A stretch of 64,000 nucleotides of DNA from an uncultured Desulfobacteraceae bacterium (GTDB lineage: Bacteria; Desulfobacterota; Desulfobacteria; Desulfobacterales; UBA2174): assembly GCA_937982505.1 (NCBI GenBank), contig CALJLV010000086.1, positions 10,990 through 74,989 of the forward strand. The letters run 5' to 3'. The stretch's first letter is position 1. Every line of letters begins with the position of its first letter. The position numbers were made by a program, and so were the translations under genes. The notes under the pieces are model-generated. The model did no database searches. It was not told where the DNA came from and saw nothing but the letters and a program-made list of their open reading frames with translations. This document shows, in pieces, positions 1-64,000 of this stretch.

Positions 1-4
1 GGTC

Positions 5-1183
5 GTGCCGGTATCGGCCGGGATGGCGACCGGAACGGCCATCCTGATGCACGACGGACTGCCCGCGGACGGGTTTTATGCCCGGGAAATCGGTCTTTAC
101 GCCGAGGACCCGGACATTGGGGCGATCCTGTTCGCCGTTGCCTATGCGGGCGACGAGGCAAGCTGGATACCGGCCATCACCGATGTCGCGTCCTACCAGC
201 ACGTCTACAGCATCGCCATCGCCATCGGCAACGCAACTACCCTGACGGTCCAGGTGGATCCGAGCACGGTAACGGTGTCAATGGCCCAGTTTTCGGCCCA
301 CGAGGGCCTCGAACTGGATCCGACCAGCTCCGACACGAGCAAAAACAAGCATCTTTCCAACGCTCAGGCCAAGGGTTGGGAAACCAGCATAGGGGCCAAT
401 GCCAGCGCCATTTCGGCGCATTCGTCACAGACTAACCCCCACGGGTCCACCGTCTCGGCGGCGGCCGGTCGCATGATACTCCGGGACGGGTTCGGGCGGG
501 CGAAAATTGCGGCGCCGGCAGAAAGTGACGATATCGCCCGGAAAGCCGATGTGGACGCCGAAGCCGCTTCCCGGGCCTCCGCCGATTCGAGCCATGCCCT
601 GTTGACCAATCCGCACGGCGCAACGTCCGCGGCGACCCCGATCCGGATCATGATGCGGGACACCCACGGGCGGGCCAAGGTGGCGGCCCCTGCATCCAGC
701 GATGACATCGCCCGGAAGGCCGATGTGGACGCCGCCATTGCCGCCGGCCAGGTGATTGCGTTTGCCGGGTCTGCCCCGCCGTCCGGGTTTTTGGAATGCA
801 ACGGGGCGGCGGTCAGTCGAAGCACCTACTCCGTCCTGTTTGCCGCCATCGGGACCGCCTACGGGCACGGGAACGGTTCCACGACGTTCAACCTGCCCGA
901 TCTTCGGGGCGAGTTCATCCGGGGGTGGGACCACGGGCGAGGGGTGGATTCGGGCCGCGGGCTGGGAACGGCTCAGGGCGCAACGATGATTGCCGAGCGA
1001 ATGGGCAATCACGCGCCATGGCCAACACAGGGGGCCATCGGCATTCACGGCTCAGATGGGGAAGATTACGACGACACCTATCATGTGGCGACGAACGCGG
1101 CCCAAGGGACGATTTCCATCGGCGTCGACTTCAAATTTGTTCGCCCGCGCAACGTGGCGATGACCTACTGTATCCGGTACTAG
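5..1183 (+). CDS. tail fibre protein with C-terminal tail-collar domain; 5' end probably cut by the window edge
   Basis: Frame is open to nt 2. Two tandem ~57-aa shaft repeats (NPHG.T..A...I..RD..GRAK.AAP...DDIARKADVD, nt ~430-735). The C-terminus FLECNGAAVSRSTYSVLFAAIGTAYG...TFNLPDLRGEFIRGWDHGRG is the classic phage tail-collar fibre motif. Confidence 0.85.
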   Translation: MPVSAGMATGTAILMHDGLPADGFYAREIGLYAEDPDIGAILFAVAYAGDEASWIPAITDVASYQHVYSIAIAIGNATTLTVQVDPSTVTVSMAQFSAHEGLELDPTSSDTSKNKHLSNAQAKGWETSIGANASAISAHSSQTNPHGSTVSAAAGRMILRDGFGRAKIAAPAESDDIARKADVDAEAASRASADSSHALLTNPHGATSAATPIRIMMRDTHGRAKVAAPASSDDIARKADVDAAIAAGQVIAFAGSAPPSGFLECNGAAVSRSTYSVLFAAIGTAYGHGNGSTTFNLPDLRGEFIRGWDHGRGVDSGRGLGTAQGATMIAERMGNHAPWPTQGAIGIHGSDGEDYDDTYHVATNAAQGTISIGVDFKFVRPRNVAMTYCIRY

Positions 1184-1191
1184 GGGGAGCT

Positions 1192-1854
1192 TTGAACGTC
1201 TACCTTTACGACCCTCAGACAGGCGCCTACCAGGGCTCAGAGGCGGCCCGGACCGACCCTGAGGAAACCCGGGCCACTGGGTACCCGGTCTACCTGCTGC
1301 CAGCCAATGCCACGTTCGTTCGGCCCCCCAACGTCGGACCGAACCGGATACCGGTCTGGACCGGATCCGGATGGACGAACCAGATCGATTTTCGCGGCAC
1401 CCGGTACTGGGACGAGACCGGAGAGCACCGGATCAGCGCAATCGGCCAGGCCGTGCCGGATCATGCCGCCAGCGGCCCGAAGCCTTCCGACGATCACCGA
1501 CTGATAGGCGGGCAGTGGGTGGTGGACCTTGCCAGGCGGCAGGAATCGGCCTGGAAGCGCCTGGAAGCCGGTCTGCACGACTACATCTTTGCGGTCCATG
1601 ACTACCCCCAGCCGACACAGATCACCCTCCAGGCGATCTATGCGGACCCGGACAGCAACGAGGCCCAGCGGGCGGCCTGCAAGGCGATTTTCGATTGGAT
1701 TCGAGGTTTTGTGCTGCCCTACTACTATGCGAAAAAAGCCGAGATTCTGGAATCTTCGGACCCTGCTGGCGTGGCCTGGGACTTTTCGAGCCTGGATCCG
1801 GGGGCGCCGGGTCACACCCTGGCCCAAATCATTACGATGGGAGATCGGACATGA
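1192..1854 (+). CDS. tail-fibre assembly/chaperone-like protein
   Basis: TTG start just behind GGGGGAG, directly after the fibre stop. N-terminus LNVYLYDPQTGAYQG resembles Tfa-type chaperones. The upstream part of listed ORF 796-1854 overlaps the fibre gene and is discarded. Confidence 0.5.
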   Translation: MNVYLYDPQTGAYQGSEAARTDPEETRATGYPVYLLPANATFVRPPNVGPNRIPVWTGSGWTNQIDFRGTRYWDETGEHRISAIGQAVPDHAASGPKPSDDHRLIGGQWVVDLARRQESAWKRLEAGLHDYIFAVHDYPQPTQITLQAIYADPDSNEAQRAACKAIFDWIRGFVLPYYYAKKAEILESSDPAGVAWDFSSLDPGAPGHTLAQIITMGDRT

Positions 1855-2450
1855 AGCAGATCAATTTTGTCAACTTCAACGAGCGCGGTCTTCAGCCGCT
1901 GGTTGACGAGCTGAAAAAGCACGACCAGGAGGTGGCCTCGATAAAGGCCACCAACATGCCCAAAAGAGAGGACGGCTTTTCGGTCAAGGCGGCTCTGTTC
2001 ACCCTGGAGTCCGGACAGAAGCTGGAGGTCAAGATCAAGGCCAACGGCTCGATTTTTCAGGTCAGGTTGAACGGCAAGGTGATCCCGGTGAAAAATTCCG
2101 AGGACATCGATGAGCCGGCCAACCTGAAAAAAGCGGTCAAGGAGATATCCGACCGGATCAAACAAAACGAGGCCGTCTACCTCAAGCAGAAGGCCCGGCG
2201 CATGAAGCGGGAGAAAAAGACCAGCCCGTCGGTCTCAGCATCCATGGTCAAGCGCCTTGCAGAGGCCAAGGAAAACCTGGAATTCGTCCAGGGCGAGGCA
2301 AAGACAGTTGCCGAGGACATGGCGCAGGCGCAGGGCGGGGTGGAGCAGAAACGTTCCGAGCTGGAGGGGTTGCGCGCCGAGCTCGCCCAAGAGATTCAGC
2401 GCGGGGAAACGCTTCGGGCACAAATCGCCGAGCTGATGGAGGCGGCATAA
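1851..2450 (+). CDS. hypothetical protein, coiled-coil C-terminus
   Basis: ATG at 1851 overlaps the previous stop (ATGA). GGGAGA RBS. Charged heptad-like C-terminal half. Confidence 0.6.
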   Translation: MKQINFVNFNERGLQPLVDELKKHDQEVASIKATNMPKREDGFSVKAALFTLESGQKLEVKIKANGSIFQVRLNGKVIPVKNSEDIDEPANLKKAVKEISDRIKQNEAVYLKQKARRMKREKKTSPSVSASMVKRLAEAKENLEFVQGEAKTVAEDMAQAQGGVEQKRSELEGLRAELAQEIQRGETLRAQIAELMEAA

Positions 2451-2451
2451 C

Positions 2452-2802
2452 ATGGGCCTGGAAATCACGTCGGTAAATTGGATGCTGGACCAGTTGGCCA
2501 CCAAACTGGCGCTGATTCGGCTCTACGATGCTTCGGATATCGAGATCCTGGATCACGAAGGCGAGAGCCAGGACCAACCGGCCCTATGGTCTCCTGCCGC
2601 CGATGGCGCCCTGGTGCTGGCCTCTGGAGTGCGCTTTGAAATTCCCGCCGGCACGACACCTGCCAAAATCGCGTTTCTGGATGCCGTTGCGTTCGGCGAG
2701 TGGGCTTCGCACACAATCGCGCCCGAGCAGCGCGAGAGCTACGCGAACAACGGTCTATTCGACGTCACAGCGGCAAACGCTACGATCACGATAGGGGAGT
2801 GA
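2452..2802 (+). CDS. hypothetical virion-module protein
   Basis: ATG 2 nt after the previous stop, GGAGG upstream, same strand and tight packing. Confidence 0.55.
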   Translation: MGLEITSVNWMLDQLATKLALIRLYDASDIEILDHEGESQDQPALWSPAADGALVLASGVRFEIPAGTTPAKIAFLDAVAFGEWASHTIAPEQRESYANNGLFDVTAANATITIGE

Positions 2803-2804
2803 CG

Positions 2805-3548
2805 ATGCTGTCACGATGGCAGAACCATATCGTAGACGAAAGCGGTAATGTGGTTCCAAGCGCTCCTGTCGAGATCCGCCTGGCCGGCGAAGGAACACCT
2901 GCCACCATCTATTCGGATGCCGAAGGGGCCGCGAAGGCAAACCCGTTTACCGCCACCGTCGGCGGCCTGGCAGAGTTCTGGGCCTCTGGCGGGCTCTATG
3001 ACATCTACGTCGATGGTGGACTGACCTGGAGCGACGTTCAAATTGGTTCAGCACAACGCGCCGACCTGGCGGACCCGAACGAAGTGGCCGCCGGGACCGC
3101 CGCGGACGATCAGATCCCGACGGTGGCCGGGATCAACCTCGCATTGGCCACCGTCGCCGTTGTGCGGCGGGTGGAAAAGCCGGCGACCGGAGCATTGGCC
3201 GTTTCGGACATCATCGGTACGATCCTGACCAACTACGGCCAGACCGCCGAAAACATTCAGACGTTGCCGGATACGGATGACGTTGTGACGGCGCTGGGTG
3301 CTGGGGCGGAGGTGGGTTTTGTGGTCAGGGTCGAAACGGAAGGGGCCGGCGCCCTGGGTCTCAAGCCCGGTGCCGGCGACAAGCATTATTTCGACGATGG
3401 GACGGGGGTTGTCGCCCTCGATAATGGCGCCGCAGTCGTTTTTGCGGCGCCAGGCATCGGCGATACGCTGGTGGTGACGATGATCCGCACCGGAGAATCG
3501 TCTTTCGATTGGCTTACTGCCTGCATACGCGGTACGGCGGGCGAATAA
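2805..3548 (+). CDS. fibre-module protein, family A
   Basis: ATG at 2805 (MLSRWQNHIVDESGNV). The C-terminal ~110 aa are paralogous to 7937-8497. Confidence 0.65.
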   Translation: MLSRWQNHIVDESGNVVPSAPVEIRLAGEGTPATIYSDAEGAAKANPFTATVGGLAEFWASGGLYDIYVDGGLTWSDVQIGSAQRADLADPNEVAAGTAADDQIPTVAGINLALATVAVVRRVEKPATGALAVSDIIGTILTNYGQTAENIQTLPDTDDVVTALGAGAEVGFVVRVETEGAGALGLKPGAGDKHYFDDGTGVVALDNGAAVVFAAPGIGDTLVVTMIRTGESSFDWLTACIRGTAGE

Positions 3549-3561
3549 AGGAGAGCACGAC

Positions 3562-4776
3562 ATGAAGCGTCATCAAACCCCTCTTGGAATGCCCAAACTG
3601 TATATCGGGATCAAGGTCGAAAAAGAAGGAAAGGTTCTTTCGGAGAGAAAGGAGATAGGCCACTCCTGGACCCGCAACGCATGGAATGCGTTTACGGCAT
3701 CCATGTTGGGTATGGCGGGTGGGGGAAGTTCACATGCCTTTCTTGGTCCTGGGATGATGAATGCAAGAGAAGTCGGATCTTGTTATATCTTTAACGGTAC
3801 CGATTATACATTTCAGTATTCACGAGCAAATAGTTTTACTTTTTATAACAACGGTCCTTATAACAGTAATGCTGGAAACCATAATTTTGGAATTTTAATC
3901 GGCGCAAATGTAAACGGATATGGTTTTTGTGCTAATTCGGTTGATCTTTATAACAAAATTCCACACGGCACAAGCGCCGGACAAATGAGTCATCAGGCGC
4001 AAGCCGCCCCTGTTGCATCATATGACACGGAAACAAGAAAATGGAAAAACACGATCACCAGGATTTTCAACAATAATTCGGGCGATGCCATAACTGTTCG
4101 GGAAATTGGTCTTGTTTTTTTTTCCGGGACCTTCTATCCCACAAATTCGTGTTTGTTTGCCCATGATATTTTGGATACGCCTGAAATCGTGCCTAATGCG
4201 GCACAACTAACCGTTGTTTACGAGATTGAATCGCAAGAGTTTACAATCGATAGCGATGCGATTCTAATGGGAGCTGCTGGAAGCGGGGGGTACGTTTGTG
4301 GATATAAAATTCCCTCAAACTATCCGTACTGTGATGAAGGGTTTCTGCTTATCATGGCGCCAAAAGCTACTGGTGAACACAGCTCTAAGAAATATCGTGA
4401 TCCAGGAAGCTCTAGTGGAGTTCCAATAAGCTATGTGGACGGCCAAGGAAACACCAACACCCTAATTTCTCTTGGTGCCAATTCAGAAATTGGTCAATTC
4501 TGTTCTGACGCCAGAAACGCTGAAATAGGTGGATATAATGATTGGTTTATCCCTGCTCATGAACAAATTAGGATGATGTTCAATTTTAACCTAACACTTC
4601 CATCCGAAGAAAGGCTAACAGAAAGTGTTTATTATTGGACATCGACAGCCATTGGCACAAACGCATTTAGGATGAGATCAACTGATTCTTCTCCATCCTA
4701 TGTTAACCAGTCCAATTCTTATTACGTCCGCCTTATTCGCATGATTCATACCAGCGAGTTTGTTCCGGCGGAATAG
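3562..4776 (+). CDS. fibre-module protein, family B, with C-terminal DUF1566/Lcl-like lectin-type domain
   Basis: The N-terminal ~225 aa are paralogous to 6093-6833 and 6843-7523 (SWTRN motif, V.YEI end). C-terminus GGYNDWFIPAHEQIRMMF...YYWTSTA resembles DUF1566. G+C is visibly lower than the flanks. Confidence 0.7.
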   Translation: MKRHQTPLGMPKLYIGIKVEKEGKVLSERKEIGHSWTRNAWNAFTASMLGMAGGGSSHAFLGPGMMNAREVGSCYIFNGTDYTFQYSRANSFTFYNNGPYNSNAGNHNFGILIGANVNGYGFCANSVDLYNKIPHGTSAGQMSHQAQAAPVASYDTETRKWKNTITRIFNNNSGDAITVREIGLVFFSGTFYPTNSCLFAHDILDTPEIVPNAAQLTVVYEIESQEFTIDSDAILMGAAGSGGYVCGYKIPSNYPYCDEGFLLIMAPKATGEHSSKKYRDPGSSSGVPISYVDGQGNTNTLISLGANSEIGQFCSDARNAEIGGYNDWFIPAHEQIRMMFNFNLTLPSEERLTESVYYWTSTAIGTNAFRMRSTDSSPSYVNQSNSYYVRLIRMIHTSEFVPAE

Positions 4777-4785
4777 GAGATAGGC

Positions 4786-6084
4786 GTGTTTTTTCCGGCA
4801 ATGGCACAAATGATGGTTAGGCGATCGTCCCGTGAGCCCTGGGATGGTGTTTTGCGCCTGGCCGCCATTGACATGCCCAATGCCGTGGCGGGGATCGAGG
4901 TCGTTGATGCTGGACAGGTTGGCATCGAGGCCGGTGTCTTGTCGGCAATGGCCATGCCGGTGATCGGTCCGCCGGCCTTACGGGTCGATGGCGGGGAGAT
5001 CGAGCTTCAGCATTCGGCGTTGCCGGCAATGGCCATGCCGGATATCGAGGTTCGGGCATGGATTGTCTACCTTCTCGGACCGCTTGAATCCGATGGTTTT
5101 GGCTGGCCGGCGGTATCGGTGGATTGTGAACAGAACGCCTTCGAGGGGCTTGACGGGCCGGCCGAAACCGACGCCTTCCAGTGGCCTACAGCCTCGGTGT
5201 CACACGAGATCGGCGTTTTCGCTACCCATCAGCAAGAGGCTGAAACCGACACCTTCCAATGGCCTACGGTCTCGGTGGATTATGCGACCGATTTGTTTGT
5301 CGGAGTGGGAGAAACCCTGTCGTCGGACGGGTTCGGCTGGCCGGCGGTCTCGGTGGCTTACGACATCGATGTGTATGTCGGGCCTTTGCCTCCTGCCGAA
5401 CACGAAGCGTTTGCCGATGCGTTCGGCTGGCCGGCGGTATCCACGGACTACGTCATTGATCAATCCGCTGGGTTTCCGGAGATGGTATCGAGTCCGCTTG
5501 ACTGGCCGGCGGTATCCGTGGGCTACGAGACTGATCTGTTCGTCGGATTTGCCGATACGTCAGTTTCGAGCCCGTTCTCCTGGCCTTCCGTGGATGTGGG
5601 CTATTCCACAGAGGCCCTTCCGCCTGCCGAACATGCAGCGTCCTCTGATGGGTTCGGCTGGCCTACGGTCTCGGTTGGCTACGACATAGATCTGTTCGTC
5701 GAATTTCCGGAGATGGAATCGAGCCCGTTCGGCTGGCCGGCGGTATCCGTGGGCTACGAGATTGATGCCTTCGAGGGGCTTGACGGGCCGGCCGAAACCG
5801 ACGCCTTCCAGTGGCCCGAGGTTTCGGTGCTGCATGATGTCGATGTTTTCGTTCCCCAGGAGCAAGGGGCCGAAACCGACGCCTTCCAATGGCCTACAGT
5901 TTCGGTGGGCTACGCCACGGATCTGTTCGTCGGATTTGGAGAGACCCCAACGTCGGACGGTTTTGACTGGCCGGCGGTGGCCACGGCTTACGACATTGAT
6001 GCGTTTGTGAACCTCGATGATGGGCCGGTGCAGACGCATGGCATCGACTGGCCCACGGTAACTGTTACCTACGAGAAAAATTAG
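4786..6084 (+). CDS. repeat protein (13 x F-x-W-P-x-V-S-V-x-Y units), family C
   Basis: GTG start after AGGAGA. The whole ORF is built from ~24-30-aa repeats. The N-terminal PWDGVLRL motif is shared with 8497-8700. Confidence 0.7.
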   Translation: MFFPAMAQMMVRRSSREPWDGVLRLAAIDMPNAVAGIEVVDAGQVGIEAGVLSAMAMPVIGPPALRVDGGEIELQHSALPAMAMPDIEVRAWIVYLLGPLESDGFGWPAVSVDCEQNAFEGLDGPAETDAFQWPTASVSHEIGVFATHQQEAETDTFQWPTVSVDYATDLFVGVGETLSSDGFGWPAVSVAYDIDVYVGPLPPAEHEAFADAFGWPAVSTDYVIDQSAGFPEMVSSPLDWPAVSVGYETDLFVGFADTSVSSPFSWPSVDVGYSTEALPPAEHAASSDGFGWPTVSVGYDIDLFVEFPEMESSPFGWPAVSVGYEIDAFEGLDGPAETDAFQWPEVSVLHDVDVFVPQEQGAETDAFQWPTVSVGYATDLFVGFGETPTSDGFDWPAVATAYDIDAFVNLDDGPVQTHGIDWPTVTVTYEKN

Positions 6085-6092
6085 GGGGAAAG

Positions 6093-6833
6093 ATGATCGA
6101 TCCTGTGTTCGAGCGAAAAGTCAAAGAATTCAGAAAGGCGACCGGAGCGATTTTGCCGCCGGATGCTTTCGTCGATGTCCGTGTCGTCGGTCCTGGCGAA
6201 AAGGTGCGACACCACGACACGCAGCGGGCCAGGTCTTGGACCCGAAATTTCTACAATATGGCGACGGCTGCCGTGGCTTACCTGAAGGGGTCCGGTGTAA
6301 GCAATTTTGGCGCTGGCCATATCAACGTGAAAGATGCTGGAGAGGGGGCTTTCGACGCCGGACATATCCACTACGGCAGCGGTTATTCGGTCCACATTAC
6401 CAATGCCCTGGGATTCAATGCGGACGCGGCAATGGCGACAAAGGGCATCGTGGTTGGCAGCGGCGATACCGCATTTTCGGCTGACCAGCACGTTTTGGAC
6501 AACAAGATCCTGCACGGATCTCTTGTCGGGCGGCTCAGCTACGGGGCTTGTTCAACATCTGCGCCGGTCTACGACTCGTCCGAAGGGGCCGAAAAGTGGA
6601 CGGTCAGGATCACCCGGAACTTCACCAACCTATACAACGGCGACCCCGTGGTGGTGAAAGAAACCGGGTTGGTGGTGACCGGCTCTGTTTATCCCTTTGT
6701 CGATGGCTCGTCTCAGGCATCATTGATGTTGGAGCGGTGCATTCTCGATGTGCCGGCATCGGTGGCCTTCCAGGACGTGCTGTCCATCGAGTATGTGATA
6801 GAATTGGATTTTTCTGCAATCGATGCCGATTAA
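6093..6833 (+). CDS. fibre-module protein, family B (B')
   Basis: RARSWTRNFYN motif and a C-terminal LSIEYVIELDF end, paralogous to 3562-4776 and 6843-7523. RBS TAGGGGGAAAG precedes the ATG. Confidence 0.65.
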   Translation: MIDPVFERKVKEFRKATGAILPPDAFVDVRVVGPGEKVRHHDTQRARSWTRNFYNMATAAVAYLKGSGVSNFGAGHINVKDAGEGAFDAGHIHYGSGYSVHITNALGFNADAAMATKGIVVGSGDTAFSADQHVLDNKILHGSLVGRLSYGACSTSAPVYDSSEGAEKWTVRITRNFTNLYNGDPVVVKETGLVVTGSVYPFVDGSSQASLMLERCILDVPASVAFQDVLSIEYVIELDFSAIDAD

Positions 6834-6842
6834 GGGGGAAAA

Positions 6843-7523
6843 ATGAAAAACAACGGCCTTGGACTCATATTCCTGATTCCGAAAATCAATATCCGGATCA
6901 AGCTTTTCGGCGCGGACGGCGGCCTGATCCTCACCCGAGAGCAGCCCGGAAACAGTTGGAACCGCAATTTTTTCAACTGGCTCTTTTCGTTGTGCTCCCA
7001 GTGCGGCGGCGATGGTCAAGACGTGTTCGGCAAGGGCTATATGTCTATCAGAGAGGGTGGCCCCCCAGCCGGAACATACTATGGCGAGGTGGTGTCCAAC
7101 GCCGACAAGAGCGCTGGTGCAGGACTCGGCCTGACAATCAAGGTCGGATCGGACGATACCCCGTTTGATATCGACGATTTCGATTTGGGGAACGTCGTCC
7201 CCTATTTGACCCATTCCGCGACGACGTATGCACAGGCATACGATTCGGTCAATCACGTCTGGAAAAACACCATGACGGCGGTAATCACGAACAATACCGT
7301 TGGCGCAGTGACGGCCAACGAACTTTGCCTGATGCGTAGCGACAGAGTTGAAGGCATAAACCTGCAAGAAGTTTGCACGTCGTTCCGTGCGCAATACCTT
7401 TACCCGCAATACCTCATGGTCGAGCGAACCCTTATCACGCCCGGGGTGGAGCTGAACGTCAATGAGCAGCTTGAAGTGTCCTACGAGATCGCCGTCGATT
7501 TCGCGTTTTTAGACGAGGAGTAA
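6843..7523 (+). CDS. fibre-module protein, family B (B'')
   Basis: PGNSWNRNFFN motif and a C-terminal LEVSYEIAVDF end. RBS TAAGGGGGAAAA precedes the ATG. Confidence 0.65.
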   Translation: MKNNGLGLIFLIPKINIRIKLFGADGGLILTREQPGNSWNRNFFNWLFSLCSQCGGDGQDVFGKGYMSIREGGPPAGTYYGEVVSNADKSAGAGLGLTIKVGSDDTPFDIDDFDLGNVVPYLTHSATTYAQAYDSVNHVWKNTMTAVITNNTVGAVTANELCLMRSDRVEGINLQEVCTSFRAQYLYPQYLMVERTLITPGVELNVNEQLEVSYEIAVDFAFLDEE

Positions 7524-7526
7524 CCC

Positions 7527-7940
7527 ATGCCTACCTATACCAGGAATGCCGACAAGTCCGTTGCCGCCGTGATCGACGTTGCCGGGACACAGCGGTTTGT
7601 GGGGCCCGGGGAGTCCGTCGGGACCTACGAGATTTTGGGCGATGGATGGACACTGACAGACCCGGGACCCTATTGGAACCCGGCCCTGGCGGTGCATGAC
7701 GACATCGCCGGTCCGCGGACCATAGAACTTGATTCGGACACCTGGCGCGTTGAGGTCTGGAACAATTCTCCGGCCGTTGTGACCCTGTTTTTGAACTCGG
7801 CCGAAAACACCCCCGGGATTCGGGTCGAGGCATACGGGGTCCGGACCGTCGAGGTGCGCAAAAGGGTTAGCGCCCTGATCATGTCTTTTTCGGCCGCCGT
7901 GAGCGCGGGCCAGGTGGTGCTGACCGAATGGAGGAAATGA
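7527..7940 (+). CDS. hypothetical virion-module protein
   Basis: ATG 4 nt after the previous stop, GAGGAG RBS. Confidence 0.55.
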   Translation: MPTYTRNADKSVAAVIDVAGTQRFVGPGESVGTYEILGDGWTLTDPGPYWNPALAVHDDIAGPRTIELDSDTWRVEVWNNSPAVVTLFLNSAENTPGIRVEAYGVRTVEVRKRVSALIMSFSAAVSAGQVVLTEWRK

Positions 7941-8497
7941 TGGAGCGTATCCAGACCCCATTGTCGCCAGGATCAGCCACCGGCCAGGTGCCGGTTTGGG
8001 ACGAAGAGACGAAGCGCTACGAGCCCGGCGCCGGTGCCCCCCCACCGGATCCTGATGGCGGCGTGCCCATGCCGTTTGTCCGGACCGGAATTCGGGTGGT
8101 CAACAAAAGCAGTACCGGGGCGCTTTCGGTGGCCGATATTTTCGGCACGGTCGTGACGAATTTCGGCCAGGAGGCCGAAGCCCACCTGACGCTTCCGTCC
8201 ATTGCCGAAGTCATTGCTGCAATCGATGTTGATGGCATCGGAATAGAGACCGGCTTTATCTTGCAGGTCCGTACCGGTGGCGCCGGGGCCCTTGGGCTCG
8301 TGCCCGCAGAGGCCGACAAGCACTATTTCGACGACGGCACGAAAACGGTTGTCCCTCTGAACAACGGCGAAGCGGTGGTGATCTCGGACCCGGTCATGGG
8401 TGACACCCTGGTGGTAACCCTGATCCAGACCGGGCCGGAAAAATGGGACTGGCTCACGACCTGCCCGAGAGGGGCGGCGGTCAGAGGGGGGAGCTGA
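7937..8497 (+). CDS. fibre-module protein, family A (A')
   Basis: Start ATG at 7937 or 7940 overlaps the previous TGA. C-terminal block VADIFGTVVTNFGQ...GALGLVPAEADKHYFDDG...GDTLVVTLIQTG...DWLT is paralogous to 2805-3548. Confidence 0.65.
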   Translation: MMERIQTPLSPGSATGQVPVWDEETKRYEPGAGAPPPDPDGGVPMPFVRTGIRVVNKSSTGALSVADIFGTVVTNFGQEAEAHLTLPSIAEVIAAIDVDGIGIETGFILQVRTGGAGALGLVPAEADKHYFDDGTKTVVPLNNGEAVVISDPVMGDTLVVTLIQTGPEKWDWLTTCPRGAAVRGGS

Positions 8498-8700
8498 TGC
8501 TTTTCGGATCGTACATGCTGGGCCAAATGATTTCCGGTAGCAGTGTCCCATGGGATGGGGTTTTGCGGTTATCTGTTCCTGATCTCCCGGGCATTGACTC
8601 GGACGCGACGGTAGTGGCGGTGGAGCCAACGCGCCAAACCTGCCAACTATTTGCCCCCAGCATTCCAGACATTTCTTTTTCGACGAGCGTGGAAGAATAA
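8497..8700 (+). CDS. small protein, family C N-terminal module only (C')
   Basis: ATGA overlap with the previous gene. MLFGSYMLGQMISGSSVPWDGVLRL parallels the N-terminus of 4786-6084. Confidence 0.45.
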   Translation: MLFGSYMLGQMISGSSVPWDGVLRLSVPDLPGIDSDATVVAVEPTRQTCQLFAPSIPDISFSTSVEE

Positions 8701-8721
8701 TTCCAACAAAGGAGATACCCA

Positions 8722-11205
8722 ATGAATCCCCTCACCGACGGAATCAGGATCGACATGGGTCTTGACCTGTTCGCCAAGGGCTTTGCTCCGGCCGAGCTTG
8801 AGAGCGCTTACTACGATCTGATCTCGGACCGGGAGCAAGAACGGCTCTTGTTTGAGGCGGCCAGCCTGGACGAGGTTGACGAATTTTACAACGATGGCGA
8901 ACCCGACATGGTCATGGAGTCCATCAAGGTCAAACGGTTTGCCCAAACCGAATCGAAGATGCGGGCACTGGTGCGCGTTTTGAACACACAGGCCCTAAAG
9001 GGCATTGCGGCCCTGGACGCACAGATCGGGCCACCTCGAAAGTCCGGGCTCTTCGCCACCGTGACGGTCCAAATCCCGATGACCGACGGCCAGATCCTTT
9101 CCATCGTGTTTCATTCCCCGACCGGGGATGAAAAGAAGATCCTGCCCGACGACATGATCGTGGCGTTTCGATGGTTGCTGAACAAGCGCGACATCACCCA
9201 CACGGTCAGCCCCGAGTGGGGCAAAGATGTGAGCCTCCAGACTGTGGCCAAGCGCGTGATGCAGATCGTGGCCAAAAACTCCGAGGCGTTTCAGCGCTCA
9301 CAGTCCGAAATCCAGGCACAGAAGGACGAACTGGCGACGGTGGAGCAGAGCGTCAAGGATATCGATGCCGCCAACCAGCAGACCGTGGCCCAAATCGCGG
9401 ACATGAAGATCGAGGCCGAACAGGTCGAGGATACCATCGAGGCGACCCGCCGGCGGCTGGAAAAGGTCCGCCAGGAAAACGACGACCTTGAGGCCCAGCT
9501 TGAGGCGCTGCGGAAACACAACGCGGAACGGGATGCACGGAAAAAAGAGGGTGCAGAACTTGTTCGCCTCAACGCCGTCGGGCAGGCCCGTGTGCCCGGG
9601 GTGCGGTTACAGGACGCCGAAGAGACCGGCAAAATGGCCGAAATGCTTGACCTGGGCGAGATCACCCAAGCGGAATGGGATGAGTTTGTCGCCGACCTGT
9701 ATGCTTCGGGCAAGGCCAAGCGGCCCGAACCGGAAAAGGTCGACGGCGGGACCAAACCGCCTAACGTGGTTGATCCGGCCGACCTCAACCCGACCGACCC
9801 GACCGACTATGCCAAGATCCTGGCCGATCCGGCGCTTCAGTTGGAGTACCAGGACATCCTTGATTCGTTCTTTCAGGAACGGTTCGCCAAACTTATATCC
9901 TACATGAAGGAGGACGGGTGGATCGAGCAAGGGACTGGCCTTCAAAAAACGGTGGGTGGCAAGCAGTACAATATGATGTCCTACTTCAAACAGGTTGGCG
10001 CAGGCAAAAACATTGTCGGGGCCAGTTATGAAGTCTTCAGCGGTAAGGACGTGGTCTTTGACCACCTTGACGATTTGGGCCACGACGTTCAGGCCCTTGC
10101 TACATGGATCAACAGCGCGGCAACCGGTCCCGAAGTCGGCATCCTGCCCCCCGCCGAACAGATCGACGGCAACCCGGCGAAGCGCGCCGCCAAGATCCTG
10201 CACTCCCTGGGCAAAGCCGAAGCCGCGATGAAGGACGATTTCCACGTCAAGCTCAAGAGCGGGGCCTATCAGGACCTGAGCATCGAGACCCACGACGAAG
10301 GCGGTGACAACCGGCGGATCTACTTCACCCATTACATCGAGGAGGGTGGAGATTTGATCATCGATTCCGAAATGGTGTTCCAGACCAACATCTATACCGG
10401 GTATCTGAAGCTGGCAGAAATCGGCTACCGCGGCCCAATGGGCGAGGTCCGGCGAACTTCCATCGGCAGGGCGGAAAAGTCGTGGGCGAACACCTTTTCG
10501 AAGAACCTGGTGGATCAGGGGTTTGAGAAGGGGAAAGAGGCCGGCGAAGAGGTTGCGCCCGAGCCGGCGCCCGAGCCAGAAAAAGAGAAAATGCTTGATA
10601 TTCTTAACGGAACACCATGGGCGACACAACGGAAACGGTTCGCTGAGCACATGATCGAGAGGGGCTTTCGGATGATCAATGCTATTGGCGGCGTTGATCG
10701 ATCCGCGATGGTTCAGACCGAATTCTCAAAAGAATTCTGGAGGGGCGAAGAAGTTAAAGAAATTGAGGTCGGATTGACGATGAATCCCCCTAAAAACGAT
10801 GTCAGGGTAAACATTGTTTCCTATGCGGCCCGCGAGTCACTTGTCCGCGCAGGTGGCAAGGCGGGGGAGGATGTCCAAAAAATGTTTGACCGTGCCTATG
10901 AGAAAATCAATGAGCATGAACAAGCCATGAAGCAAGCCGGATTTTTATTGGAGCCGGCCCCGCAACCTACCCCCGAACCCGAAGCAACCGGCCCCGACCC
11001 CAACGAGACTGCGGCCCTCCAGATCCTTGATTCCATCATCGGGGGCCAGTTCGGCAACGACACGGCCGGCATCGATGCGAAGCTGGACGAAGCCGCCGGC
11101 CTGCTGGAGGCCCTGGGCAAAATGGACCTGTACGACGACCGGCTGAATGCCGCGGCCGATGAACTGACCAAGCAGTTGGCCGAAAAAGCGAAGGAGGTGG
11201 CGTGA
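8722..11205 (+). CDS. large (827 aa) coiled-coil virion-associated protein, first gene of the polyvalent block (DarA-like role inferred from position only)
   Basis: GGAGA RBS. Long uninterrupted ORF with a central coiled coil (nt ~9290-9560) and Pro/Glu-rich linkers. No catalytic motif recognised. Confidence 0.6.
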   Translation: MNPLTDGIRIDMGLDLFAKGFAPAELESAYYDLISDREQERLLFEAASLDEVDEFYNDGEPDMVMESIKVKRFAQTESKMRALVRVLNTQALKGIAALDAQIGPPRKSGLFATVTVQIPMTDGQILSIVFHSPTGDEKKILPDDMIVAFRWLLNKRDITHTVSPEWGKDVSLQTVAKRVMQIVAKNSEAFQRSQSEIQAQKDELATVEQSVKDIDAANQQTVAQIADMKIEAEQVEDTIEATRRRLEKVRQENDDLEAQLEALRKHNAERDARKKEGAELVRLNAVGQARVPGVRLQDAEETGKMAEMLDLGEITQAEWDEFVADLYASGKAKRPEPEKVDGGTKPPNVVDPADLNPTDPTDYAKILADPALQLEYQDILDSFFQERFAKLISYMKEDGWIEQGTGLQKTVGGKQYNMMSYFKQVGAGKNIVGASYEVFSGKDVVFDHLDDLGHDVQALATWINSAATGPEVGILPPAEQIDGNPAKRAAKILHSLGKAEAAMKDDFHVKLKSGAYQDLSIETHDEGGDNRRIYFTHYIEEGGDLIIDSEMVFQTNIYTGYLKLAEIGYRGPMGEVRRTSIGRAEKSWANTFSKNLVDQGFEKGKEAGEEVAPEPAPEPEKEKMLDILNGTPWATQRKRFAEHMIERGFRMINAIGGVDRSAMVQTEFSKEFWRGEEVKEIEVGLTMNPPKNDVRVNIVSYAARESLVRAGGKAGEDVQKMFDRAYEKINEHEQAMKQAGFLLEPAPQPTPEPEATGPDPNETAALQILDSIIGGQFGNDTAGIDAKLDEAAGLLEALGKMDLYDDRLNAAADELTKQLAEKAKEVA

Positions 11206-11546
11206 TGGCCCTCGGATTCAAGGAAAAACGCGAGTTACAGCGGATCGTTTCGACCAAGCAAACGGAGCTGGGCGCCGGCGGCATGCCGTTTAAGGCCAAG
11301 CGCGAGGCCCAAAAAGCCATGGCCGACGCCCTGACCCGTCTCAATGCGGCCATCAAGAACAAGCCCGACCTGGCGGACGAGAACCAGAAGCTGGCCGACC
11401 TGATCGCGGGAAAGTTCAACGACGTGCCGCCCGAGCGGTTCCTGGCCATCCTCAAGGAGATCGTCAAGGAGATCGGAGACGTCGATCCGGTCAAGGAGCC
11501 TACGATTCGGTACATCGAGGCCAACGCCGAAAAGTCTGCTGCATGA
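11202..11546 (+). CDS. small helical protein
   Basis: GTG 11202 or ATG 11205 overlaps the previous stop, behind AAGGAGG. Lys/Glu-rich. Confidence 0.55.
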   Translation: MMALGFKEKRELQRIVSTKQTELGAGGMPFKAKREAQKAMADALTRLNAAIKNKPDLADENQKLADLIAGKFNDVPPERFLAILKEIVKEIGDVDPVKEPTIRYIEANAEKSAA

Positions 11547-13402
11547 CCGACGCCGCCTTTGTTACCAATCTGGTGCGGGAAGCGGATCATCTCTCCGATT
11601 TTGCCGGGGCGTTTGCTCGTCTTTTCGGATTCGAACTTTCTCATTTCGAGGAAGCGCTTGAGTCTTGGCAAGAGGCAAACGAAATGCTGGCACGGGTGAA
11701 GGCCGCCACCGATCCAATGGACAGGTTTGAGGCCTGGCAGGTATTATCCGGCTGGACCGGGTGGAAGAGGAGCATCGTTCAAAACGCGGTTGGCCAGGAG
11801 GAATTTCAAAATCTTTCCAGCCAGATCGTCTCTCTGAGCCCCGACAAGCCGCTGGGCCAGATCGCGCACGAAATTTATCTTGAGGCCGGCACCAAGGCGC
11901 TGGAGAAAATTCCCGATTCTTCTGCGCGGTACAACGAGATCCGGTCCCGTCTTTCGGAGCTGGATCAACAGGCCAAGAAAATTCTCACCGACTTGCAAGA
12001 GCGGTACGAGGACGAAAAGGACCGGATCAAAAAAAAGAGCGGGCACAAGGACCTGCTTGAACGGAAAAATGCGATATTGCTCGTTTTTTGCGATACCAGG
12101 GAGCATTTGTATAAGGCACATCGTCAAGGTGACTTTACCCTTGACGAACTCAAGCGCCGCCTGGATGAGGTCAACGTCGAGGAATCGCGTGAACTGGATC
12201 CTATCTGGAAGAAATTGCATTCGATTTCAGAACGCATAGACCAGTTGATGAACGACAACATGAGGGCCAGGGGCGAAGCCCTGAAAGATGTCGATGCCGA
12301 AAAGATCCGACTCATTGATGAATCGGCACAGATCGAGAAAGAGTTTTTCGCCTCTGTGATCAATGCCGTTCTCGAAAAATCCGAGGTGTCGCCCGAAGAG
12401 GCCGCGGCCTGGGCCGAAAAGCAAGAGTTCAGCGACGCTGCCAGGAGGCGCCTTGAAAAAATCGGATACCCGGTGGAAAGGGTACGACAGGACATGGCCG
12501 AGTTCTACCGGGCGGTCAACGGGCGCCTGGGAAAGGTGGATCTGGGCGCGACGCGGGGAAATCGCGCCTCTGCCAGAATAGGGGCCGGAGAAGTGAAAAT
12601 GACCGGCCGGTTCACTAAAACGACCCTTTGGCACGAGATGGGGCATCTGCTTGAACGCCACCAGCGGCTTTACCGGCTGTCGAATCACTTCCTGGATACC
12701 AGGACCGGCCGGCAGCAGGGCACGAGGCCCAAGTCGCTTCGGGTGCTGACCGGGATAAAGAGTTACAAGGCCGACGAAAAGGCGTATCCGGACGACTTCA
12801 TCGATCCCTATGTCGGGAAATGCTACCAGAACGGCACCACCGAAGTCTTTTCGATGGGGTTTCAACACTTTGCGTCTCCGGCAGAGGCAGCAGCTCTGTT
12901 TTCCAGGGACCCGGAAATGTTTCGCCTGATGGTGGGGATTATGTGTACCCCGATGGGAGAAATTGAGCGCGAAAACATTGGCAAGGTCATTCAGGCGGTC
13001 GAAAAGAAAAAGACGAGGGAAGCCGTCGTCAAGGAGTTTTTCAAAACCCTTGAGAAAAAGTCCAAGGGGATCGAGACAATGGTCGAGGGGACCATATTCA
13101 GGCTTCAGCAACAAGACCGGTGGGGCCAGAAACGGCCTGATTTTTACACCGTCGAGTGCCAAAAAAACGGCGCATGGAAATGGCTGGCGACTTTCAAATC
13201 GATCAAGGCGGCCAGGATGTTTTTATACCTGATCGTCTACGTCACAGAAGTTTCCGGCGTAGACCGGGCCCGGCAGCTCGTCGCGGATCTGATGGATGTC
13301 CAGCGGGGGAAAATCCCCTACGGGATCTTTGATCAAGAAAATCCGGTTGTCCCCGACATTCATCCCGATTCCATCCCTAAATCAATCCAAGAGGCAGCAT
13401 GA
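11543..13402 (+). CDS. zincin-like metallopeptidase domain protein (polyvalent-protein-associated type)
   Basis: HEMGH (HExxH) motif at nt 12642-12656 within TLWHEMGHLLERH. ATGA coupling to both neighbours. Confidence 0.7.
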   Translation: MTDAAFVTNLVREADHLSDFAGAFARLFGFELSHFEEALESWQEANEMLARVKAATDPMDRFEAWQVLSGWTGWKRSIVQNAVGQEEFQNLSSQIVSLSPDKPLGQIAHEIYLEAGTKALEKIPDSSARYNEIRSRLSELDQQAKKILTDLQERYEDEKDRIKKKSGHKDLLERKNAILLVFCDTREHLYKAHRQGDFTLDELKRRLDEVNVEESRELDPIWKKLHSISERIDQLMNDNMRARGEALKDVDAEKIRLIDESAQIEKEFFASVINAVLEKSEVSPEEAAAWAEKQEFSDAARRRLEKIGYPVERVRQDMAEFYRAVNGRLGKVDLGATRGNRASARIGAGEVKMTGRFTKTTLWHEMGHLLERHQRLYRLSNHFLDTRTGRQQGTRPKSLRVLTGIKSYKADEKAYPDDFIDPYVGKCYQNGTTEVFSMGFQHFASPAEAAALFSRDPEMFRLMVGIMCTPMGEIERENIGKVIQAVEKKKTREAVVKEFFKTLEKKSKGIETMVEGTIFRLQQQDRWGQKRPDFYTVECQKNGAWKWLATFKSIKAARMFLYLIVYVTEVSGVDRARQLVADLMDVQRGKIPYGIFDQENPVVPDIHPDSIPKSIQEAA

Positions 13403-16400
13403 TGGATTCATACGATATCGTTGTGGAAACGATAGACGGGCCTGTCAAAATCCTGATCGATCCGACCGAGTACGACGAGGCCGCGAGGGTGCGGATCGAA
13501 TCCTACGGCGGGGCCGAACTGCCCGCGATGTGGTTGCGGCGATATGCGGAGCGGGCCTCCGGAATGCGCGGCGGCGGGGTCAGTCTCGAATACGACAGTC
13601 CGGAGAACATCATCGCTGCTTTGATCAAGGCCGGATCTGATCCGGAAAGCCGGATCACCGGCCATGAAATCCGCTGGGGATTCGTGCCGGAGAACGAGGA
13701 CATGGTGGCAGAATCCGCCGACGACGTGTTGTTGCTACCGGCGCCGGAAACGCTGAAAGAAAAAATAGGGCGGATCAACGCGAAGAAGGCCCGGCAGACA
13801 GCGAGCGCCGGACGGATTGCCAAGGAGGCCGCTGGCCGGCCGGTAGTCCTTACAGAAGTTGGAAATGATCGACGCGGGGTCCTGATCCACAAGAGCACCA
13901 AACGCCCTGGGTTGGTACAGGTTTCGCGATGGGATGATCGCGGATTCAGCGGTGATTCGACGTTCGCAACCTTTGAGGCGGCCATCCACGATGCGATGCA
14001 AGACGGTTACGAGGTACCCAACAAGGCGGCGTTCAACCGGGTTTCTCAAACCAGCAGATTCCGGGCATACGTCAAGGCAAACGATCTGTTTCATGACTAT
14101 AGGAACGGCAAGCGCGGCGAGGGGGTTATTCACCTTCCCGATGGGATGGTGACCGAATCAGCATACGTCGATGCCTTGGCCCAAAAGACCGGCCTTGGGA
14201 TTGAAGAGGCGGAACGCCGGTGGAATCGGGCCAAGAAAATTGCCGAAGGGCAAACCGACATGACCGAGGACGACGGCGATGAATTTTGGGCCTATGTGAC
14301 CGGAGTGTTCAAGCGATCGATGGGGGTCCTGGAGGCGGCGGCTCTTGGTGGCTACAATTTTCGAACCGACCTGGCCCGGGCCGACGACATTGACGATATC
14401 TCGGAAGTTTTCCGCAAGCTATTCGGTGCCCCCCCGTCGCACAATTCGCCCTATTTCAAGGACACATTCACATCCGTCACGATGAAGATTGCCGACATGG
14501 TGCCCCGGGGCGCCGTGGACCCCGAACGGCTCAAGACCGCCCATGCGCGCATGAGGGCCGCCAAGGCCGGCGTTTTAGACAAGCGCAAGCCGATCTATGT
14601 CTTTGAGATGGGCAATGGCAAGTACAAGGTCCTGGACGGCAACACGACCCTTCACGCCCTGCTTGAATTGGGCGAAACCGAGGCCGTGGTGGAGGTCAAA
14701 AAGAGCCTCAAGCAGCAAGTCCCCGACCAGAACTCAATCGATGCGGTCTATGAGCAGGCCGAAAAAGCCCAGCCTCTCTTCAAGGCGTGGGCTGAGCGAT
14801 ACGCCGAGAGGACCGGCGGGAAGCTGATGCTTCGCCCTGGCCTCAAGGGGAAAAAGAGGGCCGGAGAGAAGGTCGCCAACGATTATGGCGGGGTTTCGGC
14901 CCGGCTCACCGATGTTGTCGGCGGGATGATCATTTTCGACACGGTGGAGCAAGTCGCCGCGGCCTACCGGATGATTGTGGCGGATCCGGCGGTTTACAAG
15001 GCCAAGAACCGATTCGAGAAGCCGACCAGCGACGGCTACATGGATGTCTTGTTTGCCGCCAATGTCGGCGGGCATCTGTGCGAACTCCAGCTCAACACCG
15101 AGGCCATTCTCGCCGCCAAGGAAAAGGGGCTGGGGCACAAAATCTATGAAGTGAAGCGCCAGATTGACCCCATAGCCAAGGATGTCGAGGCAAACGGAGA
15201 CCTGGCCTACATGGCGATGGGATACTCCGAGGAATTGCGGAAGTTGAGCGTGAAGTATTACCGCAAGGCCGCGATGTCCGATTCCAGTTCATCGGCGAGC
15301 AGCATTGCCTCGGATTCGGAAACCTCAGAAACATTGGACCGGATCCTGGCGAAGCTGTCCGGATCGGTGATCTCAACCCATTTCGACATAGACCTTCCGT
15401 CCATCCGAAACACCTTACCGCAAGACCGTTCGATGGCGAAGGCAACGTCTTCCTTTTCGCCGAACCAGAAATTATCCGAGAGTGACATTTCCCCTCCTTT
15501 GTTGGGTTCCGAAAATCTTACCAGAGCGGGCAAAAAGGTCAACGGCAAAGTAATCGTGGGCCGGCCGACGCGAAGCTATTTGAGCGATGATCGGATGCTC
15601 TACCTGCAATACGCCGTGGTCGAGGCCGCCGACTTGGTGACCAGTCACACCGAGGCCATGGGGTTGAGCGATGAATTCCCGCAAGAACTCCAGCCCCGCG
15701 ACCGGACCCGGGATGCGATGGTGCTCCAGGTCGAAAGAATCTCGAACAAGCTCAATCCGGACCGGATGGGCGGATCGCTCCAGGCATCGACGGGGTCGCC
15801 TATTGTCGGCCCGGATCTGATCGTGGAAAGCGGCAACGGCCGGACCATCGCGCTGCGAAAGCGCTACTCCCGCGATGAAGCCCCCGAGTACCGGGCCTGG
15901 CTGGCGGTCAATGCGGCGAAATTCGGGCTTCCCCGGGGAGAAGTGGAAAAACTCAGCCGGCCGGTTCTGGTGCGGGTCCGTCTCAACAAGGACATTTCCA
16001 GGATGGACGTGGCGGAAAAGTCCAATGCACCCGACATGGGCACCATGAGCCCGGCGGAACTGGCCGTGATGGATGCCCGTCGCCTGCCGGATGTCGCCCT
16101 GGACGCGCTGCGGCCGTCTGAGGACGGCGATTTTCTCAGCGCGGGCAACAGGGCATTCATGGATAAATTCGTCGCCCTGTTGGGCGCGGGTGAGATTTCC
16201 GGCCTGACCACGAAAAGCGGGCAGGCCACAAAGCAGCTTGCGGACCGGGCCAAGGCCGCGGTGTTCCAGCGGGCCTACGGGGACGCGAACCTGTTGGCCC
16301 TGGTGGCTGAGGAGGCAAATCCGGATCTCAAGAACGTACTGGCCGCCCTGACCCTGGGCGCCAAGGAGTTCGCCAAGCTCAAGATCCTGCCCGATGCCAA

Positions 16401-18708
16401 AGAACTGGCCGACAAGTTGACCCGGGCGCTGGTGGCGGGGGTTGGCCTGGTGCGCCGATCTCGAACCGGAGCGCAACCGATCGAGGAAACCATAGGGCAG
16501 TCGAGGCTTTTTGAAACCGTGCCCGAGGATGCCAAACACATCGCCCGGTACATCGATGCCAATATCCGGCGCCAGGCGCGCATGGGGGCGGTGTTCGGGC
16601 GCATGGCGGGGATCTTGCGCCAGTTCTACCTGGACCAGCGGCAGAAGAAAATGGACGGACGGCCGCCGGAGCCAGAGCCGACCATCAAGGGGGCGCTGGA
16701 CCGGGCCGCGAAGGAAAGCGAGCCGCAGAAAGGGCTTTTCGAGTCGGCCGGGGACTGGAAGGAGAAAATCCTTGCCGCCGAGTCGGTCGAAAATATCGAG
16801 AAGGTGTTCGATGCGGTGGGGATGAGGAGCGTCCAAAAACGAGAGAACCCGTTTAACAAATCTGTGGTCCGAAATGAAGTTTACCACGGCGGAAAAACCA
16901 ATAGAACCGAGTACAAACCGAACGATAAAGGGTTGATCTTCTTTTCCGAAGATCGGCATTACGCCGAATATTTTGGGGGTAAGGTAAATTCTGTTTTTTT
17001 AAATATTAAAAAACCACTTGACCTTACCGGGTGGAGCCCGGACGCATATATTTCGAGGGAAGAATGGGCGTCGTTTCTTGAGCGCAATGGAGTTGATACA
17101 GCAGAACTAAGGCTATCCGAAGGCGAACCCCTACAGCTTGTGTCTCAGCACAAAGACGGGGACGCGCTTGTGGGAGAAATAAAATTCGCCGGGTTCGACG
17201 GAATCAAGATGAACGAGTACGTGGAGGGATTTGGGAGCACCGTATCCTATGCCGTATTCAGCACCAATCAGGTCAAAATTATTGGCGACGATACATCAAA
17301 AAAAATCCCGAAGAGGTTCGACATAAAACATTGGGCAGCCGAAGACTATGAGGATGGCACTTTCAGCGTCGAGGACGGAAAGGGTGATTGGGTGTCCGAT
17401 GTCGAAGCATCGAACAAAAAAGAGGCGGTTGAAAAGGCGTACAAAGACAAAATAAAATTTCTCAAGCAGTTACACAGGGATGAAATACCGGCCGGAACCG
17501 ATATCCCCGATAGTTTGCCCGAAACCGGCATCCTCGAATCCGCCGGCCGGCCCCCGATGAAGTTCAAAACCAAGAAATTTGTGCTCCAGGACCGCTACCA
17601 ATTCCAGGGCATACCCGTATCGATCGAAAACAAGGCCGGGTCGGTCCGCAAGGGAACGGATTCGGACGGGCACGAATGGCAGACCAAGATGCGGTTCGAT
17701 TACGGCTACATCCGCCGGACCAAGGGCGCGGACGATGAGGGGATCGACTGTTACGTCGGCCCGGACCGCCAGGCCCAGCACGTCTATGTGGTCAAGCAGC
17801 ACGACATCGAGGCGGTCAAGGGGTGGGGCGGGGAGACCTGCCCCGAGTGCGGTGAGCACGTCCACGATTGCGCCTGTCCTGAATTTTTCGATGAGGACAA
17901 GGTGATGCTTGGTTTCCCGAACAAGCGGGCCGCGGTCGAGGCCTACCTCAAGCAGTACGATTCAGACCTTTTCCTTGGCCCGGTTTCCACCATGACGGTC
18001 GATGCGTTCCGGGAGCTGGTGACGGGGGATGAGGAAGAGGTAAAAATCCCGTTGCAGTTCGTGACCGAGGCCGCGGAGGTCAGAACACCGCTGACGGTTG
18101 CCGAAAATATTGAACGGGGACGCGAGGCAATGAAACGGGTCATTTCAAGGCATGTGGATGAGCCGCGGGCCATGTACCGGAAGGATTTAGGGTGGATCGC
18201 GTTTTATTGGGGGAGGGCCGGCGGACCACCGCCGAAGTGTAATGGTGGCCATGGTGTCGCCAAAATCATTGCGAAGCGTGACTGGGAGGGCGAGAACGAC
18301 CCAAGGTTTAAAGGGCAGACCGGCGCAAAGGTCGCCATGAAACTGGTTGATGTAATAGCCAGAAGTTCTCACCCCAAACGCTCCTATGGCCCGGTCGCTG
18401 GAACCCGCGTAGATTTGGAGCACGGGGGGTTTACAGCAGTGCTATCCCTTTTCAGGGGATGGGAGGAAGATGTTTGGCTGCTTTCGGGGTGGAAAAATAA
18501 AGACCTTGCTTCTGATGCGACCGGCGAGGGTAACGACTCAACCGGTGCTACGCACGACGGGCCTACACTTACTCGTTCCGTCGAGGGGGCAGATGGCAAG
18601 GTCTTTGAAGACAAGATACCACCGGAAGACGACGGTGTCAACTCGGCGGTTTTGGAGTCTGCATGGATCGGGATCTATCATTTGATGATCGGACAAAAAG
18701 ATGGTTGA
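13399..18708 (+). CDS. 1769-aa polyvalent protein (ParB-like / RelA-SpoT-like / DdrB-type ParB / ADP-ribosyltransferase / pyrophosphatase-like / BECR-type nuclease)
   Basis: Single uninterrupted ORF. Six recognisable enzymatic modules are listed separately, joined by Ser-rich and charged linkers. Confidence 0.85.
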   Translation: MMDSYDIVVETIDGPVKILIDPTEYDEAARVRIESYGGAELPAMWLRRYAERASGMRGGGVSLEYDSPENIIAALIKAGSDPESRITGHEIRWGFVPENEDMVAESADDVLLLPAPETLKEKIGRINAKKARQTASAGRIAKEAAGRPVVLTEVGNDRRGVLIHKSTKRPGLVQVSRWDDRGFSGDSTFATFEAAIHDAMQDGYEVPNKAAFNRVSQTSRFRAYVKANDLFHDYRNGKRGEGVIHLPDGMVTESAYVDALAQKTGLGIEEAERRWNRAKKIAEGQTDMTEDDGDEFWAYVTGVFKRSMGVLEAAALGGYNFRTDLARADDIDDISEVFRKLFGAPPSHNSPYFKDTFTSVTMKIADMVPRGAVDPERLKTAHARMRAAKAGVLDKRKPIYVFEMGNGKYKVLDGNTTLHALLELGETEAVVEVKKSLKQQVPDQNSIDAVYEQAEKAQPLFKAWAERYAERTGGKLMLRPGLKGKKRAGEKVANDYGGVSARLTDVVGGMIIFDTVEQVAAAYRMIVADPAVYKAKNRFEKPTSDGYMDVLFAANVGGHLCELQLNTEAILAAKEKGLGHKIYEVKRQIDPIAKDVEANGDLAYMAMGYSEELRKLSVKYYRKAAMSDSSSSASSIASDSETSETLDRILAKLSGSVISTHFDIDLPSIRNTLPQDRSMAKATSSFSPNQKLSESDISPPLLGSENLTRAGKKVNGKVIVGRPTRSYLSDDRMLYLQYAVVEAADLVTSHTEAMGLSDEFPQELQPRDRTRDAMVLQVERISNKLNPDRMGGSLQASTGSPIVGPDLIVESGNGRTIALRKRYSRDEAPEYRAWLAVNAAKFGLPRGEVEKLSRPVLVRVRLNKDISRMDVAEKSNAPDMGTMSPAELAVMDARRLPDVALDALRPSEDGDFLSAGNRAFMDKFVALLGAGEISGLTTKSGQATKQLADRAKAAVFQRAYGDANLLALVAEEANPDLKNVLAALTLGAKEFAKLKILPDAKELADKLTRALVAGVGLVRRSRTGAQPIEETIGQSRLFETVPEDAKHIARYIDANIRRQARMGAVFGRMAGILRQFYLDQRQKKMDGRPPEPEPTIKGALDRAAKESEPQKGLFESAGDWKEKILAAESVENIEKVFDAVGMRSVQKRENPFNKSVVRNEVYHGGKTNRTEYKPNDKGLIFFSEDRHYAEYFGGKVNSVFLNIKKPLDLTGWSPDAYISREEWASFLERNGVDTAELRLSEGEPLQLVSQHKDGDALVGEIKFAGFDGIKMNEYVEGFGSTVSYAVFSTNQVKIIGDDTSKKIPKRFDIKHWAAEDYEDGTFSVEDGKGDWVSDVEASNKKEAVEKAYKDKIKFLKQLHRDEIPAGTDIPDSLPETGILESAGRPPMKFKTKKFVLQDRYQFQGIPVSIENKAGSVRKGTDSDGHEWQTKMRFDYGYIRRTKGADDEGIDCYVGPDRQAQHVYVVKQHDIEAVKGWGGETCPECGEHVHDCACPEFFDEDKVMLGFPNKRAAVEAYLKQYDSDLFLGPVSTMTVDAFRELVTGDEEEVKIPLQFVTEAAEVRTPLTVAENIERGREAMKRVISRHVDEPRAMYRKDLGWIAFYWGRAGGPPPKCNGGHGVAKIIAKRDWEGENDPRFKGQTGAKVAMKLVDVIARSSHPKRSYGPVAGTRVDLEHGGFTAVLSLFRGWEEDVWLLSGWKNKDLASDATGEGNDSTGATHDGPTLTRSVEGADGKVFEDKIPPEDDGVNSAVLESAWIGIYHLMIGQKDG
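14470..14703 (+). other. ParB N-terminal-like domain
   Basis: KPIYVFEMGNGKYKVLDGNTTLHALLELGETEAVVEV resembles the ParB/Srx core (..v.DG.hR..A....g). Confidence 0.55.
14752..15162 (+). other. RelA/SpoT-like nucleotidyltransferase domain
   Basis: LKGKKRAGEKV ... RLTDVVGGMIIF ... DGYMDVLF ... HLCELQLNTEAILAAKE..GHKIYEVKR follows the order of small-alarmone-synthetase motifs (RIKS..S, D.aG.RII, GY.slH, EIQIRT...H..YK). Confidence 0.7.
15568..15993 (+). other. DdrB-type ParB-superfamily domain
   Basis: LQYAVVEAADLVTSH...ELQPRDRTRD...IVESGNGRTIALRKRY carries the QPRDR and GNGR signatures described for the P1 DdrB-like ParB clade. Confidence 0.6.
16846..17286 (+). other. ADP-ribosyltransferase-like domain (polyvalent-protein type)
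   Basis: VYHGG ... LIFFSEDRHYAEYF ... GIKMNEYVEG gives an H-Y-E-type arrangement. It coincides with a visibly AT-richer stretch. Confidence 0.6.
17572..18024 (+). other. inorganic-pyrophosphatase-like domain with inserted Zn ribbon
   Basis: PVSIENKAGSVRKG, DYGYIRRT and ADDEGIDCYV parallel the family-I PPase motifs IEIP.GS..KYE, YGFIP.T and DGDPLDVLV. CPECGEHVHDCACPEF is inserted. Confidence 0.6.
18091..18504 (+). other. phage Barnase-EndoU-ColicinE5/D-RelE (BECR)-like nuclease domain
   Basis: LGWIAFYWGRAGGPPPKCNGGHGVAKIIAKRDWEG resembles the WG....G.G..HI..KH signature of phage BECR modules. Confidence 0.5.
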
Positions 18709-18775
18709 CGCTACCGAAGCAACTAATTCGGTTGTGATTTCTCATCAAATGCCGTAAAGATTTCTTTATATCTTT

Positions 18776-19381
18776 ATGAACGGAGCTGCCATGTTCACCC
18801 CGTCTGTCAACAGCATCGCGATGGCCGTCGAGGCGAAGGGGTTCAAGGTTTTCCGCGGCGGTCCGCATGACCTGAATATCGTCGGGATCCGATCCGCCGC
18901 CGCCCGGCTGGACCAGTTCGACGACCTGATCACCGTTTTTTCCCGCCATCAAAACCAGTGGCTCTACTGGGCCTTTCCCGCCACGACGGATCCGGGCGCG
19001 CATTACCTGGAGCACCCGATCAACGAGGCGGGCACCGCCATCCTGGCCCCGGGCCAGTACCGAGGCGCGTACCGGATAGGCAAGCACCGGGGCGAATACC
19101 TGGCACTGGTCCAGGCCCGTCCGGTGACCGTGTTTCGGGACAAGAACCGGAACCGGCAAGTCGATACCGGTCAGATCACCGAAACGGGCCTTTTCGGCCT
19201 CAACATCCACCGGGCCGCATGGGACGGGAAATCGACGGTTGTCGGCGCATGGTCGGCCGGATGCCAGGTGATTCAATCCAGCCTGGACTTTGACATCTTC
19301 ATGGCCATGGCGAACGCGGGAAAAGCGGCCTACGGCAACGCATTTACCTACACCCTGATCGAAGAGACGGACCTGACATGA
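18776..19381 (+). CDS. YkuD-like (L,D-transpeptidase fold) putative cell-wall-active enzyme
   Basis: NIHRAAWDGKSTVVGAWSAGCQV fits the H...S.GC catalytic signature of YkuD domains. An alternative start at ATG 18791 has a GGAG RBS. Confidence 0.5.
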   Translation: MNGAAMFTPSVNSIAMAVEAKGFKVFRGGPHDLNIVGIRSAAARLDQFDDLITVFSRHQNQWLYWAFPATTDPGAHYLEHPINEAGTAILAPGQYRGAYRIGKHRGEYLALVQARPVTVFRDKNRNRQVDTGQITETGLFGLNIHRAAWDGKSTVVGAWSAGCQVIQSSLDFDIFMAMANAGKAAYGNAFTYTLIEETDLT

Positions 19382-22300
19382 TTCTTGAGCGAGCCATATC
19401 ATCGGACTTTTTGCACCTCGTATCCCAGATCCAGGCCGCCCGGACCATGGATGAAATCGAGTACGCTTTTCGCCAGGTCTTTTCCGCCGACTTTCCGGCC
19501 CAAACGGGAGACAGGAAGCGGGTCGGAATCATCGGCGATGCGGTGGTGGCCGCGGCCGAACGGATCGATGGCATCGACTACGAGTTGTATCGGGCCGCTG
19601 ATCCTGATGACGGCCGGGGCGCAATCCGTGTCGCCGATGCGGACGCGGGGCAGACCTACGACTTCACGGCCTACCCGTCTTTTGACGCGGCAGAGAAAAA
19701 ATTCGCGCAAACCATCGCCGATGCCCGCAAGGCCGGCGGCGAAGAGGCCAACCCGGGCGACCACAAGGACCCGAAAAGCGATTTCGGCCTGAAGGTCAAA
19801 GGCATCAAGGCGCGTGAAAACATCAATGCCATGGCCCGCGAGATTCTTGCGCGGGTTCAGGAGCCAGAAGATTTGACCGATGAGGACCGCCAGGTCCTGG
19901 TGCAGTATTCTGGCAAAGGCGGGCTCACCGAAAACAGCCAGTTCGAGTATTACACGCCGACAGGCGTTGCGGCGGGATGCTGGGACGCCCTGGCCTTGAA
20001 CGGATTCACGAATGGCAACGTCCTTGACCCGTGTGTCGGGGCTGGGGTCTTCCCGGCGACCAAGCCCAAGGGCGTGATCGTCACCGGAGCCGACATTGAC
20101 CCGGTGGGCTCAAAAATAGCTGCGCTTCTCAACCCCGAGGACGGAATTCAGACCGGCTCTTTTGAGGCCCTTGCCACCTCTACCCCCGATGACACCTTCG
20201 ACGCCGTGACCGGCAACGTGCCCTTCGGCGACGCCCGCGGCGCGGCGATGCACGACGACCCGGCCTACAAGAGCGAAAAGCGGATCGAGCGCTACTTTCT
20301 GCTGCGCGCCCTGGACAAAGTAAAGCCCGGCGGTCTCTGCTGCATGGTCGTTCCGACCAACATCGTCGGCGCCAAGGGGCCGAAGTGGGAGACCTGGCGC
20401 ACCGAGATATCCAAAAAGGCCGAATTCCTTGGCGCCCACAAGCTGCCATCCAAGACCTTTAAGAATCAGGGCACCGACACCGTGGTCGATATCGTGGTGC
20501 TCAAAAAACATCCCAAGGACCTGCTGGACAAAATCAACGACATTCCCTTTGACGCCCTTCAATCAGCCATGGTGATCTGGCCCGAATTCATCGAGGGCCG
20601 TTACTGGCTTGGGGAAGGAAAGCGCTTCATCCAGGGCGAATGGGTCCCCAAGGTCGAGGGGGAACGCTGGTCGCGGGAGGTGGTGGACGGCGATATCGAT
20701 TCGGCCGCGATCCGCCAAAAGCTGGCGGTCCGTTTCGATTCCCGAATCGACTGGGGCCTGCTGGACGCAACCCCGGCCGAGCCCAAGAGCTACATCGACG
20801 GGGACCGGCGAATCATCAACGGCCGGCAATACGAGATGCAAGACGGCCAGTGGGTTGTCGTGGTCGAGACGACCAAGGATGACATGGCCATTGACGCCGG
20901 CCGTTACGGTGTTGCCAAGCTGTCCGACCTGAAAGCTGCCTTTTCATCCCCGGACGGTCCGTTGCGCCTCTCATCGGATCAAGCCTTTGCCGTTTTCAAG
21001 TCCTGGCCCGACCTGCTTTCCCCGTTGCATAAAGACGCGGTGGAATTCGCGATGAGCCAGCCATCGGACAAGTTCCGGGAACAGGCCTACCGCGGCACGA
21101 TCATCGGCGGGCTTTTGGGCCGCCTGCAAGCCAACCCCGACGATATCGAGCGGGAACGGTTGCAAAACATGGTGGTGGCCGAGATAGAGCGTTTCGGGCA
21201 TCCCAAGGGCAACAAGATCCTCGTGACCGGTGAATCGTCCAGGGCCTTCGGGCTGTTTCTGAACGCAGTGGACGAGAAGGGCACCTTTTCGGATCTGCTG
21301 GCCGGGACCGTGGCCGACGACCGGATGCAGTTCAACAGCTCCGATATCCAGTCCATCGTCGAGCATCTTTTCATTCGTGAGGGAATCCGGGACATCGGGC
21401 TGGAGGACGTCCAAAAGCTCTACACCGGCGGGATGGGGATCGAGACCATGGGAGACCTGGCCGGAATCCAAAACGTCGCCCTGACGCCCGAGGGGTTCGT
21501 CATGCCCCTGAGCCGGTTCTCGTCCGGCGACGTCTATCCCAAAATAGTGGCCATGACCGACGCCATGGCCGATGAAGAAGACGAACGGGTCCGCAACAAG
21601 TATCAGGAGCAAATCGACCTGATTCTGAGCCGGCTGAAGCTCACCAAGCCCGAGGACATATACATCGGCCTCCAAGAGAAATGGTTTCCGAAGCAATACC
21701 TGATCGAGTATTTGCGAGCCAACGGATACCCGAATGTTTCTTATGGCCGATTCGAAACGCAGTCGGTCGAGGACGCGGTGAGCGGGAAGGTGAGCAAGGT
21801 TTCGAAATGGGTAGAGGATTTTGAAAGCCCGTTCGGCCAGTTCATCGGTATCGATGAACACAGGGGAGGGTTCCCGAAGCAATTCTTGAAGTACCTCAAT
21901 GGCGGCAATGTCACATCCAGCGGCGAAAACGCACAGGAGCGCATCGAAGCCTACAAGCAGGAAGTCAAGGCGATCACCGAAAACTTCAACGCCTGGATGC
22001 AACAACACCCGGACATGGACCAAGTCGGCAGGATATACAACCGCAAGTTCAACGCCTTCGTCGCCCACGACTACGAGATAACCCCGCTGGAAATAGAGGG
22101 GTTCACCGGGGACAAAAAGCCCCACGGCTATCAGAGCGCGGCCATTCGCAGGATGTCAGAGGAAGGGCGGGGGATTTTGGGCCTGGACGTTGGTTTGGGC
22201 AAGACCCTTGGCGCCATCGGCCTCCACCTCTACAACAAGCAGATGGGCCGAACCAAAAAGACCTGCATCGTGGTTCCCAATTCGGTCTTGTCCAACTGGT

Positions 22301-25300
22301 ATGTGAGCTGCGACAAGATGATCACGGACATGAACGACGTGCTTTTCGTAGGCGTTGAGCCGAAGATGGACAAGGACGGCAACATCGCCCGCAAGCCGGT
22401 GCTGGACGAAAGCGGCAAGCCGAAAACCAAGGCCAACGGCGAGCCCATGACTCAGCCTGTCCTGGTGAAGCGCAATAGCCCTGAAGACGTTTGGGAAAAG
22501 ATGTGGGAGATCCCGACCACCTCCAAGTCCCTGGTGGTGATGACCACCGAAAAATTCGGCATGATTCCGCTGAAACGGGATACCAAGGCCGGGTTTGCTC
22601 AAAAGATGGGCGAGCGGGCGCTGATTTCCGCCAAAATGGTTGCGGCGCTGTCCGCCGGAGACGGCAAAGAGGCAGAACGCAAAATCTCCTACGCCGACGA
22701 CAAGGACCGGCTACGCAACGAGGGCAAATATGCGGATGACGGGACCCGGAAAAAGGGCGAGCTGCCGTTCTTCGAGGACATGGGTTTTACCTCCATCATC
22801 GGGGACGAATTTCACCAGTTCAAAAACAGTTTCGAGGGGGGCGAACAAACATCCCAAATCGCCTACCTGCCCACGGCACCGAGTTCGAAGCGTGCATTAG
22901 ACATGACCATGAAGTGTTCCTACCTGCGCGAGACCAACGACGGCCGAGGGGTTTACGGGCTCACCGCAACACCGGTCACAAACTCCCCGATGGAAATTTT
23001 CAACATGCTTTCCTACGTGGCCCCGATGGAGGAATTCGAGCGCTTCGGGGTCTATACCGTCGATGATTTTGTCCGGGTGTTCGGCCACATCGAAACCGTG
23101 GACAAGGTGATGGTTTCCGGTGAGGTCAAAAGCAAGGACGGCCTGGTGGGGTTCCGCAACCTGGACGGGCTGCGCAACCTCTTTCATAAATACACCCTCC
23201 TCAAGACCGCCGATGACGTTGGCCTTGAACTGCCATCGCACGACGAAACCAACGAGGAGGTTGAACTTTCGGATCTTCAGAACGATATCTATGCCGCGCT
23301 CAAGGTGAATGCCGCGGAAGCCGCTACGCCGGGTTCCAAGAAAAGCATGTTTTCCGTGATTCGGCAGATGGACCGGATCACCACGGACATCGACCTGTAC
23401 CGGCGCAAGATGACATTCGTTTTCCGGGCCGAGGATCGGGAAAAGGTCGAGGCCCTGGCCAAAGAGCTGCCCTCAATGGTGGACGGATGGGAAGAGGGTG
23501 ACGACGGGAAGCAGGTCAAGGTAAAAGTGCCTTGCGTTCCGGAATTCAAGTCGGAAGGGAAAAACTTCGTCATGGTGGTGCCGGAAATGGCCGAAGAGCA
23601 TGTATCGGCCAAGCTGAAGCGCCACGGAATCGACGAAAACCACGTCGCGCACCCCCTCATGCCCAAGTACGCCAAATTGGTCGAGAACATTCGCAAGCAC
23701 ATCGAGTCGAACGGAAAGCAGATCGTGTTCACCGAGGAAAAGAGCCAGCACCAAAAGCTCAAGCGGATTTTGAGCCACCATATCCCGTTGTCCCGGGACC
23801 TGATCGGCATCATCAACGCGGATGAGGCGGCCGGTGACAAGATTCAACAAATTTCCGACCAGTACAACTCGGGCCAGGTCAAGATCATCATTGCGAACAA
23901 AAAGGCCGAGGTCGGCGTCAACCTCCAAAAGGGCACCACGGCGATTCACCACCTGACCCTGCCATGGACGCCGGCCAGCATCCAGCAACGCAACGGCCGC
24001 GGGGTTCGCCAGGGCAACAAGGCCGAGCACATCGACATCTACTATTACATGGGCAAGGGCTCATTCGATTACTACCGGCTGGACCTGCTCAAGCGCAAAT
24101 CGAGCTGGATGCACGATCTTTTCAACGGGGATGCGACCGAGGCCGAAAACGCCAATGCGATGAGCCAGGATGACATGCTGGACCTGCTGGCCGATGACCC
24201 TGAGGCGGCAAAGCGGCGGCGGATGGAGCGGCTTGCGAAGCAAAAGGCCGAGCGCGACGAACGGGAACGGCGCCGGCTGATCAACATGCTCCAGCAACTG
24301 ACCAACGTAGACGAGGCGTTGTCCAAGCTGGACGCGGCCAAGGAGACCCGCAAGGCCAACCTTGAAGAGAAAATCCCGAAGCTCGAAACCCAGATCGACG
24401 AAATCAAGGCGGCCGGCGCAAAGATGGAACCGGGCGAGGCCAAGACCGCCCTGGCCGACCAGATTGCCAAAAAAAAGGGGGAGCTGGCCGCGGCAAAAGC
24501 CAGCCTTTCGAACCTGGACGCAAGTTTCGAGAAAAAACGCCAGGACCTGGAATCGAAAAAGAAGCAGAGCCAGAACGTGCTGCGCATGAAGGCCAACAAG
24601 GGCGAATTGCCCTTTGACGCCTCCCTGGTGGACAATCCCAAAAACGCGGTGGCAACCCTTGACGGCACCCTTTATGCGGTGGGCGAGACCTACGAGGTCC
24701 GGGACGATGGCGGGGATCCGATTGGCATTTATCGAATCACCCGGGTTTTTGCCGATCCCAAGGGGGCCGTGTTTGACGAAGTCGTCTCCTACCGATACTG
24801 GAACTTTGCGAGACAGACGATCGAAGACCCGGACAACCCGGACAAATACTTGCACGTCGCAACGCTTGCCAAGCTGCCAAAAAACATGGTCAAGGTGGCC
24901 TATTCCGAGGCCGAACTTGCCCTCAAGAAGCTGCTGGCGACAAGCCATCAATACGTTGACCTGTTTGGCGGCGAAATCGATAAGGAAACCTTTGCGGAGC
25001 ACATACTTGAAATCACGCTCAAGGGCTATGGCCTGATCCGCACCGACGGCGGGTTCGCGTTTGACTACATGGGGGGCGAAAATGCCCCCAAGGTGGTTTT
25101 CCCCGAGCCGGAAAGCGAGGCATACCGCAAGGCACTGGCCGAGACATATCTTGACGTCAAGCGCACGGGGACCATCGGGACGCGGTTGTTGGACTTCAAC
25201 CAGATTATGGAGAAGTGTTTCGGAAACGACTTCCAAAACGCAGCCCTCGAATACGGCAAAAAAGCCACCGAGACCGACATTCGGGCCTTTTTCGCCGACT

Positions 25301-25911
25301 TCGTGAAGACCTGGCTGGATGAAAACAATCCGGGCGGGTCCGGGAACCCGGACTACCGACATCTGCATGACCGGTACCACTACATGGTGGCCGACCTTCG
25401 ATCCGCGGTTGTTCAGATTGGCGACAACAAGGATGAGATTGTAGCCAAGGCCCGTGAGGTTTTCGACGAGGCCAAGGCCGAATGGGAAAAGAAGTACGTG
25501 GCCGCCGTCGAGGAGCAGGAAAAGGCCGAAAATGAGGCCCGGGCCGAACGGGAACGGCAGGAAAACGAGCGGTTGCGCGCCGATCCGAATTACAAGGAAG
25601 TGCCTGAAAACGTCAAGGCCGCCTTCGCCCAACTCGGTATCGAGGTCCTGGTGAACAAAACTGCGATGACCCTCCCCGGCCGGCATGTGGGCCGGTACAA
25701 GAAGTATCGGGACGTCGCAATCGCGCCGTTCAAGAAGTGGTTTTTCCAGGACAAGCACGGCAAGGCCGGGGTGTTGTTCCGGGTCAAGGAAATTCTCAAG
25801 TCCCGGTATGGCGCGCAATTCTTTGCCGGGACAACCCTCCAGCTCGACGGGGCATACTGGTACATCGATTCGACCTATCCGTTAGATGAGATTTACAAGG
25901 TGATGGCCTGA
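19378..25911 (+). CDS. 2177-aa N6-adenine DNA methyltransferase / SNF2-family helicase fusion (P1 DarB-like)
   Basis: ATGA coupling to the previous gene. Methyltransferase motifs I and IV, SF2 helicase motifs I-VI and a long C-terminal coiled coil. Confidence 0.85.
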   Translation: MILERAISSDFLHLVSQIQAARTMDEIEYAFRQVFSADFPAQTGDRKRVGIIGDAVVAAAERIDGIDYELYRAADPDDGRGAIRVADADAGQTYDFTAYPSFDAAEKKFAQTIADARKAGGEEANPGDHKDPKSDFGLKVKGIKARENINAMAREILARVQEPEDLTDEDRQVLVQYSGKGGLTENSQFEYYTPTGVAAGCWDALALNGFTNGNVLDPCVGAGVFPATKPKGVIVTGADIDPVGSKIAALLNPEDGIQTGSFEALATSTPDDTFDAVTGNVPFGDARGAAMHDDPAYKSEKRIERYFLLRALDKVKPGGLCCMVVPTNIVGAKGPKWETWRTEISKKAEFLGAHKLPSKTFKNQGTDTVVDIVVLKKHPKDLLDKINDIPFDALQSAMVIWPEFIEGRYWLGEGKRFIQGEWVPKVEGERWSREVVDGDIDSAAIRQKLAVRFDSRIDWGLLDATPAEPKSYIDGDRRIINGRQYEMQDGQWVVVVETTKDDMAIDAGRYGVAKLSDLKAAFSSPDGPLRLSSDQAFAVFKSWPDLLSPLHKDAVEFAMSQPSDKFREQAYRGTIIGGLLGRLQANPDDIERERLQNMVVAEIERFGHPKGNKILVTGESSRAFGLFLNAVDEKGTFSDLLAGTVADDRMQFNSSDIQSIVEHLFIREGIRDIGLEDVQKLYTGGMGIETMGDLAGIQNVALTPEGFVMPLSRFSSGDVYPKIVAMTDAMADEEDERVRNKYQEQIDLILSRLKLTKPEDIYIGLQEKWFPKQYLIEYLRANGYPNVSYGRFETQSVEDAVSGKVSKVSKWVEDFESPFGQFIGIDEHRGGFPKQFLKYLNGGNVTSSGENAQERIEAYKQEVKAITENFNAWMQQHPDMDQVGRIYNRKFNAFVAHDYEITPLEIEGFTGDKKPHGYQSAAIRRMSEEGRGILGLDVGLGKTLGAIGLHLYNKQMGRTKKTCIVVPNSVLSNWYVSCDKMITDMNDVLFVGVEPKMDKDGNIARKPVLDESGKPKTKANGEPMTQPVLVKRNSPEDVWEKMWEIPTTSKSLVVMTTEKFGMIPLKRDTKAGFAQKMGERALISAKMVAALSAGDGKEAERKISYADDKDRLRNEGKYADDGTRKKGELPFFEDMGFTSIIGDEFHQFKNSFEGGEQTSQIAYLPTAPSSKRALDMTMKCSYLRETNDGRGVYGLTATPVTNSPMEIFNMLSYVAPMEEFERFGVYTVDDFVRVFGHIETVDKVMVSGEVKSKDGLVGFRNLDGLRNLFHKYTLLKTADDVGLELPSHDETNEEVELSDLQNDIYAALKVNAAEAATPGSKKSMFSVIRQMDRITTDIDLYRRKMTFVFRAEDREKVEALAKELPSMVDGWEEGDDGKQVKVKVPCVPEFKSEGKNFVMVVPEMAEEHVSAKLKRHGIDENHVAHPLMPKYAKLVENIRKHIESNGKQIVFTEEKSQHQKLKRILSHHIPLSRDLIGIINADEAAGDKIQQISDQYNSGQVKIIIANKKAEVGVNLQKGTTAIHHLTLPWTPASIQQRNGRGVRQGNKAEHIDIYYYMGKGSFDYYRLDLLKRKSSWMHDLFNGDATEAENANAMSQDDMLDLLADDPEAAKRRRMERLAKQKAERDERERRRLINMLQQLTNVDEALSKLDAAKETRKANLEEKIPKLETQIDEIKAAGAKMEPGEAKTALADQIAKKKGELAAAKASLSNLDASFEKKRQDLESKKKQSQNVLRMKANKGELPFDASLVDNPKNAVATLDGTLYAVGETYEVRDDGGDPIGIYRITRVFADPKGAVFDEVVSYRYWNFARQTIEDPDNPDKYLHVATLAKLPKNMVKVAYSEAELALKKLLATSHQYVDLFGGEIDKETFAEHILEITLKGYGLIRTDGGFAFDYMGGENAPKVVFPEPESEAYRKALAETYLDVKRTGTIGTRLLDFNQIMEKCFGNDFQNAALEYGKKATETDIRAFFADFVKTWLDENNPGGSGNPDYRHLHDRYHYMVADLRSAVVQIGDNKDEIVAKAREVFDEAKAEWEKKYVAAVEEQEKAENEARAERERQENERLRADPNYKEVPENVKAAFAQLGIEVLVNKTAMTLPGRHVGRYKKYRDVAIAPFKKWFFQDKHGKAGVLFRVKEILKSRYGAQFFAGTTLQLDGAYWYIDSTYPLDEIYKVMA
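19795..20517 (+). other. N6-adenine methyltransferase domain
   Basis: VLDPCVGAGVF (motif I) and VTGNVPFGD (NPPF-type motif IV). KPGGLCCMVVP follows. Confidence 0.8.
22111..24100 (+). other. SNF2/DEAD-like helicase N and C domains
   Basis: HGYQSAAIRRM, GLDVGLGKTLGAIG (Walker A), GDEFHQFKN (DExH), GVNLQKGTTAIHHLTLPWTPASIQQRNGRGVRQGN (motifs V-VI). Confidence 0.85.
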
Positions 25912-25922
25912 AAGGATCCGCA

Positions 25923-26315
25923 ATGATCGAGAAACCCACGAAAGAAGAACTTGACCGCCTGGTGGAGGAAGGGTCAACGAACAGGACCGCCGACGAATGG
26001 ATCGCCTCGATGCTCCAGGCTGTCCGTTCGACGCTGATCCGGAACCCGAAGCGATACCGGGGCTACGGCCCCTACTGGTGGTTGGTCAAAAAGATGTTCA
26101 TCGATGCCGGCGACCTGGCGTTCGGCGAACACCTGGACGCCCAGTGGATCGAGGCCCTGGACTACGGATCGGCGAAACACAACATGGCCGCGGCATTCGC
26201 CTATGAGGATGCCAGGTTTTTGACCATGCACATCCTGGAAGCCACGCATACTCTGATCGACGACGGCAACCCGGTTGAGTTTGTGAGCTCCGACGAAGAA
26301 ATGGAATTGCGCTAA
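25923..26315 (+). CDS. hypothetical protein
   Basis: AAAGGA RBS, compact 130-aa ORF between the giant gene and the portal-like gene. Confidence 0.55.
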   Translation: MIEKPTKEELDRLVEEGSTNRTADEWIASMLQAVRSTLIRNPKRYRGYGPYWWLVKKMFIDAGDLAFGEHLDAQWIEALDYGSAKHNMAAAFAYEDARFLTMHILEATHTLIDDGNPVEFVSSDEEMELR

Positions 26316-26324
26316 GAGGCCGAC

Positions 26325-28016
26325 ATGGCGAAGCGACGAAAAGAGGGCGAAGGAAAAAAGATTTCTTTATGGCGGACGCCCATATCCAAGCTACCGGCTG
26401 CCATCATCGGCCGGCTCTATCCCGGATTTGACGGGGAGCGCAACGCCCGGAGCAGCGACATTGTTGACATGCCGTCCCAATCGCTGGCCATCGGCGGGGA
26501 CAACTTTGTCGATTCAATGTTGCGTGCCCAAGGAATTGCTCCTGAACCGGCATCGTCGGAAGAAGAGCATTTGCTCGATAGGCTACCGCTGGATCGGCTG
26601 GCGCGCTACGGCGTGTTTATGGGGATGTTGGAGGACCCTACGATTTCGTCCGCCATCGCGCTGCATGTGAGCCAGGCCCTGAGCGCCAAAACGGCCACGG
26701 GCGAGATCATCAGCATCGAATCGACGGCCGACAAAGACGATCCGATCACTGCGGACCTGCGAGATACATTTAAGGGCATGATCAACCAGAAATGCCAGGA
26801 ATGGGCCTATAACGCTGCCGCCCTGGGGTGCTGGTATGTGAGGCCTTACGGGGCGCCTGGAAAGGGCATCGAGCACGTCAGGAGCGACTACTACACCCAT
26901 CCGCGATTCATCTATGAGTACGAGCACGGCGGGCGCCTGGCGGGCTATACTCATGCGTACCAGAACCCGGCCCGGGACGGTCGGGTGATCGTGATTGAGC
27001 CCTGGAAATTCGTCGCCTTCAAGCTGCCTCGGTGGCACCTGGACGCCACCATCGAGCCCCAGCGCCACGATGTTGACGTGTTCGATATCCGAGACGACGA
27101 TTGTTACAGGGAAGAAATCGTCGAGGCCCAGAATTACGGCGAAAGCCTGTTGCGGACGGCTTTTCAGCCGTGGTTCGACCTGCAAAACGCCATCCTCAGC
27201 ATGAACATGAGCCGGCGCAACGCGGCCCGACTGGAGCGGGTGGTGGGGGTCCAGACCGGAAAGCTGAGCCCCAAGAAGGCGGCCGAATACCTCAACACCG
27301 TTTCCAGCCGCCTGAAGCAGGCCAACGAGGCCCATGCGCGCCAGAGCCTGTCAAAGGGATTCGTCCAGACCGTGGTCAATCACCTGATTCCCATTTTCGG
27401 GGATCGGGGCAGGCTGGATATTTCCACCGTGGAGGGGTCGCCGAACATCGAGGGGCTGGAGGATGTCCGATTCCATGTAAACCGTCTGGGCGGCGCCATG
27501 GGGGTCGATCCTTCCCTGCTTGGCTTTGGCGAAGTGTTGTCCGGGGGGTTGGGCGAGGGGGGCTTTTTCCGGCTGTCGATTCTGGCGGCCATCAAGAGCG
27601 AAGCGATTCGGCACGCGATTCGAAGCGGACTCGAAGAGCTTTTTTGCATCCATGTGGCCCTCAAGCACGGCAAGTATTTCCTGCCGGGCCAACGCCCATG
27701 GCGAATCGTCTTCAACTCGATTTCTACAGCTTTGGAGCGCGAAGAGGCCGACAACATCCAGGGGCGAATCAACACCGCTACGATGGTTGCACAAGTTGTC
27801 CAGCTTATCGATCCAGAGTTTTCCAAGTGCGATTTTGCCGCTGTCGCCAACTACCTGTTTACCGACGTGCTCCGGGTCGATGAGGAAAAATTCAAAGCCA
27901 TGTTCCCGGAAAAAATTGAAAAGCCGGAGGACACGGGCGGCGACGAGCATGAGGATATCATGGAATCCGCGATCAGCAACCTGGTGGAGCAATTCTATAC
28001 GGAGAAAAAGCCATGA
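26325..28016 (+). CDS. portal-like protein
   Basis: 563 aa, a typical portal size. Basic N-terminus. The central and C-terminal region (GSPNIEGLEDVRFHVNRLGGAMGVDPSLLGF) resembles portal stem/clip segments. Adjacent to head-internal effector genes. Not verified. Confidence 0.45.
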   Translation: MAKRRKEGEGKKISLWRTPISKLPAAIIGRLYPGFDGERNARSSDIVDMPSQSLAIGGDNFVDSMLRAQGIAPEPASSEEEHLLDRLPLDRLARYGVFMGMLEDPTISSAIALHVSQALSAKTATGEIISIESTADKDDPITADLRDTFKGMINQKCQEWAYNAAALGCWYVRPYGAPGKGIEHVRSDYYTHPRFIYEYEHGGRLAGYTHAYQNPARDGRVIVIEPWKFVAFKLPRWHLDATIEPQRHDVDVFDIRDDDCYREEIVEAQNYGESLLRTAFQPWFDLQNAILSMNMSRRNAARLERVVGVQTGKLSPKKAAEYLNTVSSRLKQANEAHARQSLSKGFVQTVVNHLIPIFGDRGRLDISTVEGSPNIEGLEDVRFHVNRLGGAMGVDPSLLGFGEVLSGGLGEGGFFRLSILAAIKSEAIRHAIRSGLEELFCIHVALKHGKYFLPGQRPWRIVFNSISTALEREEADNIQGRINTATMVAQVVQLIDPEFSKCDFAAVANYLFTDVLRVDEEKFKAMFPEKIEKPEDTGGDEHEDIMESAISNLVEQFYTEKKP

Positions 28017-29005
28017 GCGACACGATCAAGTGCAGATTCAACCTGTTCCAGGAGGGGCGCAAGTACACGGGGCATCACCGCAAGTATGTGCTCGAAAATG
28101 CCCGGGCGGTCTGCTACGCGCCCGAGACCCGGGAGGGCCTGCGCCTGCGCGAAAAGGTGGGGTATTTCGGCCACGGCCGGCGCCAGATGGCCGGCAAGGT
28201 GGCCATCGCCGAGTCCGAGCGGGTCAAGATGCCCGACGGGACATTTGCGGTGGTCGACAACGTGCCGTCGAACGTGACCACGTTTTTCGAGATCGACCAG
28301 GCCGGCAACGTTGATCATCACCAGGAACTATTGACCGCCAACGAACCGGGCCGGATCGTAGCGGGCCTGCATGCCAACAAGGTCGGTGGGTTCTCATGGG
28401 CCATGGGGGGCCGGGACGGTGGGGCGCATGGGGTGACAAAAGTGGCCTCGTTCGAGGGCTTCGACTATGTGATGAACCCCGGATTTTCGGACAACCGCGG
28501 CTATGTGCTCGAATCGGCGGGCCGTGACATGGTGCTCGAATCGATCTGCCAGGCCGGGTTCGACGACGTGGCGGCAGAACGGATCCTGGAAAACTGGATC
28601 GGATCGGCCATCTACCAGGTCGACGAACTGACCGAGCGCCTGGCCAATGCCGAAATTTTCGAGTCGGCCCTGATCGAAAAGGTCGAACGGCTGGAGGCAT
28701 TGACCCGGACTGCGGCCGAACGCGAAGAGGCCCGGCGCGCCCTGGTGCTCGAAAACGCCAAGCGCCTGCCCGTGGTGGTGCCGGCCGATGTCGCCGAAGC
28801 CATCGTAAGCATGGCCGGCGAAGCGGATTTTCTCAAGGTGGTTGGCTTTTTCGAGTCGGCGGCCAGGGCCGATCTGGGCCGCTATCCCCTGCCAGGTCTT
28901 GCGAAGCCCCCCCTTGAGGTCAAAAAAGACCGTCGCCAGACCGATTTCGAATATGGGCGGGCCGCTGCTGCGGTAGATTTTGATGCCCCCGGATTTGCGA
29001 GGTGA
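28013..29005 (+). CDS. putative prohead protease/scaffold-like protein
   Basis: ATGA coupling to the portal-like gene. Possible His (GYFGHG) and Ser (GGFSWAMGG) motifs, then a coiled coil (ELTERLANAEIFESALIEKVERLEAL). Weak assignment. Confidence 0.4.
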   Translation: MSDTIKCRFNLFQEGRKYTGHHRKYVLENARAVCYAPETREGLRLREKVGYFGHGRRQMAGKVAIAESERVKMPDGTFAVVDNVPSNVTTFFEIDQAGNVDHHQELLTANEPGRIVAGLHANKVGGFSWAMGGRDGGAHGVTKVASFEGFDYVMNPGFSDNRGYVLESAGRDMVLESICQAGFDDVAAERILENWIGSAIYQVDELTERLANAEIFESALIEKVERLEALTRTAAEREEARRALVLENAKRLPVVVPADVAEAIVSMAGEADFLKVVGFFESAARADLGRYPLPGLAKPPLEVKKDRRQTDFEYGRAAAAVDFDAPGFAR

Positions 29006-29008
29006 TTC

Positions 29009-29341
29009 GTGACGACCGAAGAAATCGCGAAAGTGGCTGAAATGGCGGCCGATCGTGCCTTAGCCAAATATTGCGAAAAACCGCCTTGCGGCCTCCCTAA
29101 AGACGCGGCGTGCGAGCTGTCTCACTTCATGGGCATGGTCAAGGACATCGGCGGCGATTCCTACGCCAAAGGGATCGAGGCGATCCGGTCGAACAACAAG
29201 ATCGTGATGCGATACCTCCGGCTGTGCGAGCGAATCGGCAATTCGATGGTTGCGTTGGTGGTCGCTGCCATCTTCGGGATCGTCTGGCTGGTTGCCGGGC
29301 GCGGGTGTCAGGCATGGTTTCGCGATTTTTTATATCCATGA
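29009..29341 (+). CDS. small membrane protein (C-terminal TM helix)
   Basis: GTG after GAGGTGA. MVALVVAAIFGIVWLVAG is a hydrophobic helix. Confidence 0.5.
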   Translation: MTTEEIAKVAEMAADRALAKYCEKPPCGLPKDAACELSHFMGMVKDIGGDSYAKGIEAIRSNNKIVMRYLRLCERIGNSMVALVVAAIFGIVWLVAGRGCQAWFRDFLYP

Positions 29342-29354
29342 AAGGAGGAGCGAA

Positions 29355-29711
29355 GTGGGCATCGTCCGTATCCTGATCAAAATTGTCACCGCGGCGCCTA
29401 TGCTGCGCTACATCGCCGAGAAGGCCAATGGCTACAAGACCATCATCGGGGCCGTCGGCCTTGTCGGCGCGATCCTTGGGCACATCGCCAACGCCCTGTA
29501 TCCGGGCATGGTCGTGATGCCTCCCCAGGACCTGGAGGCGGTGCTCAACGGCGCCATCGGTGCTTTCGGGACGCTATTCGGCGCCGGTGCGGCCCACAAG
29601 GCGGCCAAACAACGCCGGGCCGAAAAGGAGATGGAATCGACGAACCGGGAACTGGACGCCTTGAAAGCGCGACTCGAAAAGTACGAGGGCGAGAATCGAG
29701 ACGTGAAATGA
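29355..29711 (+). CDS. holin-like membrane protein (2 TM + charged coiled-coil tail)
   Basis: GTG after AGGAGG. Two hydrophobic segments, then KQRRAEKEMESTNRELDALKARLEKYE. Confidence 0.5.
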   Translation: MGIVRILIKIVTAAPMLRYIAEKANGYKTIIGAVGLVGAILGHIANALYPGMVVMPPQDLEAVLNGAIGAFGTLFGAGAAHKAAKQRRAEKEMESTNRELDALKARLEKYEGENRDVK

Positions 29712-29836
29712 ACCGCGATCCTACCGACGGCGGGCTGCGGGAGATCCGGCCGACGATCATTTCAAAGACGGTGCGGGTCGACTGGGACCTTGCGCTTATT
29801 CGGTGGCTCAAACGCTTGTTAAAAAGGAGAAAATAA
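29708..29836 (+). CDS. possible 42-aa basic peptide
   Basis: ATGA coupling to the previous stop. Below the ORF-track length cut-off. No other support. Confidence 0.25.
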   Translation: MNRDPTDGGLREIRPTIISKTVRVDWDLALIRWLKRLLKRRK

Positions 29837-29838
29837 CG

Positions 29839-30132
29839 ATGTGGATCCAGCTAAAGGCAATAGTGTTGGGGGTGTGGAACTTCCTGGTGCCGTTCATCCA
29901 GATGTTTTTGACCAGCGCCGGCGTCGCGCTGGCCAACGCTGCGATGCAGGCGGTGGCTGCGGTGGCGGCCGACAACACGATCCTGGCCAATGAGGACAAG
30001 CGCAAGGCCGCGTTTGACAGGATCGTGGCAGATCTGACGGCCAGCGGTATCCGGATAGGCGTCGAGGTCACTACATCGATGATCAACGGTGCCATCGAGG
30101 CGGCGGTACGGAATCAAAAGGCCACCGGCTGA
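29839..30132 (+). CDS. LL-H-type holin-family-like protein
   Basis: AAGGAG RBS 8 nt upstream. N-terminal TM helices. C-terminus NEDKRKAAFDRIVADLTASGIRIG....INGAIEAAV resembles the G.EK...A.......GI......IEAAV tail of LL-H holins. Confidence 0.55.
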   Translation: MWIQLKAIVLGVWNFLVPFIQMFLTSAGVALANAAMQAVAAVAADNTILANEDKRKAAFDRIVADLTASGIRIGVEVTTSMINGAIEAAVRNQKATG

Positions 30133-30134
30133 CA

Positions 30135-30179
30135 GCCCTGGCGAAGGCCGGACTATTTTTTTTCGGCCTTCGCCAGGGC
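30135..30179. terminator. bidirectional stem-loop terminator
   Basis: Perfect 16-bp stem GCCCTGGCGAAGGCCG / CGGCCTTCGCCAGGGC with a T-rich loop, between convergent genes. The right arm overlaps the 3' end of 30153-30344. Confidence 0.7.
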
Positions 30180-30344
30180 ATCCTCAAGAGCCAGGACCAA
30201 AAAATCCTGCATGGTTATCCCTGACGCGGCGCAATAGGTTTTCAGCCGCCGCTTCAGCTCTCTTCCTATCTTTACGTTCATCGCCTCCTTGCCCTTTTTT
30301 TCCGGCAGATTTTCAATAATGGCCACCAGTGCGGGGTCTGCCAT
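30153..30344 (-). CDS. ribbon-helix-helix (CopG/Arc-type) DNA-binding protein
   Basis: MNVKIGRELKRRLKTYCAASGITMQDFLVLALEDAL is a typical RHH beta-alpha-alpha. GGAGGG RBS before ATG 30344. Confidence 0.7.
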   Translation of the reverse strand: MADPALVAIIENLPEKKGKEAMNVKIGRELKRRLKTYCAASGITMQDFLVLALEDALAKAEKK

Positions 30345-30473
30345 GTATTCCCTCCGATCTTTAAATCTTTATACCTCTACCAATCATGAATCACTTTGCC
30401 GAACCCGTCAACTCCGGGCGGCGGTCGAAATGAGGCTTTTCCGACTCGGCTTTCGGATCTGCAAATTTTTTGC

Positions 30474-30502
30474 TTGACAAAAGCTATCGGGGGCGATAGA
30501 TT
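30474..30502 (+). promoter_or_regulatory. sigma70-type promoter with palindromic operator in the spacer
   Basis: TTGACA (30474-30479), 17 nt spacer, TAGATT (30497-30502). The spacer contains the inverted repeat CTATCG-GGGG-CGATAG. Confidence 0.5.
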
Positions 30503-30590
30503 AGGGGCAAAGAGAAACGGAACCCACACGATTGCCGGTGACTTTTTTGCCCCCGCCGCCGGGGCACTAAAAATAGGCGGCAGGGAGGGC

Positions 30591-31331
30591 ATGATGAAAG
30601 TATTAAGTGTTTCCACTGAGGGGGTCGGGCCGGTCAACGCCGACCTGGTCGCGGCCAAAAACGGCGCCCGCTATTATGCGGTGCGCCACGGGGAACCCGG
30701 CCGCGGCCGGTGGGAAGTACGCTTCCCGCTGGCGGCGCGGGAGTTCCCAGCGCCCGAGCCGCCCCCGGTTGGGGTGCTGGTTGAGGCGCCGGACCTGCGG
30801 GAAGGGGCGGACCGATCCCGCCTGGACTTCGTTCGCTGCCCCGTTTGCGGGGCGGAGCCGGACGACAACTGGGTCCGGCACCACGCCGGGGACCCCTGCC
30901 CGGCGTGCTTGGCGTCGGCACGAAAGGCCGACAAGCCCCTGCCGCTGGACGGGGACGAGTTCAAGCTGGTGGATCTCCACCGGCAGGACCCCCGGGGCAA
31001 CGGGCTTTTTTTGCTGGCCCGTGGGGACGACGACGGGACCGCCCTGGTCCTGTGGTCCCTGTCCCCGGGGTACCGGGGAGGGGCCAACCACAAGATAAGT
31101 GGCCAGGCCCGCATCATCGCCAAGGGCGAAGAAGCCCAAGGCGACGCCGGCCGCATGGGCGGCGCCGACTGCCCCGTGGTCCACGTCACCGGCCCCTGCC
31201 GGCTTGAGTGGACCCGCACCGGGCGCCTCTACGGCACCCCGGCCGACTGGGTTGCCGAATTCGACGGATCCACTTGGACCGTCGGGCCGGCATGTGAGTG
31301 CGCGGTTGAGGACGCCGCGCTGAACTACTAA
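30591..31331 (+). CDS. hypothetical protein with CxxC...CxxC zinc ribbon
   Basis: ATG after GGGAGGG. CPVCGAEPDD...CPACL. The upstream part of listed ORF 30396-31331 is discarded. Confidence 0.6.
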   Translation: MMKVLSVSTEGVGPVNADLVAAKNGARYYAVRHGEPGRGRWEVRFPLAAREFPAPEPPPVGVLVEAPDLREGADRSRLDFVRCPVCGAEPDDNWVRHHAGDPCPACLASARKADKPLPLDGDEFKLVDLHRQDPRGNGLFLLARGDDDGTALVLWSLSPGYRGGANHKISGQARIIAKGEEAQGDAGRMGGADCPVVHVTGPCRLEWTRTGRLYGTPADWVAEFDGSTWTVGPACECAVEDAALNY

Positions 31332-31336
31332 ACGAT

Positions 31337-31365
31337 GGGGCTGCGCTTCGGCGCAGCCCCTTTTT
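31337..31365 (+). terminator. rho-independent terminator
   Basis: GGGGCTGCGC-TTCG-GCGCAGCCCC followed by TTTTT. Confidence 0.75.
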
Positions 31366-31380
31366 CTTTTGGAGGGCGTT

Positions 31381-31830
31381 ATGGCCAGATATCTGCTCAA
31401 CTCAGCGGTTGTCACGTCGCCGGGCCGGTACGAGTACTGGCTCTGCGACACCGAGACCGCCCGGCGGTGGATGGCCGCCGGTCCGGTCGAGTCAACAATC
31501 GGATACCAGGAGACCGCCGACGCATTGGCGACGCTCCTGGGCCGCGAGGTGGCCGTGAACAGGCGCATGGTCAAAATGGCACCGGGCGATGAGGCGTTGG
31601 TATTCCGCCTGACCGTCAGGTTGGCCGATCCCTCGGTCAAGGGTCGGATCAACGACCCGGAGTGGCTCGCCCAAAATTCGGAAATCGGCATCCTGAGCCG
31701 GGCGCCGGAGTACGAGGCCCTGCATGGGTGCGCGACCTGCGCCCACGCTCCGGCCGGATCAAGCGATTGCCCCCCGTCCATGGCGGACGCCTGCCAGGGG
31801 GGTGGAATGCACTGGGAACCGAGACGGTAA
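31381..31830 (+). CDS. DUF1874 (STIV B116 / AcrIII-1 family)-like protein with Cys-rich C-terminal extension
   Basis: MARYLLNSAVVTSPG...STIGYQETADAL...VNRRMVKMAPGDEALVFRLTVRL..PSVKGR parallels the family consensus (..L.NAFS.NML...IGHDST...NR..VKM..GDEAL......RL.EGK). GGAGGG RBS. Confidence 0.65.
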   Translation: MARYLLNSAVVTSPGRYEYWLCDTETARRWMAAGPVESTIGYQETADALATLLGREVAVNRRMVKMAPGDEALVFRLTVRLADPSVKGRINDPEWLAQNSEIGILSRAPEYEALHGCATCAHAPAGSSDCPPSMADACQGGGMHWEPRR

Positions 31831-31873
31831 AAAACGCCCCGCCGCCGGGCAAAAGGCGGCAAGGGAGAGAGCG

Positions 31874-32971
31874 ATGAAAGGAATAACCACCAGAAAAGAA
31901 GGCCGCCGGGTCTACGTCGAGGGCAAGACCTTCTTCATCAAGGACCGGCTCCGGGCCATGGGCGGCCACTGGGACCCGGACAAAAAGGCATGGTGGGTCT
32001 CTTCGGCCAAAGAGACCGATCTTGCCAAGTTGTTGGACGCCGCGGCCAAGGACGCCGGCAAACCCGGTTACGGCCAGACATTCAAGGCCGAAAAACCGGG
32101 GACGTGCTCCAAATGCGGCGGCCCCATAATCAAGGGGAACAAAGTCCGCTATCGCTATCCCGAAAAGGCCATTGAGCACGAAGACTGCGAGCGGGCAGCC
32201 GCTTTTGTCGCCCGGAAAGAGGGTGAGAAAAAGGCCGATGGTGAAAAGAAAAGGGCCGAGCGAGAGGCCCGGAGAGCGATAGAAAAGGCCGAGGCCCCCT
32301 ATGCACTGGAAGGCGGATCCGGGTATGGGTGCCATGGATGGGATGTCGGCCAGACCATGCGCATGTCAAAATCGGCCCAAGAAAAAGGCTACCCCGAGTA
32401 TGTGACCGTCGTGCGCGCCGGAAAGCAGTATTTCCGTGAGGACGGTTTGAGCTTCTGGGTCGGCGCCGACCAGGGCTACACCTATTGGGCCGACTGCCGG
32501 GAAGCCACGCCGGAAGAGATTGCCCCGGTCAAGGCCCGGATCGAGGCTGCGGAAGCGGTGAAGACCGCCAAGGCCGAGGTGGAGGCCATCAAAAAACGGA
32601 TTCAGGCTGAAGGCGAGCGGCCGGAGGGCGACAACATCCCGGAAGGCGCCCGCCTCTTCAACACCCAGACCATCTATGGGGGTGGGGATTGGTTCGTTGT
32701 CGGGCCGGAGTGGATCTGGTATGTCCGGAACAACGGCGGGGACGGTGACAGTTGGGTCAACAACAATGTCCGCACCGGTGGCGCCGGCGCCATCGGCTGG
32801 AGGGTGCCGTACAGCCGGAATATCGCCGGGGACCTGTATCGGCTGGAGGGGATTGTGGATCCGGACAGCGCCAAAAAGCGAGGTCTTGAAAACCTGGAAG
32901 GGCTTTCGTTCGCCGAAAAGCGTCGGGCTCAAAAAGCGGCACTAGCCGCGATGAAGGGAGGCAAATCATGA
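31874..32971 (+). CDS. hypothetical protein
   Basis: AAGGGAGAGA RBS. The N-terminal motif GKTFFIKDRLRAMGGHWDPDKKAWWV recurs in phage proteins of unknown role. Confidence 0.6.
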   Translation: MKGITTRKEGRRVYVEGKTFFIKDRLRAMGGHWDPDKKAWWVSSAKETDLAKLLDAAAKDAGKPGYGQTFKAEKPGTCSKCGGPIIKGNKVRYRYPEKAIEHEDCERAAAFVARKEGEKKADGEKKRAEREARRAIEKAEAPYALEGGSGYGCHGWDVGQTMRMSKSAQEKGYPEYVTVVRAGKQYFREDGLSFWVGADQGYTYWADCREATPEEIAPVKARIEAAEAVKTAKAEVEAIKKRIQAEGERPEGDNIPEGARLFNTQTIYGGGDWFVVGPEWIWYVRNNGGDGDSWVNNNVRTGGAGAIGWRVPYSRNIAGDLYRLEGIVDPDSAKKRGLENLEGLSFAEKRRAQKAALAAMKGGKS

Positions 32972-33519
32972 GCTGGGAAGCGCAGTGGTACAACGAGCAG
33001 TGTCCGAAGATTAAAAACCTGGCCGCGGCGGACCGCAAGGACCCAACGGTACCGATCCGCCTGGCCCTCGGATTCACCCTTGGCGCCGCCGGCTACCGGT
33101 CGGTCCAGGACCTGAAGGGCAATGGCCTCTGGTTCTGGCCACGCCGCACCGGCAACTGGTGGGCCATTCCGCCGGAGATTGACCAGGCAATCCGAGATGA
33201 GCAAAATGCCGCCATCGAGGCGGCTTGCAGCGTGAACGGTTCGGCCGACACGGCCCAAATCGCCGAGGTCTTGCGGCGGAAGCTCAAGGCCACCGGGTTC
33301 CCAACGAGCATTGACGACACCCGGGTCAACGAGGTGATTTTTCCGGTCGGCGATGGACCGGACCCCTTGTCACGGAAAGTCCGCCGGATTGTCAGCGGCT
33401 ACAAGGAAGAAAGAAACCGGGTCGCGGACGACCCGGTACAGTCAGTGGCCATCGACTGGGCTTTGATCGAAATCTCCCTGCCGACAGGGACGCAACGGGA
33501 AAGAGGAGGGGACTCTTGA
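32968..33519 (+). CDS. hypothetical protein
   Basis: ATGA translational coupling. Confidence 0.55.
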   Translation: MSWEAQWYNEQCPKIKNLAAADRKDPTVPIRLALGFTLGAAGYRSVQDLKGNGLWFWPRRTGNWWAIPPEIDQAIRDEQNAAIEAACSVNGSADTAQIAEVLRRKLKATGFPTSIDDTRVNEVIFPVGDGPDPLSRKVRRIVSGYKEERNRVADDPVQSVAIDWALIEISLPTGTQRERGGDS

Positions 33520-33809
33520 AAATCCTCACACGCCCCCAAATTTCAGCAATCGAGTGCGAGGCCCTGAAGCGGCTCAAGGCCTCGCACCTTGCCGCCCTGG
33601 ATGAAATCGACCGCCTTCGCGCCGGCGCTCGCGCCAACGCGTCCGGAATGCTTACCGCCAGGGACCTGGCGGAAAAACTGGGCATCACTAGCGCCCGGAT
33701 CCGTCAGATTGCCACCACCATTCCGGGAGCTAAAAAAACCGGTATCGGGTGGCTTTTCCCGGAGCATGCCGCCGATAACCCGCCGTTTAAAAAAATGGGG
33801 GAACCATGA
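33516..33809 (+). CDS. HTH DNA-binding protein
   Basis: TTG start overlapping the previous stop. LTARDLAEKLGITSARIRQIAT is a helix-turn-helix. Confidence 0.5.
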   Translation: MKILTRPQISAIECEALKRLKASHLAALDEIDRLRAGARANASGMLTARDLAEKLGITSARIRQIATTIPGAKKTGIGWLFPEHAADNPPFKKMGEP

Positions 33810-34342
33810 AAACGCTTACCGCCTATGAAGCCGGCAAGCCCTTCCCCGGCCCTGTCCCGACCGAAGAGGGGGCCATCCTGGAAATGACGGCCGGCGGCCC
33901 GGTGGTCCTGATCCAGTGCCCCGGCCTGACCCGTCCCGAGGTCCAAGCGTTCAAAAAGGGGTTCCGGTCCTATGCGTTCTGGAGTCCGCCCGGGGTCCCT
34001 GTGCCCATCGCGATATGGGCCTTCGAATTCCAAAAGCCCCTAAGTCCGATGGACGTCAATTTTGACGCCCACAAGGCCGACCGCGGGCACGTCGAGGCCT
34101 ACCTCGAAACCCATGAGGGACTGAAGAACGCCTTGACCTTTCACCTGCTTGACGGGCCGATGCTCCGGGCCAACAAGATCGTGGGGCTCGAACCGGCGGC
34201 GGTGAAGCTCTTTCATGCCACGATCCGGGCGCAACTGGCGGCCAAGTACACCGCGGCCGACTTCGATCGGTATCTTGACGGCGTCTACAACTATTCGACC
34301 GTCGAGATTCTGGCCATGGGCACCAGGTTCAAACACCGATGA
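33806..34342 (+). CDS. hypothetical protein
   Basis: ATGA translational coupling. Confidence 0.55.
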   Translation: MKTLTAYEAGKPFPGPVPTEEGAILEMTAGGPVVLIQCPGLTRPEVQAFKKGFRSYAFWSPPGVPVPIAIWAFEFQKPLSPMDVNFDAHKADRGHVEAYLETHEGLKNALTFHLLDGPMLRANKIVGLEPAAVKLFHATIRAQLAAKYTAADFDRYLDGVYNYSTVEILAMGTRFKHR

Positions 34343-34420
34343 TTTTTTTTGAAAAACCATCCATCCGTGCCGTCTAAGTGGATATCAACCCAAACGGCCG
34401 GATGGCCAAAAGGAGGCAAC

Positions 34421-34954
34421 ATGAACGATCGCCCCTCACAAGAAAACCTAAAGTGGCCTCTGGCGGTCGCCCGCATTCTGCGGGACCGCCTGGGGTGGTC
34501 CAGCACTCATCTTTTGGTTGAATTGCTGGACCACCCCACAGCCGTCGTCGCTGGCGCCGACGACGGTTACAACCAAACGGTTCGGTTCGACGGCGCCCCG
34601 GACTCCTTCGGCAACGGGTGGGCCGTCGAGGGGGGGTGCGGGTACGGGTCGAAGGTTTCGGTCGGCCCGGGCCACGTTCTGGTCGCCTCATGCGGCGGCC
34701 ACTGGGTAGAGGCCCGCCGCATCCATTCCGAGGGCACCAGGTTCCTCACGGACCGCAGGGAGTCCCAAAGGTCTTGGGCCGACGCACTCTGCCCCGAGTG
34801 CGACGGCCACGGCGACGACGGCCACGGCGACGACTGCCCCGAGTGCGGCGGAAGCGGCCGCTCCGGCCTCACCGGCCGCGACCTGAGCAACAGCCGCGAG
34901 GCCGCCCTGGAAGAGGCCTTCGCGTGCGCGGTCGAGGCGGGATTTACCGATTGA
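34421..34954 (+). CDS. hypothetical protein with DnaJ-type CxxCxGxG zinc-finger pair
   Basis: AAAGGAGG RBS. CPECDGHG....CPECGGSG. Confidence 0.55.
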   Translation: MNDRPSQENLKWPLAVARILRDRLGWSSTHLLVELLDHPTAVVAGADDGYNQTVRFDGAPDSFGNGWAVEGGCGYGSKVSVGPGHVLVASCGGHWVEARRIHSEGTRFLTDRRESQRSWADALCPECDGHGDDGHGDDCPECGGSGRSGLTGRDLSNSREAALEEAFACAVEAGFTD

Positions 34955-35007
34955 GGCGGCCCTTGCCGCCGCCCTGGCAAAATAAGTACCTCCCCCACCA
35001 AACAGAA

Positions 35008-35046
35008 GGCCCCCGGTCGAGATCCGCCGGGGGCCTTTTGTTTTTC
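35008..35046 (+). terminator. rho-independent terminator
   Basis: GGCCCCCGG - 10-nt loop - CCGGGGGCC followed by TTTTGTTTTT. Confidence 0.75.
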
Positions 35047-35082
35047 AAAACCCGGGTTTTGATGGGCCTGGCGGCCGGAAAC

Positions 35083-35146
35083 TGTGCTACTTTTGTGCTA
35101 ATTCCCGTGGCGACGGTGTGCTAATTTCGGACCCCAAAATAGCACA
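35083..35146. repeat. four copies of TGTGCTA (three direct, one inverted): candidate Int/Xis arm-type sites
   Basis: TGTGCTA at 35083, 35094 and 35117. TAGCACA at 35140. They lie immediately beside the tRNA-derived core. Confidence 0.45.
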
Positions 35147-35205
35147 AATGGGCAACTTTTAGCAATTTTGACAACCCCCGATTTCTCGTAAACCCCTGTA
35201 AAGGC

Positions 35206-35250
35206 TGGTGCCCCCGGCGTGAATCGAACACGCGGCACATGGATTAGGAA
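35206..35250 (-). other. 3' fragment of a tRNA gene (anticodon-loop side to CCA): attachment-site core
   Basis: The reverse complement reads ..TTCCTAA-TCCAT-GTGCC-GCGTG-TTCGATT-CACGC-CGGGGGC-A-CCA. The T arm is perfect and the acceptor 3' strand and CCA are present. There is no matching 5' acceptor strand or D arm upstream. Confidence 0.6.
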
Positions 35251-35291
35251 GCCTTGCGCCAGGCGTGGAAAATGCCTGTTTTAACGGCCTG

Positions 35292-35963
35292 TTACCGCTC
35301 AGTAAAAACGCTGTGAGCTACCGGTGAGCTATTTCTTGTTGCCGGGTCGATCTTGCGGATAGGTTTTTTTGCCCGGTGCGACCTGTTGGCCACAAATAGT
35401 TTTATCTTGTCATATCGAGAATATACCCATGTCGTTGGGTGCCGCTTTTCCCCGATCAGCCAAAGCTCATCCGCCTTTATTGACGGGTCCCCAAGATACC
35501 GGAGGCATTGACCGAGATACCTTTCGGATAGGTGCCCAAGTTTGAACTCCACTATTACGGTCTTGCCGTCGCTGACCCCGTAAAGATCAACGATACCTGC
35601 GCCAATCGCAAACTGCTTCTTTTGCTCCCTCAGCCCATACTCGGAACGAAGAAATGGCATGATCGCGTTTTGAAACTCATCTTCCGACGAATATGTTTTT
35701 ATGTTTTTTGGTCGAGGGGCTACGATGCCGCGTCTTTCTATTTCCCTGATAAGATTTGTATTCCTTGCGTCAATCGCTTCAAGTATCCTTTTGTTTTGCA
35801 ACAACAAATCGTGATAGATAAGCATTAGGTCGACTTCGTTTTTTATAATGGCAAAACGCTTTTTGGCCTCTAAATAATTGCTCGTTCGAAGCGATATCCT
35901 TTTCCCTCCGCTTTGAGGAATTGAACAATAATAGACCCCGTTGTCTCTTTTATATACTGTCAT
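35292..35963 (-). CDS. PD-(D/E)xK (NucS/DUF91-like) nuclease with integrase-arm-binding-like N-terminus
   Basis: [21 protein letters not shown] is a D...E.K nuclease motif. The N-terminus [16 protein letters not shown]...[15 protein letters not shown] parallels the integrase N-terminus [16 protein letters not shown]...[15 protein letters not shown]. Markedly low G+C. Confidence 0.7.
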
Positions 35964-37000
35964 TTGACTATTTCCAATTTTATATGCCCGCTAGATTTGT
36001 GCAAATTTCCGAGTTTTGAGACGGCCCGGCGAAGGTGTTCCGGGGACAGGTGGGAATAGATCGCTGTCACTGTCAAATCGCTATGCCCGAGCAGTTCTTG
36101 AACCGATCTGAGGTCGGCGCCGGACATCACCAGGTGAGAGGCGAAGCTGTGTCGGAGGTCGTGCAACCGACCGGACATTTCAAGACGTCTCATCAGGCGG
36201 CCCCACCGGTGCGTAATCCGGTCCGGGCTATTCCAGCATGCCCATAGCCGGCCGACCGGGGCCGCCTTGGCTCTGCGCGCCAAAACTTCGAGCGCCATGG
36301 GTTCCATCGGCACGACTCGGCCGCGGGTTTTGCTCGTTCGGACCGTCAAAAGGCAGCTTGCGGCGTCGACGTCCCGGGCCGTCAGGTGCCACAACTCGGA
36401 TCGGCGCAACCCGGTATAGAGAAAAACCGTTATCGCGTCGTGGAAGTCCTTGTCGCCGGCGATTTCGGCAAAGATCCGTTTCAGTTCGGCCTCGGAATAG
36501 AATCGCGGCGGGGCCGGATCCACCTTGATCCGCTGGCATCGGTCGTATGGGTTGGATTTCAGGATTTCCCACTTGACCGCCTGGCTGAATGCGGCCCGAA
36601 GGTGCCGATAGGTGATGGCCACCCCGGACCGCTTGAGCCCGGACCGAATCAGGTCCGTGTGGAATTCGTCGAGGCGCTTCGGCGTGATCGCCGTCAACAG
36701 GATTGACCCGCCGATCCATTCGACCAGCTTGTTGACCGAATAGGTATCGCGCTTGTGGGCCTTCTTGTGGGCCTCACAATGGCGCCGGTATTCCGTGGCG
36801 AATTGTGCCAAGGTGGTCGTTTTGTCGCGCTCCAGGGCGACGAGGTTGCCCCGGAGAGCTTCGCGTTTGGCCATCGCAAAGAGCCGTTCGGCGGTCTGTT
36901 TGTCGCGGGTCTTGAGGCTTTTCCGCCGGTTCCCGGGCAGGGCGATGTACCAGGTCCCGCTATCGCGTTGATAGAGGCGCATAGGCAGGGGCATTAGCAT
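35960..37000 (-). CDS. int: tyrosine integrase
   Basis: R ([10 protein letters not shown]), HxxR ([11 protein letters not shown]) and H...Y ([15 protein letters not shown]) catalytic signature. Start at ATG 37000 or 36994, at the xis stop. The longer listed ORF to 37201 overlaps xis and is discarded. Confidence 0.9.
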
Positions 37001-37224
37001 AGCCCGGCCCTCCTGGCAAGGTCGTTGAAAAGTGCATCCTCTTCGCCAGATCCGGCATTGTATTCGTCGATGCTGGTCCGGTCCACGACCCATCCACCCA
37101 CTGGCCGCTTGCGGGCCTTGATTGAGTCGGCCTCGATGAGTCGCATAAGGCTGTTGCGAGACATCCCGGCGTATTCGACCGCCTGGCGGATCTTGAGCCA
37201 ACGGGGGGGTTGCGCGTCATTCAT
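36994..37224 (-). CDS. xis: excisionase/AlpA-type HTH protein
   Basis: [31 protein letters not shown] is the excisionase-family HTH. It sits directly upstream of int. ATG 37224 is preceded by GGAG. Confidence 0.7.
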
Positions 37225-37564
37225 TCGGATACTCCGCTTCAATCAGTACCTGGAGACAGTGCATGGCCTTTTTCAAGTCCTCAACGCCACCCTTAAATCG
37301 ATGTCGGCAAACGTATTTGACGATATTCCCTTCTGCAAACGGGATCCGGTTTCGGATCAGAAACTCCAGCGGTTCGATCACGAACTGCTTGTAGTGGTTC
37401 CCGCCCTCCTGGCGTTCCAGGGCTTTCAACATCTTCCGGGCCTGTTTCAGCTTCGGGGTCGGGACCAGGCCGGCCGGTTTCTTCAGCCCCTCCTTGATTT
37501 TCCTCTCGAACTTTTTGGCCTCGGCGCGCTTCAGCGTCGGGGTCGGCAAGACCGGTTTCGACAT
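37217..37564 (-). CDS. DUF3310-family phage protein
   Basis: GGNHYKQFVIEPLEFLIRNRIPFAEGNIVKYVCRHRFKGGVEDLKKAMHCLQVLIE matches the DUF3310 consensus. Confidence 0.7.
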   Translation of the reverse strand: MSKPVLPTPTLKRAEAKKFERKIKEGLKKPAGLVPTPKLKQARKMLKALERQEGGNHYKQFVIEPLEFLIRNRIPFAEGNIVKYVCRHRFKGGVEDLKKAMHCLQVLIEAEYPNE

Positions 37565-37633
37565 TTTTCAGCTCCAATCTGCAAACGCCCTGAATCGGGC
37601 ATCCGGTTTCGAAAAAATTATCCTTGTGCAGTT

Positions 37634-37668
37634 CCCGGAATAGCCGCGGTGCAAAGCGGCATTCCGGG
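37634..37668 (-). promoter_or_regulatory. long imperfect hairpin in a 145-nt intergenic gap of the leftward operon
   Basis: CCCGGAAT(A)GCCGC-GGTGCAAA-GCGGCATTCCGGG. A T-run follows only ~16 nt downstream on the minus strand, so it is not a canonical terminator. Confidence 0.3.
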
Positions 37669-37708
37669 ATGAGCATGCCGGTGGAAAGGGGGCAGCGGGA
37701 CGGGAGGG

Positions 37709-37930
37709 TCATTCCGGCACCAGCGGCGGCATTTTTCGCAGCGCCCGCCACTCGGCAGCCTTAACAAGCTCCCGCAACTTGGCCTCGGCGCTGTCGGCGC
37801 GGTCCCGCTGTTCTCGATACTCAGCAAGCAGGGCCGTGTGGTCCTCGCATAGGGATTGGTGTTCGAGTTCAAGTTCTCGCAGCTTGGCCTTGGTTCTGAG
37901 ATATTCGTCCTCAACAAAGCTCTGTGACAT
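37709..37930 (-). CDS. small coiled-coil protein
   Basis: ATG 37930 overlaps the upstream stop (TGATG), behind GGAGGGG. Confidence 0.5.
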   Translation of the reverse strand: MSQSFVEDEYLRTKAKLRELELEHQSLCEDHTALLAEYREQRDRADSAEAKLRELVKAAEWRALRKMPPLVPE

Positions 37931-38481
37931 CACCCCTCCAATCTCACCGCAAACTTCCCGGGCTCCCAACTCAGCGGCGTTTTGCAATCCCGGATCGCGT
38001 TGTTGAGCGTTTTGAACGCCTCTTCGATCTCTGCCGGAAGCGAACCATCGTCATCAGGTAGAAGATCATGGTAGTAATCTTCGGGCTCAATTTCCCTGGC
38101 AAATACGGGCTCGCAAATCAAAAGCCGAAGATCCTTCACTTCTATTTCGTTTTCGTCGGCGGTGTCGTTGACCTCGGACCAATCAGAAAAATACCGGTCC
38201 AGTTCCTCGGAATAGACCGGCCCTACTTCATCCCACCGGCGGCGCTCCAGGGCCTCGTACCGTTCGAGTTCGGCTTTCCGTCGGCATTCATCGCATGCGG
38301 TGTAGCGCTTGGGCGCCGGCTTGCCGCATTTCTGGCATGGCCTATGGGTGCATCCCCTGTATCTGGCCAGGTCTTCACTATTCCCGCAAAATACCCCGTC
38401 CCGGCTCACCCACCCCTCGATGTCCCGCCGATAAGTCGCCGCGGCCGGATCGTCGAACATCACCATCTTTTCGTTTTTCAT
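37930..38481 (-). CDS. hypothetical zinc-ribbon protein
   Basis: ATG 38481 (ATGA coupling, GGAGGGGAG RBS). CQKCGKPAPKRYTACDEC. Confidence 0.55.
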   Translation of the reverse strand: MKNEKMVMFDDPAAATYRRDIEGWVSRDGVFCGNSEDLARYRGCTHRPCQKCGKPAPKRYTACDECRRKAELERYEALERRRWDEVGPVYSEELDRYFSDWSEVNDTADENEIEVKDLRLLICEPVFAREIEPEDYYHDLLPDDDGSLPAEIEEAFKTLNNAIRDCKTPLSWEPGKFAVRLEG

Positions 38482-39131
38482 CTCCCCTCCAGGTAAAGCG
38501 TTAGGCGCCGGCCTTCCCGCCGGCACTCGATCCCTTTTAGAGCCCCGGGCCGCTTGCGCAAATAGTGGCTGATCGTGGCCCGGGCCGTCGCCTCAGAAGC
38601 GTAGTGGTGCCGAACCTTCGCCATGGCCTCGTTCAGGCAGATCCCCGGGCATTGCGCCACCAGGTCGATCAACTGGCGCCGGGTCTCAGCGAACGGGGTC
38701 CAGTGCAGGCCCGAGGCGGTCCCGGCCGGCGCGTAGGTCTTTTGCGCCTCGACAAGGCACCACTCAACCTTCCGTCGGCACATGGCCGGCCGGGTGTAGA
38801 CGCGGACCGATCGGCCGACCGCCATCATGCCAATGCCGTTCTGATCGCAGAACCGGCGCGCCGCCGCCCGGCCGCGGGGGGCCGAACTGGTGGCCGGAAA
38901 CGCAACCGAAACGAAATGAGCCCGGCCCATCCACAACATGGCCTGTTCGAGCAGGGCCAGGCTCAGAGTCGTTTTGCACTCCACCACCCACCGAAGAGGC
39001 CCCACCGCGCCAACGATGTCAGCCACCGCGCCGTATGTTTCCCGCTGGACCTCCTGGTAGACTTCCCAGTGCTGGGCCTCCAGCCACGCGACGACACGGG
39101 CCGCCAACGCCTCTTCCCGAGGTTTCCTCAT
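38478..39131 (-). CDS. PD-(D/E)xK-type nuclease-like protein with C-terminal winged-helix-like region
   Basis: EVYQE...ADIVGAVGPLRWVVECK gives an E..D..ExK arrangement. Confidence 0.5.
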   Translation of the reverse strand: MRKPREEALAARVVAWLEAQHWEVYQEVQRETYGAVADIVGAVGPLRWVVECKTTLSLALLEQAMLWMGRAHFVSVAFPATSSAPRGRAAARRFCDQNGIGMMAVGRSVRVYTRPAMCRRKVEWCLVEAQKTYAPAGTASGLHWTPFAETRRQLIDLVAQCPGICLNEAMAKVRHHYASEATARATISHYLRKRPGALKGIECRREGRRLTLYLEGR

Positions 39132-39208
39132 ACCATTCTCACCAGTCTGGCCAGGTAGGCCCGCGGGTTCATTTTGTTGATGGCCGCCAGTTCGGCCAGC
39201 TTTTTACG

Positions 39209-39562
39209 TTAGCCTTCCATCGCCAGCTTGATCGCCCGGCGCACCCGCTCAAAATCGTCATGTGAAAATGCCGCAAACAGCGTCCCGCCGTAATCATCGC
39301 CCCGGCAGGCCATATCTGCATCTAGCCAACGCAACACCTCCAGCATTTCGGGGGCGGCGGCAATCAGTCGGGCATTGGCCTCGTGTTCTTCCTTGCTGAT
39401 ACTGCGCGGATCACCTTTGCCGCAGTCAAAATAGTTGACCATGGCAATGTGTTTGCAGCCTGAAGATATTGCTGTTTTTACATTTTCACCCTCAATTCTC
39501 CATGGGGCATTGCTGTGTACAGGGTAGTCCTTCCCGCTGTAGGCTGTTTTGTTGTCGTTCAT
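39209..39562 (-). CDS. hypothetical protein, paralogue of 40352-40696
   Basis: Shares M.DNKTAY..KDYP.HS..PW and the identical EANARLIAAAPEMLEVLRWLD block. Confidence 0.6.
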   Translation of the reverse strand: MNDNKTAYSGKDYPVHSNAPWRIEGENVKTAISSGCKHIAMVNYFDCGKGDPRSISKEEHEANARLIAAAPEMLEVLRWLDADMACRGDDYGGTLFAAFSHDDFERVRRAIKLAMEG

Positions 39563-39819
39563 ATCGTCTCCCTTATTTCCTCAATGAGTGTTTCCAGGTC
39601 CGAGCATTCTTGCTCAAGTGCTTTATGCAGGGCTTTATTTTTATGTGCTCCTTGCATTTCTGAGTACAGCCGCCCGAGCAACGACGCTTCCAAGTACGGC
39701 AAAGACCTTCTTAGCAGTTCACCGCGTAACAAGTTTTCGGCAATCTGCTTCTCTTGGTGGTTTTTCATCAAGCAAGATTCACAAATACGATTCTCGCTAT
39801 GGTTACATTGAGTTATCAT
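39559..39819 (-). CDS. hypothetical protein (AT-richer)
   Basis: ATGA coupling on both sides. Confidence 0.5.
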   Translation of the reverse strand: MITQCNHSENRICESCLMKNHQEKQIAENLLRGELLRRSLPYLEASLLGRLYSEMQGAHKNKALHKALEQECSDLETLIEEIRETI

Positions 39820-40283
39820 TACAAAATCCCCTCCTTATCGTCGCGTTCTTCTGGGTTGAAATATCCTTCGGCTTTCCGGCACGCCTCAGACCATGCCGTT
39901 ATTTCCGATGCGTCAACCTCAGCCTCGAATGGCTTTGCTTGGATTTTATCTTTCGGCTGCAGATGCCAAGCCCAATCTGATATCGGAGGCGTTACAGGGC
40001 CAGCCCAAAGCACTTCTTTCGGCATTTCTGCCAAGGTCCGTCTCACGGTTGAGCCGTAGAACTCAACCACGATACGGCCTTCATTCCACATTCGTTCGTG
40101 GTGCGGGTTTCCATCGCCTGATGGGATTTCTTTTAAACAGATCCCGACGCCTGCGATAATCGGCCCCCAAGTACAATCCCGGATATCAGACCCATTCGCA
40201 ACACGGTCAAAGTCTCGTTTCATGACCGGGCCAAGATACCAGTAATATCCTGCCCGTTTCGGTTTTTCAGATGTCCATTTCAT
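39819..40283 (-). CDS. hypothetical protein
   Basis: AGGAGGA RBS upstream of ATG 40283. Confidence 0.55.
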   Translation of the reverse strand: MKWTSEKPKRAGYYWYLGPVMKRDFDRVANGSDIRDCTWGPIIAGVGICLKEIPSGDGNPHHERMWNEGRIVVEFYGSTVRRTLAEMPKEVLWAGPVTPPISDWAWHLQPKDKIQAKPFEAEVDASEITAWSEACRKAEGYFNPEERDDKEGIL

Positions 40284-40351
40284 CGTTTATCCTCCTGAAG
40301 CATAACGGTTGAGTTAAGCGGTGCGCTTTTTGCGTCCGCTTGACCCGCTGG

Positions 40352-40696
40352 TTAGCCATTTATGGCTTTGCTTATTGCCGTTCTGACTTTTTCAAAATCA
40401 CCACGTGAAAACATACAGCCGCCAAACTCGTCATCGCGGCAATCCATCTCATTGTCCAGCCAGCGGAGCACTTCCAGCATTTCAGGCGCTGCGGCGATTA
40501 ACCGGGCGTTGGCTTCGAAGATATGCCGTCTACCCTGCACCCCACGCGAAGAAGTGGCGCACACCGGGTTCCCGGAGCAATCCTCGACGATCAACCGGCC
40601 TTCACGGTCCGGGACAGTTCCGGCAGTGACCGACCAAGGACCGGCGCTATGGATGGGGTAGTCTTTATCAGCGTAGGCGGTTTTGTTATCCGACAT
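40352..40696 (-). CDS. hypothetical protein, paralogue of 39209-39562
   Basis: See 39209-39562. Confidence 0.6.
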   Translation of the reverse strand: MSDNKTAYADKDYPIHSAGPWSVTAGTVPDREGRLIVEDCSGNPVCATSSRGVQGRRHIFEANARLIAAAPEMLEVLRWLDNEMDCRDDEFGGCMFSRGDFEKVRTAISKAING

Positions 40697-40883
40697 TGCT
40701 TGCCTCCATATTCATAATTCGTAGTATGTAATGCATGCACCCCTCTTGCGCGTCCAGCATGCCGCGTTTAGAAAAGCCATGCGCCATTATCGTTGCTTGT
40801 TTTTTTGAGAATGCCCCTTTAAGGCAAAGCTCAAAAGCCCGAAAAAAATGATCAGGTTTAGCCTTCATCTTCAAATCCCTCAA
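40686..40883 (-). CDS. hypothetical small protein
   Basis: Only ORF filling the gap. Overlaps both neighbours by a few codons. Confidence 0.4.
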   Translation of the reverse strand: MRDLKMKAKPDHFFRAFELCLKGAFSKKQATIMAHGFSKRGMLDAQEGCMHYILRIMNMEASNVG

Positions 40884-41112
40884 TATGAATCTCTGTATAG
40901 TCGATCATAACCTTTGCCGGTTCTTGATCTTGGCCATAGACAAAGACATGGCAACCTCTGACTGCCGTTGTTACTGCGCTTTCGATGGCTTCAGCGTCGG
41001 TTATTTCACCATCCGGATCGCAGCAGTTTTCAAACTCGTCACCGTCCGGGCATGGCAATTCAACGATTAAATCCACTTCCGATCTTACCGTGTATATTCT
41101 TCTCTTGCTCAT
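40858..41112 (-). CDS. hypothetical acidic protein
   Basis: AGGAGGAA RBS upstream of ATG 41112. Confidence 0.5.
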   Translation of the reverse strand: MSKRRIYTVRSEVDLIVELPCPDGDEFENCCDPDGEITDAEAIESAVTTAVRGCHVFVYGQDQEPAKVMIDYTEIHIEGFEDEG

Positions 41113-41155
41113 GGTTCCTCCTGAAGGCTAACAACGTTTAGACGGCGCTTGCGGC

Positions 41156-41614
41156 CTAAACCTTTTTGGCCTGGCGCCGGTAGATCGTGATTGATGATTC
41201 CGAGCAACCCAGCGCCTGAGCGCTTTGGCGCACCGACAATCGATACGGATCTTCGGCCAGCTTCCCGGCAATGGTGGATCTCAGGGCCACGACCGCCGGC
41301 AGCCTGCACTTTGGGTCTCGGAGCGACTTGGTCTCGATGCCAGATCTACGGCAGGCGGCGGTGATCATGTTTTCCACTGGGTCAACGTCCTTTGACGGCA
41401 TGATTTTATAGCCTCCGTTTCCGTATCCGTGGCCGCACATATTGGTCATCCGGTCCGGGACCGACGAACATCGATCTCCGATTGCTGCAACGTATGAGAT
41501 TCTGTCGTTGCAGTTCTTGCATCGGCTGTCCCAAATTTTGTTCTCGTTTTTCAGGTCGCAAGACAAACAGGGATTTCGCATCGCCACCTCCTCAGCGGAT
41601 GCCAGTGTGACCAA
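41156..41614 (-). CDS. Cys-rich N-terminus / C-terminal HTH protein
   Basis: CLSCDLKNENKIWDSRCKNCNDR and LSVRQSAQALGCSESSITIYRRQ. Confidence 0.55.
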   Translation of the reverse strand: MVTLASAEEVAMRNPCLSCDLKNENKIWDSRCKNCNDRISYVAAIGDRCSSVPDRMTNMCGHGYGNGGYKIMPSKDVDPVENMITAACRRSGIETKSLRDPKCRLPAVVALRSTIAGKLAEDPYRLSVRQSAQALGCSESSITIYRRQAKKV

Positions 41615-42023
41615 AGCCGCCTTCGCCGCGTTCGGTATCTGACAGGTTTTCGGATATTTCGAACCGAACGTGGATTATCGGAGAAATCACGCCCTGGGCG
41701 ATCCGGTCGCCCTTGCGGACCAAAAACCGTTCGGGGCCGGAGTTGTGAAGCAGGATCCCAACCTCCCCGCGATAATCGCTATCAATGGTGCCCAGAAAAG
41801 ACTGGACACCGAGTTTGCTGATTCCGGATCTGGGCCGGATCTGCATCTCCAGCCAGTTCGGTATTTCGAAGGCCAGGCCGGTCCCGACCATCACGGTTTG
41901 ACCGGGCCAGACCTCGGCATCGGCCGCGGCCCGCAGGTCAAAGCCGGCCGCACCGGCGGTCATGTACTTTGGAGTGTCGATGTCAGATTCTGGATCCATC
42001 TTTTTAACTCGTACTGTGGTCAT
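41592..42023 (-). CDS. dut: dUTP diphosphatase (trimeric dUTPase)
   Basis: AGAAGFDLRA, IRPRSG, GTIDSDYRGE, GDRIAQ, RGEGGFGHTG: all five dUTPase motifs. Confidence 0.95.
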   Translation of the reverse strand: MTTVRVKKMDPESDIDTPKYMTAGAAGFDLRAAADAEVWPGQTVMVGTGLAFEIPNWLEMQIRPRSGISKLGVQSFLGTIDSDYRGEVGILLHNSGPERFLVRKGDRIAQGVISPIIHVRFEISENLSDTERGEGGFGHTGIR

Positions 42024-42037
42024 GTCGCCCTTTCAGA

Positions 42038-42292
42038 TCAGAATGGCATTTCGTCAATATGGATGGCTTGCACCACCAGGCTGGGAACGGCTTTTGCGAC
42101 CGATTCAAAGAGCAAGAATTCACCGGCGCCGTAGCGTTGCTGCAACCGGATCAACTCTTTTTCGGCCACGTCCTTGTCGACATAAAAACACCGGGGGAAA
42201 CCCTCGTCCAAAACCTTTTGCCCGACTGGAGCATAGTCGTGGATCTCAGCGCTTCGCAAACTCGCGACGTTGATGATGCACCAGAGTTTCAT
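42038..42292 (-). CDS. hypothetical protein
   Basis: Internal ATG (MKLWCIINV...) of listed ORF 42038-42607. The upstream part overlaps ssb in another frame. Confidence 0.5.
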   Translation of the reverse strand: MKLWCIINVASLRSAEIHDYAPVGQKVLDEGFPRCFYVDKDVAEKELIRLQQRYGAGEFLLFESVAKAVPSLVVQAIHIDEMPF

Positions 42293-42300
42293 GGCCGACC

Positions 42301-42720
42301 TCAAAACGGAATGTCGTCGTCTTGGTAATTGCCGTTGATCGGCCCGTACTGGTTGGGATCCGCGGCCGGCGGACGGTTGCCGCCATCGCCCCGGTCTCCC
42401 AAAAACTGGACCTCGTTGGCCACGATTTCGGTGGTGTAGTTGGTGTGCCCGTCCTTTTCCCACTTGCGGGTTTGGAGGCGCCCTTCGACATAGACCTGGC
42501 GCCCCTTGGTCAGGTATTCGCCGCAAATTTCCGCCAGTTTGCGGAAGGCCACGATCCGGTGCCACTCGGTCAGCTCCTTTTTTTCCCCGGTGTTCTTGTC
42601 CTTCCATTGCTGGGATGTGGCGACGGAAAAGTTGCAGACCGCCGTTCCATCCTGGAAGTGCTTGACCTCGGGATCTTGCCCGAGGCGGCCAACGATAATA
42701 ACTTTGTTTACTCCCGACAT
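42301..42720 (-). CDS. ssb: single-stranded DNA-binding protein
   Basis: [20 protein letters not shown]...TEWHRIV.F..LAE....[18 protein letters not shown] fold. Gly/Pro-rich linker. Acidic tip DDDIPF. Confidence 0.95.
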
Positions 42721-42923
42721 TTCGATTCCTTTCTGTTTTCCAGCCCGTCTGTGATTTCTTCCAGTGCGCGAAACATGAAAAGCAGCGCGTATTCCATCCG
42801 TGTGATGTTTACCGGCGTTTCGGTTTTCCCTTCAATGACATCGCGGCCGAGTTTGCAATTCAGTCTGGCACGGTAAAAAGAGTTGATTTTTGGGCCTGTC
42901 ATATCTGCGCCTCCACTTCCCAA
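42708..42923 (-). CDS. hypothetical small protein
   Basis: Fills the gap, same strand. Confidence 0.4.
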
Positions 42924-43354
42924 AATCGCGCCGCATCGTTAGCGCGGTCATAGGTCTCAGGCTTGTCAAAACGCCGGTCGAAATACCGATGCAATGCAAA
43001 CATCTTTTTGCCGGCCGAAACGATTGCGTCGCGTTTTTGGTCGCTCAAAACGGGCTCGATGGTCCCGACGATGGCCAGGGCCGTCGATGTCAGAAAAACG
43101 GTGTCCGCGTCTCCGGCGAACACCTTGGTTTCGAACCGTTGAAGCGCCGCGTAGATTCGATTAACCTCCTTTTCGTTCAGTTGGTCGGGCCAGGCGGTGA
43201 ATGCTTTTTGGGTCGCATCTTTGGCCTTTTTGCACAGATCGAGAACGGTCTTGTTCCTCGGTCTGTCTCGATAAATCCGCTCGATCAGATGGGCCACCGA
43301 CTCGGTGACCGCGATCGTTGCCAATACGTTTCTGGTTGCTGCCGATGCCATCAC
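42899..43354 (-). CDS. hypothetical protein
   Basis: Same-strand ORF, coupled to neighbours. Confidence 0.5.
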   Translation of the reverse strand: MMASAATRNVLATIAVTESVAHLIERIYRDRPRNKTVLDLCKKAKDATQKAFTAWPDQLNEKEVNRIYAALQRFETKVFAGDADTVFLTSTALAIVGTIEPVLSDQKRDAIVSAGKKMFALHRYFDRRFDKPETYDRANDAARFWEVEAQI

Positions 43355-43713
43355 GCCCCCCGTGAAAAACGATTGAAAAACCGTCGAATCCTATACAAAA
43401 GGCTGTATTTGAAACGATACGCAATCCACCGACCGCTATCCTTCCAGAACTCCAAAACTCCCCACGGATACCATCGGAATTTTCGCGCGTATGTGACGAG
43501 TTTGCACCGTTGGCAAACGCCGGCGGCCTCGACCTCGATGCACGAATGCCACTCCCGGACAACTCCCCGCAGGCGCCCGACCGGCCGGCCACAATCGACG
43601 CAAAAAACCTCAAGTTCCGTCAAGCTCAGATCGATCCTGGAATGTTTGATCGGGAGCTTGATCGGCTCCCAGTCGAGATATTTCTTGACCCCTGGATTCA
43701 TCGCACTCCCCAC
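43351..43713 (-). CDS. hypothetical zinc-ribbon protein
   Basis: CVDCGRP...CQRC. Confidence 0.5.
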   Translation of the reverse strand: MGSAMNPGVKKYLDWEPIKLPIKHSRIDLSLTELEVFCVDCGRPVGRLRGVVREWHSCIEVEAAGVCQRCKLVTYARKFRWYPWGVLEFWKDSGRWIAYRFKYSLLYRIRRFFNRFSRGA

Positions 43714-45356
43714 GGCACCGCCACGGCCGGAAACCGCCGCCGGTTCCCACGTCGCGGGCCGGCCCCGTCCAGCCGGTAGGTGTTTTTGACGTGCTCAAGG
43801 CACTGAGCCAGTTCGTACCGGTTCATTTCTCCCCGGGGCTTGCCCATGGCCTCCCGGATCTCGGCATTGATCCGCTGGGGCTTGTAGAAAAATGACGAGG
43901 AAAAGGCCCGAACATGGGATTCGATCGCGTCTCTGAGTTCTGCCTCGATTTCCGACGGGGTCTTAGGGATCGGGGCCGGGATGATCTTAGCAACCTTGCC
44001 GCCTCCCAACGTGTATTGCCGACCGGATGTCATTTTGGACCCGAGCGGCGTAATCCCGTGTCGGTTCCCGCCGTTGCCGAACTTTTCGTCGAACAAATCG
44101 CCCTGTTTGACCTGGCCCCGTTCCCGCAAAAACGGGAGTTGTTCCGACTGGATCGACGCGACAACGGAGCGCATCAGCGGGTCATCCGGGGCGAAGACGT
44201 GGGCGATCTGGTGCTCGTATTCGATTTCGTTTTGGACCCGCACAGACCTGGAAAGCATCTGGATCAGCCACCCCAAGGCCCGGATGTGGGTCAGCGAACA
44301 GATATGGGTGATGGGCTTGACGCTCATGCCCTCGTGGGCCATGGCGATGCTGACCAAAACATCAATTTTACAGGCGCGAAATTGCTTGATTGCCCGCTGG
44401 GCCGCCTCGGATTCATGGGACGTTGCGATGTCGGCCGAGGCCACCTTGCGGCGCACATATTTCAGGGCCGCGTCGGCATGCTTTTTCCCGGCCGTCACCA
44501 CCAATAGCCGAGACCAAGGGTTGAAATCCCTCCGTGCCTGCCAGTGCTCGATTGCCTGGTCAAGTAGCTGTTGACCGTACCCGGTATCGATGGCGGTAAA
44601 GATCGCCTTCGGGGCGTCGGAATTCCTAACGGATGCCAGGGAGTCGTAGTTGACGATATCGCCCGATTCGTCCTTCCATGACACCTGCGCGTCCCGGAAA
44701 TGGAATTTGATCGGGATGATGGCCTTTTCCTCAAGGGCATCCTTGCGAGAATAGTTGATCACGGCGGTATCACCGGAGCCATCGAGCATCGGTTCGCCGC
44801 CGGCGTAGCGGATGAACGCAATCGGCTGGCCATCGGCACGCATCAATGTTCCGGTCATCAGCACCAGGACCGCGGCCTGATCGACGATCGGTTGCAATCT
44901 CTGGTGCCACAACCCGTCTTTTTCGACATGATGGAATTCGTCCAGCACGACGATGTAGCGGCGTTGAGACACCTCGTTCAGAACCGTTCGTTTGTCGTCG
45001 ATGGCGATGGCCTGATAGGTGGTGACAAAGCCCTGTGTGCCGCGGCATGGATCGACGTCGTTCGTGCTGGCCCGGACCGTGGCGGTATGGCCGAACATGG
45101 TCCGGAAAAACGGGTCGATAAAGTCCTGTTCGGCCTGGTGCTGCAACGACTTGCGGGGCACGATCCATAGCAGGCGCTCCGCGTGGGTCGGGATCAGCTT
45201 GGAGGCGATGGCCGGCAAAGAGCTTTTCCCGGCCCCAGGGCAGGCGTTAACAATGATGGTGCGCGTTTCGCCGCCGGAACGGATCGAGTCGACAACGGAC
45301 ATCATTTCGCGTTGGTGTTTTCTTGGACTACCGGATGTCATTCCAGATATCTCCAT
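43698..45356 (-). CDS. SF2 DEAD/DEAH-box helicase
   Basis: NACPGAGKSS (Walker A), VLDEFHHV (DExH), LVLMTGT, helicase C-terminal region. Start at ATG 45356 or 45341. Confidence 0.8.
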   Translation of the reverse strand: MEISGMTSGSPRKHQREMMSVVDSIRSGGETRTIIVNACPGAGKSSLPAIASKLIPTHAERLLWIVPRKSLQHQAEQDFIDPFFRTMFGHTATVRASTNDVDPCRGTQGFVTTYQAIAIDDKRTVLNEVSQRRYIVVLDEFHHVEKDGLWHQRLQPIVDQAAVLVLMTGTLMRADGQPIAFIRYAGGEPMLDGSGDTAVINYSRKDALEEKAIIPIKFHFRDAQVSWKDESGDIVNYDSLASVRNSDAPKAIFTAIDTGYGQQLLDQAIEHWQARRDFNPWSRLLVVTAGKKHADAALKYVRRKVASADIATSHESEAAQRAIKQFRACKIDVLVSIAMAHEGMSVKPITHICSLTHIRALGWLIQMLSRSVRVQNEIEYEHQIAHVFAPDDPLMRSVVASIQSEQLPFLRERGQVKQGDLFDEKFGNGGNRHGITPLGSKMTSGRQYTLGGGKVAKIIPAPIPKTPSEIEAELRDAIESHVRAFSSSFFYKPQRINAEIREAMGKPRGEMNRYELAQCLEHVKNTYRLDGAGPRRGNRRRFPAVAVPWGVR

Positions 45357-45936
45357 TTCTGATCTCTGAAATTGTTGATCGGGAAACACCGTAGCGGCGA
45401 CCAATTTCAGTTTCAGAAAGACTTGTTTTCGACAAATAAAACCTGATCCCCATCACCTTCGCCGGGGTGAGTTTCGACGTGCTCCTGTTTCGGACGTTCT
45501 CTCTCGTTGTTACCCACCTGCAATTTTTCGGGCAATAATCGCAGTCGTTGTCGATTCTATCGATCTCAAGGCCACCGGCGTATCCGTTTTCGATCGCCCA
45601 TTGTCGGAACACAGAAAAATCGTTTGCCCATTCGTCACAAATCGTAATGCCCCGGCCGCCATACCTTCTTCGGTATTTCGAGTTGTGGTTAAGACACCGA
45701 TCTTTCATGCCGGTCCATATGCGGTAGAGCCTTGTTCCTTTGCCGTTATGTTTGGTCCGAACGCAACCGCATGAGGTTGAAAGGCCTCGGGTGAGGTTCG
45801 AGGTTGTGCATTTAGCAATTTTTCCGCAATCGCATTGGCAAAGCCACAAGACCTTTTTGCCCAGCCTCTCGTCGAGCCTTTCTTTGACTTTAAGCATTCC
45901 GAATCTCATGCCGGTCAAATTTAATGCTGCTACCAT
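45328..45936 (-). CDS. HNH endonuclease with C-terminal HTH
   Basis: FGMLKV...WLCQCDCG...SCGC, then YGGRGITICDEW...LEIDRIDNDCDYCPKNCRWVT..EN. AT-richer than the flanks. Confidence 0.75.
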   Translation of the reverse strand: MVAALNLTGMRFGMLKVKERLDERLGKKVLWLCQCDCGKIAKCTTSNLTRGLSTSCGCVRTKHNGKGTRLYRIWTGMKDRCLNHNSKYRRRYGGRGITICDEWANDFSVFRQWAIENGYAGGLEIDRIDNDCDYCPKNCRWVTTRENVRNRSTSKLTPAKVMGIRFYLSKTSLSETEIGRRYGVSRSTISEIRNGDIWNDIR

Positions 45937-45951
45937 TTCATTCCTCGCGTT

Positions 45952-46149
45952 TCAGTTCGCCTTCACCAGATCGAACCCGCTTTTGCGGGGCTTGCCGTCG
46001 GAATAGATCCGGCGCTTGAGGATCGTCACTTCCCGTCCCGAGGGTGCCCTGGCCACCACATGCCGGTAATAGCTTCCGGTATCGATGATTTCCAAAACCC
46101 GTCCCTCGCACCGCGGGTCATTGTCTTTGAGCTTGTCTCCTGGTTTCAT
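45952..46149 (-). CDS. hypothetical small protein
   Basis: ATG 46149 in ATGA coupling with the upstream stop. Confidence 0.5.
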   Translation of the reverse strand: MKPGDKLKDNDPRCEGRVLEIIDTGSYYRHVVARAPSGREVTILKRRIYSDGKPRKSGFDLVKAN

Positions 46150-46370
46150 GCCTCTCCCTCCAGCCGGTATTGCCATATCGGTTTGTCGTCGCACCTGATG
46201 CGCCTGGACGCGATCTCTATCCCGTTGGCGCGCAGTTCGGCGATGCAGCTATTGACCGCGCAGATGTTCGCGTCCCGGATCATGTCCCGGGTGCTTTTCC
46301 ATTCTCCGGTTTCGAGGGCCGACAGGGTGCGTTGCAACCGTTCGCTGTTTTCGAGTCGGGCGAAATTCAT
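46146..46370 (-). CDS. small winged-helix-like DNA-binding protein
   Basis: KSTRDMIRDANICAVNSCIAELRANGIEI resembles HTH_36-type phage proteins. Confidence 0.5.
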   Translation of the reverse strand: MNFARLENSERLQRTLSALETGEWKSTRDMIRDANICAVNSCIAELRANGIEIASRRIRCDDKPIWQYRLEGEA

Positions 46371-46818
46371 CGGTGTTCACCATTCCTTTCCCGCCATTGC
46401 CATTCCTTTTCGGCGGCGGGATATTGACTCCATGTTCGGTTGCCGCCCATCTGCAAATGCGTTCGACATACGAATCCTGGTCGTGGAAAAACTCGACGGT
46501 TGACATCTTGGCGGTCGATCCGCCGATCGTCGAACCGTCGAGTTTCGACACGATGGGGTTAAAAAGACGCTTGAGTTCGGTGTGCATGTCCTCGGGGTCG
46601 TACCCGAAAAAATCGCCGAGGATCTTGACCACGACACCCCAGTAATAATTGTTCTGGTCATGGGTGCGGTTGTTGCGATGCTTTCGAATCACGATGTCGA
46701 CTTGGGTACCGGTCGCAAAAGACCGGATGTGCCGATCCATCGCCATCCGCTCAACACCTATGATCTTGAGCGATCCGTCCACCACGTTGCCGGTGAATAC
46801 TGGGGTCGGTTGCTTCAT
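46249..46818 (-). CDS. NinB/Orf-like recombination protein
   Basis: VDIVIRKHRNNRTHDQNNYYWGVV...STAKMSTVEFFHDQDSYVERICRWAATEHGV parallels lambda NinB (RS.DQN..LW...S.M....F). The 3' ~120 nt overlap the next gene, so the true end is uncertain. Confidence 0.5.
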   Translation of the reverse strand: MKQPTPVFTGNVVDGSLKIIGVERMAMDRHIRSFATGTQVDIVIRKHRNNRTHDQNNYYWGVVVKILGDFFGYDPEDMHTELKRLFNPIVSKLDGSTIGGSTAKMSTVEFFHDQDSYVERICRWAATEHGVNIPPPKRNGNGGKGMVNTDEFRPTRKQRTVATHPVGPRNRRMEKHPGHDPGREHLRGQ

Positions 46819-47003
46819 CGCAAAAATGCGTCCCGGATCAGCGCGCAGGTGATAAAAAAAGCCGTGGCAAAAAGGGCCCCCAAGAGCAACCCGGACCAAA
46901 ACCGGTCCTCGCTCTTTTGCCAATCGTTTCTCCGGCGGCCTACGCTGTGCCGACGATCGGGAATTGCGACTTTTGGAGGGTCTCGATCAAGTTCGTTTCT
47001 CAT
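46815..47003 (-). CDS. small membrane protein
   Basis: C-terminal TM helix WSGLLLGALFATAFFITCALI. Confidence 0.4.
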   Translation of the reverse strand: MRNELDRDPPKVAIPDRRHSVGRRRNDWQKSEDRFWSGLLLGALFATAFFITCALIRDAFLR

Positions 47004-47161
47004 ATCGATCCTTTGGAGAGCATGGTTCTACCGGGCAAGTGCGGGCTTTCGGGATGTGCGTTGGCAAACGCTTTCATCACCGCCAGTACCCATGAGATTT
47101 CACCGCAAACTTTACAGCGCATGACCTGCCCCTCGGTGTCGATTACGGTGTTTTTTCTCAT
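47000..47161 (-). CDS. small protein
   Basis: ATG 47161 in ATGA coupling with the SbcC-like stop. Confidence 0.35.
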   Translation of the reverse strand: MRKNTVIDTEGQVMRCKVCGEISWVLAVMKAFANAHPESPHLPGRTMLSKGSI

Positions 47162-49695
47162 TCGACGTGAATCCCTCCGTTGAAAATGATCTGGTGATCG
47201 GCAAGCCCGACGCACTCGGGCTTGTGGCTGATGAAGAAGATCGAGCCAAACCCGCCGAGTCGCAGGAACTCGCGGTACATGGCGATGAATGACCGCGCCG
47301 CCTCCGGATCCAGGGCGCCGTCTTCTTCGTCGGCGAAAGCGGTTCGGAAATCACGGCCGGATTTCTGTTTGGCCACCAGGGTCAGGGCCAGGCGTAGGGC
47401 CTTGAGGTCCCACGTCTTTTCGCCGCCGGAAAACTGGCCGATGGCTTCGCTCGATCCATCCTCCCGTGTCACCACCGGCAAAAGCACTTCCCGGCCGTCG
47501 TCGTCTTGCGTCCGCAACTCGATGCTGTGGGCCGGCCCGTAGGTGGCCGTCAAAAGGTCGTTCGCGTACCGGGCGATCAGCGGCGCCGTGGCGTCAATCT
47601 CTAGGGCCCGCAGACCGTTGGCGCCGGTCGCGGTTTTGAGGTAGGCCCATTCGGCGGCCTGGGTCGAAAGACCGGCCAGTCGGGTCCGCATGGCCCCGAT
47701 CTTCTCCCGGACCGATGCAACATGCCTTTCGTCCGCCTCGATCCGGGCCAAGGCGGCGGTCTGGCCCATGATCTGCTTGGTCAGGTCATCGATGGTCCGC
47801 CGGTGCTCTGCGATTTCGGCCTCAAGCGCGCCAACCTGAATCGTCGCCTCGTTGGCGGCCATCGCTTTCGCCTGGGCCTCGTTGAGTCGGCTTTCGGCGG
47901 CGTCCAGGTCCTTTTGGATCTCGGCAAGCTCCTCTTTTCCGGACTCCCTCAAGGCCTCAAGGCTCACGTTGGCCCGTTCGACCGCCTCTTTGGCCGGGCC
48001 GATCTGCTCACGGGCGCCCCGGATCTCGTCGATCCGCTCGGCCGCGGCCTCATGCCTGGCGGCCAACTCTCTGTTGAGGCGGATCCGCTCGGTGAGGTCG
48101 TCGACGTCCGCCTGGATTTTATCTTTTCGGGCCTGGGCCTCGGCCACCTCGTTTTCCATCGTCTGCTTGACGTTCTGCAAACCGGCCTTGACTTCCCGGC
48201 CGCGCTCGACGTTTGCGGCCAGGGCCTGCTTGGCCGCGGCAAGCTCGGCGTCGTTTTGTTTCGCCTCGGCTTCGAGGCGCGTTATTTCGGTCACGATTCG
48301 GGTGTCCTCGGCCTTCAACGCCTCTTTTTTTGCCGGCAGGGCCTCGGCGGCGTCCAGGGCGGACCGGATGAAAGCGCAGTCCTCTGAGTTGCACCGGTAC
48401 GACCGGCCGCAGACCCCCCCGACCGGCTCGTTGATGGTGACCGTGCCCCGCTTTTCCAGGTCGGCGGCCTGGCGTTCGAGACCGTCGATCTCGGCCCTGA
48501 GACGCGGCGCCTGGGATCCGGCCAGCAGGTTTCCCCGGGCCGTCGCGATCTGGTCGACCTTGCGGCCCAACTCGTTGACCCTGGCAGCAAGCGGCTCGTA
48601 CTCGGCCCGGAACGATTCCAGGCTCTTTTCCAACTCGGCGATGTGCCGGCCGCGGCACGCCCGGATGTCGTCGATCACCGCATCGGCCGACCGGATCCCG
48701 CGCAGCGCGAAATCCCGCTCCTGTTCCATCGCGACGATGGCGGCGCGCAGGGCCTTTGCCTGCTCGGCCGCATGCTCGACCTCGGAGGCCGTCGCCAGAA
48801 TAGCGGTCAGGCGGTCCCATTCGGCGCCGGCCCGGTCGACGTTGGCCCGGGCATCCGTCACCGCCTGATTGATACCGGCGCGCCGGCGGCCGATTTGAAC
48901 GGTGATTTCGGCGACGCGCACCTTCGCCGCCTCGACCGCCTCGGCCGCCGCCTCGGCCTTCGCCGCATCGGCTTTCGCCGCGTCGAGTAGGCGGACCGTT
49001 CCGTCGAGGGTCCCGTTTGCCAGCCGCCGCTTGAGTTCCAGGGCCTCGATTTCGGATTCGGCGTCCTCACGCCGGGTCGAAAGGGTGATGCTGTCGGAAA
49101 TCGACGCCTCGGCGACCTGGATATCGCGCTCGATGTTTGCGACGGCGCGCATGAACCTGGCCTCGGCGTCCTTGGCGGTCTTTTCCCACCCGAAATACCG
49201 GTCCAGGCGCAAGAACTCGGCCATCAACCGCTTGAAATCGGCCGGCTTGATGTCGGAGAGTTTGGCCGAGCCTTGGGCAGCGAAGACCGAGTTGAAAAAC
49301 AGGTCGGGCGATCCGAGCAAGGCTTCGATGGCCGACGTGAACGACGAGATTTTGCCGTCCACCGTCGGTATCCCGTCCTTCCAAAGATACCCTTCGGACC
49401 GGCCCGACTGGGCATCGATCTTGACCAGGGCACGGTAGTCGTGGCCGTTGAGCCTGAAAGAAAGGTCTTTTTCCGAGTCTCGGAGATAGACGTGGTTCTT
49501 GAGCGCCGGGTTCGGGCGGCTGACCACCTGCGGGAACGGTTGCATTTGTTCCAGAAGGGTCGTCTTGCCGGCGCCGTTGCGGCCGGTCAGGGCCACCAGA
49601 CCATCGATACCGGACAGGTCCAGTTCGATTTGATCGACTCCGAGGCCATGCCGGATCCCCTTGAAGCCTCTGAGACGGATGCCTTGTAATTCCAT
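47158..49695 (-). CDS. sbcC: SbcC/Rad50-like ATPase
   Basis: LTGRNGAGKTTLLE (Walker A), very long coiled coil, FSGGEKT (signature), FADEEDGALD (Walker B/D-loop). Confidence 0.85.
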   Translation of the reverse strand: MELQGIRLRGFKGIRHGLGVDQIELDLSGIDGLVALTGRNGAGKTTLLEQMQPFPQVVSRPNPALKNHVYLRDSEKDLSFRLNGHDYRALVKIDAQSGRSEGYLWKDGIPTVDGKISSFTSAIEALLGSPDLFFNSVFAAQGSAKLSDIKPADFKRLMAEFLRLDRYFGWEKTAKDAEARFMRAVANIERDIQVAEASISDSITLSTRREDAESEIEALELKRRLANGTLDGTVRLLDAAKADAAKAEAAAEAVEAAKVRVAEITVQIGRRRAGINQAVTDARANVDRAGAEWDRLTAILATASEVEHAAEQAKALRAAIVAMEQERDFALRGIRSADAVIDDIRACRGRHIAELEKSLESFRAEYEPLAARVNELGRKVDQIATARGNLLAGSQAPRLRAEIDGLERQAADLEKRGTVTINEPVGGVCGRSYRCNSEDCAFIRSALDAAEALPAKKEALKAEDTRIVTEITRLEAEAKQNDAELAAAKQALAANVERGREVKAGLQNVKQTMENEVAEAQARKDKIQADVDDLTERIRLNRELAARHEAAAERIDEIRGAREQIGPAKEAVERANVSLEALRESGKEELAEIQKDLDAAESRLNEAQAKAMAANEATIQVGALEAEIAEHRRTIDDLTKQIMGQTAALARIEADERHVASVREKIGAMRTRLAGLSTQAAEWAYLKTATGANGLRALEIDATAPLIARYANDLLTATYGPAHSIELRTQDDDGREVLLPVVTREDGSSEAIGQFSGGEKTWDLKALRLALTLVAKQKSGRDFRTAFADEEDGALDPEAARSFIAMYREFLRLGGFGSIFFISHKPECVGLADHQIIFNGGIHVE

Positions 49696-49705
49696 GGGTG
49701 CCTCC

Positions 49706-49972
49706 TTATCGAATCGCCGCCAGAAGCCAGCGGTTAAGAATTTTGGTCGCGCCCTCGATGTAGCCTCGGCACCAGGTCAGGCAAAGTGCGGCCTGGCGGC
49801 CGTCGGCGCGAAAGAGTTCATCGAGTTCTTGCGCTAGCCAGCGCCAGTGCTGATTGACGGCGGCCGGGTTCCCGTTGGTGCGGGCGCATTCCATGGCGGA
49901 TTCGGCCGCGATGGAATCGTTGGTTCCGGCCCATTGACCGGAAAGGCGATCTTGAATCTCGAATCGGTTCAC
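49706..49972 (-). CDS. hypothetical protein
   Basis: Lies between the SbcD-like and SbcC-like genes, ATGA-coupled upstream. Confidence 0.5.
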   Translation of the reverse strand: MNRFEIQDRLSGQWAGTNDSIAAESAMECARTNGNPAAVNQHWRWLAQELDELFRADGRQAALCLTWCRGYIEGATKILNRWLLAAIR

Positions 49973-51285
49973 GCCGCCCTCCGATCTTCGTTCGGGACGA
50001 TCCCGTCGGCCTCGGCCTCGACGGCGGCCAGCAGGGATTCCGGGTCGATGTCTTCGAGCGCATCGGCCTTGTCCAGGACCCCGGCCGGAACGAGTTCGCC
50101 GCTCATGGCGGCTCTCTGTTCAATTTTTTCTCGCAACCGCTCGATTTCGAGCATCCGGGCGGCCCGGACGTTGGCGCGGGCAACCCGGGTGCGGACAACC
50201 TCTATCGATTGGGCGCCGGGGAAGACGTCGGGCAGGCCGATTTCCATGTCGTCGAAAATCGCCTCTTCGTCCTGGTAGAATTTGATGGCGACTCGGACCA
50301 TGGCGCCTTCGACCGTGGCCCCTATGGTGTAGGGCGCGCAGGCATCTGCGGCGGCCACTGTGATGGCGGAAACCGGGTTGGCGGGATAGCGAGTAAAATC
50401 GTGAGAAACTATCAATCGGCGGCGGGTCGGGGTCTCGATGAATCGATGGTCCCATGCGCCGGCGTAGTCGCCATCGTCCTTCTTTTCGTGGATGTAGAAC
50501 CCCTTGGCGTCCAACTCCCCCCATGTGTTGATCTGCGGCGATCCGGCGTAGAAGATCGGTGCGGATCCGATCCGCTGGGCCTCGTGGATGTGGCCGAGAC
50601 ATACCAGGTTGGGGTTTCCGGCCATCATCTGGTCGCGGGAAACCTCGATGTCCACCCCGGTCAGCATTTGGGTCGGGGAGATAAAGGCGCCGGTCGTGTT
50701 CCAGTGCCCCACCAGGATGTGGGGCACGTTGCCGATCTCGGCGGCGGACGCGGCCAGACCCAAAAACATGGCGCTCAGGCCCTGAGCGATCAGAGCGTCG
50801 GTCTCTTTGATGTCCGATCCTGGCACCAGTCCGACAAGGTGCTCCTTGGTCGGGGCCGGCACCAGGGACACGACGGCGATGATCGGGGCGGGAGCGCCGC
50901 CGGATGTGACGGCCTCGTACTGCTCGCGGTCCCAAAGATTCCCGTTGCGGGTCAGGACCAGTTGGAGGGGGCCGTCAACGGCGGTCCGGATATGGTTGGC
51001 GGCGCCGATCAGGTCCAGGACCTCGGAGGCCTTCCCGTCGTGACTCCGGGTGCCCATGACCCGGGCCACCGGGGCGACGTCGGCCATCGCCTGCATCCAG
51101 CGGTGAATGTACTTGACGGCCGGAGAGTCGGCCCGGACAAACTGGCTGTGAAAGATGTCGCCGGCATCGATGATCAGGTCGGGGCGTTCGGCCCGGGCCA
51201 CTTCGAGGATGTGGCCGGTGCATTTTTCAATTTCGTCCAGGTCCTCGGCGCGGGCGTGGACGTCGGCGAAGTGGAGAATTCTCAT
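49969..51285 (-). CDS. sbcD: SbcD/Mre11-like nuclease
   Basis: Calcineurin-like phosphoesterase motifs FADVHA, DAGDIFH, GHWN, LGHIH. Confidence 0.85.
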   Translation of the reverse strand: MRILHFADVHARAEDLDEIEKCTGHILEVARAERPDLIIDAGDIFHSQFVRADSPAVKYIHRWMQAMADVAPVARVMGTRSHDGKASEVLDLIGAANHIRTAVDGPLQLVLTRNGNLWDREQYEAVTSGGAPAPIIAVVSLVPAPTKEHLVGLVPGSDIKETDALIAQGLSAMFLGLAASAAEIGNVPHILVGHWNTTGAFISPTQMLTGVDIEVSRDQMMAGNPNLVCLGHIHEAQRIGSAPIFYAGSPQINTWGELDAKGFYIHEKKDDGDYAGAWDHRFIETPTRRRLIVSHDFTRYPANPVSAITVAAADACAPYTIGATVEGAMVRVAIKFYQDEEAIFDDMEIGLPDVFPGAQSIEVVRTRVARANVRAARMLEIERLREKIEQRAAMSGELVPAGVLDKADALEDIDPESLLAAVEAEADGIVPNEDRRAA

Positions 51286-51491
51286 AGTTCGTACCTCCGC
51301 TTGAAATTATGAGACGCCACCAGCGTCTTGCGGTGGCACCCGCGGCAAAACGGGTTGCCGCTAAGATCGACGCTCAACGGCCCGTGACAGACCGGGCACC
51401 GTTGCGTGTTGGACCCGACCGTGACACGGTGGAGTTGGCGCAGTTGGGCCGCCGTGCGAACCTCTTCGGGGAATTCTGGATATTGCTTCAT
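51282..51491 (-). CDS. small zinc-ribbon protein
   Basis: ATG 51491 after GGAGGG. CPVCHG...CRGCH. The upstream part of the listed ORF is discarded. Confidence 0.45.
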   Translation of the reverse strand: MKQYPEFPEEVRTAAQLRQLHRVTVGSNTQRCPVCHGPLSVDLSGNPFCRGCHRKTLVASHNFKRRYEL

Positions 51492-51504
51492 GGCCCCCTC
51501 CAGA

Positions 51505-52590
51505 TCAAAGTGGAATGTCGTCGGTGGTCGTGTCGGGTTTGGCCAACAGCTTGGGGTAAAAGCCGTTGAGGGCTTTGTCCGAATACTCGTCGAGGGGCTT
51601 TTCGAGCACCCCGGGAAGGCTGACACCCTTGCGGGCCGCCACGATTTCGATGGCCAGTTGCTTTTGACGGCGGCCCAGCGATGCAAACGCGGCGGCCGTC
51701 GTCGGTGGGACGAATTCGGGCGGGACGGGGGCGTCCGCCGGCGGCAGATCGTAGGGGTCGGGGTTTTGAGGATCAACGGGGGGCGGCGGGTTGTCGTAGG
51801 GGTCGACGTCCGCCATCGAAGATTCGCCGATGTCTACCGTGTCGGAGTTCTCGACAGGGGCCGGCAAGAATCCGGCCGCCTGGGGGCCGAAGATCGCCCC
51901 TGCCACCGACTGGATCGAGGCGGCGCGGAGCAACTTGACCGTTTCGGGGTCGGAGTAGTCCGGGGCAACGACGCACCGGACAATTACGAATGGCTTTTTG
52001 AGGGTGTCAATCGAATGGCACCCGCCGAGGCCGAACAGTTTTCGCAACGCAACCGCCTTGGCATCTGACATGCAGAGCTTGAGCCGTTGCTTGCGTCTGG
52101 CCCTGAAGTCCCGATTGACGCAATACTCCGCGTTTTCGCGGCCTCTGTATTGGTCCACCAGGTCGTCGCGCAGAAAATCCAGGTCGAATTCGGCCTGTCC
52201 CATCCAGGCCACGACCTGCCCATACTCCTTTTTAACGAACACCGTCGCCTCACACATGAGGTATGTGGGCGTCGACGTGATGACCCGGGTCTTTTCCGGC
52301 ACCCATCCGGCGCCGGCAGCAACCGCCAGGCGTTCGAGCGGCGCAAGGTGAAGGGCGAAACCCTTGGCGCCCTTCGGCGTGAAAATGTCCGGGCCGTTAT
52401 TGTACTTGTCGGTGGTCGTGTCGAGCCTGACCTCTTCGACGATCAGGCGGTGAAGTTCCGGGAGACCGAACGGATCGCAAAACATGATCATGTTCGCGCC
52501 CTGTCCCTGATAGGCGCGGATCCGCTCGATTTGGGCCGCGTTCGAGCCGGCCCGGGGGATCATTGGGGTTGCTGGTGCGGGGTTTGCCAT
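51505..52590 (-). CDS. first gene of the leftward operon; possible ssDNA-annealing/recombination protein with SSB-like tail
   Basis: GGAGG RBS. Folded N-terminal ~235 aa, Pro-rich linker, C-terminal tip TTDDIPL resembling the SSB tip. Function not recognised. Confidence 0.55.
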   Translation of the reverse strand: MANPAPATPMIPRAGSNAAQIERIRAYQGQGANMIMFCDPFGLPELHRLIVEEVRLDTTTDKYNNGPDIFTPKGAKGFALHLAPLERLAVAAGAGWVPEKTRVITSTPTYLMCEATVFVKKEYGQVVAWMGQAEFDLDFLRDDLVDQYRGRENAEYCVNRDFRARRKQRLKLCMSDAKAVALRKLFGLGGCHSIDTLKKPFVIVRCVVAPDYSDPETVKLLRAASIQSVAGAIFGPQAAGFLPAPVENSDTVDIGESSMADVDPYDNPPPPVDPQNPDPYDLPPADAPVPPEFVPPTTAAAFASLGRRQKQLAIEIVAARKGVSLPGVLEKPLDEYSDKALNGFYPKLLAKPDTTTDDIPL

Positions 52591-52758
52591 AGAGCCTCCT
52601 TCGTGACGGGTGTGAACGGTGCGGGTCCCTTGCCGTTTGCCCTATGCGCGTTGGCTATGCCGGTCCGCCTCGGGCTTCCCCGCGTCAACTCAGGCGTTTC
52701 ACTGGACCGACAGCCGGGGCCGTCGGAGCGTTAGGGGCCGTTGCGAGGATGTTGGGGC

Positions 52759-52775
52759 AATATTACCCTGGGTGA
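52759..52775. promoter_or_regulatory. operator OL1 (AATATTACCCTGGGTGA)
   Basis: Near-identical to 54386-54402. Overlaps the -10 and spacer of PL. Confidence 0.55.
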
Positions 52776-52788
52776 TAGGAGCGGTCAA
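52760..52788 (-). promoter_or_regulatory. PL-like promoter
   Basis: Minus strand reads TTGACC, 17 nt spacer, TAATAT. Confidence 0.5.
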
Positions 52789-52800
52789 GAGAAAAAATTT

Positions 52801-52815
52801 ACTTTAGGTAATATT
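52801..52815. promoter_or_regulatory. inverted partial operator copy (ACTTTAGGTAATATT)
   Basis: Contains GGTAATATT, the reverse complement of the AATATTACC half-site. Confidence 0.4.
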
Positions 52816-52851
52816 TTGGGACAAAAGTGGAGGTTTTATCGGAGGACGAGA

Positions 52852-52880
52852 CAAAAAAAAGCCCGACCGGGTGGTCGGGC
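52852..52880 (-). terminator. rho-independent terminator of the repressor operon
   Basis: GCCCGACC-GGGT-GGTCGGGC. On the minus strand it is followed by TTTTTTTT. Confidence 0.7.
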
Positions 52881-53037
52881 TTCTGAAGGCTGCTTGGAAC
52901 GTCTATTTTTCTGTCAAGGTCTTGACAATTTTGCGCTCGGGGTGTAGGGTATAAATATAATAATATTTAGTTATATTGATGTCTTAAGCAACACCAACCA
53001 CAACATATTGTGTCTTGATGTGCAAGGAGGGATAGGC

Positions 53038-53289
53038 ATGGAACGATTCGCTTCGTCCAACCAGGCTTTCGCTGTCGGCGCAAGGGGGGCGGACCACAGC
53101 GATTCCTACCCAAACGGGCTATCTTTGGAATACAAGAGAAATTACGGGACTGCCCGGAGGAATATTGACATCTCTGATATCGTGAACAATCCCAACGGCC
53201 TTGGCATCGCTTGCGTTTTTGGTCCTGGCTTCTCTGAAAAGGTCTCCGACTTGCCCTTCGTCAACACTTGTTCGTTCCCTGATGATTGA
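53038..53289 (+). CDS. possible 83-aa ORF or antisense transcript overlapping the 3' end of the ClpP-like gene
   Basis: AAGGAGGG RBS. Upstream TTGACA, 17 nt, TAGGGT (52922-52950). It overlaps 53119-53694 on the other strand, so coding status is doubtful. Confidence 0.3.
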   Translation: MERFASSNQAFAVGARGADHSDSYPNGLSLEYKRNYGTARRNIDISDIVNNPNGLGIACVFGPGFSEKVSDLPFVNTCSFPDD

Positions 53290-53694
53290 TCCTATTCGGC
53301 TTTGGTCCTGAAGAATTGTTTCCAGTCTTTCCCGGATGTTTTTTTCCTCCAGCCGGCACCGCTGATCTACATCGAAGCCAACCCCATGAAACATAAAGGT
53401 GCTGTGGGGGCAGGCATACCTCTGTTCTCCTGCCAAAAAAATCGCATTTCCTATTGAGTCCACATTTCCGACATTGTGAGTGATAAGCCTAAATGGCATC
53501 GCTCTAAGCGAATTATATATCGTTAGACCATGCATGACAGACCCGCCGGGGGTTGAGAGCATTAGATATACTTCATCAATCCCTCTGTTTACCTGTTCCG
53601 CCATAACCGCGATAAGGGTTTCGGTAGTATGGGGAATGATTTCAGCCGAAAACGAAACATATACCGTCATCTGCGACATCCTCCTTTTTGACAC
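53119..53694 (-). CDS. ClpP-family (S14-like) serine protease
   Basis: MLSTPGGSVMHGLTIYNSL..., NVDSIGNAIFLAG, STFMFHG and GIVHDI align with the ClpP motifs INSPGG, AASMG (Ser), MIHQP (His) and LVD (Asp). Confidence 0.75.
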   Translation of the reverse strand: MSKRRMSQMTVYVSFSAEIIPHTTETLIAVMAEQVNRGIDEVYLMLSTPGGSVMHGLTIYNSLRAMPFRLITHNVGNVDSIGNAIFLAGEQRYACPHSTFMFHGVGFDVDQRCRLEEKNIRERLETILQDQSRIGSIIRERTSVDEGQVGDLFREARTKNASDAKAVGIVHDIRDVNIPPGSPVISLVFQR

Positions 53695-54351
53695 TCAGAT
53701 CTTTGCAATTAGCTCCACCACTTTCCCCACCACACAGAAGTCCACCGCACCATCCTTCAGGAATACCATGTCCGGGTATTTGGGGTTCAGGGCCTTGAGG
53801 CGGATCTCGGTACCGTTCTCGTAGTAGATTTTGAACGTCACGTCACCGGCGACCTTTGCCACACAAGGGTCCCCGGTGGACACCCCGATTTCCGGATCGA
53901 CCACGATGATGTCTTCGGCCATATACCTGGGTTCCATGGAGTCCCCTTTTACCCTCAGGGCAAACGCCCTCCAACTCACTTCCCGACGGGCAAACACCGG
54001 CTCATCTTCGCCCGAAACCCCCTCGGGCCAGCAGTCGATGGCCTCGGCCATCTTGCCTGCCGTGACCCATGAAATCACCGGGATGGGACGGCCATGTGAG
54101 GCGCCTGGAACGGGCATAGGGGTTGGATCAATGCTTTGATCGCCTCCAAGGTTGTTCGCAAAAAACTCTGCATGTGTGACGCCGAGGGCCTTAATGATCT
54201 TCTCTTGAGTGTCATAGCCGGGCTTCTTTTTACCTGTAATTATAGAGGAAATCATTCCTTGAGACACGCCCGACAAGTTTGACAGTTTTTCCTGGCTAAG
54301 GCCATCCCGCCTTAAGAAAAACGCCACTCTATCTTTAATTTCGATACCCAT
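53695..54351 (-). CDS. CI/LexA-type repressor (XRE HTH + S24 peptidase)
   Basis: QEKLSNLSGVSQGMISSIITGKKKP HTH. LRVKGDSMEPRY (Ser) and a downstream Lys in the S24 fold. Divergent from the cro-like gene. Confidence 0.88.
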   Translation of the reverse strand: MGIEIKDRVAFFLRRDGLSQEKLSNLSGVSQGMISSIITGKKKPGYDTQEKIIKALGVTHAEFFANNLGGDQSIDPTPMPVPGASHGRPIPVISWVTAGKMAEAIDCWPEGVSGEDEPVFARREVSWRAFALRVKGDSMEPRYMAEDIIVVDPEIGVSTGDPCVAKVAGDVTFKIYYENGTEIRLKALNPKYPDMVFLKDGAVDFCVVGKVVELIAKI

Positions 54352-54376
54352 CGGTTCACAAAAGAAATATTTTTAG

Positions 54377-54405
54377 TTGACTTCGAATATTACCGTGGGT
54401 AAAAT
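54377..54405 (+). promoter_or_regulatory. PR-like promoter; the transcript would be essentially leaderless
   Basis: TTGACT (54377-54382), 17 nt spacer, TAAAAT (54400-54405). The ATG at 54412 is 6 nt after the -10. Confidence 0.6.
54386..54402. promoter_or_regulatory. operator OR (AATATTACCGTGGGTAA)
   Basis: 15 of 17 positions identical to 52759-52775. Lies in the PR spacer and -10. Confidence 0.55.
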
Positions 54406-54411
54406 TCCACC

Positions 54412-54639
54412 ATGACCCTAAAAGAATACCTAACAAGAACTGGGCGAAAGCAGGTGGACCTGGCCTCTACTGCGGGGGTTTCTCAGGCCCACATCTCCCA
54501 GATCTGCAAGTTTGGCCGCCGTCCTTCACCCGACGTGGCTGCCAGGATTTCAAGGGCCACCAACGGAGAGGTGGCCGTGCTGGACCTGCTTTATCCGGAC
54601 GGTGTTTTTGAAAACCAACCCGAATCGGTGGCGGCATGA
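54412..54639 (+). CDS. Cro-like HTH regulator
   Basis: QVDLASTAGVSQAHISQICKFGRRPS HTH. First rightward gene opposite the repressor. Confidence 0.75.
   Translation: MTLKEYLTRTGRKQVDLASTAGVSQAHISQICKFGRRPSPDVAARISRATNGEVAVLDLLYPDGVFENQPESVAA
54616..54637 (+). repeat. 22-bp direct repeat R1 (CAACCCGAATCGGTGGCGGCAT)
   Basis: Exact copy. Carries the last codons (QPESVAA), the stop and the next start (ATGA). Confidence 0.9.
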
Positions 54640-54851
54640 AGAAGCCTCGACAAATCAAAATCGCGGAACGGGCCAAGTGCTCACCCCAGGCTCTCTGTAA
54701 CATCCTCCAGGGTCGACGCAGACCATCATGGAATCTGGCCAAACGACTGGCCGCCGCAACCGGGACAGATCCGGTCTTATGGATTGAGGGCGCGCCAGAC
54801 CAGATTCGGCGATGTATCGAGTCGGACCAACCCGAATCGGTGGCGGCATGA
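54636..54851 (+). CDS. second Cro-like HTH protein (paralogue of 54412-54639)
   Basis: AKCSPQALCNILQGRRRPS HTH. Same C-terminal QPESVAA, encoded by the repeat. Confidence 0.65.
   Translation: MKKPRQIKIAERAKCSPQALCNILQGRRRPSWNLAKRLAAATGTDPVLWIEGAPDQIRRCIESDQPESVAA
54828..54849 (+). repeat. 22-bp direct repeat R2
   Basis: Exact copy of R1. Confidence 0.9.
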
Positions 54852-54857
54852 AAAAAA

Positions 54858-55172
54858 TCATAGCTTATGACGGTGACGGTTATTGGGAGACTCCGTTTTG
54901 CATTCGCGCCACTCAATTTCTTCTTGAAAAATTGAGTACTTATAGACCGTTCCGTTCTCGAACACCTCGTCCATACTCGTCAGAAGCGTCTGTAAGGCGC
55001 GCAATTGGTCATCTATTCGCAGCAACAGAACATTGTGTGAAAGCTGCCGAATGCTTTTGTTTTGCTGTGCTAGACCTAAAATTTTTGCAACCGCTGATGC
55101 GTGCCGTGTACTGGCATCAAATCCAGACACGGCGGGGAGATCGATAATGATAAGAATTGAGTATGGTTTCAA
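54858..55172 (-). CDS. small protein, paralogue 1 of a three-member family
   Basis: TTG start 6 nt after GGGGAGGA. Shares MKP..ILI..D.P, [NG].LL.RID and YKYSI[FL] with 55291-55578. Differences in the conserved LLLRID codons are synonymous in this frame. Confidence 0.65.
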   Translation of the reverse strand: MKPYSILIIIDLPAVSGFDASTRHASAVAKILGLAQQNKSIRQLSHNVLLLRIDDQLRALQTLLTSMDEVFENGTVYKYSIFQEEIEWRECKTESPNNRHRHKL

Positions 55173-55191
55173 TTTGTTCCTCCCCTATGCA

Positions 55192-55213
55192 CAACCCGAA
55201 TCGGTGGCGGCAT
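55192..55213 (+). repeat. 22-bp direct repeat R3
   Basis: Exact copy of R1, 20 nt upstream (minus sense) of the paralogue-1 start. Confidence 0.9.
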
Positions 55214-55290
55214 AATGACCCCTGCATCCATATTCAGGTCGTGGCGCGACAGCCAGAGGCGGTATTTCCTCCACAACCCGTGGGACTACA

Positions 55291-55578
55291 TCAACCGCAC
55301 TCCTCCGCCTCGCCCGCCGTTTCTTCGCGCAACTGAAGGTCTTCGTGCAAAATTGAGTACTTATACCGCACGCCGTTTTTCGCGAAAAAGTCAAGCACGG
55401 CGTGCAAACCTGATAATCCTTCATCTATCCGAAGCAGCAAAGCACCTGGTGACAATACTCGATCTGATTTACTTCGGGATAATAGACTGATGATTTTCTC
55501 GGAAAAAGAACGGCGCTCGGCTCCGAAAAAGCTGCAGGACGGGGGATCAAAGGTTATGAGGATGAGGCAAGGTTTCAT
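55291..55578 (-). CDS. small protein, paralogue 2
   Basis: ATG after GAGGT. See 54858-55172. Confidence 0.65.
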   Translation of the reverse strand: MKPCLILITFDPPSCSFFGAERRSFSEKIISLLSRSKSDRVLSPGALLLRIDEGLSGLHAVLDFFAKNGVRYKYSILHEDLQLREETAGEAEECG

Positions 55579-55581
55579 GTT

Positions 55582-55860
55582 CTACCTCGATGTGTTTCGT
55601 GAATCGGTGGCGGCATGATCCAGGAAGAGAACCGTCCCGTTTGCCCGTCGCACCAGGATCTGCACATGGCCTGCATCCATGGCGGGGAGCCGGGACAACG
55701 GAGCTTTGATGGACTCTGTGCGTTTTTTCGAGAGATCGAGATGGATGTACCGGTCCGTATCGCGATAGCAGCCCTTTCCCACGGCGTGGAAGTCTACTCC
55801 TGCTGGAAATGCGGACATTGCGAGATTGTCGTGTTTCATCCCGACCCTATTGGGTGGCAT
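55582..55860 (-). CDS. doubtful ORF between paralogues 2 and 3
   Basis: Open frame only. A plus-strand ORF (55615-) covers the same DNA. No discriminating evidence. Confidence 0.25.
   Translation of the reverse strand: MPPNRVGMKHDNLAMSAFPAGVDFHAVGKGCYRDTDRYIHLDLSKKRTESIKAPLSRLPAMDAGHVQILVRRANGTVLFLDHAATDSRNTSR
55595..55616 (+). repeat. 22-bp direct repeat R4 (degenerate 5' part)
   Basis: TTTCGTGAATCGGTGGCGGCAT. 17 of 22 positions match and the 3' 16 nt are identical. Confidence 0.8.
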
Positions 55861-56152
55861 TGCCGTTCGGGTTTTCCCATCGTTCTTCGCACCATTCTGG
55901 TTTTGCAGGAAAAATTGCGTACTTCAACCGAATTCTTTTTCCGTCTCGGGAGTCGAGGAGGGAAAAGAGCCGCCGCATGGTTCGCATGTGCGTATCTATG
56001 CGAATCTGTAACACATTTGATGCTATGCGCTGAATTCCTTCGATTTTTTCTGTTATACGGGACACCTTTCGGGAAATTTCTCTCCAGCCTTCGGGATGGG
56101 CTGCGAAAGATCCTTCTTCGGGTTCTATGATGATGAGAATCCATGCTTCCAT
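55847..56152 (-). CDS. small protein, paralogue 3
   Basis: MEAWILIIIEPEE..., NVLQIRID, LKYAIF. Start at ATG 56152 or, further upstream, 56188. Confidence 0.6.
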   Translation of the reverse strand: MEAWILIIIEPEEGSFAAHPEGWREISRKVSRITEKIEGIQRIASNVLQIRIDTHMRTMRRLFSLLDSRDGKRIRLKYAIFPAKPEWCEERWENPNGNATQ

Positions 56153-56205
56153 ACGGTCTCTGTTGCCCAAAACATGTGGCCTTGTCAATAAAAGAAAAAC
56201 GTGAA

Positions 56206-56233
56206 GTTATAATGATTTAAAGAAATATTTACA
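56206..56233 (-). promoter_or_regulatory. candidate leftward promoter in an AT-rich divergent gap
   Basis: Minus strand reads TGTAAA, 16 nt spacer, TATAAC. On the plus strand a perfect TATAAT lies at 56208-56213. Both are weakly supported. Confidence 0.3.
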
Positions 56234-56260
56234 GGCTTTTACGAAAAAAGCGAGGTCAGA

Positions 56261-56779
56261 ATGAACCGAAAACCGACCGGGCCGCCACTGGAAACATGGC
56301 AGTTCTATTCGGCAGCCATCTACCACCTCGGTATGTCAACCCTCAACAAGCTGTACTCGGGCCTCAAATCCAAGGCCTGCCCCAAGTGCGGCGCCCTCCT
56401 CGAAGAAAGTCGCGAACGCCAGATACACCGCTGGGCCTCGGACCCGGCGACCACCGCCAGCAACCAGCGTAATCCGGTGGACCGCTACGAGGCTCTGCTC
56501 CGCAGGTTGATGGCCATCGGCGCCGTCGATGTGGCTCAGGCCGTCGTGGCCCGACAGGTCCGAATCGTTCGGCCCCACGACATGCCGGATCCGGGACGCG
56601 ACACCATCGCCGAGGAATGCCTCGATGATCTGGAGGCAATCGTGGATTACCACCGGGTGCTGAGGGACCCGGACGCAAGCCCCGAAGAGGTGGATACAGC
56701 GATGGAAACGGCGATCCGCGAATTACAGCAAAACCGGACCCTCAAGTATCGCAACGAGGGTTGGGCAGGGGGTGTTTGA
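56261..56779 (+). CDS. hypothetical protein
   Basis: GAGGT RBS. CPKCG motif. Confidence 0.55.
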   Translation: MNRKPTGPPLETWQFYSAAIYHLGMSTLNKLYSGLKSKACPKCGALLEESRERQIHRWASDPATTASNQRNPVDRYEALLRRLMAIGAVDVAQAVVARQVRIVRPHDMPDPGRDTIAEECLDDLEAIVDYHRVLRDPDASPEEVDTAMETAIRELQQNRTLKYRNEGWAGGV

Positions 56780-56797
56780 GGCGGACAACACTACTCA

Positions 56798-56830
56798 CTG
56801 AGGGCTCACGGAGTACTCAGTGAGTGCTCA
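56798..56830. repeat. three tandem 11-bp iterons (nnGAGnnCTCA)
   Basis: CTGAGGGCTCA CGGAGTACTCA GTGAGTGCTCA, immediately upstream of the initiator-like gene. Confidence 0.7.
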
Positions 56831-56851
56831 TCTCACCCTCAAGGGGGACTC

Positions 56852-57712
56852 ATGGCGCGCACAAGATCAGTCAAACCGGAGTTCTGGGATGATGAAAAGT
56901 TGAGTGAAATCAGTAGGGATGCCCGGCTTACATTCATCGGGTGCTGGACGCATTCGGATGATTTCGGGGTTGTCAAGGGTCACCCGGTTTGGCTGAAAAA
57001 CAAGATATTTCCGTATGATACGATCACTCCGGCCGTGTTTGGGAAGTGGCTTGAGGAGCTGGAAGGGGTCAAGGCCCTGCTGCCGTTCGAGTACCATGGC
57101 GAAAAATTTTACTTCATTCGGACCTTTTTGAAGCATCAAACCATTAACCGCCCGTCAAAACAGAGAAATCCGGAACCGCCAACAGCACTCACTGAGGGCT
57201 CAGTGAGTGCTCATGGAGTGCTCACGGACGAAACAGAAACAGAAACAGAAACAGAAACAGAAACCAATAACGGATCTTCTAGCGAAGATCCGTCGTCGGA
57301 TTCCCCGCCAAAAATTCCACCATGCCCCCAAAGAGAAATCGTCGAGGCCTACAACCGAATTTGCGTACCTGCTGGATGCCCCTCGATCCAGGTGTGGGAC
57401 AAAGCCTCGGTCGATTGCCTGCGGACCAGGTGGAAGGAAGACCCTGAAAGGCAATCGGTCCAGTGGTGGGAATGGTTATTTACCGATCGGGTAGCGACGT
57501 CGAATTTTCTGACCGGGAAAAGCGAAAAGCAATGGCGCGCAGACCTGCGGTGGATCGTCAAGCCGTCAAATTTCGCCAAGATCATCAACGGCAACTACAT
57601 CAACCGTGAGTTCGACACGGGAAGCAAGCGGACGGATCGAAATCTCCAGGCCGCTAAGGACTTTTTACGGGAGGTTGGGCATGAACGAGCAGGATGCGGG
57701 CAAATTCACTGA
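56852..57712 (+). CDS. replication-initiator/replisome-organiser-like protein
   Basis: N-terminus RSVKPEFWDDEKLSEISRDARLTFIGCWTHSDDFGV is a recurrent phage replication-organiser N-domain. It contains the second iteron cluster and an (ET)n tract. Confidence 0.6.
   Translation: MARTRSVKPEFWDDEKLSEISRDARLTFIGCWTHSDDFGVVKGHPVWLKNKIFPYDTITPAVFGKWLEELEGVKALLPFEYHGEKFYFIRTFLKHQTINRPSKQRNPEPPTALTEGSVSAHGVLTDETETETETETETNNGSSSEDPSSDSPPKIPPCPQREIVEAYNRICVPAGCPSIQVWDKASVDCLRTRWKEDPERQSVQWWEWLFTDRVATSNFLTGKSEKQWRADLRWIVKPSNFAKIINGNYINREFDTGSKRTDRNLQAAKDFLREVGHERAGCGQIH
57192..57224. repeat. second cluster of three 11-bp iterons
   Basis: CTGAGGGCTCA GTGAGTGCTCA TGGAGTGCTCA, inside the initiator-like gene. 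Confidence 0.7.
57230..57264 (+). repeat. (GAAACA)n hexanucleotide microsatellite
   Basis: Five perfect units plus one partial unit, translated as ETETETETETET. Confidence 0.9.
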
Positions 57713-58232
57713 GATCATGGTTGGGTTGTCAGAAAATTACAGCGCCGAGTTGTCCAGAGTCGGCCTCAAGCTGCGGTTTGAGGCGTTGCGGGGCTATGCG
57801 ATCGAGCAGATCGAGGCCGCCGCTGTCAAACTGCTGCGAACACGAAAATTCACCACCATGCCAACCGTCGCGGATTTCGTCGAAGCGATAGACGGCCAGG
57901 CCCCCAGTATCGAGCACAAGGCCCTGTCCGAGGCCAATCGGATCATTGCCCACCTCAACATTCACGGCGCCACCACCTGGCCGGACCTCACCGATCCGAT
58001 CACCAAACGGCTGATGATAACCCGCTGGATTTATCCGCGGTGGGCCTCACAGGTCCTCGAATCGGAGTTGAAATGGTGGGCCAAGGAGTTTGTCGCCGCC
58101 TACCAGGCCGAACAAATCACCGATCCTCAACTCATCCCGCACCAGGTCAAGGGCCTCCTGGCCCAGATCGGCAACCCGGGCGATATGGTGCCCGCCCGGA
58201 AATCGTGTGAAGGCATCGAGGCCCTGAACTGA
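57681..58232 (+). CDS. hypothetical replication-module protein
   Basis: ATG after GGGAGG. Overlaps the previous gene by 32 nt. Confidence 0.5.
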   Translation: MNEQDAGKFTEIMVGLSENYSAELSRVGLKLRFEALRGYAIEQIEAAAVKLLRTRKFTTMPTVADFVEAIDGQAPSIEHKALSEANRIIAHLNIHGATTWPDLTDPITKRLMITRWIYPRWASQVLESELKWWAKEFVAAYQAEQITDPQLIPHQVKGLLAQIGNPGDMVPARKSCEGIEALN

Positions 58233-58275
58233 TCAAAACTCAATCAAACGCAATTTAACGCAAAGGAAAAACGCA

Positions 58276-59334
58276 ATGAAAAAGTTCTTCGTTACCTGGC
58301 TGGCCGTCATTCTCACCGCGTTTTTTGTCTCGGTCGGCATCTGCTACGCCGACCCCGTCGTCAACCCCTGGACCAACGGCAACTACAAAGCCGACACCAA
58401 GGTCACGGCCCAGACCGCCCGGATTGACTCGCTGTATCTGTTCAGCGGGGGGACTGTGTACGGGGCCAACCCCTTCGTGTTCGAGGGGGCCACGTTCGAC
58501 AACTACCAGACAACCCTATCCATCACCGACCCCACGGCTGACCGGACCATCGCGCTACCGAACGCCTCTGGGACTGTCGCACTGACCCCGTTTAACGCCT
58601 ACGAGTTCGAGGGGACCACGGTAGACGATTTCGAGACCACCGTAACAGCGACCGATCCCACGGCTGACCGGACGATTACATTGCCGGATGCCTCTGGCGC
58701 CGTGGTGCTGTCTACCCTCGCCACCAATGCGCCTGACGCGGCAAATTCTGTCACCGGCGCCAGCAACGCCCTGGTCTTCGAGGGGGCAACGGCCAACGCT
58801 TTCGAGACCAGCATCACGCCGACCGACCCGACCACCGACAACACCCTGACCCTACCCGACTACACCGGTGCCGTGCCGATCATCGTTCAGCAGGGCTACA
58901 CCCAGTTCAGCCATTCCGAGGCCACCACCGTCGATGTCACCGGCGCGGTTCTCACCCTGGCCGATGGATGGTTCACCGAAGGCAAGACGTTCCGTGTCCG
59001 AGCCGGCGGGACCGTGACCGGGGCCAATGATGCCATCACCGTCGCGCTTTATCTCGAAGACGGCGCGGTGTGCTCTTTGACCACCGGATCGGCCGCGGCC
59101 GGCGACTGGACCGCCGAGTTTACCATCATCGCCACCGGGGCGGAGACTCAGCGGATTATCGGCACCCTGGTGGCCGGCGGCGGCACGGATCCGGTCAGTG
59201 ACTATGCGGCCGATACCACCGACACGGCGTCGGCCGGGACGATCCCATTGAAACTCCAGGTGGGTCTTGCCAGTGCCGACGATGTGATAACCTGCGAATA
59301 CTGGTCCATCGAGCACTGGAGCCTTGCGGATTAA
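58276..59334 (+). CDS. secreted repeat protein
   Basis: Signal peptide MKKFFVTWLAVILTAFFVSVGICYA. Three ~50-aa repeats FEG.T.D.[YF][QE]T....TDPT.DRTI.LP.ASG.V.L. Confidence 0.65.
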   Translation: MKKFFVTWLAVILTAFFVSVGICYADPVVNPWTNGNYKADTKVTAQTARIDSLYLFSGGTVYGANPFVFEGATFDNYQTTLSITDPTADRTIALPNASGTVALTPFNAYEFEGTTVDDFETTVTATDPTADRTITLPDASGAVVLSTLATNAPDAANSVTGASNALVFEGATANAFETSITPTDPTTDNTLTLPDYTGAVPIIVQQGYTQFSHSEATTVDVTGAVLTLADGWFTEGKTFRVRAGGTVTGANDAITVALYLEDGAVCSLTTGSAAAGDWTAEFTIIATGAETQRIIGTLVAGGGTDPVSDYAADTTDTASAGTIPLKLQVGLASADDVITCEYWSIEHWSLAD

Positions 59335-59341
59335 TGAGCAA

Positions 59342-59373
59342 GGGCCGGCGGCGGAACCCCGCCGGCCCTTTTT
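59342..59373 (+). terminator. rho-independent terminator
   Basis: GGGCCGGCG - 9-nt loop - CGCCGGCCC followed by TTTTT. Confidence 0.75.
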
Positions 59374-59383
59374 GGAGGGAGAA

Positions 59384-59536
59384 ATGGACAGGGATACCGC
59401 ACTGAAAAACCTTTTCGAACAAATCTGGTCGAAACGCTCAGAGGGGCGCATGGAACGGATTCGTGAGGCCGCGGCCACCTACCAGCGATTGGTAAAAATG
59501 CCATGGTGGAAGCGGCTCTTGGGAGGAAGGATATGA
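59384..59536 (+). CDS. small protein
   Basis: ATG after GGAGGGAGA. Confidence 0.35.
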   Translation: MDRDTALKNLFEQIWSKRSEGRMERIREAAATYQRLVKMPWWKRLLGGRI

Positions 59537-59787
59537 AATGCCGGACCATGAATACCGGACAAGATTCCAGGCCATGCCCGTTTTGCGGATCAAAACGGGT
59601 CTTTGTCGATGCGTTGCTTCTCGACACGGTCAGGTGGTTCGTGACTTGTGCCGACTGCGGCGGAACCGGCCCGGCAATGGCCGGCGCGGCGCAAAGTCCT
59701 GATCGTTCCGGCCTCGGCCCAGACCTTGCGGTCCGTGCCTGGAGCGGGGCCGTGGAAAAGACGTTTTGCATGGGGGGGGTGTCGTGA
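59533..59787 (+). CDS. Lar-family (restriction-alleviation-like) zinc-ribbon protein
   Basis: RPCPFCGSKRV...WFVTCADCGGTGP...AVRAWSG fits the Lar-family pattern CPFCG...V.C..C...gp...A..AWN. Confidence 0.55.
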   Translation: MKCRTMNTGQDSRPCPFCGSKRVFVDALLLDTVRWFVTCADCGGTGPAMAGAAQSPDRSGLGPDLAVRAWSGAVEKTFCMGGVS

Positions 59788-60236
59788 AGATTCTAGCACT
59801 GGACATGGGTACAAAGACAGGATGGGCCTGCGATGGAATGAGCGGGGTCCATACTTTCGACGTCAAGCGCGGGGAGAGCCCCGGAATGAGGTTTTTGCGG
59901 TTCCGGGCATGGCTGCGAGAAATGGTCAACGACCTCGTCGTCCCAGAGGTCATTGTCTACGAGCAGCCCCATCACCGGGGAGGGGCCGCCACCGAGGTGG
60001 CCTACGGGTTTTTGACCGAGGTGAAGACCTCGGCCGCGACAAACAGCATCGAGTTGATGCCCGTGCATTCCTCGACGCTCAAAAAATGGGCCACCGGGAC
60101 CGGCGCGGCCAAAAAGGCCCAGATGATCTACGAGGCCCGACGCAGAGGCTACGACCCCAAAGACGACAATCACGCCGATGCGTGCTTGCTCTACGAGTAC
60201 GCGATCGAGGAATTGCGCGGGAGCAAGGCGGCATGA
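59784..60236 (+). CDS. RuvC-like Holliday-junction resolvase
   Basis: GTG after a G8 run. ILALDMGTKTG (Asp), IVYEQP (Glu), DDNHADACLLYEYA (Asp/His) in RuvC order. Confidence 0.8.
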   Translation: MKILALDMGTKTGWACDGMSGVHTFDVKRGESPGMRFLRFRAWLREMVNDLVVPEVIVYEQPHHRGGAATEVAYGFLTEVKTSAATNSIELMPVHSSTLKKWATGTGAAKKAQMIYEARRRGYDPKDDNHADACLLYEYAIEELRGSKAA

Positions 60237-60694
60237 GCGCCTTGCGGTGGTGCCTTCTGTGCCTCGGTTGCGTCGCCACGGGCTATTTTGCCAACCATGT
60301 GGCGACCGTCAACGCCGATATCCGCGTCATGGCCGAGCAGATCCAATCGTTGCGCGCCGAGATCGTTGGCCAGGATGTCCGCGTCGTAACGGTTACGGCC
60401 TACACCGCCAGCCGGGACGAAACCAACTCGGACCCGGGCAACACCGCCATCATGCAAAAACCGGTTCCCGGGTGGACTATCGCGGTCAGCCGCGATCTGC
60501 TTTCCGACGGCTGGGCATTCGGCGACAAGGTGTGGATCGAGGGCGCGGGGCTTTTCCAAATCGCCGACGTTATGAATTCGCGATGGACCCGAAGGATAGA
60601 CGTGCTGGTCGGAACCAAAAAACAGGCTCGTTCCTTCGGGGTGCGCCAGGACGTCACCGCGGTGCGTGTCAGAGGAGGATTGGGTGGAATGTAG
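60233..60694 (+). CDS. 3D-domain (MltA/RlpA-like) cell-wall hydrolase with N-terminal signal-anchor
   Basis: ATGA coupling. MSALRWCLLCLGCVATGYF anchor. VTAYTASRDETNSDPGNTA...IAVSRD...G..V.IEG.G.F.IADVM...RIDVLV is the 3D-domain pattern. Confidence 0.7.
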   Translation: MSALRWCLLCLGCVATGYFANHVATVNADIRVMAEQIQSLRAEIVGQDVRVVTVTAYTASRDETNSDPGNTAIMQKPVPGWTIAVSRDLLSDGWAFGDKVWIEGAGLFQIADVMNSRWTRRIDVLVGTKKQARSFGVRQDVTAVRVRGGLGGM

Positions 60695-61037
60695 TTGTGG
60701 AGCCAATGCGGAGCTGAGGGGAGAAACCAAAATTCAAGTCCCCCTGGATCGTGCCGGAAGTGTTTTGAGGGCCTGGCATTGCCCGCGTTGCCAGGCCATT
60801 TTCCACACCATCGAGGGGCCGCTTACCGCCGGCGGCGCGCTGCGCGTGATCGATGAGCGCCAGGCCGCCGCGATCCTCGGCAAAAGCGCCCTGACGCTGC
60901 GCAACGAGCGCGTCCAGGGCCGGTCACGGGTGCCGTTCGTTCGGCAGGGGCGCCGGATTGGGTACCTGCTTTTGGATCTGGCCGAATACATCATGGCCAA
61001 CAGGGTGATGCCGGGTGGCAAAGATGGAATGCCCTGA
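60684..61037 (+). CDS. zinc-ribbon + excisionase-type HTH protein
   Basis: GTG after GGAGG. CSCG...CPRC. IDERQAAAILGKSALTLRNERVQGR. Confidence 0.5.
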   Translation: MECSCGANAELRGETKIQVPLDRAGSVLRAWHCPRCQAIFHTIEGPLTAGGALRVIDERQAAAILGKSALTLRNERVQGRSRVPFVRQGRRIGYLLLDLAEYIMANRVMPGGKDGMP

Positions 61038-61350
61038 ATGTGGCCAGCGAATGCGCACACCAGGCACCGACACATGCGACGAAAATGACATGTTCGGGGT
61101 CTACCGCTACCGCAAATGCCGCTGCGGTAATGTGGTCGAGACCCGGGAGATCCCCGAAGACACTTCCGGCAGGGCGGACCAATGCCCGATATGCGGCGCC
61201 AAAGCCTCTGTCTTGCGAACCCTCCAGGCCGGGCCCGGGGTGGTGATACGGATACGGGAGTGTACCCAGTGTCCGGCCCGGTTCTACACCAGGGAAGCTG
61301 TGTTTCGGGTGACCATGAAGGTGACCCAACCCATGGTCAGAAATGAATAA
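61024..61350 (+). CDS. tandem Ogr/Delta-like zinc-finger late activator
   Basis: Two CP.CG...(Y/I)R.R.C..C modules (CPECGQRM...YRYRKCRCG and CPICGAKA...RIRECTQCPARF). Sits directly before the terminase genes. Confidence 0.6.
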   Translation: MECPECGQRMRTPGTDTCDENDMFGVYRYRKCRCGNVVETREIPEDTSGRADQCPICGAKASVLRTLQAGPGVVIRIRECTQCPARFYTREAVFRVTMKVTQPMVRNE

Positions 61351-62344
61351 GACCGATTTCAATTATAAAATCGAAGCGTTAGCCTTCTTGGAGCTCAAGA
61401 AGGCTGGGAAAAAGATAACCATAAAAACCTACGTTGAGAAGCGGGCCGCAGATACAGGTTATCCCGTTTCATTTCAATACTTTAAGAAAACCTTGGGGCA
61501 GGTTAAACCGAAAAATAACCCTCGTTCTGGCCATGCCCCGGTATCGGACCCGAAGCCCCCCGGCGCAAAGGCAAAGACAAGGGCAAAGGCCACGTCGATC
61601 GAAAATGACCCTCACTGGCCGGCGATCCGTGACGCCTTTTTCCGCTGGGAGTTTCAATCGCTGGCCGATGTTGCGCGCCACATCGGCCGCCGTCCGGATG
61701 ATCGTATTTTCAAGCGGGCGACAGCCGGGTGGGCTGAGTTGCGCAACGAAACCGAGAAGGCGGCATTCCCATTAACCGTAGATGCCCTAGCCAAGGAGCG
61801 GGCGGTTCAAAAGGTCCAGGATTTGTACGCCCAAATACTGGCGGCACATTATCGACTCGCCGATTTTGTGACCGGCATTGCCGACAAGTGCGAGGACAAG
61901 CTGACAGACGATGTCGTCTTCAAGACCCCGTGGCATACCCAGATGGCCATCCAAACCGCCATCGACCTGCACAAGGCGATGGAAAAGATCGTGCCGGCAA
62001 TCAAGGGGCTCGAAAGCCTCAAGGCGGTCCACCAGGTATTCGACGACTTGGCCGACGGCAAAATTGACGTAGTTCGTGCCGCCTTCGATCTGGCTAAACT
62101 TGGGGTGGTCATGCCCAAACCGATCGAGATTTTGCTCACCAAGCACAAGGCCGACGAACTGCCTCCCGAAGAAGGGGACTGGATCGTCACCGACGAGGCG
62201 ATCATGCGGCGTCGGGCCGAGCTTTTGGCTGAAATAGAGACCGAGCGGGTGGAATTCGTGAATGAGAGAAAGCGGATTGTGGCCGAGCTGAAGAGCAAGA
62301 CCGCTGATTCTTTCAAGGCACAGCGAGAGTCCGACGATGAGTAA
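61343..62344 (+). CDS. possible small terminase subunit
   Basis: Position immediately upstream of, and overlapping, the large terminase. No motif recognised. Confidence 0.4.
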   Translation: MNKTDFNYKIEALAFLELKKAGKKITIKTYVEKRAADTGYPVSFQYFKKTLGQVKPKNNPRSGHAPVSDPKPPGAKAKTRAKATSIENDPHWPAIRDAFFRWEFQSLADVARHIGRRPDDRIFKRATAGWAELRNETEKAAFPLTVDALAKERAVQKVQDLYAQILAAHYRLADFVTGIADKCEDKLTDDVVFKTPWHTQMAIQTAIDLHKAMEKIVPAIKGLESLKAVHQVFDDLADGKIDVVRAAFDLAKLGVVMPKPIEILLTKHKADELPPEEGDWIVTDEAIMRRRAELLAEIETERVEFVNERKRIVAELKSKTADSFKAQRESDDE

Positions 62345-64000
62345 GGGCGGATTGCTGCGCGAATCGAGATACCTGGACTTTTGCTCGCGGTATCAGGGCA
62401 ACCTGGTGGGCTATATCCTGGATCATTCCAGGCACCGGCTGACCTGGCAGCAACTTGAGGTGGCCGAGGCCGTGCAGCAAGACGGCGCCCGGGTGGCCGT
62501 GGCATCCGGTCACGGGTGTTTTGGCAAGGGAACCCCAATACTATTGGCGAGCGGCCATATTGTGTCAGTAGAGGATATCGTCGTCGGTGACGTCATCGCC
62601 GGAGACGATGGAACTGTCAGAAATGTTTTACGCTTAATTCGAGGAAAAGAGCGGCTATACAGGTTTGAGTACATGGACGGCGGAACGTCGCATGTTTTTA
62701 ACGAGTCTCATATCCTTTGCCTTGTTGCAACACAGAGCCATGGAAAACAAATGTCTGGCGACAAGGTGACTGTAACTGTCGAAGATTGGTTGAAATGGAG
62801 CGACAGAAAAAAAAGGACACACGCCATTTATCGCCCAAGCGAAGTATCCTTTAATTTTCGGCACGAAGATCGGCTGTATATCCCGCCATACATCCTCGGA
62901 GTTTGGCTCGGTGATGGAATCTCTTCTGCGGCGGCCGTTACAACCGCCGATAGAGAGATAATCGACGCTCTTTCAGAATTTGCAATAGCAGAAGGGATTG
63001 GTTTCGGTAAGTGGAAAAGTTCAAAATATTCATACGGGTTTACGAATGGCAGAAAAAAAAGCGGAGGAATGCTTGGTTTCCTTGAAAGATACAGCTTGTT
63101 GGAAAACAAACATATCCCATGGCGCTACAAGACGGCCTCGATCAAAGATCGACTTGAACTGTTGGCCGGGCTTATTGATACGGACGGCACACTTGATAGT
63201 CGCGGAGGGCGCGTTTTTTCAATCACACAGAAGAATCGTGTTTTGGCGGAAGACATTGTTTTCGTCGCCAGGTCTGTCGGCATCCATGCTTCGATTAGTA
63301 AGGTCCAAAAGAGATGTTGTAACAATGGTGCAATAGGTAGTTATTATACGATTTCACTTACGAGGAATATCGAAAAAATTCCTGTCCGCATTGATCGCAA
63401 AAGGCCCGATCTTGATTGCGACCGGCAACGACCGAATTTGCATTTTGGCATCCGCCGAGTAACCCCTGAGGGGGTGGGGGATTATTTTGGGTTCGAGCTT
63501 GATGGGAATCACAGGTTTTTGAGCGGAGATTTTACCGTTCTTCACAACACAGGCAAGTCTTTTTTGGCCGGCTGGATTCTTGACTGGCATCTGCGCGTTT
63601 ACCCGTTTTCCAACGCCTTGTTGACCGCCACGAACATCACACAGGTCCGGTCGGTGGTCTGGAAATATCTCGACGGGGCGATTGCCGACGTCGAGCGGGC
63701 GAACCCCTGGATGGCCGGGGCCTTCATCAAGAAGACCCAGCGCTATTTCCATCGGGACTTCAAGGATTCCTGGTACGTCCTGCCCAAGACCGCCAGCCGC
63801 GGCGCGGCGGAAAACATCGCGGGCCAGCATGCCAAGCATTACATCGTGATCGTCGATGAGGCCTCCGGTGTGGCCGATGAGATCCACGGGGTCATGCGCG
63901 GTGCTCTGACCGAGGGCGAGGGCAACCGGTATGTGATGATCTCGCAGCCGACGCGGACCACCGGCCATTTCGCCGATGCGTTCGGCAAGCTGGCCGACAT
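62337..64000 (+). CDS. terL: large terminase subunit, interrupted by an intein; 3' end beyond the window
   Basis: Not in the ORF track because no stop is reached. Exteins join to ...VAVASGHG|TGKSFLAGW... (Walker A). Walker B is HYIVIVDEASGV. Confidence 0.85.
   Translation, partial: MSKGGLLRESRYLDFCSRYQGNLVGYILDHSRHRLTWQQLEVAEAVQQDGARVAVASGHGCFGKGTPILLASGHIVSVEDIVVGDVIAGDDGTVRNVLRLIRGKERLYRFEYMDGGTSHVFNESHILCLVATQSHGKQMSGDKVTVTVEDWLKWSDRKKRTHAIYRPSEVSFNFRHEDRLYIPPYILGVWLGDGISSAAAVTTADREIIDALSEFAIAEGIGFGKWKSSKYSYGFTNGRKKSGGMLGFLERYSLLENKHIPWRYKTASIKDRLELLAGLIDTDGTLDSRGGRVFSITQKNRVLAEDIVFVARSVGIHASISKVQKRCCNNGAIGSYYTISLTRNIEKIPVRIDRKRPDLDCDRQRPNLHFGIRRVTPEGVGDYFGFELDGNHRFLSGDFTVLHNTGKSFLAGWILDWHLRVYPFSNALLTATNITQVRSVVWKYLDGAIADVERANPWMAGAFIKKTQRYFHRDFKDSWYVLPKTASRGAAENIAGQHAKHYIVIVDEASGVADEIHGVMRGALTEGEGNRYVMISQPTRTTGHFADAFGKLAD
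62517..63548 (+). mobile_element. 344-aa intein with LAGLIDADG homing-endonuclease domain
   Basis: Starts CFGKGTPILLASG. LAGLIDADG blocks are ILGVWLGDGISS and LLAGLIDTDGTLD. Ends FTVLHN, followed by Thr. In frame. Markedly lower G+C than the exteins. Confidence 0.85.

Follow-up and report, generated by a model that had tools for sequence, protein, structure and literature searches.

A DdrB-family polyvalent protein with a predicted Tas1-like pyrophosphokinase module in a P1 Dar-like gene cluster of a temperate phage

In the 64,000-nucleotide stretch of DNA analysed here (the window), a late block of phage genes, all on the + strand, contains a cluster resembling the Dar system of phage P1. 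It comprises, in order, a DarA-like gene (8722-11205; Pfam DarA_N, E 4e-30; NCBIfam anti_RE_DarA, E 4e-39, below the curated cut-off; BLASTP match to P1 DarA), a DdrA-like gene (11202-11546; phrog_1855, DdrA-like; BLASTP match to P1 DdrA), a gene for a 619-aa metallopeptidase-like protein with an HExxH motif (HEMGH; 11543..13402), the polyvalent gene that is our subject (13399..18708), and, by Pfam and PHROG, genes for a 201-aa endolysin-like wall hydrolase (18776-19381), a DarB-like methylase/SNF2 helicase (19378-25911), a Ulx-like protein (25923-26315) and the portal (26325-28016). Tail-fibre-like genes lie further 5′ of the cluster, and an integrase and a CI-like repressor within the window indicate a temperate phage. 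The same downstream gene order was found in a related contig from a metagenome-assembled genome (MAG) and in three IMG/VR phages.

The polyvalent gene is a single uninterrupted ORF of 1769 codons on the + strand, which begins with ATGATG overlapping the TGA stop of the upstream ORF and has the Shine-Dalgarno sequence aagagg. A preliminary description, made from the sequence alone, had read its product as a chain of two ParB-type domains, a RelA/SpoT nucleotidyltransferase, an ADP-ribosyltransferase, a pyrophosphatase-like domain and a BECR-type nuclease. This reading was borne out: all 17 of the motifs quoted were located where expected in the translation, and the six domains and their order were recovered by Pfam, a family profile, AlphaFold/Foldseek and solo homologues. 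In the profile searches per domain that the same description had proposed, the pyrophosphatase-like (InPase), ddrB-ParB and ART-PolyVal domains exceeded their Pfam gathering scores; an NCBIfam search of the whole protein gave no match. These domain matches are not attributable to chance. With six recognisable domains and five different activities on one polypeptide, encoded among late and virion genes in a Dar-like cluster directly 5′ of the portal, the gene product is a genuine multi-enzyme polyvalent protein of a temperate phage.

Phage polyvalent proteins with RelA/SpoT, InPase, DdrB-ParB, ART and PBECR1 modules were catalogued by Iyer et al. 2017 (J Bacteriol; PMC5512222). Like them, the protein described here is one giant chain of unrelated effector domains, is encoded among late and virion genes, and belongs to a family in which modules are rapidly shuffled among close relatives; the DdrB-ParB, ART (H-Y-D type), InPase, PBECR1 and RelA/SpoT families are common to both. 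In contrast to the catalogued proteins, its exact domain combination was seen in no other protein examined, its zincin peptidase is encoded by a gene of its own, with translational coupling, rather than as an in-chain domain, and the ParB/Srx domain fused to its RelA/SpoT module has no Pfam model, nor did we find a description of it in PMC5512222. It is an elaborate further example of the class described in 2017, not a novel type of system, and we would advise annotating the gene product as a polyvalent protein of the DdrB family rather than as a new signalling system.

A single-protein scan of GTDB genomes found the MAG contig as sole relative. Residues 306 onward of our protein align with this closest genomic relative at 79%, and residues ~1-305 vary even among close relatives; the N-terminal region as a whole (residues 1-359; 13399..14475, +) has no recognisable domain and gave no Pfam, PHROG or NCBIfam match, nor did residues 1-379 match any PDB sequence. 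Relatives with 79-87% identity in the parts held in common lack the ART and PBECR1 modules altogether and differ by whole ART, PBECR1 and InPase cassettes, a clean natural case of module swapping. Among 50,697 phage records, megablast of the gene gave no match. By tblastn, DdrB-type and InPase-type regions were matched in 495 records, all 30 of the matches listed lying within residues 682-1118; any one record covers at most roughly a quarter of the protein.

The part that ties the protein to phage P1 is its centre. A ddrB-ParB domain (residues 731-861; 15589..15981, +; Pfam PF18763, E 9e-33, above the gathering score) is followed by the DdrB middle region (residues 862-1110; 15982..16728, +; phrog_5143, phrog_2299 and phrog_14693), and residues 738-1070 match residues 44-391 of P1 DdrB with 41% identity over 333 residues (BLASTP, E 6e-68). 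The upstream 619-aa protein, which matches the C-terminus of phrog_2299 as well as phrog_20397 and is kept in relatives, is matched over its residues 271-466 by residues 781-987 of P1 DdrB (BLASTP, E 1.5e-8). On sequence similarity, then, the 1769-aa protein is an enlarged homologue of P1 DdrB and its upstream neighbour corresponds to the metallopeptidase at the C-terminus of P1 DdrB. P1 DdrB, with 995 aa, consists only of the ddrB-ParB domain, the middle region and the C-terminal peptidase; here the chain has gained ~1100 residues of extra modules, and the zincin-like metallopeptidase lies in a separate upstream ORF, a split also found in relatives. This split is a new detail.

The comparison extends to the remainder of the P1 Dar system (DarA, Hdf, DdrA, DdrB, DarB and Ulx). 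The order darA-ddrA-ddrB is the same, with the peptidase gene lying between DdrA and DdrB here; DarB and Ulx homologues are present, and in both phages the cluster sits in the head-gene region. We identified no hdf-like gene within the window. In P1, darB and ulx presumably lie elsewhere in the genome, whereas here all Dar genes are contiguous.

Two further domains lie between the N-terminal region and the DdrB core. The first (residues 360-445; 14476..14733, +) has a ParB/Srx fold like that of SbnI and free serine kinase (SerK): the N-terminal part of our family profile matched SbnI (E 2e-7) and Noc (E about 3e-4 to 5e-4) in the PDB, SbnI/SerK being the best sequence match, and Foldseek matched these residues to free serine kinase and 1vk1. 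It has the same strand-helix core around the DG motif as SbnI and SerK. However, DGNTT stands where the signature DGxHR/GERRxR would be expected, aligning with DGVHR of SbnI and GERRW of Noc; the signature Arg of the superfamily is missing from this nucleotide-phosphate motif. G414 and N415 are invariant in the family and the two following positions are mostly T, S or H in relatives. A further difference from SbnI/SerK is that it forms only a short appendage, at the N-terminal side of another enzyme.

That other enzyme is a predicted RelA/SpoT-type (RSH) pyrophosphokinase of Tas1/Apk1-like character (residues 446-626; 14734..15276, +), assigned by the family profile and Foldseek. The Pfam RelA_SpoT model matched residues 499-582 at E 0.0025 and missed its gathering score (18.5-21.7 bits against a cut-off of 27); it matched 18 of 27 family members at E<=0.01, homologue P0154 reaching 29.2 bits. 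With residues 360-640 as query, a word-indexed homologue search gave no match, and an exhaustive HMMER search of 1.84 billion representatives gave 2229 relatives at E<=1e-3. A 27-sequence family profile of the same residues matched Tas1/Apk1 (6ox6) in the PDB at E 3e-25, and RelSeq, RelA, RelP and RelQ at 1e-10 to 1e-5. Modelled with AlphaFold on the family alignment, residues 360-640 reached a pLDDT of 93.7 and a pTM of 0.87; a model built from a single sequence reached a pLDDT of 41. Tas1 (6ox6_A) was again the best match when the alignment-based model was searched with Foldseek (E 2.4e-9; TM 0.68 on target), followed by RelP, RelQ, SaEAS, CapRel and FaRel, and the top 39 PDB matches were all RSH synthetases or RSH-type toxins. 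The structural comparison with RelQ and CapRel put forward in the preliminary description thus places the modelled fragment among RSH folds, these two included. Best matches in BFVD were phage proteins named 'DdrB-like', 'RelA/SpoT', 'ART-PolyVal-like' and 'Tas1'.

The catalytic residues of RSH synthetases are in place. K483, K491, D505 and E562 are invariant in the family, R487, Y547, D549, Q564, K574, H580 and Y583 near-invariant, and all of these, together with G546, match the family consensus in our protein. K483, R487 and K491 represent the basic ATP-phosphate residues, D505 the Mg-binding Asp (which we take to be D264 in RelSeq), and G546-Y547, E562 and Q564 align to RSH catalytic positions (the Glu-x-Gln presumably being E323/Q325 in RelSeq). 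As read from the alignment, the catalytic core of the predicted RSH module is intact. The preliminary description had remarked that Met replaces the Arg of the G.R motif. Met (M510) is indeed rare at this position (3 of 148 members); however, the canonical Arg is missing from the whole family: 131 of 148 members have Ser or Thr there, and Tas1 has Thr. Two further arginines typical of the family are missing from our protein: position 508, Arg in 97 of 148 members, is Gly (G508), and position 548, Arg in 131 of 148, is Met (M548). Given that these rare residues (G508, M510, M548) lie on the substrate side and beside an intact core, an altered substrate is possible. Arg508 loss and the occurrence of a ParB/Srx domain were associated (odds ratio 0.22, Fisher p 1e-4), an observation that we set aside because the statistic ignores phylogeny.

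Tas1/Apk1, a type VI secretion effector of Pseudomonas aeruginosa (6OX6), is the closest relative of the RSH module in both sequence and structure. From alignments alone, the two have in common the K/R-x-K ATP-phosphate residues, the Mg-binding Asp, G-Y and E-x-Q, and at the position after the Asp where Arg is canonical, Tas1 and the RSH family both have a Ser/Thr-type residue. Identity to Tas1 is ~26%, however, the family has GY(R)D and H..YE motifs of its own, and our protein, in contrast to Tas1 and most relatives, is without Arg three residues after the Asp. The (p)ppApp synthetase toxins Tas1/Apk1 and MuF-fused Apk2, the latter phage-borne (PMC10083569), are likewise attached to a delivery vehicle; here the delivery domain would be a Dar-type capsid protein rather than PAAR or MuF. 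Characterised Apk1 homologues produce (p)ppApp, (p)ppGpp or both (PMC12691689), and since they differ in product, the acceptor specificity of Tas1 relatives is not readable from homology.

Taking these observations together with what is known of P1, we consider it likely that this is a polyvalent P1 DdrB homologue that is made late, travels in the capsid and leaves it together with the DNA, and whose modules would act as parallel effectors. The preliminary description had likewise thought of an injected protein, and the position of the gene in a P1 Dar-like cluster beside the portal is, by analogy, in keeping with capsid carriage, which we regard as probable. On the P1 and polyvalent-protein models, a DarA/Hdf-dependent route would load the protein into the capsid, the peptidase encoded just 5′ may cleave it, possibly at Ser-rich linkers, and its entry into the cell at infection would precede all phage gene expression. 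One such linker, Ser/Ala-rich, connects the RSH module to the DdrB core (residues 627-730; 15277..15588, +; SSSSASS at residues 629-635); relatives are likewise rich in Ser and Ala at the corresponding position, pLDDT in the AlphaFold model is low from about residue 630, and it is possibly a flexible or processing region. Once inside, the predicted RSH kinase would move the β,γ-pyrophosphate of ATP onto the 3′-OH of a purine nucleotide, giving (p)ppApp and/or (p)ppGpp, consuming ATP and shutting down host metabolism. The ddrB-ParB domain is probably an NTP-gated DNA-binding or nicking module, ART-PolyVal would ADP-ribosylate host targets with NAD+, InPase would hydrolyse PPi or a nucleotide pyrophosphate, and the PBECR1 domain may be altered or inactive (see below). 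The modules are best read as independent effectors working in parallel, not as a pathway. Such a protein places a Tas1/Apk-type alarmone-synthetase toxin domain within a P1 Dar-like cluster of probable capsid-delivered proteins, and links two hitherto separate fields, (p)ppApp toxins and injected antirestriction proteins.

A more specific proposal, which we hold only tentatively and consider rather unlikely, concerns the ParB/Srx and RSH domains as a unit. The dyad was present in 53 of the 150 best representatives, mostly within giant phage proteins and in many cases with a ddrB-ParB domain after it; among the phage records, a tblastn search with the dyad matched only Bordetella phage PHB04. 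The conserved pairing of an Arg-less ParB/Srx domain with a Tas1-like domain is a new detail. It could form one obligate two-domain enzyme, in which the synthesis of alarmone is gated or targeted by the ParB/Srx domain, perhaps acting as a sensor of DNA or of an NTP upon ejection, so that a (p)ppApp burst and ATP depletion would disable ATP-dependent defences. Type I restriction enzymes, the target of the surrounding Dar genes, would be among such defences. The unit has not previously been described as such; in the AlphaFold model it forms a single rigid body. As a 280-residue construct, the dyad is tractable for studying the products and the control of phage-delivered RSH enzymes.

Less probable still is that the RSH module is a tRNA-targeting toxSAS like CapRel, FaRel2 or PhRel2. 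CapRel (7ztb, 9erv) and FaRel (8pu1) are among the Foldseek matches (E 1e-5 to 2e-4), the missing family-typical arginines (G508, M548) make the acceptor site unusual, and a block of host translation would suit an early effector. Yet the family profile favours Tas1 over other RSH enzymes by about 14 orders of magnitude, Tas1 is also the top structural match, all characterised Tas1/Apk relatives use free nucleotides, and phage translation itself depends on host tRNA.

The InPase module (type I pyrophosphatase-like; residues 1397-1545; 17587..18033, +) matched Pfam PF18823 at E 4e-35 (121 bits against 26.8) over residues 1397-1469 plus a second stretch. Its match in the PDB was the C-terminus of a phage portal (9b41, gp19; E 1e-13), with which it has PF18823 and the IEN..GS.R, DYGYI and GAD.E.D motifs in common, and its acidic motif is intact: in the alignment with the solved portal domain, GADDEGIDCYVG and FDEDK correspond to GADGDEVDCFVG and FDEHK. 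A portal with fused InPase, that of BcepF1, was remarked by Iyer et al. (PMC5512222). In contrast to the portal-fused form, our InPase contains an insertion of ~25 residues with a CxxC...CxC motif (residues 1481-1494; nt 17839-17880), found among the aligned sequences only in the closest relatives, although the motif also occurs in the DarB-fused InPase of locus L005. Its carrier also differs, being of DdrB type in this window and of DarB type in related phages.

Whether InPase and the RSH module belong together is a separate question. As a make-and-break pair for a signalling nucleotide, InPase would for instance trim or recycle the alarmone, or drive the reaction. Both modules are on one chain, six of the eight closest relatives keep both, and Iyer et al. 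propose nucleotide-like substrates for InPase (PMC5512222). The preliminary description had called the juxtaposition unusual and read it as suggesting manipulation of host nucleotide signalling or tRNA; both modules, however, are already catalogued polyvalent components (PMC5512222), and the distribution of InPase speaks against coupling. It is present in only 3 of the 150 best RSH relatives, its position shifts between either end of the protein (N-terminal in slightly more distant relatives), it can be fused to a portal, and three syntenic IMG/VR phages of ~80 kb carry the same InPase, Zn-knuckle insert included, as a fusion to DarB, with no RSH gene detected in the retrieved Dar cluster. A conserved functional coupling of the RelA/SpoT and pyrophosphatase modules is not supported. 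Moreover, RSH enzymes transfer pyrophosphate onto a 3′-OH and release AMP, not free PPi. We consider a make-and-break pair highly unlikely.

The two remaining modules bear on whether the enzymes are active at all. The inserted module with ART-PolyVal (residues 1119-1368; 16753..17502, +), which includes a small unassigned region, has a GC content of 0.45-0.50 against 0.60-0.65 in its flanks and is missing from all close relatives; this low-GC insertion is a new detail, and the module has been recently acquired. The ART-PolyVal domain itself (residues 1161-1299; 16879-17295, +) matched Pfam PF18760 at E 1.2e-10 (42.7 bits against a cut-off of 31.2). In a three-sequence alignment, our protein shares H1163 with two other members of the family and has an aromatic-F-S/T motif, and E1273 or D1266 are candidates for the acidic residue of the H-Y-D triad, whose His, Tyr and Asp belong to strands 1, 2 and 5. 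The C-terminal extension (residues 1562-1769; 18082..18705, +), also missing from close relatives of the whole protein, contains a PBECR1 domain (residues 1591-1701; 18169-18501, +) that matched Pfam PF18809 below the cut-off (E 8e-5; 23.4 bits against 27.6); seven of nine solo homologues of this module (E 1e-22 to 1e-29) carry PF18809. The only well-conserved His of PBECR1 (in GVSHIIAKR), which would be the catalytic one, is Lys (K1622) in our protein and in one homologue, and the Ser of W-L-L-S/T-G is kept. This His-to-Lys change is a new detail, and with it the RNase-fold domain may be altered or inactive.

Taken further, such changes could mean that the protein serves chiefly, as P1 Dar proteins are believed to, inside the head in a structural or DNA-protecting role, with decayed enzyme modules of little or no activity as passengers. 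Beside the PBECR1 substitution, the Arg-less ParB/Srx domain, the three atypical RSH residues and a divergent ART domain with no tblastn match in the 50,697 phage records would fit. We nevertheless find this very improbable: the RSH catalytic core is fully conserved, the InPase acidic motif is intact and the ART His conserved, a long uninterrupted ORF with relatives 79-87% identical over shared parts implies selection, and the DGN motif, Arg-less but invariant across the family, resembles a derived function rather than decay.

For a late-expressed toxin in a temperate phage, an immunity gene might have been expected. We considered an Aph1/SAH-type gene, and found neither this nor a Tis1-type gene among the scanned ORFs: no HD or SAH domain was present in the ~40 ORFs of the window scanned with Pfam, a scan that small ORFs and Tis1-like binders would escape. 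Least probable of all is that the protein is not ejected and acts in the cell that makes it or in the lysogen, for instance as a toxin for superinfection exclusion or abortive infection; the phage is temperate, many toxSAS enzymes are defence toxins and some polyvalent proteins may be redeployed defensively (Iyer et al.; PMC5512222), but the gene belongs to the late + strand block, with tail-fibre-like genes on one side and the portal on the other, and not to the lysogeny region, is translationally coupled to Dar-cluster genes, has no antitoxin or immunity partner among the scanned ORFs, and its P1 homologues are described as internal, co-ejected proteins. As to the gene model itself, an antisense ORF (15472..16959; 495 aa) was rejected as a GC-rich shadow of the coding strand, and the protein collection contains a sequence identical to our translation minus the first Met.

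The protein encoded at 13399..18708 (+) fits the definition of a polyvalent protein given by Iyer et al. (2017). It has RelA/SpoT, InPase, DdrB-ParB, ART and PBECR1 modules in common with the polyvalent proteins of that work, where these (the ARTs as H-Y-D ARTs) already figure as phage-type modules, and where DdrB-ParB, PBECR and RelA/SpoT occur together in Helicobacter prophages (PMC5512222). What we regard as new is a dyad of an Arg-less ParB/Srx domain and a Tas1-like RelA/SpoT-homologue (RSH) module, a split peptidase and a low-GC ART cassette, together with a Zn-knuckle InPase and a Lys variant of PBECR1. Neither Iyer et al. (2017) nor a 2025 survey of Apk1 homologues was found to describe the dyad, a silence that we take as weak evidence of its novelty.

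The gene is a single unbroken ORF of 1769 codons in the ORF listing; its ATGATG start, preceded by a Shine-Dalgarno sequence (aagagg), shares bases with the TGA stop of the ORF before it. The public protein collection holds the protein without its first Met, from a single 83 kb contig. All motifs quoted in the preliminary description were found in the translation, in the order stated. InPase (residues 1397-1469 and a second stretch, E 4e-35), ddrB-ParB (731-861, E 9e-33) and ART-PolyVal (1161-1299, E 1.2e-10) scored above the curated Pfam cut-offs. PBECR1 (1591-1701, E 8e-5, 23.4 bits vs 27.6) and RelA_SpoT (499-582, E 0.0025, 18.5 bits vs 27) fell below theirs, and among the library models the first 'ParB' was matched by PHROG alone (E 0.068); as these calls were weak, each was tested separately. 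Residues 1-359 gave no recognisable family in Pfam, PHROG, NCBIfam or a PDB sequence search, nor did residues ~1300-1390 in the library searches. An antisense ORF of 495 aa wholly within the gene (15472-16959, -) was read as a GC-rich shadow ORF rather than a gene.

The RelA/SpoT call was borne out by both profile and fold. Searching the PDB with the single sequence of residues 380-634 retrieved the (p)ppApp synthetase toxin Tas1 (6ox6, E 9e-6) and Noc (E 0.4). For the whole dyad (residues 360-640), HMMER was run exhaustively over 1.84 billion representatives: 2229 relatives passed E<=1e-3, of which 629 also passed E<=1e-10, and many were 1000-4700 residues long; the match covered both the ParB-like and RSH parts in 52-53 of the 150 best of these 2229. 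In an alignment of 27 sequences of the dyad region, G414, K483, K491, D505, G546 and E562 are invariant. Its profile matched Tas1 at E 3e-25 and RelSeq, RelA, SaEAS, RelP and RelQ at 6e-11 to 3e-5, while its N-terminal part matched SbnI (2.5e-7) and Noc (3e-4). An AlphaFold model built on this alignment (all 281 residues, pLDDT 93.7, pTM 0.87) had Tas1 as its first Foldseek match in the PDB (E 2.4e-9, 26% identity), followed by RelP, RelQ, SaEAS, Rel, CapRel and FaRel; among viral models, the top matches were uncultured-phage proteins named 'DdrB-like', 'RelA/SpoT', 'ART-PolyVal-like' and 'Tas1'. Tas1-type synthetases are known from other phages too, one example being Apk2, which is fused to MuF and has Aph1 as its immunity protein (PMC10083569).

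For the N-terminal part of the dyad, the ParB-type call also stood, as a ParB/Srx relationship: a profile of residues 360-451 alone matched SbnI (E 2e-7) and Noc (5e-4), and Foldseek matched this domain of the model to free serine kinase and 1vk1. Across the family, neither G414 nor N415 varies. Because its invariant DGN(T/S)(T/S) lies on DGVHR of SbnI and GERRW of Noc, the signature Arg of the superfamily is, as aligned, missing from most of the family, which looks like derived function and not decay.

Within the RSH module (residues 446-626), all strongly conserved family positions are kept, as counted over 148 members: K483, D505 and E562 are common to all 148, K491, Y547, D549 and Y583 to 146, G546 to 144, H580 to 143, K574 to 136, Q564 to 134 and R487 to 132. 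Alignment to RelSeq places the Mg-binding Asp and the catalytic E-x-Q motif among the kept positions. With these positions kept, the core chemistry would be expected to work. The Arg-to-Met change singled out in the preliminary description is correct insofar as the canonical Arg is absent, but its absence is family-wide: 131/148 members have Ser or Thr there, Tas1 having Thr. Three residues beyond the Asp, 97/148 members and Tas1 have an Arg instead; the protein studied here has G508, M510 and M548, Met being rare at positions 510 and 548 (only 3/148). Which donor or acceptor it would prefer cannot be read from homology; the products of those Apk1 relatives that have been characterised are (p)ppApp, (p)ppGpp or both (PMC12691689). 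Across the 148 representative homologues (region 14476-15276 of the window), the Tas1-type Arg at position 508 is missing from 25 of the 42 with a ParB/Srx partner vs 26 of the 106 without (Fisher p 1e-4, a statistic that ignores kinship).

The closest proteins, 79-87% identical over shared parts and only 1111-1318 residues long, carry the N-terminal region, dyad, ddrB-ParB, middle region and InPase, and lack ART and PBECR1. Aligned with MAG contig JBDRRP010000115, whose cluster is syntenic with the window, residues 1119-1368 form an insertion and 1562-1769 a C-terminal extension. GC in the ART-containing insertion (window 16700-17500) is 0.45-0.50 vs 0.60-0.65 in both flanks, so that this segment was probably acquired recently from elsewhere. 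Its ART domain has H1163 in common with two other PF18760 members, from whose alignment the acidic member of the H-Y-D triad could not be placed. The BECR-type assignment of the C-terminus held up: the last 215 residues have nine homologues (E 1e-22 to 9e-29), all solo proteins of ~250 residues, with PF18809 in seven. The conserved PBECR1-family His (GVSHIIAKR) is replaced by Lys1622, as by Lys in one homologue, and the W-L-L-S/T-G serine is retained.

In alignment, the InPase motifs fall on the C-terminal domain of the solved phage portal 9b41, and the CPECGEHVHDCACP segment is a ~25-residue insertion present, among the InPase sequences aligned, only in the closest relatives. InPase lies at the N-terminus in relatives with 56-57% identity. 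Three ~80 kb IMG/VR phages share the order DarA, DdrA, peptidase, DarB, Ulx, portal, and in them InPase is an N-terminal fusion on a 2349-aa DarB (9710-16759 in locus L005, UViG_2667527945_000002, where the same CxxC...CxC Zn-knuckle insert is also visible); their fetched loci gave no DdrB-ParB or RSH match. Since InPase is mobile among relatives and present in only 3/150 best RSH relatives, its adjacency to RSH is a product of cassette shuffling, not a conserved enzyme pair. The view that RelA/SpoT beside a pyrophosphatase-like module is unusual, or a functional couple, is not borne out; the preliminary description is confirmed in its observations (ORF, motifs, domains) and supported in part of its interpretation.

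The surrounding cluster resembles the P1 Dar system: DarA-like (8722-11205, +; a Pfam match, and an NCBIfam match below its curated cut-off), DdrA-like (11202-11546, +; PHROG match) and a 619-aa HEMGH protein (11543-13402, +) precede the gene, and a 201-aa endolysin-like protein (18776-19381, +), a DarB-like methylase/SNF2 helicase (19378-25911, +), Ulx-like (25923-26315, +) and the portal (26325-28016, +) follow it. By BLASTP, P1 DdrB residues 44-391 correspond to residues 738-1070 (41% identity, E 6e-68), and its metallopeptidase part (781-987) to residues 271-466 of the upstream ORF (E 1.5e-8), which the Pfam MPTase model did not detect. By these matches, what is one gene in P1 (ddrB) corresponds here to two genes with coupled translation, their order swapped so that the peptidase comes first. 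An integrase (35960-37201, -) and a repressor of CI type (53695-54351, -) mark the element as a temperate phage or prophage. P1 Dar proteins are described as internal and as co-ejected with DNA (PMC12810830). Most likely, the polyvalent protein would be loaded into the capsid with the other Dar proteins, possibly be processed by the upstream peptidase, and be ejected along with phage DNA, its modules then acting in parallel on host nucleotides, DNA, proteins and RNA through their predicted activities.

The DarA-like protein has a DUF6908 domain (residues 490-601) after DarA_N and measures 827 aa, vs 1032 aa in the related MAG contig (L001) and 639 aa in P1. In L001, a separately encoded protein of 611 aa (13650-15485) matches, at its C-terminus, residues 40-116 of the DarB-like protein, another sign that genes of this cluster have undergone fusion and fission. 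The 201-aa protein, possibly a wall hydrolase associated with the virion, has hits to phrog_3000 and to an endolysin PHROG, and none in Pfam or NCBIfam; by eye, its His...SAGCQV motif recalls the active sites of YkuD-type L,D-transpeptidases/peptidases. Directly beside the CI-like (HTH + S24) repressor is a ClpP-family protease gene (the two spanning 53119-54351, -), in the lysogeny/early region distant from the head genes. The early region also encodes an SF2/SNF2-type helicase (43698-45404, -), and an SMC/Rad50-like ATPase (47158-49695, -) and calcineurin-like phosphoesterase (49969-51285, -) that look like an SbcCD-like pair.

Follow-up and report, generated by a model that had tools for sequence, protein, structure and literature searches.

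Linker or boundary sequences, short and conserved at gene borders, belong to the modular theory of phage evolution, which assigns them to homologous exchange (cited through PMC3029335 and PMC2327257). Both short conserved boundary sequences and joints within identical stretches of about 16 nt have been documented in phage recombination (PMC3029335, PMC2327257, PMC2839356). When genes 67/68 of mycobacteriophage Island3 are compared with Brujita, a small inserted gene has the same C-terminal codons, and the same DNA there, as the gene upstream of it, an arrangement read as short-repeat recombination adding or deleting one gene (PMC3029335). The promoter-early stem-loops (PeSL) of T4-type phages are repeated short motifs on either side of small non-essential genes within a hyperplastic region, and recombination between nearby PeSLs deletes, inserts, or replaces genes (PMC2839356, PMC4122927). 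Here, we report a locus in which copies of a short repeat derive from the tail of a cro-like gene, the region is expanded relative to that of related phages, and natural variants break exactly in or at the repeat.

The window is the whole 64,000-nt (64-kb) stretch of DNA that was analyzed; the locus belongs to an uncultured temperate phage known from digester or sludge metagenomes and sits immediately to the right of the phage's immunity switch. The 22-mer CAACCCGAATCGGTGGCGGCAT occurs exactly, always on the plus strand, at 54616-54637 (R1), 54828-54849 (R2), and 55192-55213 (R3), with no match expected by chance (100 shuffles), and its 16-nt 3' core, GAATCGGTGGCGGCAT, recurs at 55601-55616 within a 17/22 copy (R4, 55595-55616). 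No further copy with one mismatch or fewer was found in the window. The search thereby reproduced the copies that a first-pass annotation had described (three exact and a fourth at 17/22 with the 3' 16 nt identical), and recomputation returned its single orientation and its spacings of 212, 364, and 403 nt. The repeat contains a CCGA-A-TCGG mini-palindrome.

The same annotation held that the flanks were unrelated right up to the repeat edges. The edges are sharp, though not absolutely so, because R1 and R2 remain alike beyond the 22-mer (29/30 over 30 nt) and, to the left of R3 and R4, the 5' leaders of two paralogous genes (A and B below) show weak homology (71% over 42 nt). These two exceptions apart, the short sequence stands at gene borders amid unrelated flanks, identical at 22/22 in three copies and at 16/16 of the core in all four.

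A PR-like promoter on the plus strand (54377-54405; TTGACT-17-TAAAAT, 10/12 match) drives the rightward early operon, whose first gene encodes a 75-amino-acid cro-like helix-turn-helix (HTH) protein (54412-54639, plus strand; Pfam HTH_3, 6.7e-8; PHROG transcriptional repressor) from a nearly leaderless mRNA. The protein ends in NQPESVAA, and the final codons of the gene are R1, which supplies the cro tail, the stop, a GGTGG Shine-Dalgarno sequence, and an ATGA that starts the next gene; it is the sole copy at which all of these plus-strand functions are clearly used. That next gene, HTH2 (54636-54851, plus strand, 71 amino acids; Pfam HTH_31, 1.8e-7), fills the first cassette, between R1 and R2, and is a diverged cro paralogue (33% identity) with the same last 7/7 residues, ending in DQPESVAA. 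R2 holds the HTH2 tail and stop, and its ATG opens a shadow open reading frame (ORF) antisense to A.

Beyond R2, the small genes run leftward on the minus strand. Paralogue A (54858-55172, 104 amino acids; TTG start, Shine-Dalgarno GGGAGG) occupies the second cassette, between R2 and R3, and R2 ends 8 nt short of its stop codon; the first-pass annotation was right to place R2 beside the stop of a leftward gene, and only its distance of 7 nt needed correction. R3, again an exact 22-mer, lies between the B and A cistrons at a distance of 19 nt upstream from the TTG start of A, and its stop/start reads TAATG. Paralogue B (55291-55578, 95 amino acids; ATG start, Shine-Dalgarno GAGGT) occupies the third cassette, between R3 and R4, with R4 16 to 22 nt upstream of its ATG; both distances agree with the approximately 20 nt given earlier. 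R4 also overlaps the 3' end of a probable gene X (55582-55860, minus strand, 85 to 92 amino acids), which reads through it and whose frame the codon model prefers over the antisense. Paralogue C (55847-56152, minus strand, 101 amino acids, or 113 from a TTG at 56188) scores positive in the codon model; it is the ancestral paralogue copy and adjoins a divergent promoter region. C and X come after R4, and R1 to R4 bound single-gene units (HTH2, A, and B), as the earlier reading of one small gene per repeat-bounded unit had it. A conserved early gene of 172 to 173 amino acids (56261-56779, plus strand; blastn identity 74 to 79% over 56204-56765) anchors the variable region on its right.

The leftward genes A, B, and C share 22 to 43% identity (A versus B, 43%). 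None of A, B, C, and X matched a known family in Pfam, PHROGs, NCBIfam, or PADLOC searches, X in particular having no Pfam, PHROG, or NCBIfam match. Of three large word-index protein searches, two returned only the window's own proteins. The AF2 model of A is a beta-alpha-beta-beta-alpha-beta fold (pLDDT 68.6) with Foldseek matches to SP2199 and Cas2, and A has 38 remote homologues; from this model, the A/B family is predicted to have a ferredoxin/Cas2-like fold.

The ATGs of R1 to R4 open plus-strand ORFs of 71, 99, 91, and 171 codons, which form an almost continuous coupled chain from cro to 56130, with GGTGG at the right spacing for a usable Shine-Dalgarno sequence. One could therefore suppose that the repeat is a translation signal active at every copy, its Shine-Dalgarno and ATG restarting ribosomes so that the PR transcript is translated through the antisense cassettes and escapes polarity. 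In a minus-strand version, short upstream ORFs that start in the repeat (MPPPIRVVHRGGTN and MPPPIHETHRGRT, each closed by a stop; MPPPI, with initiation at ATGCCGCC) would couple or throttle A and B through a poly-proline stall, and their stops do overlap the starts of the two genes, as TTGA at A and ATGA at B. Either version appears improbable. By the codon model the R2 ORF is non-coding and the R3 and R4 ORFs show no clear preference, while A is positive against every other frame and B is positive also. No Shine-Dalgarno sequence precedes the uORF start at R4, and homology between the leaders of A and B means that the two uORFs are not independent. A search for RNA-seq runs found none.

Two forms of the idea that the plus-strand ORFs matter in their own right were tried and rejected. 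As real genes they are countered by the codon model, by substitutions that rank position 2 < position 1 < position 3 in the minus frame, by the strong minus-strand Shine-Dalgarno sequences, by the AF2 fold of A, and by its remote homologues. As frames held open by selection they are countered by synonymous resampling, in which the antisense ORF lengths are what the codons of the proteins themselves would lead one to expect (P = 0.15-0.7). The long plus-strand ORFs from R2 to R4 are shadow ORFs. On both strands, RNA in and around the repeat folds no better than shuffled sequence (z = -1.4 to +1.3), and no terminator-like site was found in 53600-57000. Present-day plus-strand translation would be served only by R1 and by the stop codon of R2. 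Of the first-pass proposal that each copy provides a plus-strand tail, stop, Shine-Dalgarno sequence, and ATG, R1 and the tail and stop of R2 stand, and the ATGs of R2 to R4 open shadow ORFs; its suggestion of an RNA-level processing or translation signal survives in the trivial sense that R1 is the cro-HTH2 coupling junction, and there is no RNA structure.

In relatives whose cro is 61 to 77% identical, the tail occurs once, ending cro, and 0 or 1 cassette precedes the 172- to 173-amino-acid gene. Most pass from cro to that gene across about 150 nt; it follows the cro tail directly in L215 and L217-L222, a paralogue remnant lies between the two in L216, and one C-like paralogue follows cro in L223, where it is the orthologue of C. 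Homology of the relatives to the window ends at approximately 54605 and restarts at approximately 56204, leaving a variable block of 54606-56203. Searches of IMG/VR that used cro, the repressor, or alignments of the paralogues as queries yielded no useful relatives. The relatives' tails are synonymous variants (GAGTCGGTGGCGGTA, GAGTCGGTTGCGGCA, and GACAGCGTAGCGGCA) that differ in their codons for Ser (TCG versus AGC) and Val (GTG versus GTA); distant relatives match 11 to 15 of the 16 core positions, again with synonymous changes, and two environmental variants, X1 and X5, match exactly. Because the tail varies synonymously among relatives, the identity over 16 to 22 nt within this genome is not a family-wide constraint on DNA.

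These two variants, each known from one short metagenome contig at low depth (~3x), place joints on the repeat. A 262-nt contig from run X1 passes from 54833 directly to 55601 through 18 nt common to both sides, and is an R2xR4 recombinant without A and B, the event being either a deletion or an insertion. A SNP of its own (55638 C>A) marks this contig, and the same run holds a contig spanning R3 plus both flanks. Logan assemblies use a word length of k=31; a repeat-collapse artifact is unlikely, as the shared 18 nt are shorter than these 31-nt words. The contig from run X5 is 88/88 identical through R1, its identity ending at 54639, and continues with 50 unrelated nt and then an A-like paralogue (28/31). 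Mosaic breakpoints thus coincide with the repeat at the R2xR4 joint of X1 and at the last base of R1 in X5, and the variable block lies between the conserved cro and the 172- to 173-amino-acid gene. The first-pass idea of boundary sites for cassette exchange gains support from the relatives' 0 or 1 cassette, the X1 joint, and the X5 divergence.

Direct repeats around single-gene units look like a cassette array, as might be made by a dedicated site-specific recombinase (integron- or shufflon-like), and a dispersed host REP-like element would be another source of such copies. We regard both as very improbable. There is no attC-like imperfect palindrome, stable hairpin, or recombinase gene in the region, and a scan of 185,579 species, one genome each, found no exact 22-mer, its 18-mer giving only scattered, single-copy matches, unrelated to this locus, in metagenome and genome collections. 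The earlier dismissal of a CRISPR array, attC sites, and iterons holds; against CRISPR and attC stand the same lack of a hairpin, the gene-filled spacings of 212 to 403 nt, and the lack of an integrase or cas gene nearby.

A 20-mer of the repeat matched one IMG/VR contig (L001), where it ends a cro-like gene and is overlapped by the start of a GIY-YIG gene; this contig and the window have nothing else in common. A degenerate form of the core gave 26 IMG/VR matches, 16 of them at real gene junctions, compared with at least 120 (87 at junctions) and 68 (37 at junctions) for control junctions with one codon changed, EAVAA and ELVAA respectively. A mobile motif common to unrelated phages was rejected, as the one-codon controls match more often and L001 is otherwise unlike the window. 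GC-rich phages have the 18-nt core as a generic coupling junction, which makes the L001 match a convergence. Convergence at such junctions has its sources in the Shine-Dalgarno sequence, ATGA, and common codons. The caution is a general one: an exact junction match of 18 to 20 nt between unrelated GC-rich phages can be convergence and not homology.

The position of the repeat beside the immunity switch raises the prospect that Cro, HTH2, or the CI-like repressor binds the 22-mer at gene boundaries as an operator or stoperator-like roadblock, halting transcription rightward from PR or leftward through C, X, B, and A. The sites are asymmetric and in one orientation at gene boundaries, the array contains two HTH genes, the mini-palindrome could be read as an operator element, and identity among the copies is far above that of the flanks. 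Set against this, PL and PR share a different inverted repeat, with arms of the AATATTACC..GGTAAAATT type, unrelated to the 22-mer; relatives conserve the tail as protein, with other codons, and not as DNA; there are four copies only, all inside 1 kb; and the core is a generic coupling junction at gene ends of many unrelated phages. We consider a binding site unlikely, and the first-pass suggestion of operators for the Cro-like proteins is not supported, given the differing PL/PR repeat and the tail DNA that relatives do not keep.

Conservation at the protein level points elsewhere. Homologues of cro at 61 to 77% identity end in ESVAV, ESVAA, DSVAA, or KIAAA with differing codons, and HTH2 has the same tail. 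Judged by sequence, ESVAA is a putative ssrA-like degron that might keep Cro and HTH2 short-lived, perhaps via a ClpP-like protease, R3 and R4 then being inert remnants of such tails. Ala-Ala C termini are a known ClpX recognition class, and cro, HTH2, and most homologues have the hydrophobic-Ala-Ala end of ClpX C-motif 1. A ClpP-family gene (Pfam CLP_protease, 2.2e-19) lies immediately after the repressor gene and would be cotranscribed with it. As an account of the repeat, a degron is doubtful: it leaves the DNA-level identity unexplained, as well as R3 and R4, where no credible plus-strand gene ends, and unrelated phage genes often end in ExVAA and a stop where they meet the next gene at ATGA, which a Shine-Dalgarno sequence and codon bias can account for.

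On balance, we think it probable that the repeat is a short-homology boundary or linker joint through which cassettes are gained, lost, and exchanged. The cro 3' end (ESVAA codons, stop, GGTGG ribosome binding site, and overlapping ATG) has been copied to the borders of the cassettes downstream, where the copies would serve as short identity patches for unequal exchange, and general or phage-encoded homologous recombination would add, delete, and swap HTH2, A, and B. We infer that exchange proceeds by homologous recombination on the 16 to 22 nt of identity, and that the copies are perfectly identical because of recent exchange or gene conversion rather than a DNA-binding function. The paralogous genes (cro/HTH2, 33%; A/B/C, 22 to 43%) are far more diverged than the repeat. 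Perfect identity could instead reflect selection, for instance for protein binding or for a translation signal of the leftward genes. By gene content, the early-left operon encodes an SbcCD-like nuclease, SSB, a helicase, and an HNH protein; no recombinase (SSAP) was positively identified among the phage genes. For homologous recombination to be efficient, a patch of 16 to 22 nt is short, and building the array from single-cassette ancestors requires at least one non-homologous event.

The array may be more than a record of past exchange, although we would give only a slim chance to the view that it is a maintained, homology-driven cassette slot downstream of cro (a "mini-integron without an integrase") with a joint kept for three jobs. 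If that were so, the slot would stock leftward Cas2-fold genes, possibly superinfection or anti-defense genes; the joint would be letter-perfect because it is at once crossover point, coupling junction, and ESVAA degron; and the degron would put Cro-type regulators under a ClpP-like protease coexpressed with the prophage repressor. The linker joint that we favor offers a clean natural case of small-gene gain and loss in phage early regions, in which the reused cro end marks the exact points of cassette exchange and two environmental variants show the process under way. It backs the old linker-sequence idea, which has few clear cases, and flags both an uncharacterized family of about 100 amino acids (ferredoxin/Cas2 fold, predicted) multiplying at the slot and a cro tail kept at the protein level.

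Among the described systems, an integron attC is an imperfect palindrome with R''/L'' cores near an integrase, and a CRISPR array pairs a structured repeat with regular spacers of 25 to 50 nt; both differ from this locus in the features already given. PeSL are intergenic and combine a strong sigma-70 promoter with a terminator hairpin, whereas the repeat is largely coding and has neither, a weak 9/12 promoter-like match at R3 being the only such signal. The start-associated sequences (SAS) of Cluster K mycobacteriophages (PMC3203893) and the stoperators of Cluster A mycobacteriophages resemble it in being asymmetric and in one orientation, in overlapping stop and start codons, and in lying in the non-structural half of the genome, and SAS contain a Shine-Dalgarno sequence, as the repeat does (PMC3203893). 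However, SAS and stoperators number 10 to 30 copies genome-wide, compared with four local ones here; each SAS lies a few nucleotides upstream of the start of a real gene, a position that R1 alone among the present copies has on its own strand; and stoperators match the operator of the repressor, whereas the repeat is unlike the PL/PR operator and absent elsewhere in the 64 kb. The geometry of Island3 is exactly that of cro-R1-HTH2-R2, with two copies of about 50 bp (18 residues) in place of four copies of 22 to 30 bp (7 residues), and without the opposite-strand genes that two of the present copies adjoin. With linker sequences the repeat shares its gene-border location, unrelated flanks, mosaic breakpoints, and overlap of stop and translation start; it departs from them in a patch of only 16 to 22 nt and in having four copies within 1 kb that bound a tandem cassette array, which allows unequal exchange inside one genome in addition to exchange from phage to phage. 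The repeat is a clear but ordinary phage linker sequence.

The window covers most of an uncultured temperate phage (whole contig, 83,188 nt), pieces of which occur in runs from anaerobic-digester, sludge, and sediment metagenomes. Left of the repeats, a CI/LexA-like repressor gene (53695 to 54351, minus strand; Peptidase_S24 and HTH_3) is directly followed by a ClpP-family protease gene (53119 to 53694, minus strand; Pfam CLP_protease, 2.2e-19), which starts 1 nt past the repressor stop, so the two are probably co-expressed in lysogens. The location beside a phage repressor is unusual for a ClpP-like gene, and both Cro and HTH2, the second HTH protein, have a ..VAA C-terminus. A PR-like promoter (TTGACT-17-TAAAAT, rated good) drives the nearly leaderless cro-like gene (54412 to 54639, plus strand; HTH_3), after which comes HTH2 (54636 to 54851, plus strand). 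Farther right, a divergent AT-rich promoter region separates the leftward gene C from a conserved 172-aa gene (56261 to 56779) and a replication initiator gene (56852 to 57712; PHROG replication initiation). Clusters of 11-bp repeats (ACTCACTGAGGGCTCA-type; 56786 to 57270) lie just upstream of and within the initiator gene and precede a (GAAACA)n microsatellite encoding a (TE)n run; 56786 to 57270 is likely the origin region. The early-left operon (45328 to 45936 and 47158 to 51285, minus strand) encodes an HNH endonuclease, SbcC-like and SbcD-like nuclease subunits, a helicase, and an SSB, and the first gene of the leftward promoter PL (51505 to 52590; no known family) may encode an annealing protein.

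The 22-mer CAACCCGAATCGGTGGCGGCAT occurs exactly, on the plus strand, at 54616, 54828, and 55192 (R1 to R3; 0 expected from shuffles), and its 16-nt 3' core GAATCGGTGGCGGCAT recurs at 55601 (within R4), giving R1-to-R4 spacings of 212, 364, and 403 nt; here the first-pass annotation needed trivial corrections. Elsewhere in the 64-kb window, the best remaining matches have 2 to 3 mismatches. The feature is genuine and has clear limits, but, contrary to the earlier claim, its flanks are not wholly unrelated up to the edges: R1 and R2 agree at 29/30 nt, and to the left of R3 and R4 the flanks show weak similarity (71% over 42 nt). Its exclusion as a CRISPR array or an attC site held, and a REP-like element is very unlikely, the exact 22-mer being absent from one genome each of 185,579 species and the 18-mer matches in them being scattered and single-copy. 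Read on the plus strand, the repeat encodes ..(Q)P-E-S-V-A-A and a stop, with GGTGG positioned for an ATG overlapping that stop (ATGA; TAATG at R3). All these features are in use at R1, which ends cro and starts HTH2; R2 is the end of HTH2.

Between R2 and 56150, long ORFs lie on both strands, and the coding strand is minus, as judged from Shine-Dalgarno sequences, substitution pattern, codon model, predicted fold, and remote homologues. The leftward genes A (54858 to 55172; GGGAGG-6-TTG) and B (55291 to 55578; GAGGT-5-ATG) have strong, correctly spaced Shine-Dalgarno sequences. Together with their paralogue C (55847 to 56152, minus strand) they are mutually 22 to 43% identical, oppose the early-right operon in transcription, and, read in the minus frame, have their fewest differences at codon position 2 and their most at position 3. 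With 22 long genes of the phage as its training set, a codon model favoured a coding reading of A, B, C, and X over all five other frames, rated the ORF from the R2 ATG noncoding, and showed no clear preference for those from R3 and R4. X is a probable gene of 85 to 92 aa between C and B (55582 to 55860, minus strand) that reads through R4 (..DHAATDSRNTSR, stop) and gave no family match; its plus-strand alternative has a CWKCGHC motif but a poorer codon-model score. AlphaFold2, given three sequences only, returned a beta-alpha-beta-beta-alpha-beta fold (pLDDT 68.6) with SP2199 and several Cas2 proteins as best PDB matches, and the predicted fold of A, B, and C is ferredoxin/Cas2-like. Among 1.8 billion representatives, an A+B+C profile found 38 full-length remote homologues of ~90 aa; no named family was found for these or for A, B, and C.

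The plus-strand ORFs from the R2, R3, and R4 ATGs (99, 91, and 171 codons) were rejected as genes and are regarded as shadows: synonymous-codon resampling of A, B, X, and C gave antisense ORFs that long with P = 0.15 to 0.7, so chance explains the chain. This counts against translation signals at all copies. As for RNA structure, the repeats folded no better than shuffles on either strand, and no terminators were found there. Of the RNA or translation signal suggested earlier, the role of R1 between cro and HTH2 stands. Read on the minus strand, the repeat starts with ATG-CCG-CCA-CCG (MPPPI..) and, at R3 and R4, opens uORFs of 13 to 14 codons (MPPPIRVVHRGGTN, 55173 to 55216; MPPPIHETHRGRT, 55579 to 55619) whose TGA stops overlap the TTG start of A and the ATG start of B; such a poly-proline leader could make translation of A and B EF-P-dependent. 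However, these two uORFs do not count as independent cases, one of them has no Shine-Dalgarno sequence, and we consider a translational role at every copy very unlikely.

Diverged paralogues (33% identical overall), cro and HTH2 share their last seven residues and 29 of their last 30 nt. Homologues of cro from other metagenomes (61 to 77% identity) end in ESVAV, ESVAA, DSVAA, or KIAAA, with synonymous differences in tail DNA (GAGTCGGTGGCGGTATAA, GAGTCGGTTGCGGCATAA, and GACAGCGTAGCGGCATGA; in GACAGCGTAGCGGCATGA, Ser is AGC, not TCG); the tail is thus long-standing in this cro family and conserved chiefly at the protein level. The perfect identity of the four copies within the genome must have another cause than family-wide tail conservation. 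Operators for the Cro-like proteins, as first proposed, or stoperator-like sites are unlikely: repeat DNA is not conserved in relatives, the copies are local, and PL and PR share a sequence different from the repeat. A ..VAA degron would suit Cro and HTH2, which lie near the repressor-linked ClpP-like gene, but would leave R3, R4, and the DNA identity unexplained and seems quite improbable.

A 20-mer of the repeat had one match in IMG/VR, on an unrelated contig (L001), where a cro-like gene ends and overlaps the start of a GIY-YIG gene. This resembled a shared mobile junction, a reading that was rejected because control junctions gave more matches. A degenerate core matched 26 IMG/VR sites, 16 at genuine gene junctions (after portal, methylase, and other genes), and one-codon-different controls matched at least 120 (EAVAA) and 68 (ELVAA) with the same bias. 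The core (..GGTGGCGGCATGA) thus represents a coupling junction that arises by convergence and is generic to GC-rich phage genomes; homology does not account for the L001 match. Exact 18-nt junctions GAR-NNG-GTK-GCG-GYA-TRA (..ExVAA, stop overlapping ATG) end unrelated phage genes in IMG/VR loci L224 to L436, and 54 to 73% of matches to the three patterns scanned fall at real gene junctions; short exact junction matches between GC-rich phages can thus be convergent.

Relatives carry 0 to 3 leftward paralogues. In L215 and L217 to L222, cro is followed by ~150 nt and an orthologue of the 172-aa gene; L216 retains a mere remnant of one paralogue; and in L223 cro is followed by 15 nt, a single C-like paralogue (607 to 951, minus strand), a promoter region, and a 173-aa gene. 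Their blastn homology to the window ends at ~54605 and returns at ~56204 (55994 in L223), and the block with HTH2, A, B, and X is thus a variable slot after cro that has expanded. Each unit of this expansion is bordered by a cro-tail copy. L215 (267 to 360) and L217 (1918 to 2010) lack the paralogue yet have ~20 nt like its 3' end right after cro (TCATGCCCGACAATGTTCC / TCATGTCCCACGATGTCCC), so its loss there is secondary.

Two metagenome runs hold variant joints, each in one single low-depth contig, and both place the break in sequence relationships in or at the repeat. A 262-nt contig from run X1 passes straight from 54833 to 55601, with 18 nt fitting both sides and nothing between; this is an R2 x R4 recombinant lacking A and B. 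It carries a private SNP (55638 C>A), and another X1 contig crosses R3 with both flanks. The assembler (Logan) uses 31-nt words, longer than the shared 18 nt, so a repeat-collapse artefact is unlikely. A contig from run X5 matches the window at 88/88 positions up to and including R1; identity stops exactly at 54639, followed by 50 unrelated letters and an A-like paralogue (28/31).

The X1 joint, the X5 break, and the slot expansion support the earlier suggestion of boundary sites for cassette exchange, and we consider it probable that the copies are cro-tail recombination joints bounding a small cassette array. Unequal homologous exchange between two copies flanking a cassette would lengthen or shorten the array, exchange with related phages would swap cassettes, and repeated exchange or gene conversion would keep the copies identical without homogenizing the diverged cassettes. 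A and B have homologous 5' leaders, which adjoin R3 and R4 at nearly equal distance; this fits duplication of a unit made up of gene, leader, and R. Gene content relevant to exchange (SbcCD-like, SSB, helicase, and HNH genes) is present in the early-left operon. The copies would be a linker or boundary sequence as understood in the modular theory of phage evolution (PMC3029335, PMC2327257), and joints made by phage recombination can fall in identical stretches of only ~16 nt (PMC2327257). Among published cases, the nearest parallel is gene 68 of mycobacteriophage Island3, an extra small gene with the C-terminal codons and DNA of the upstream gene (PMC3029335). T4-type phages have PeSL cassettes that behave similarly, but these, unlike the repeat, are promoter-terminator units (PMC2839356).
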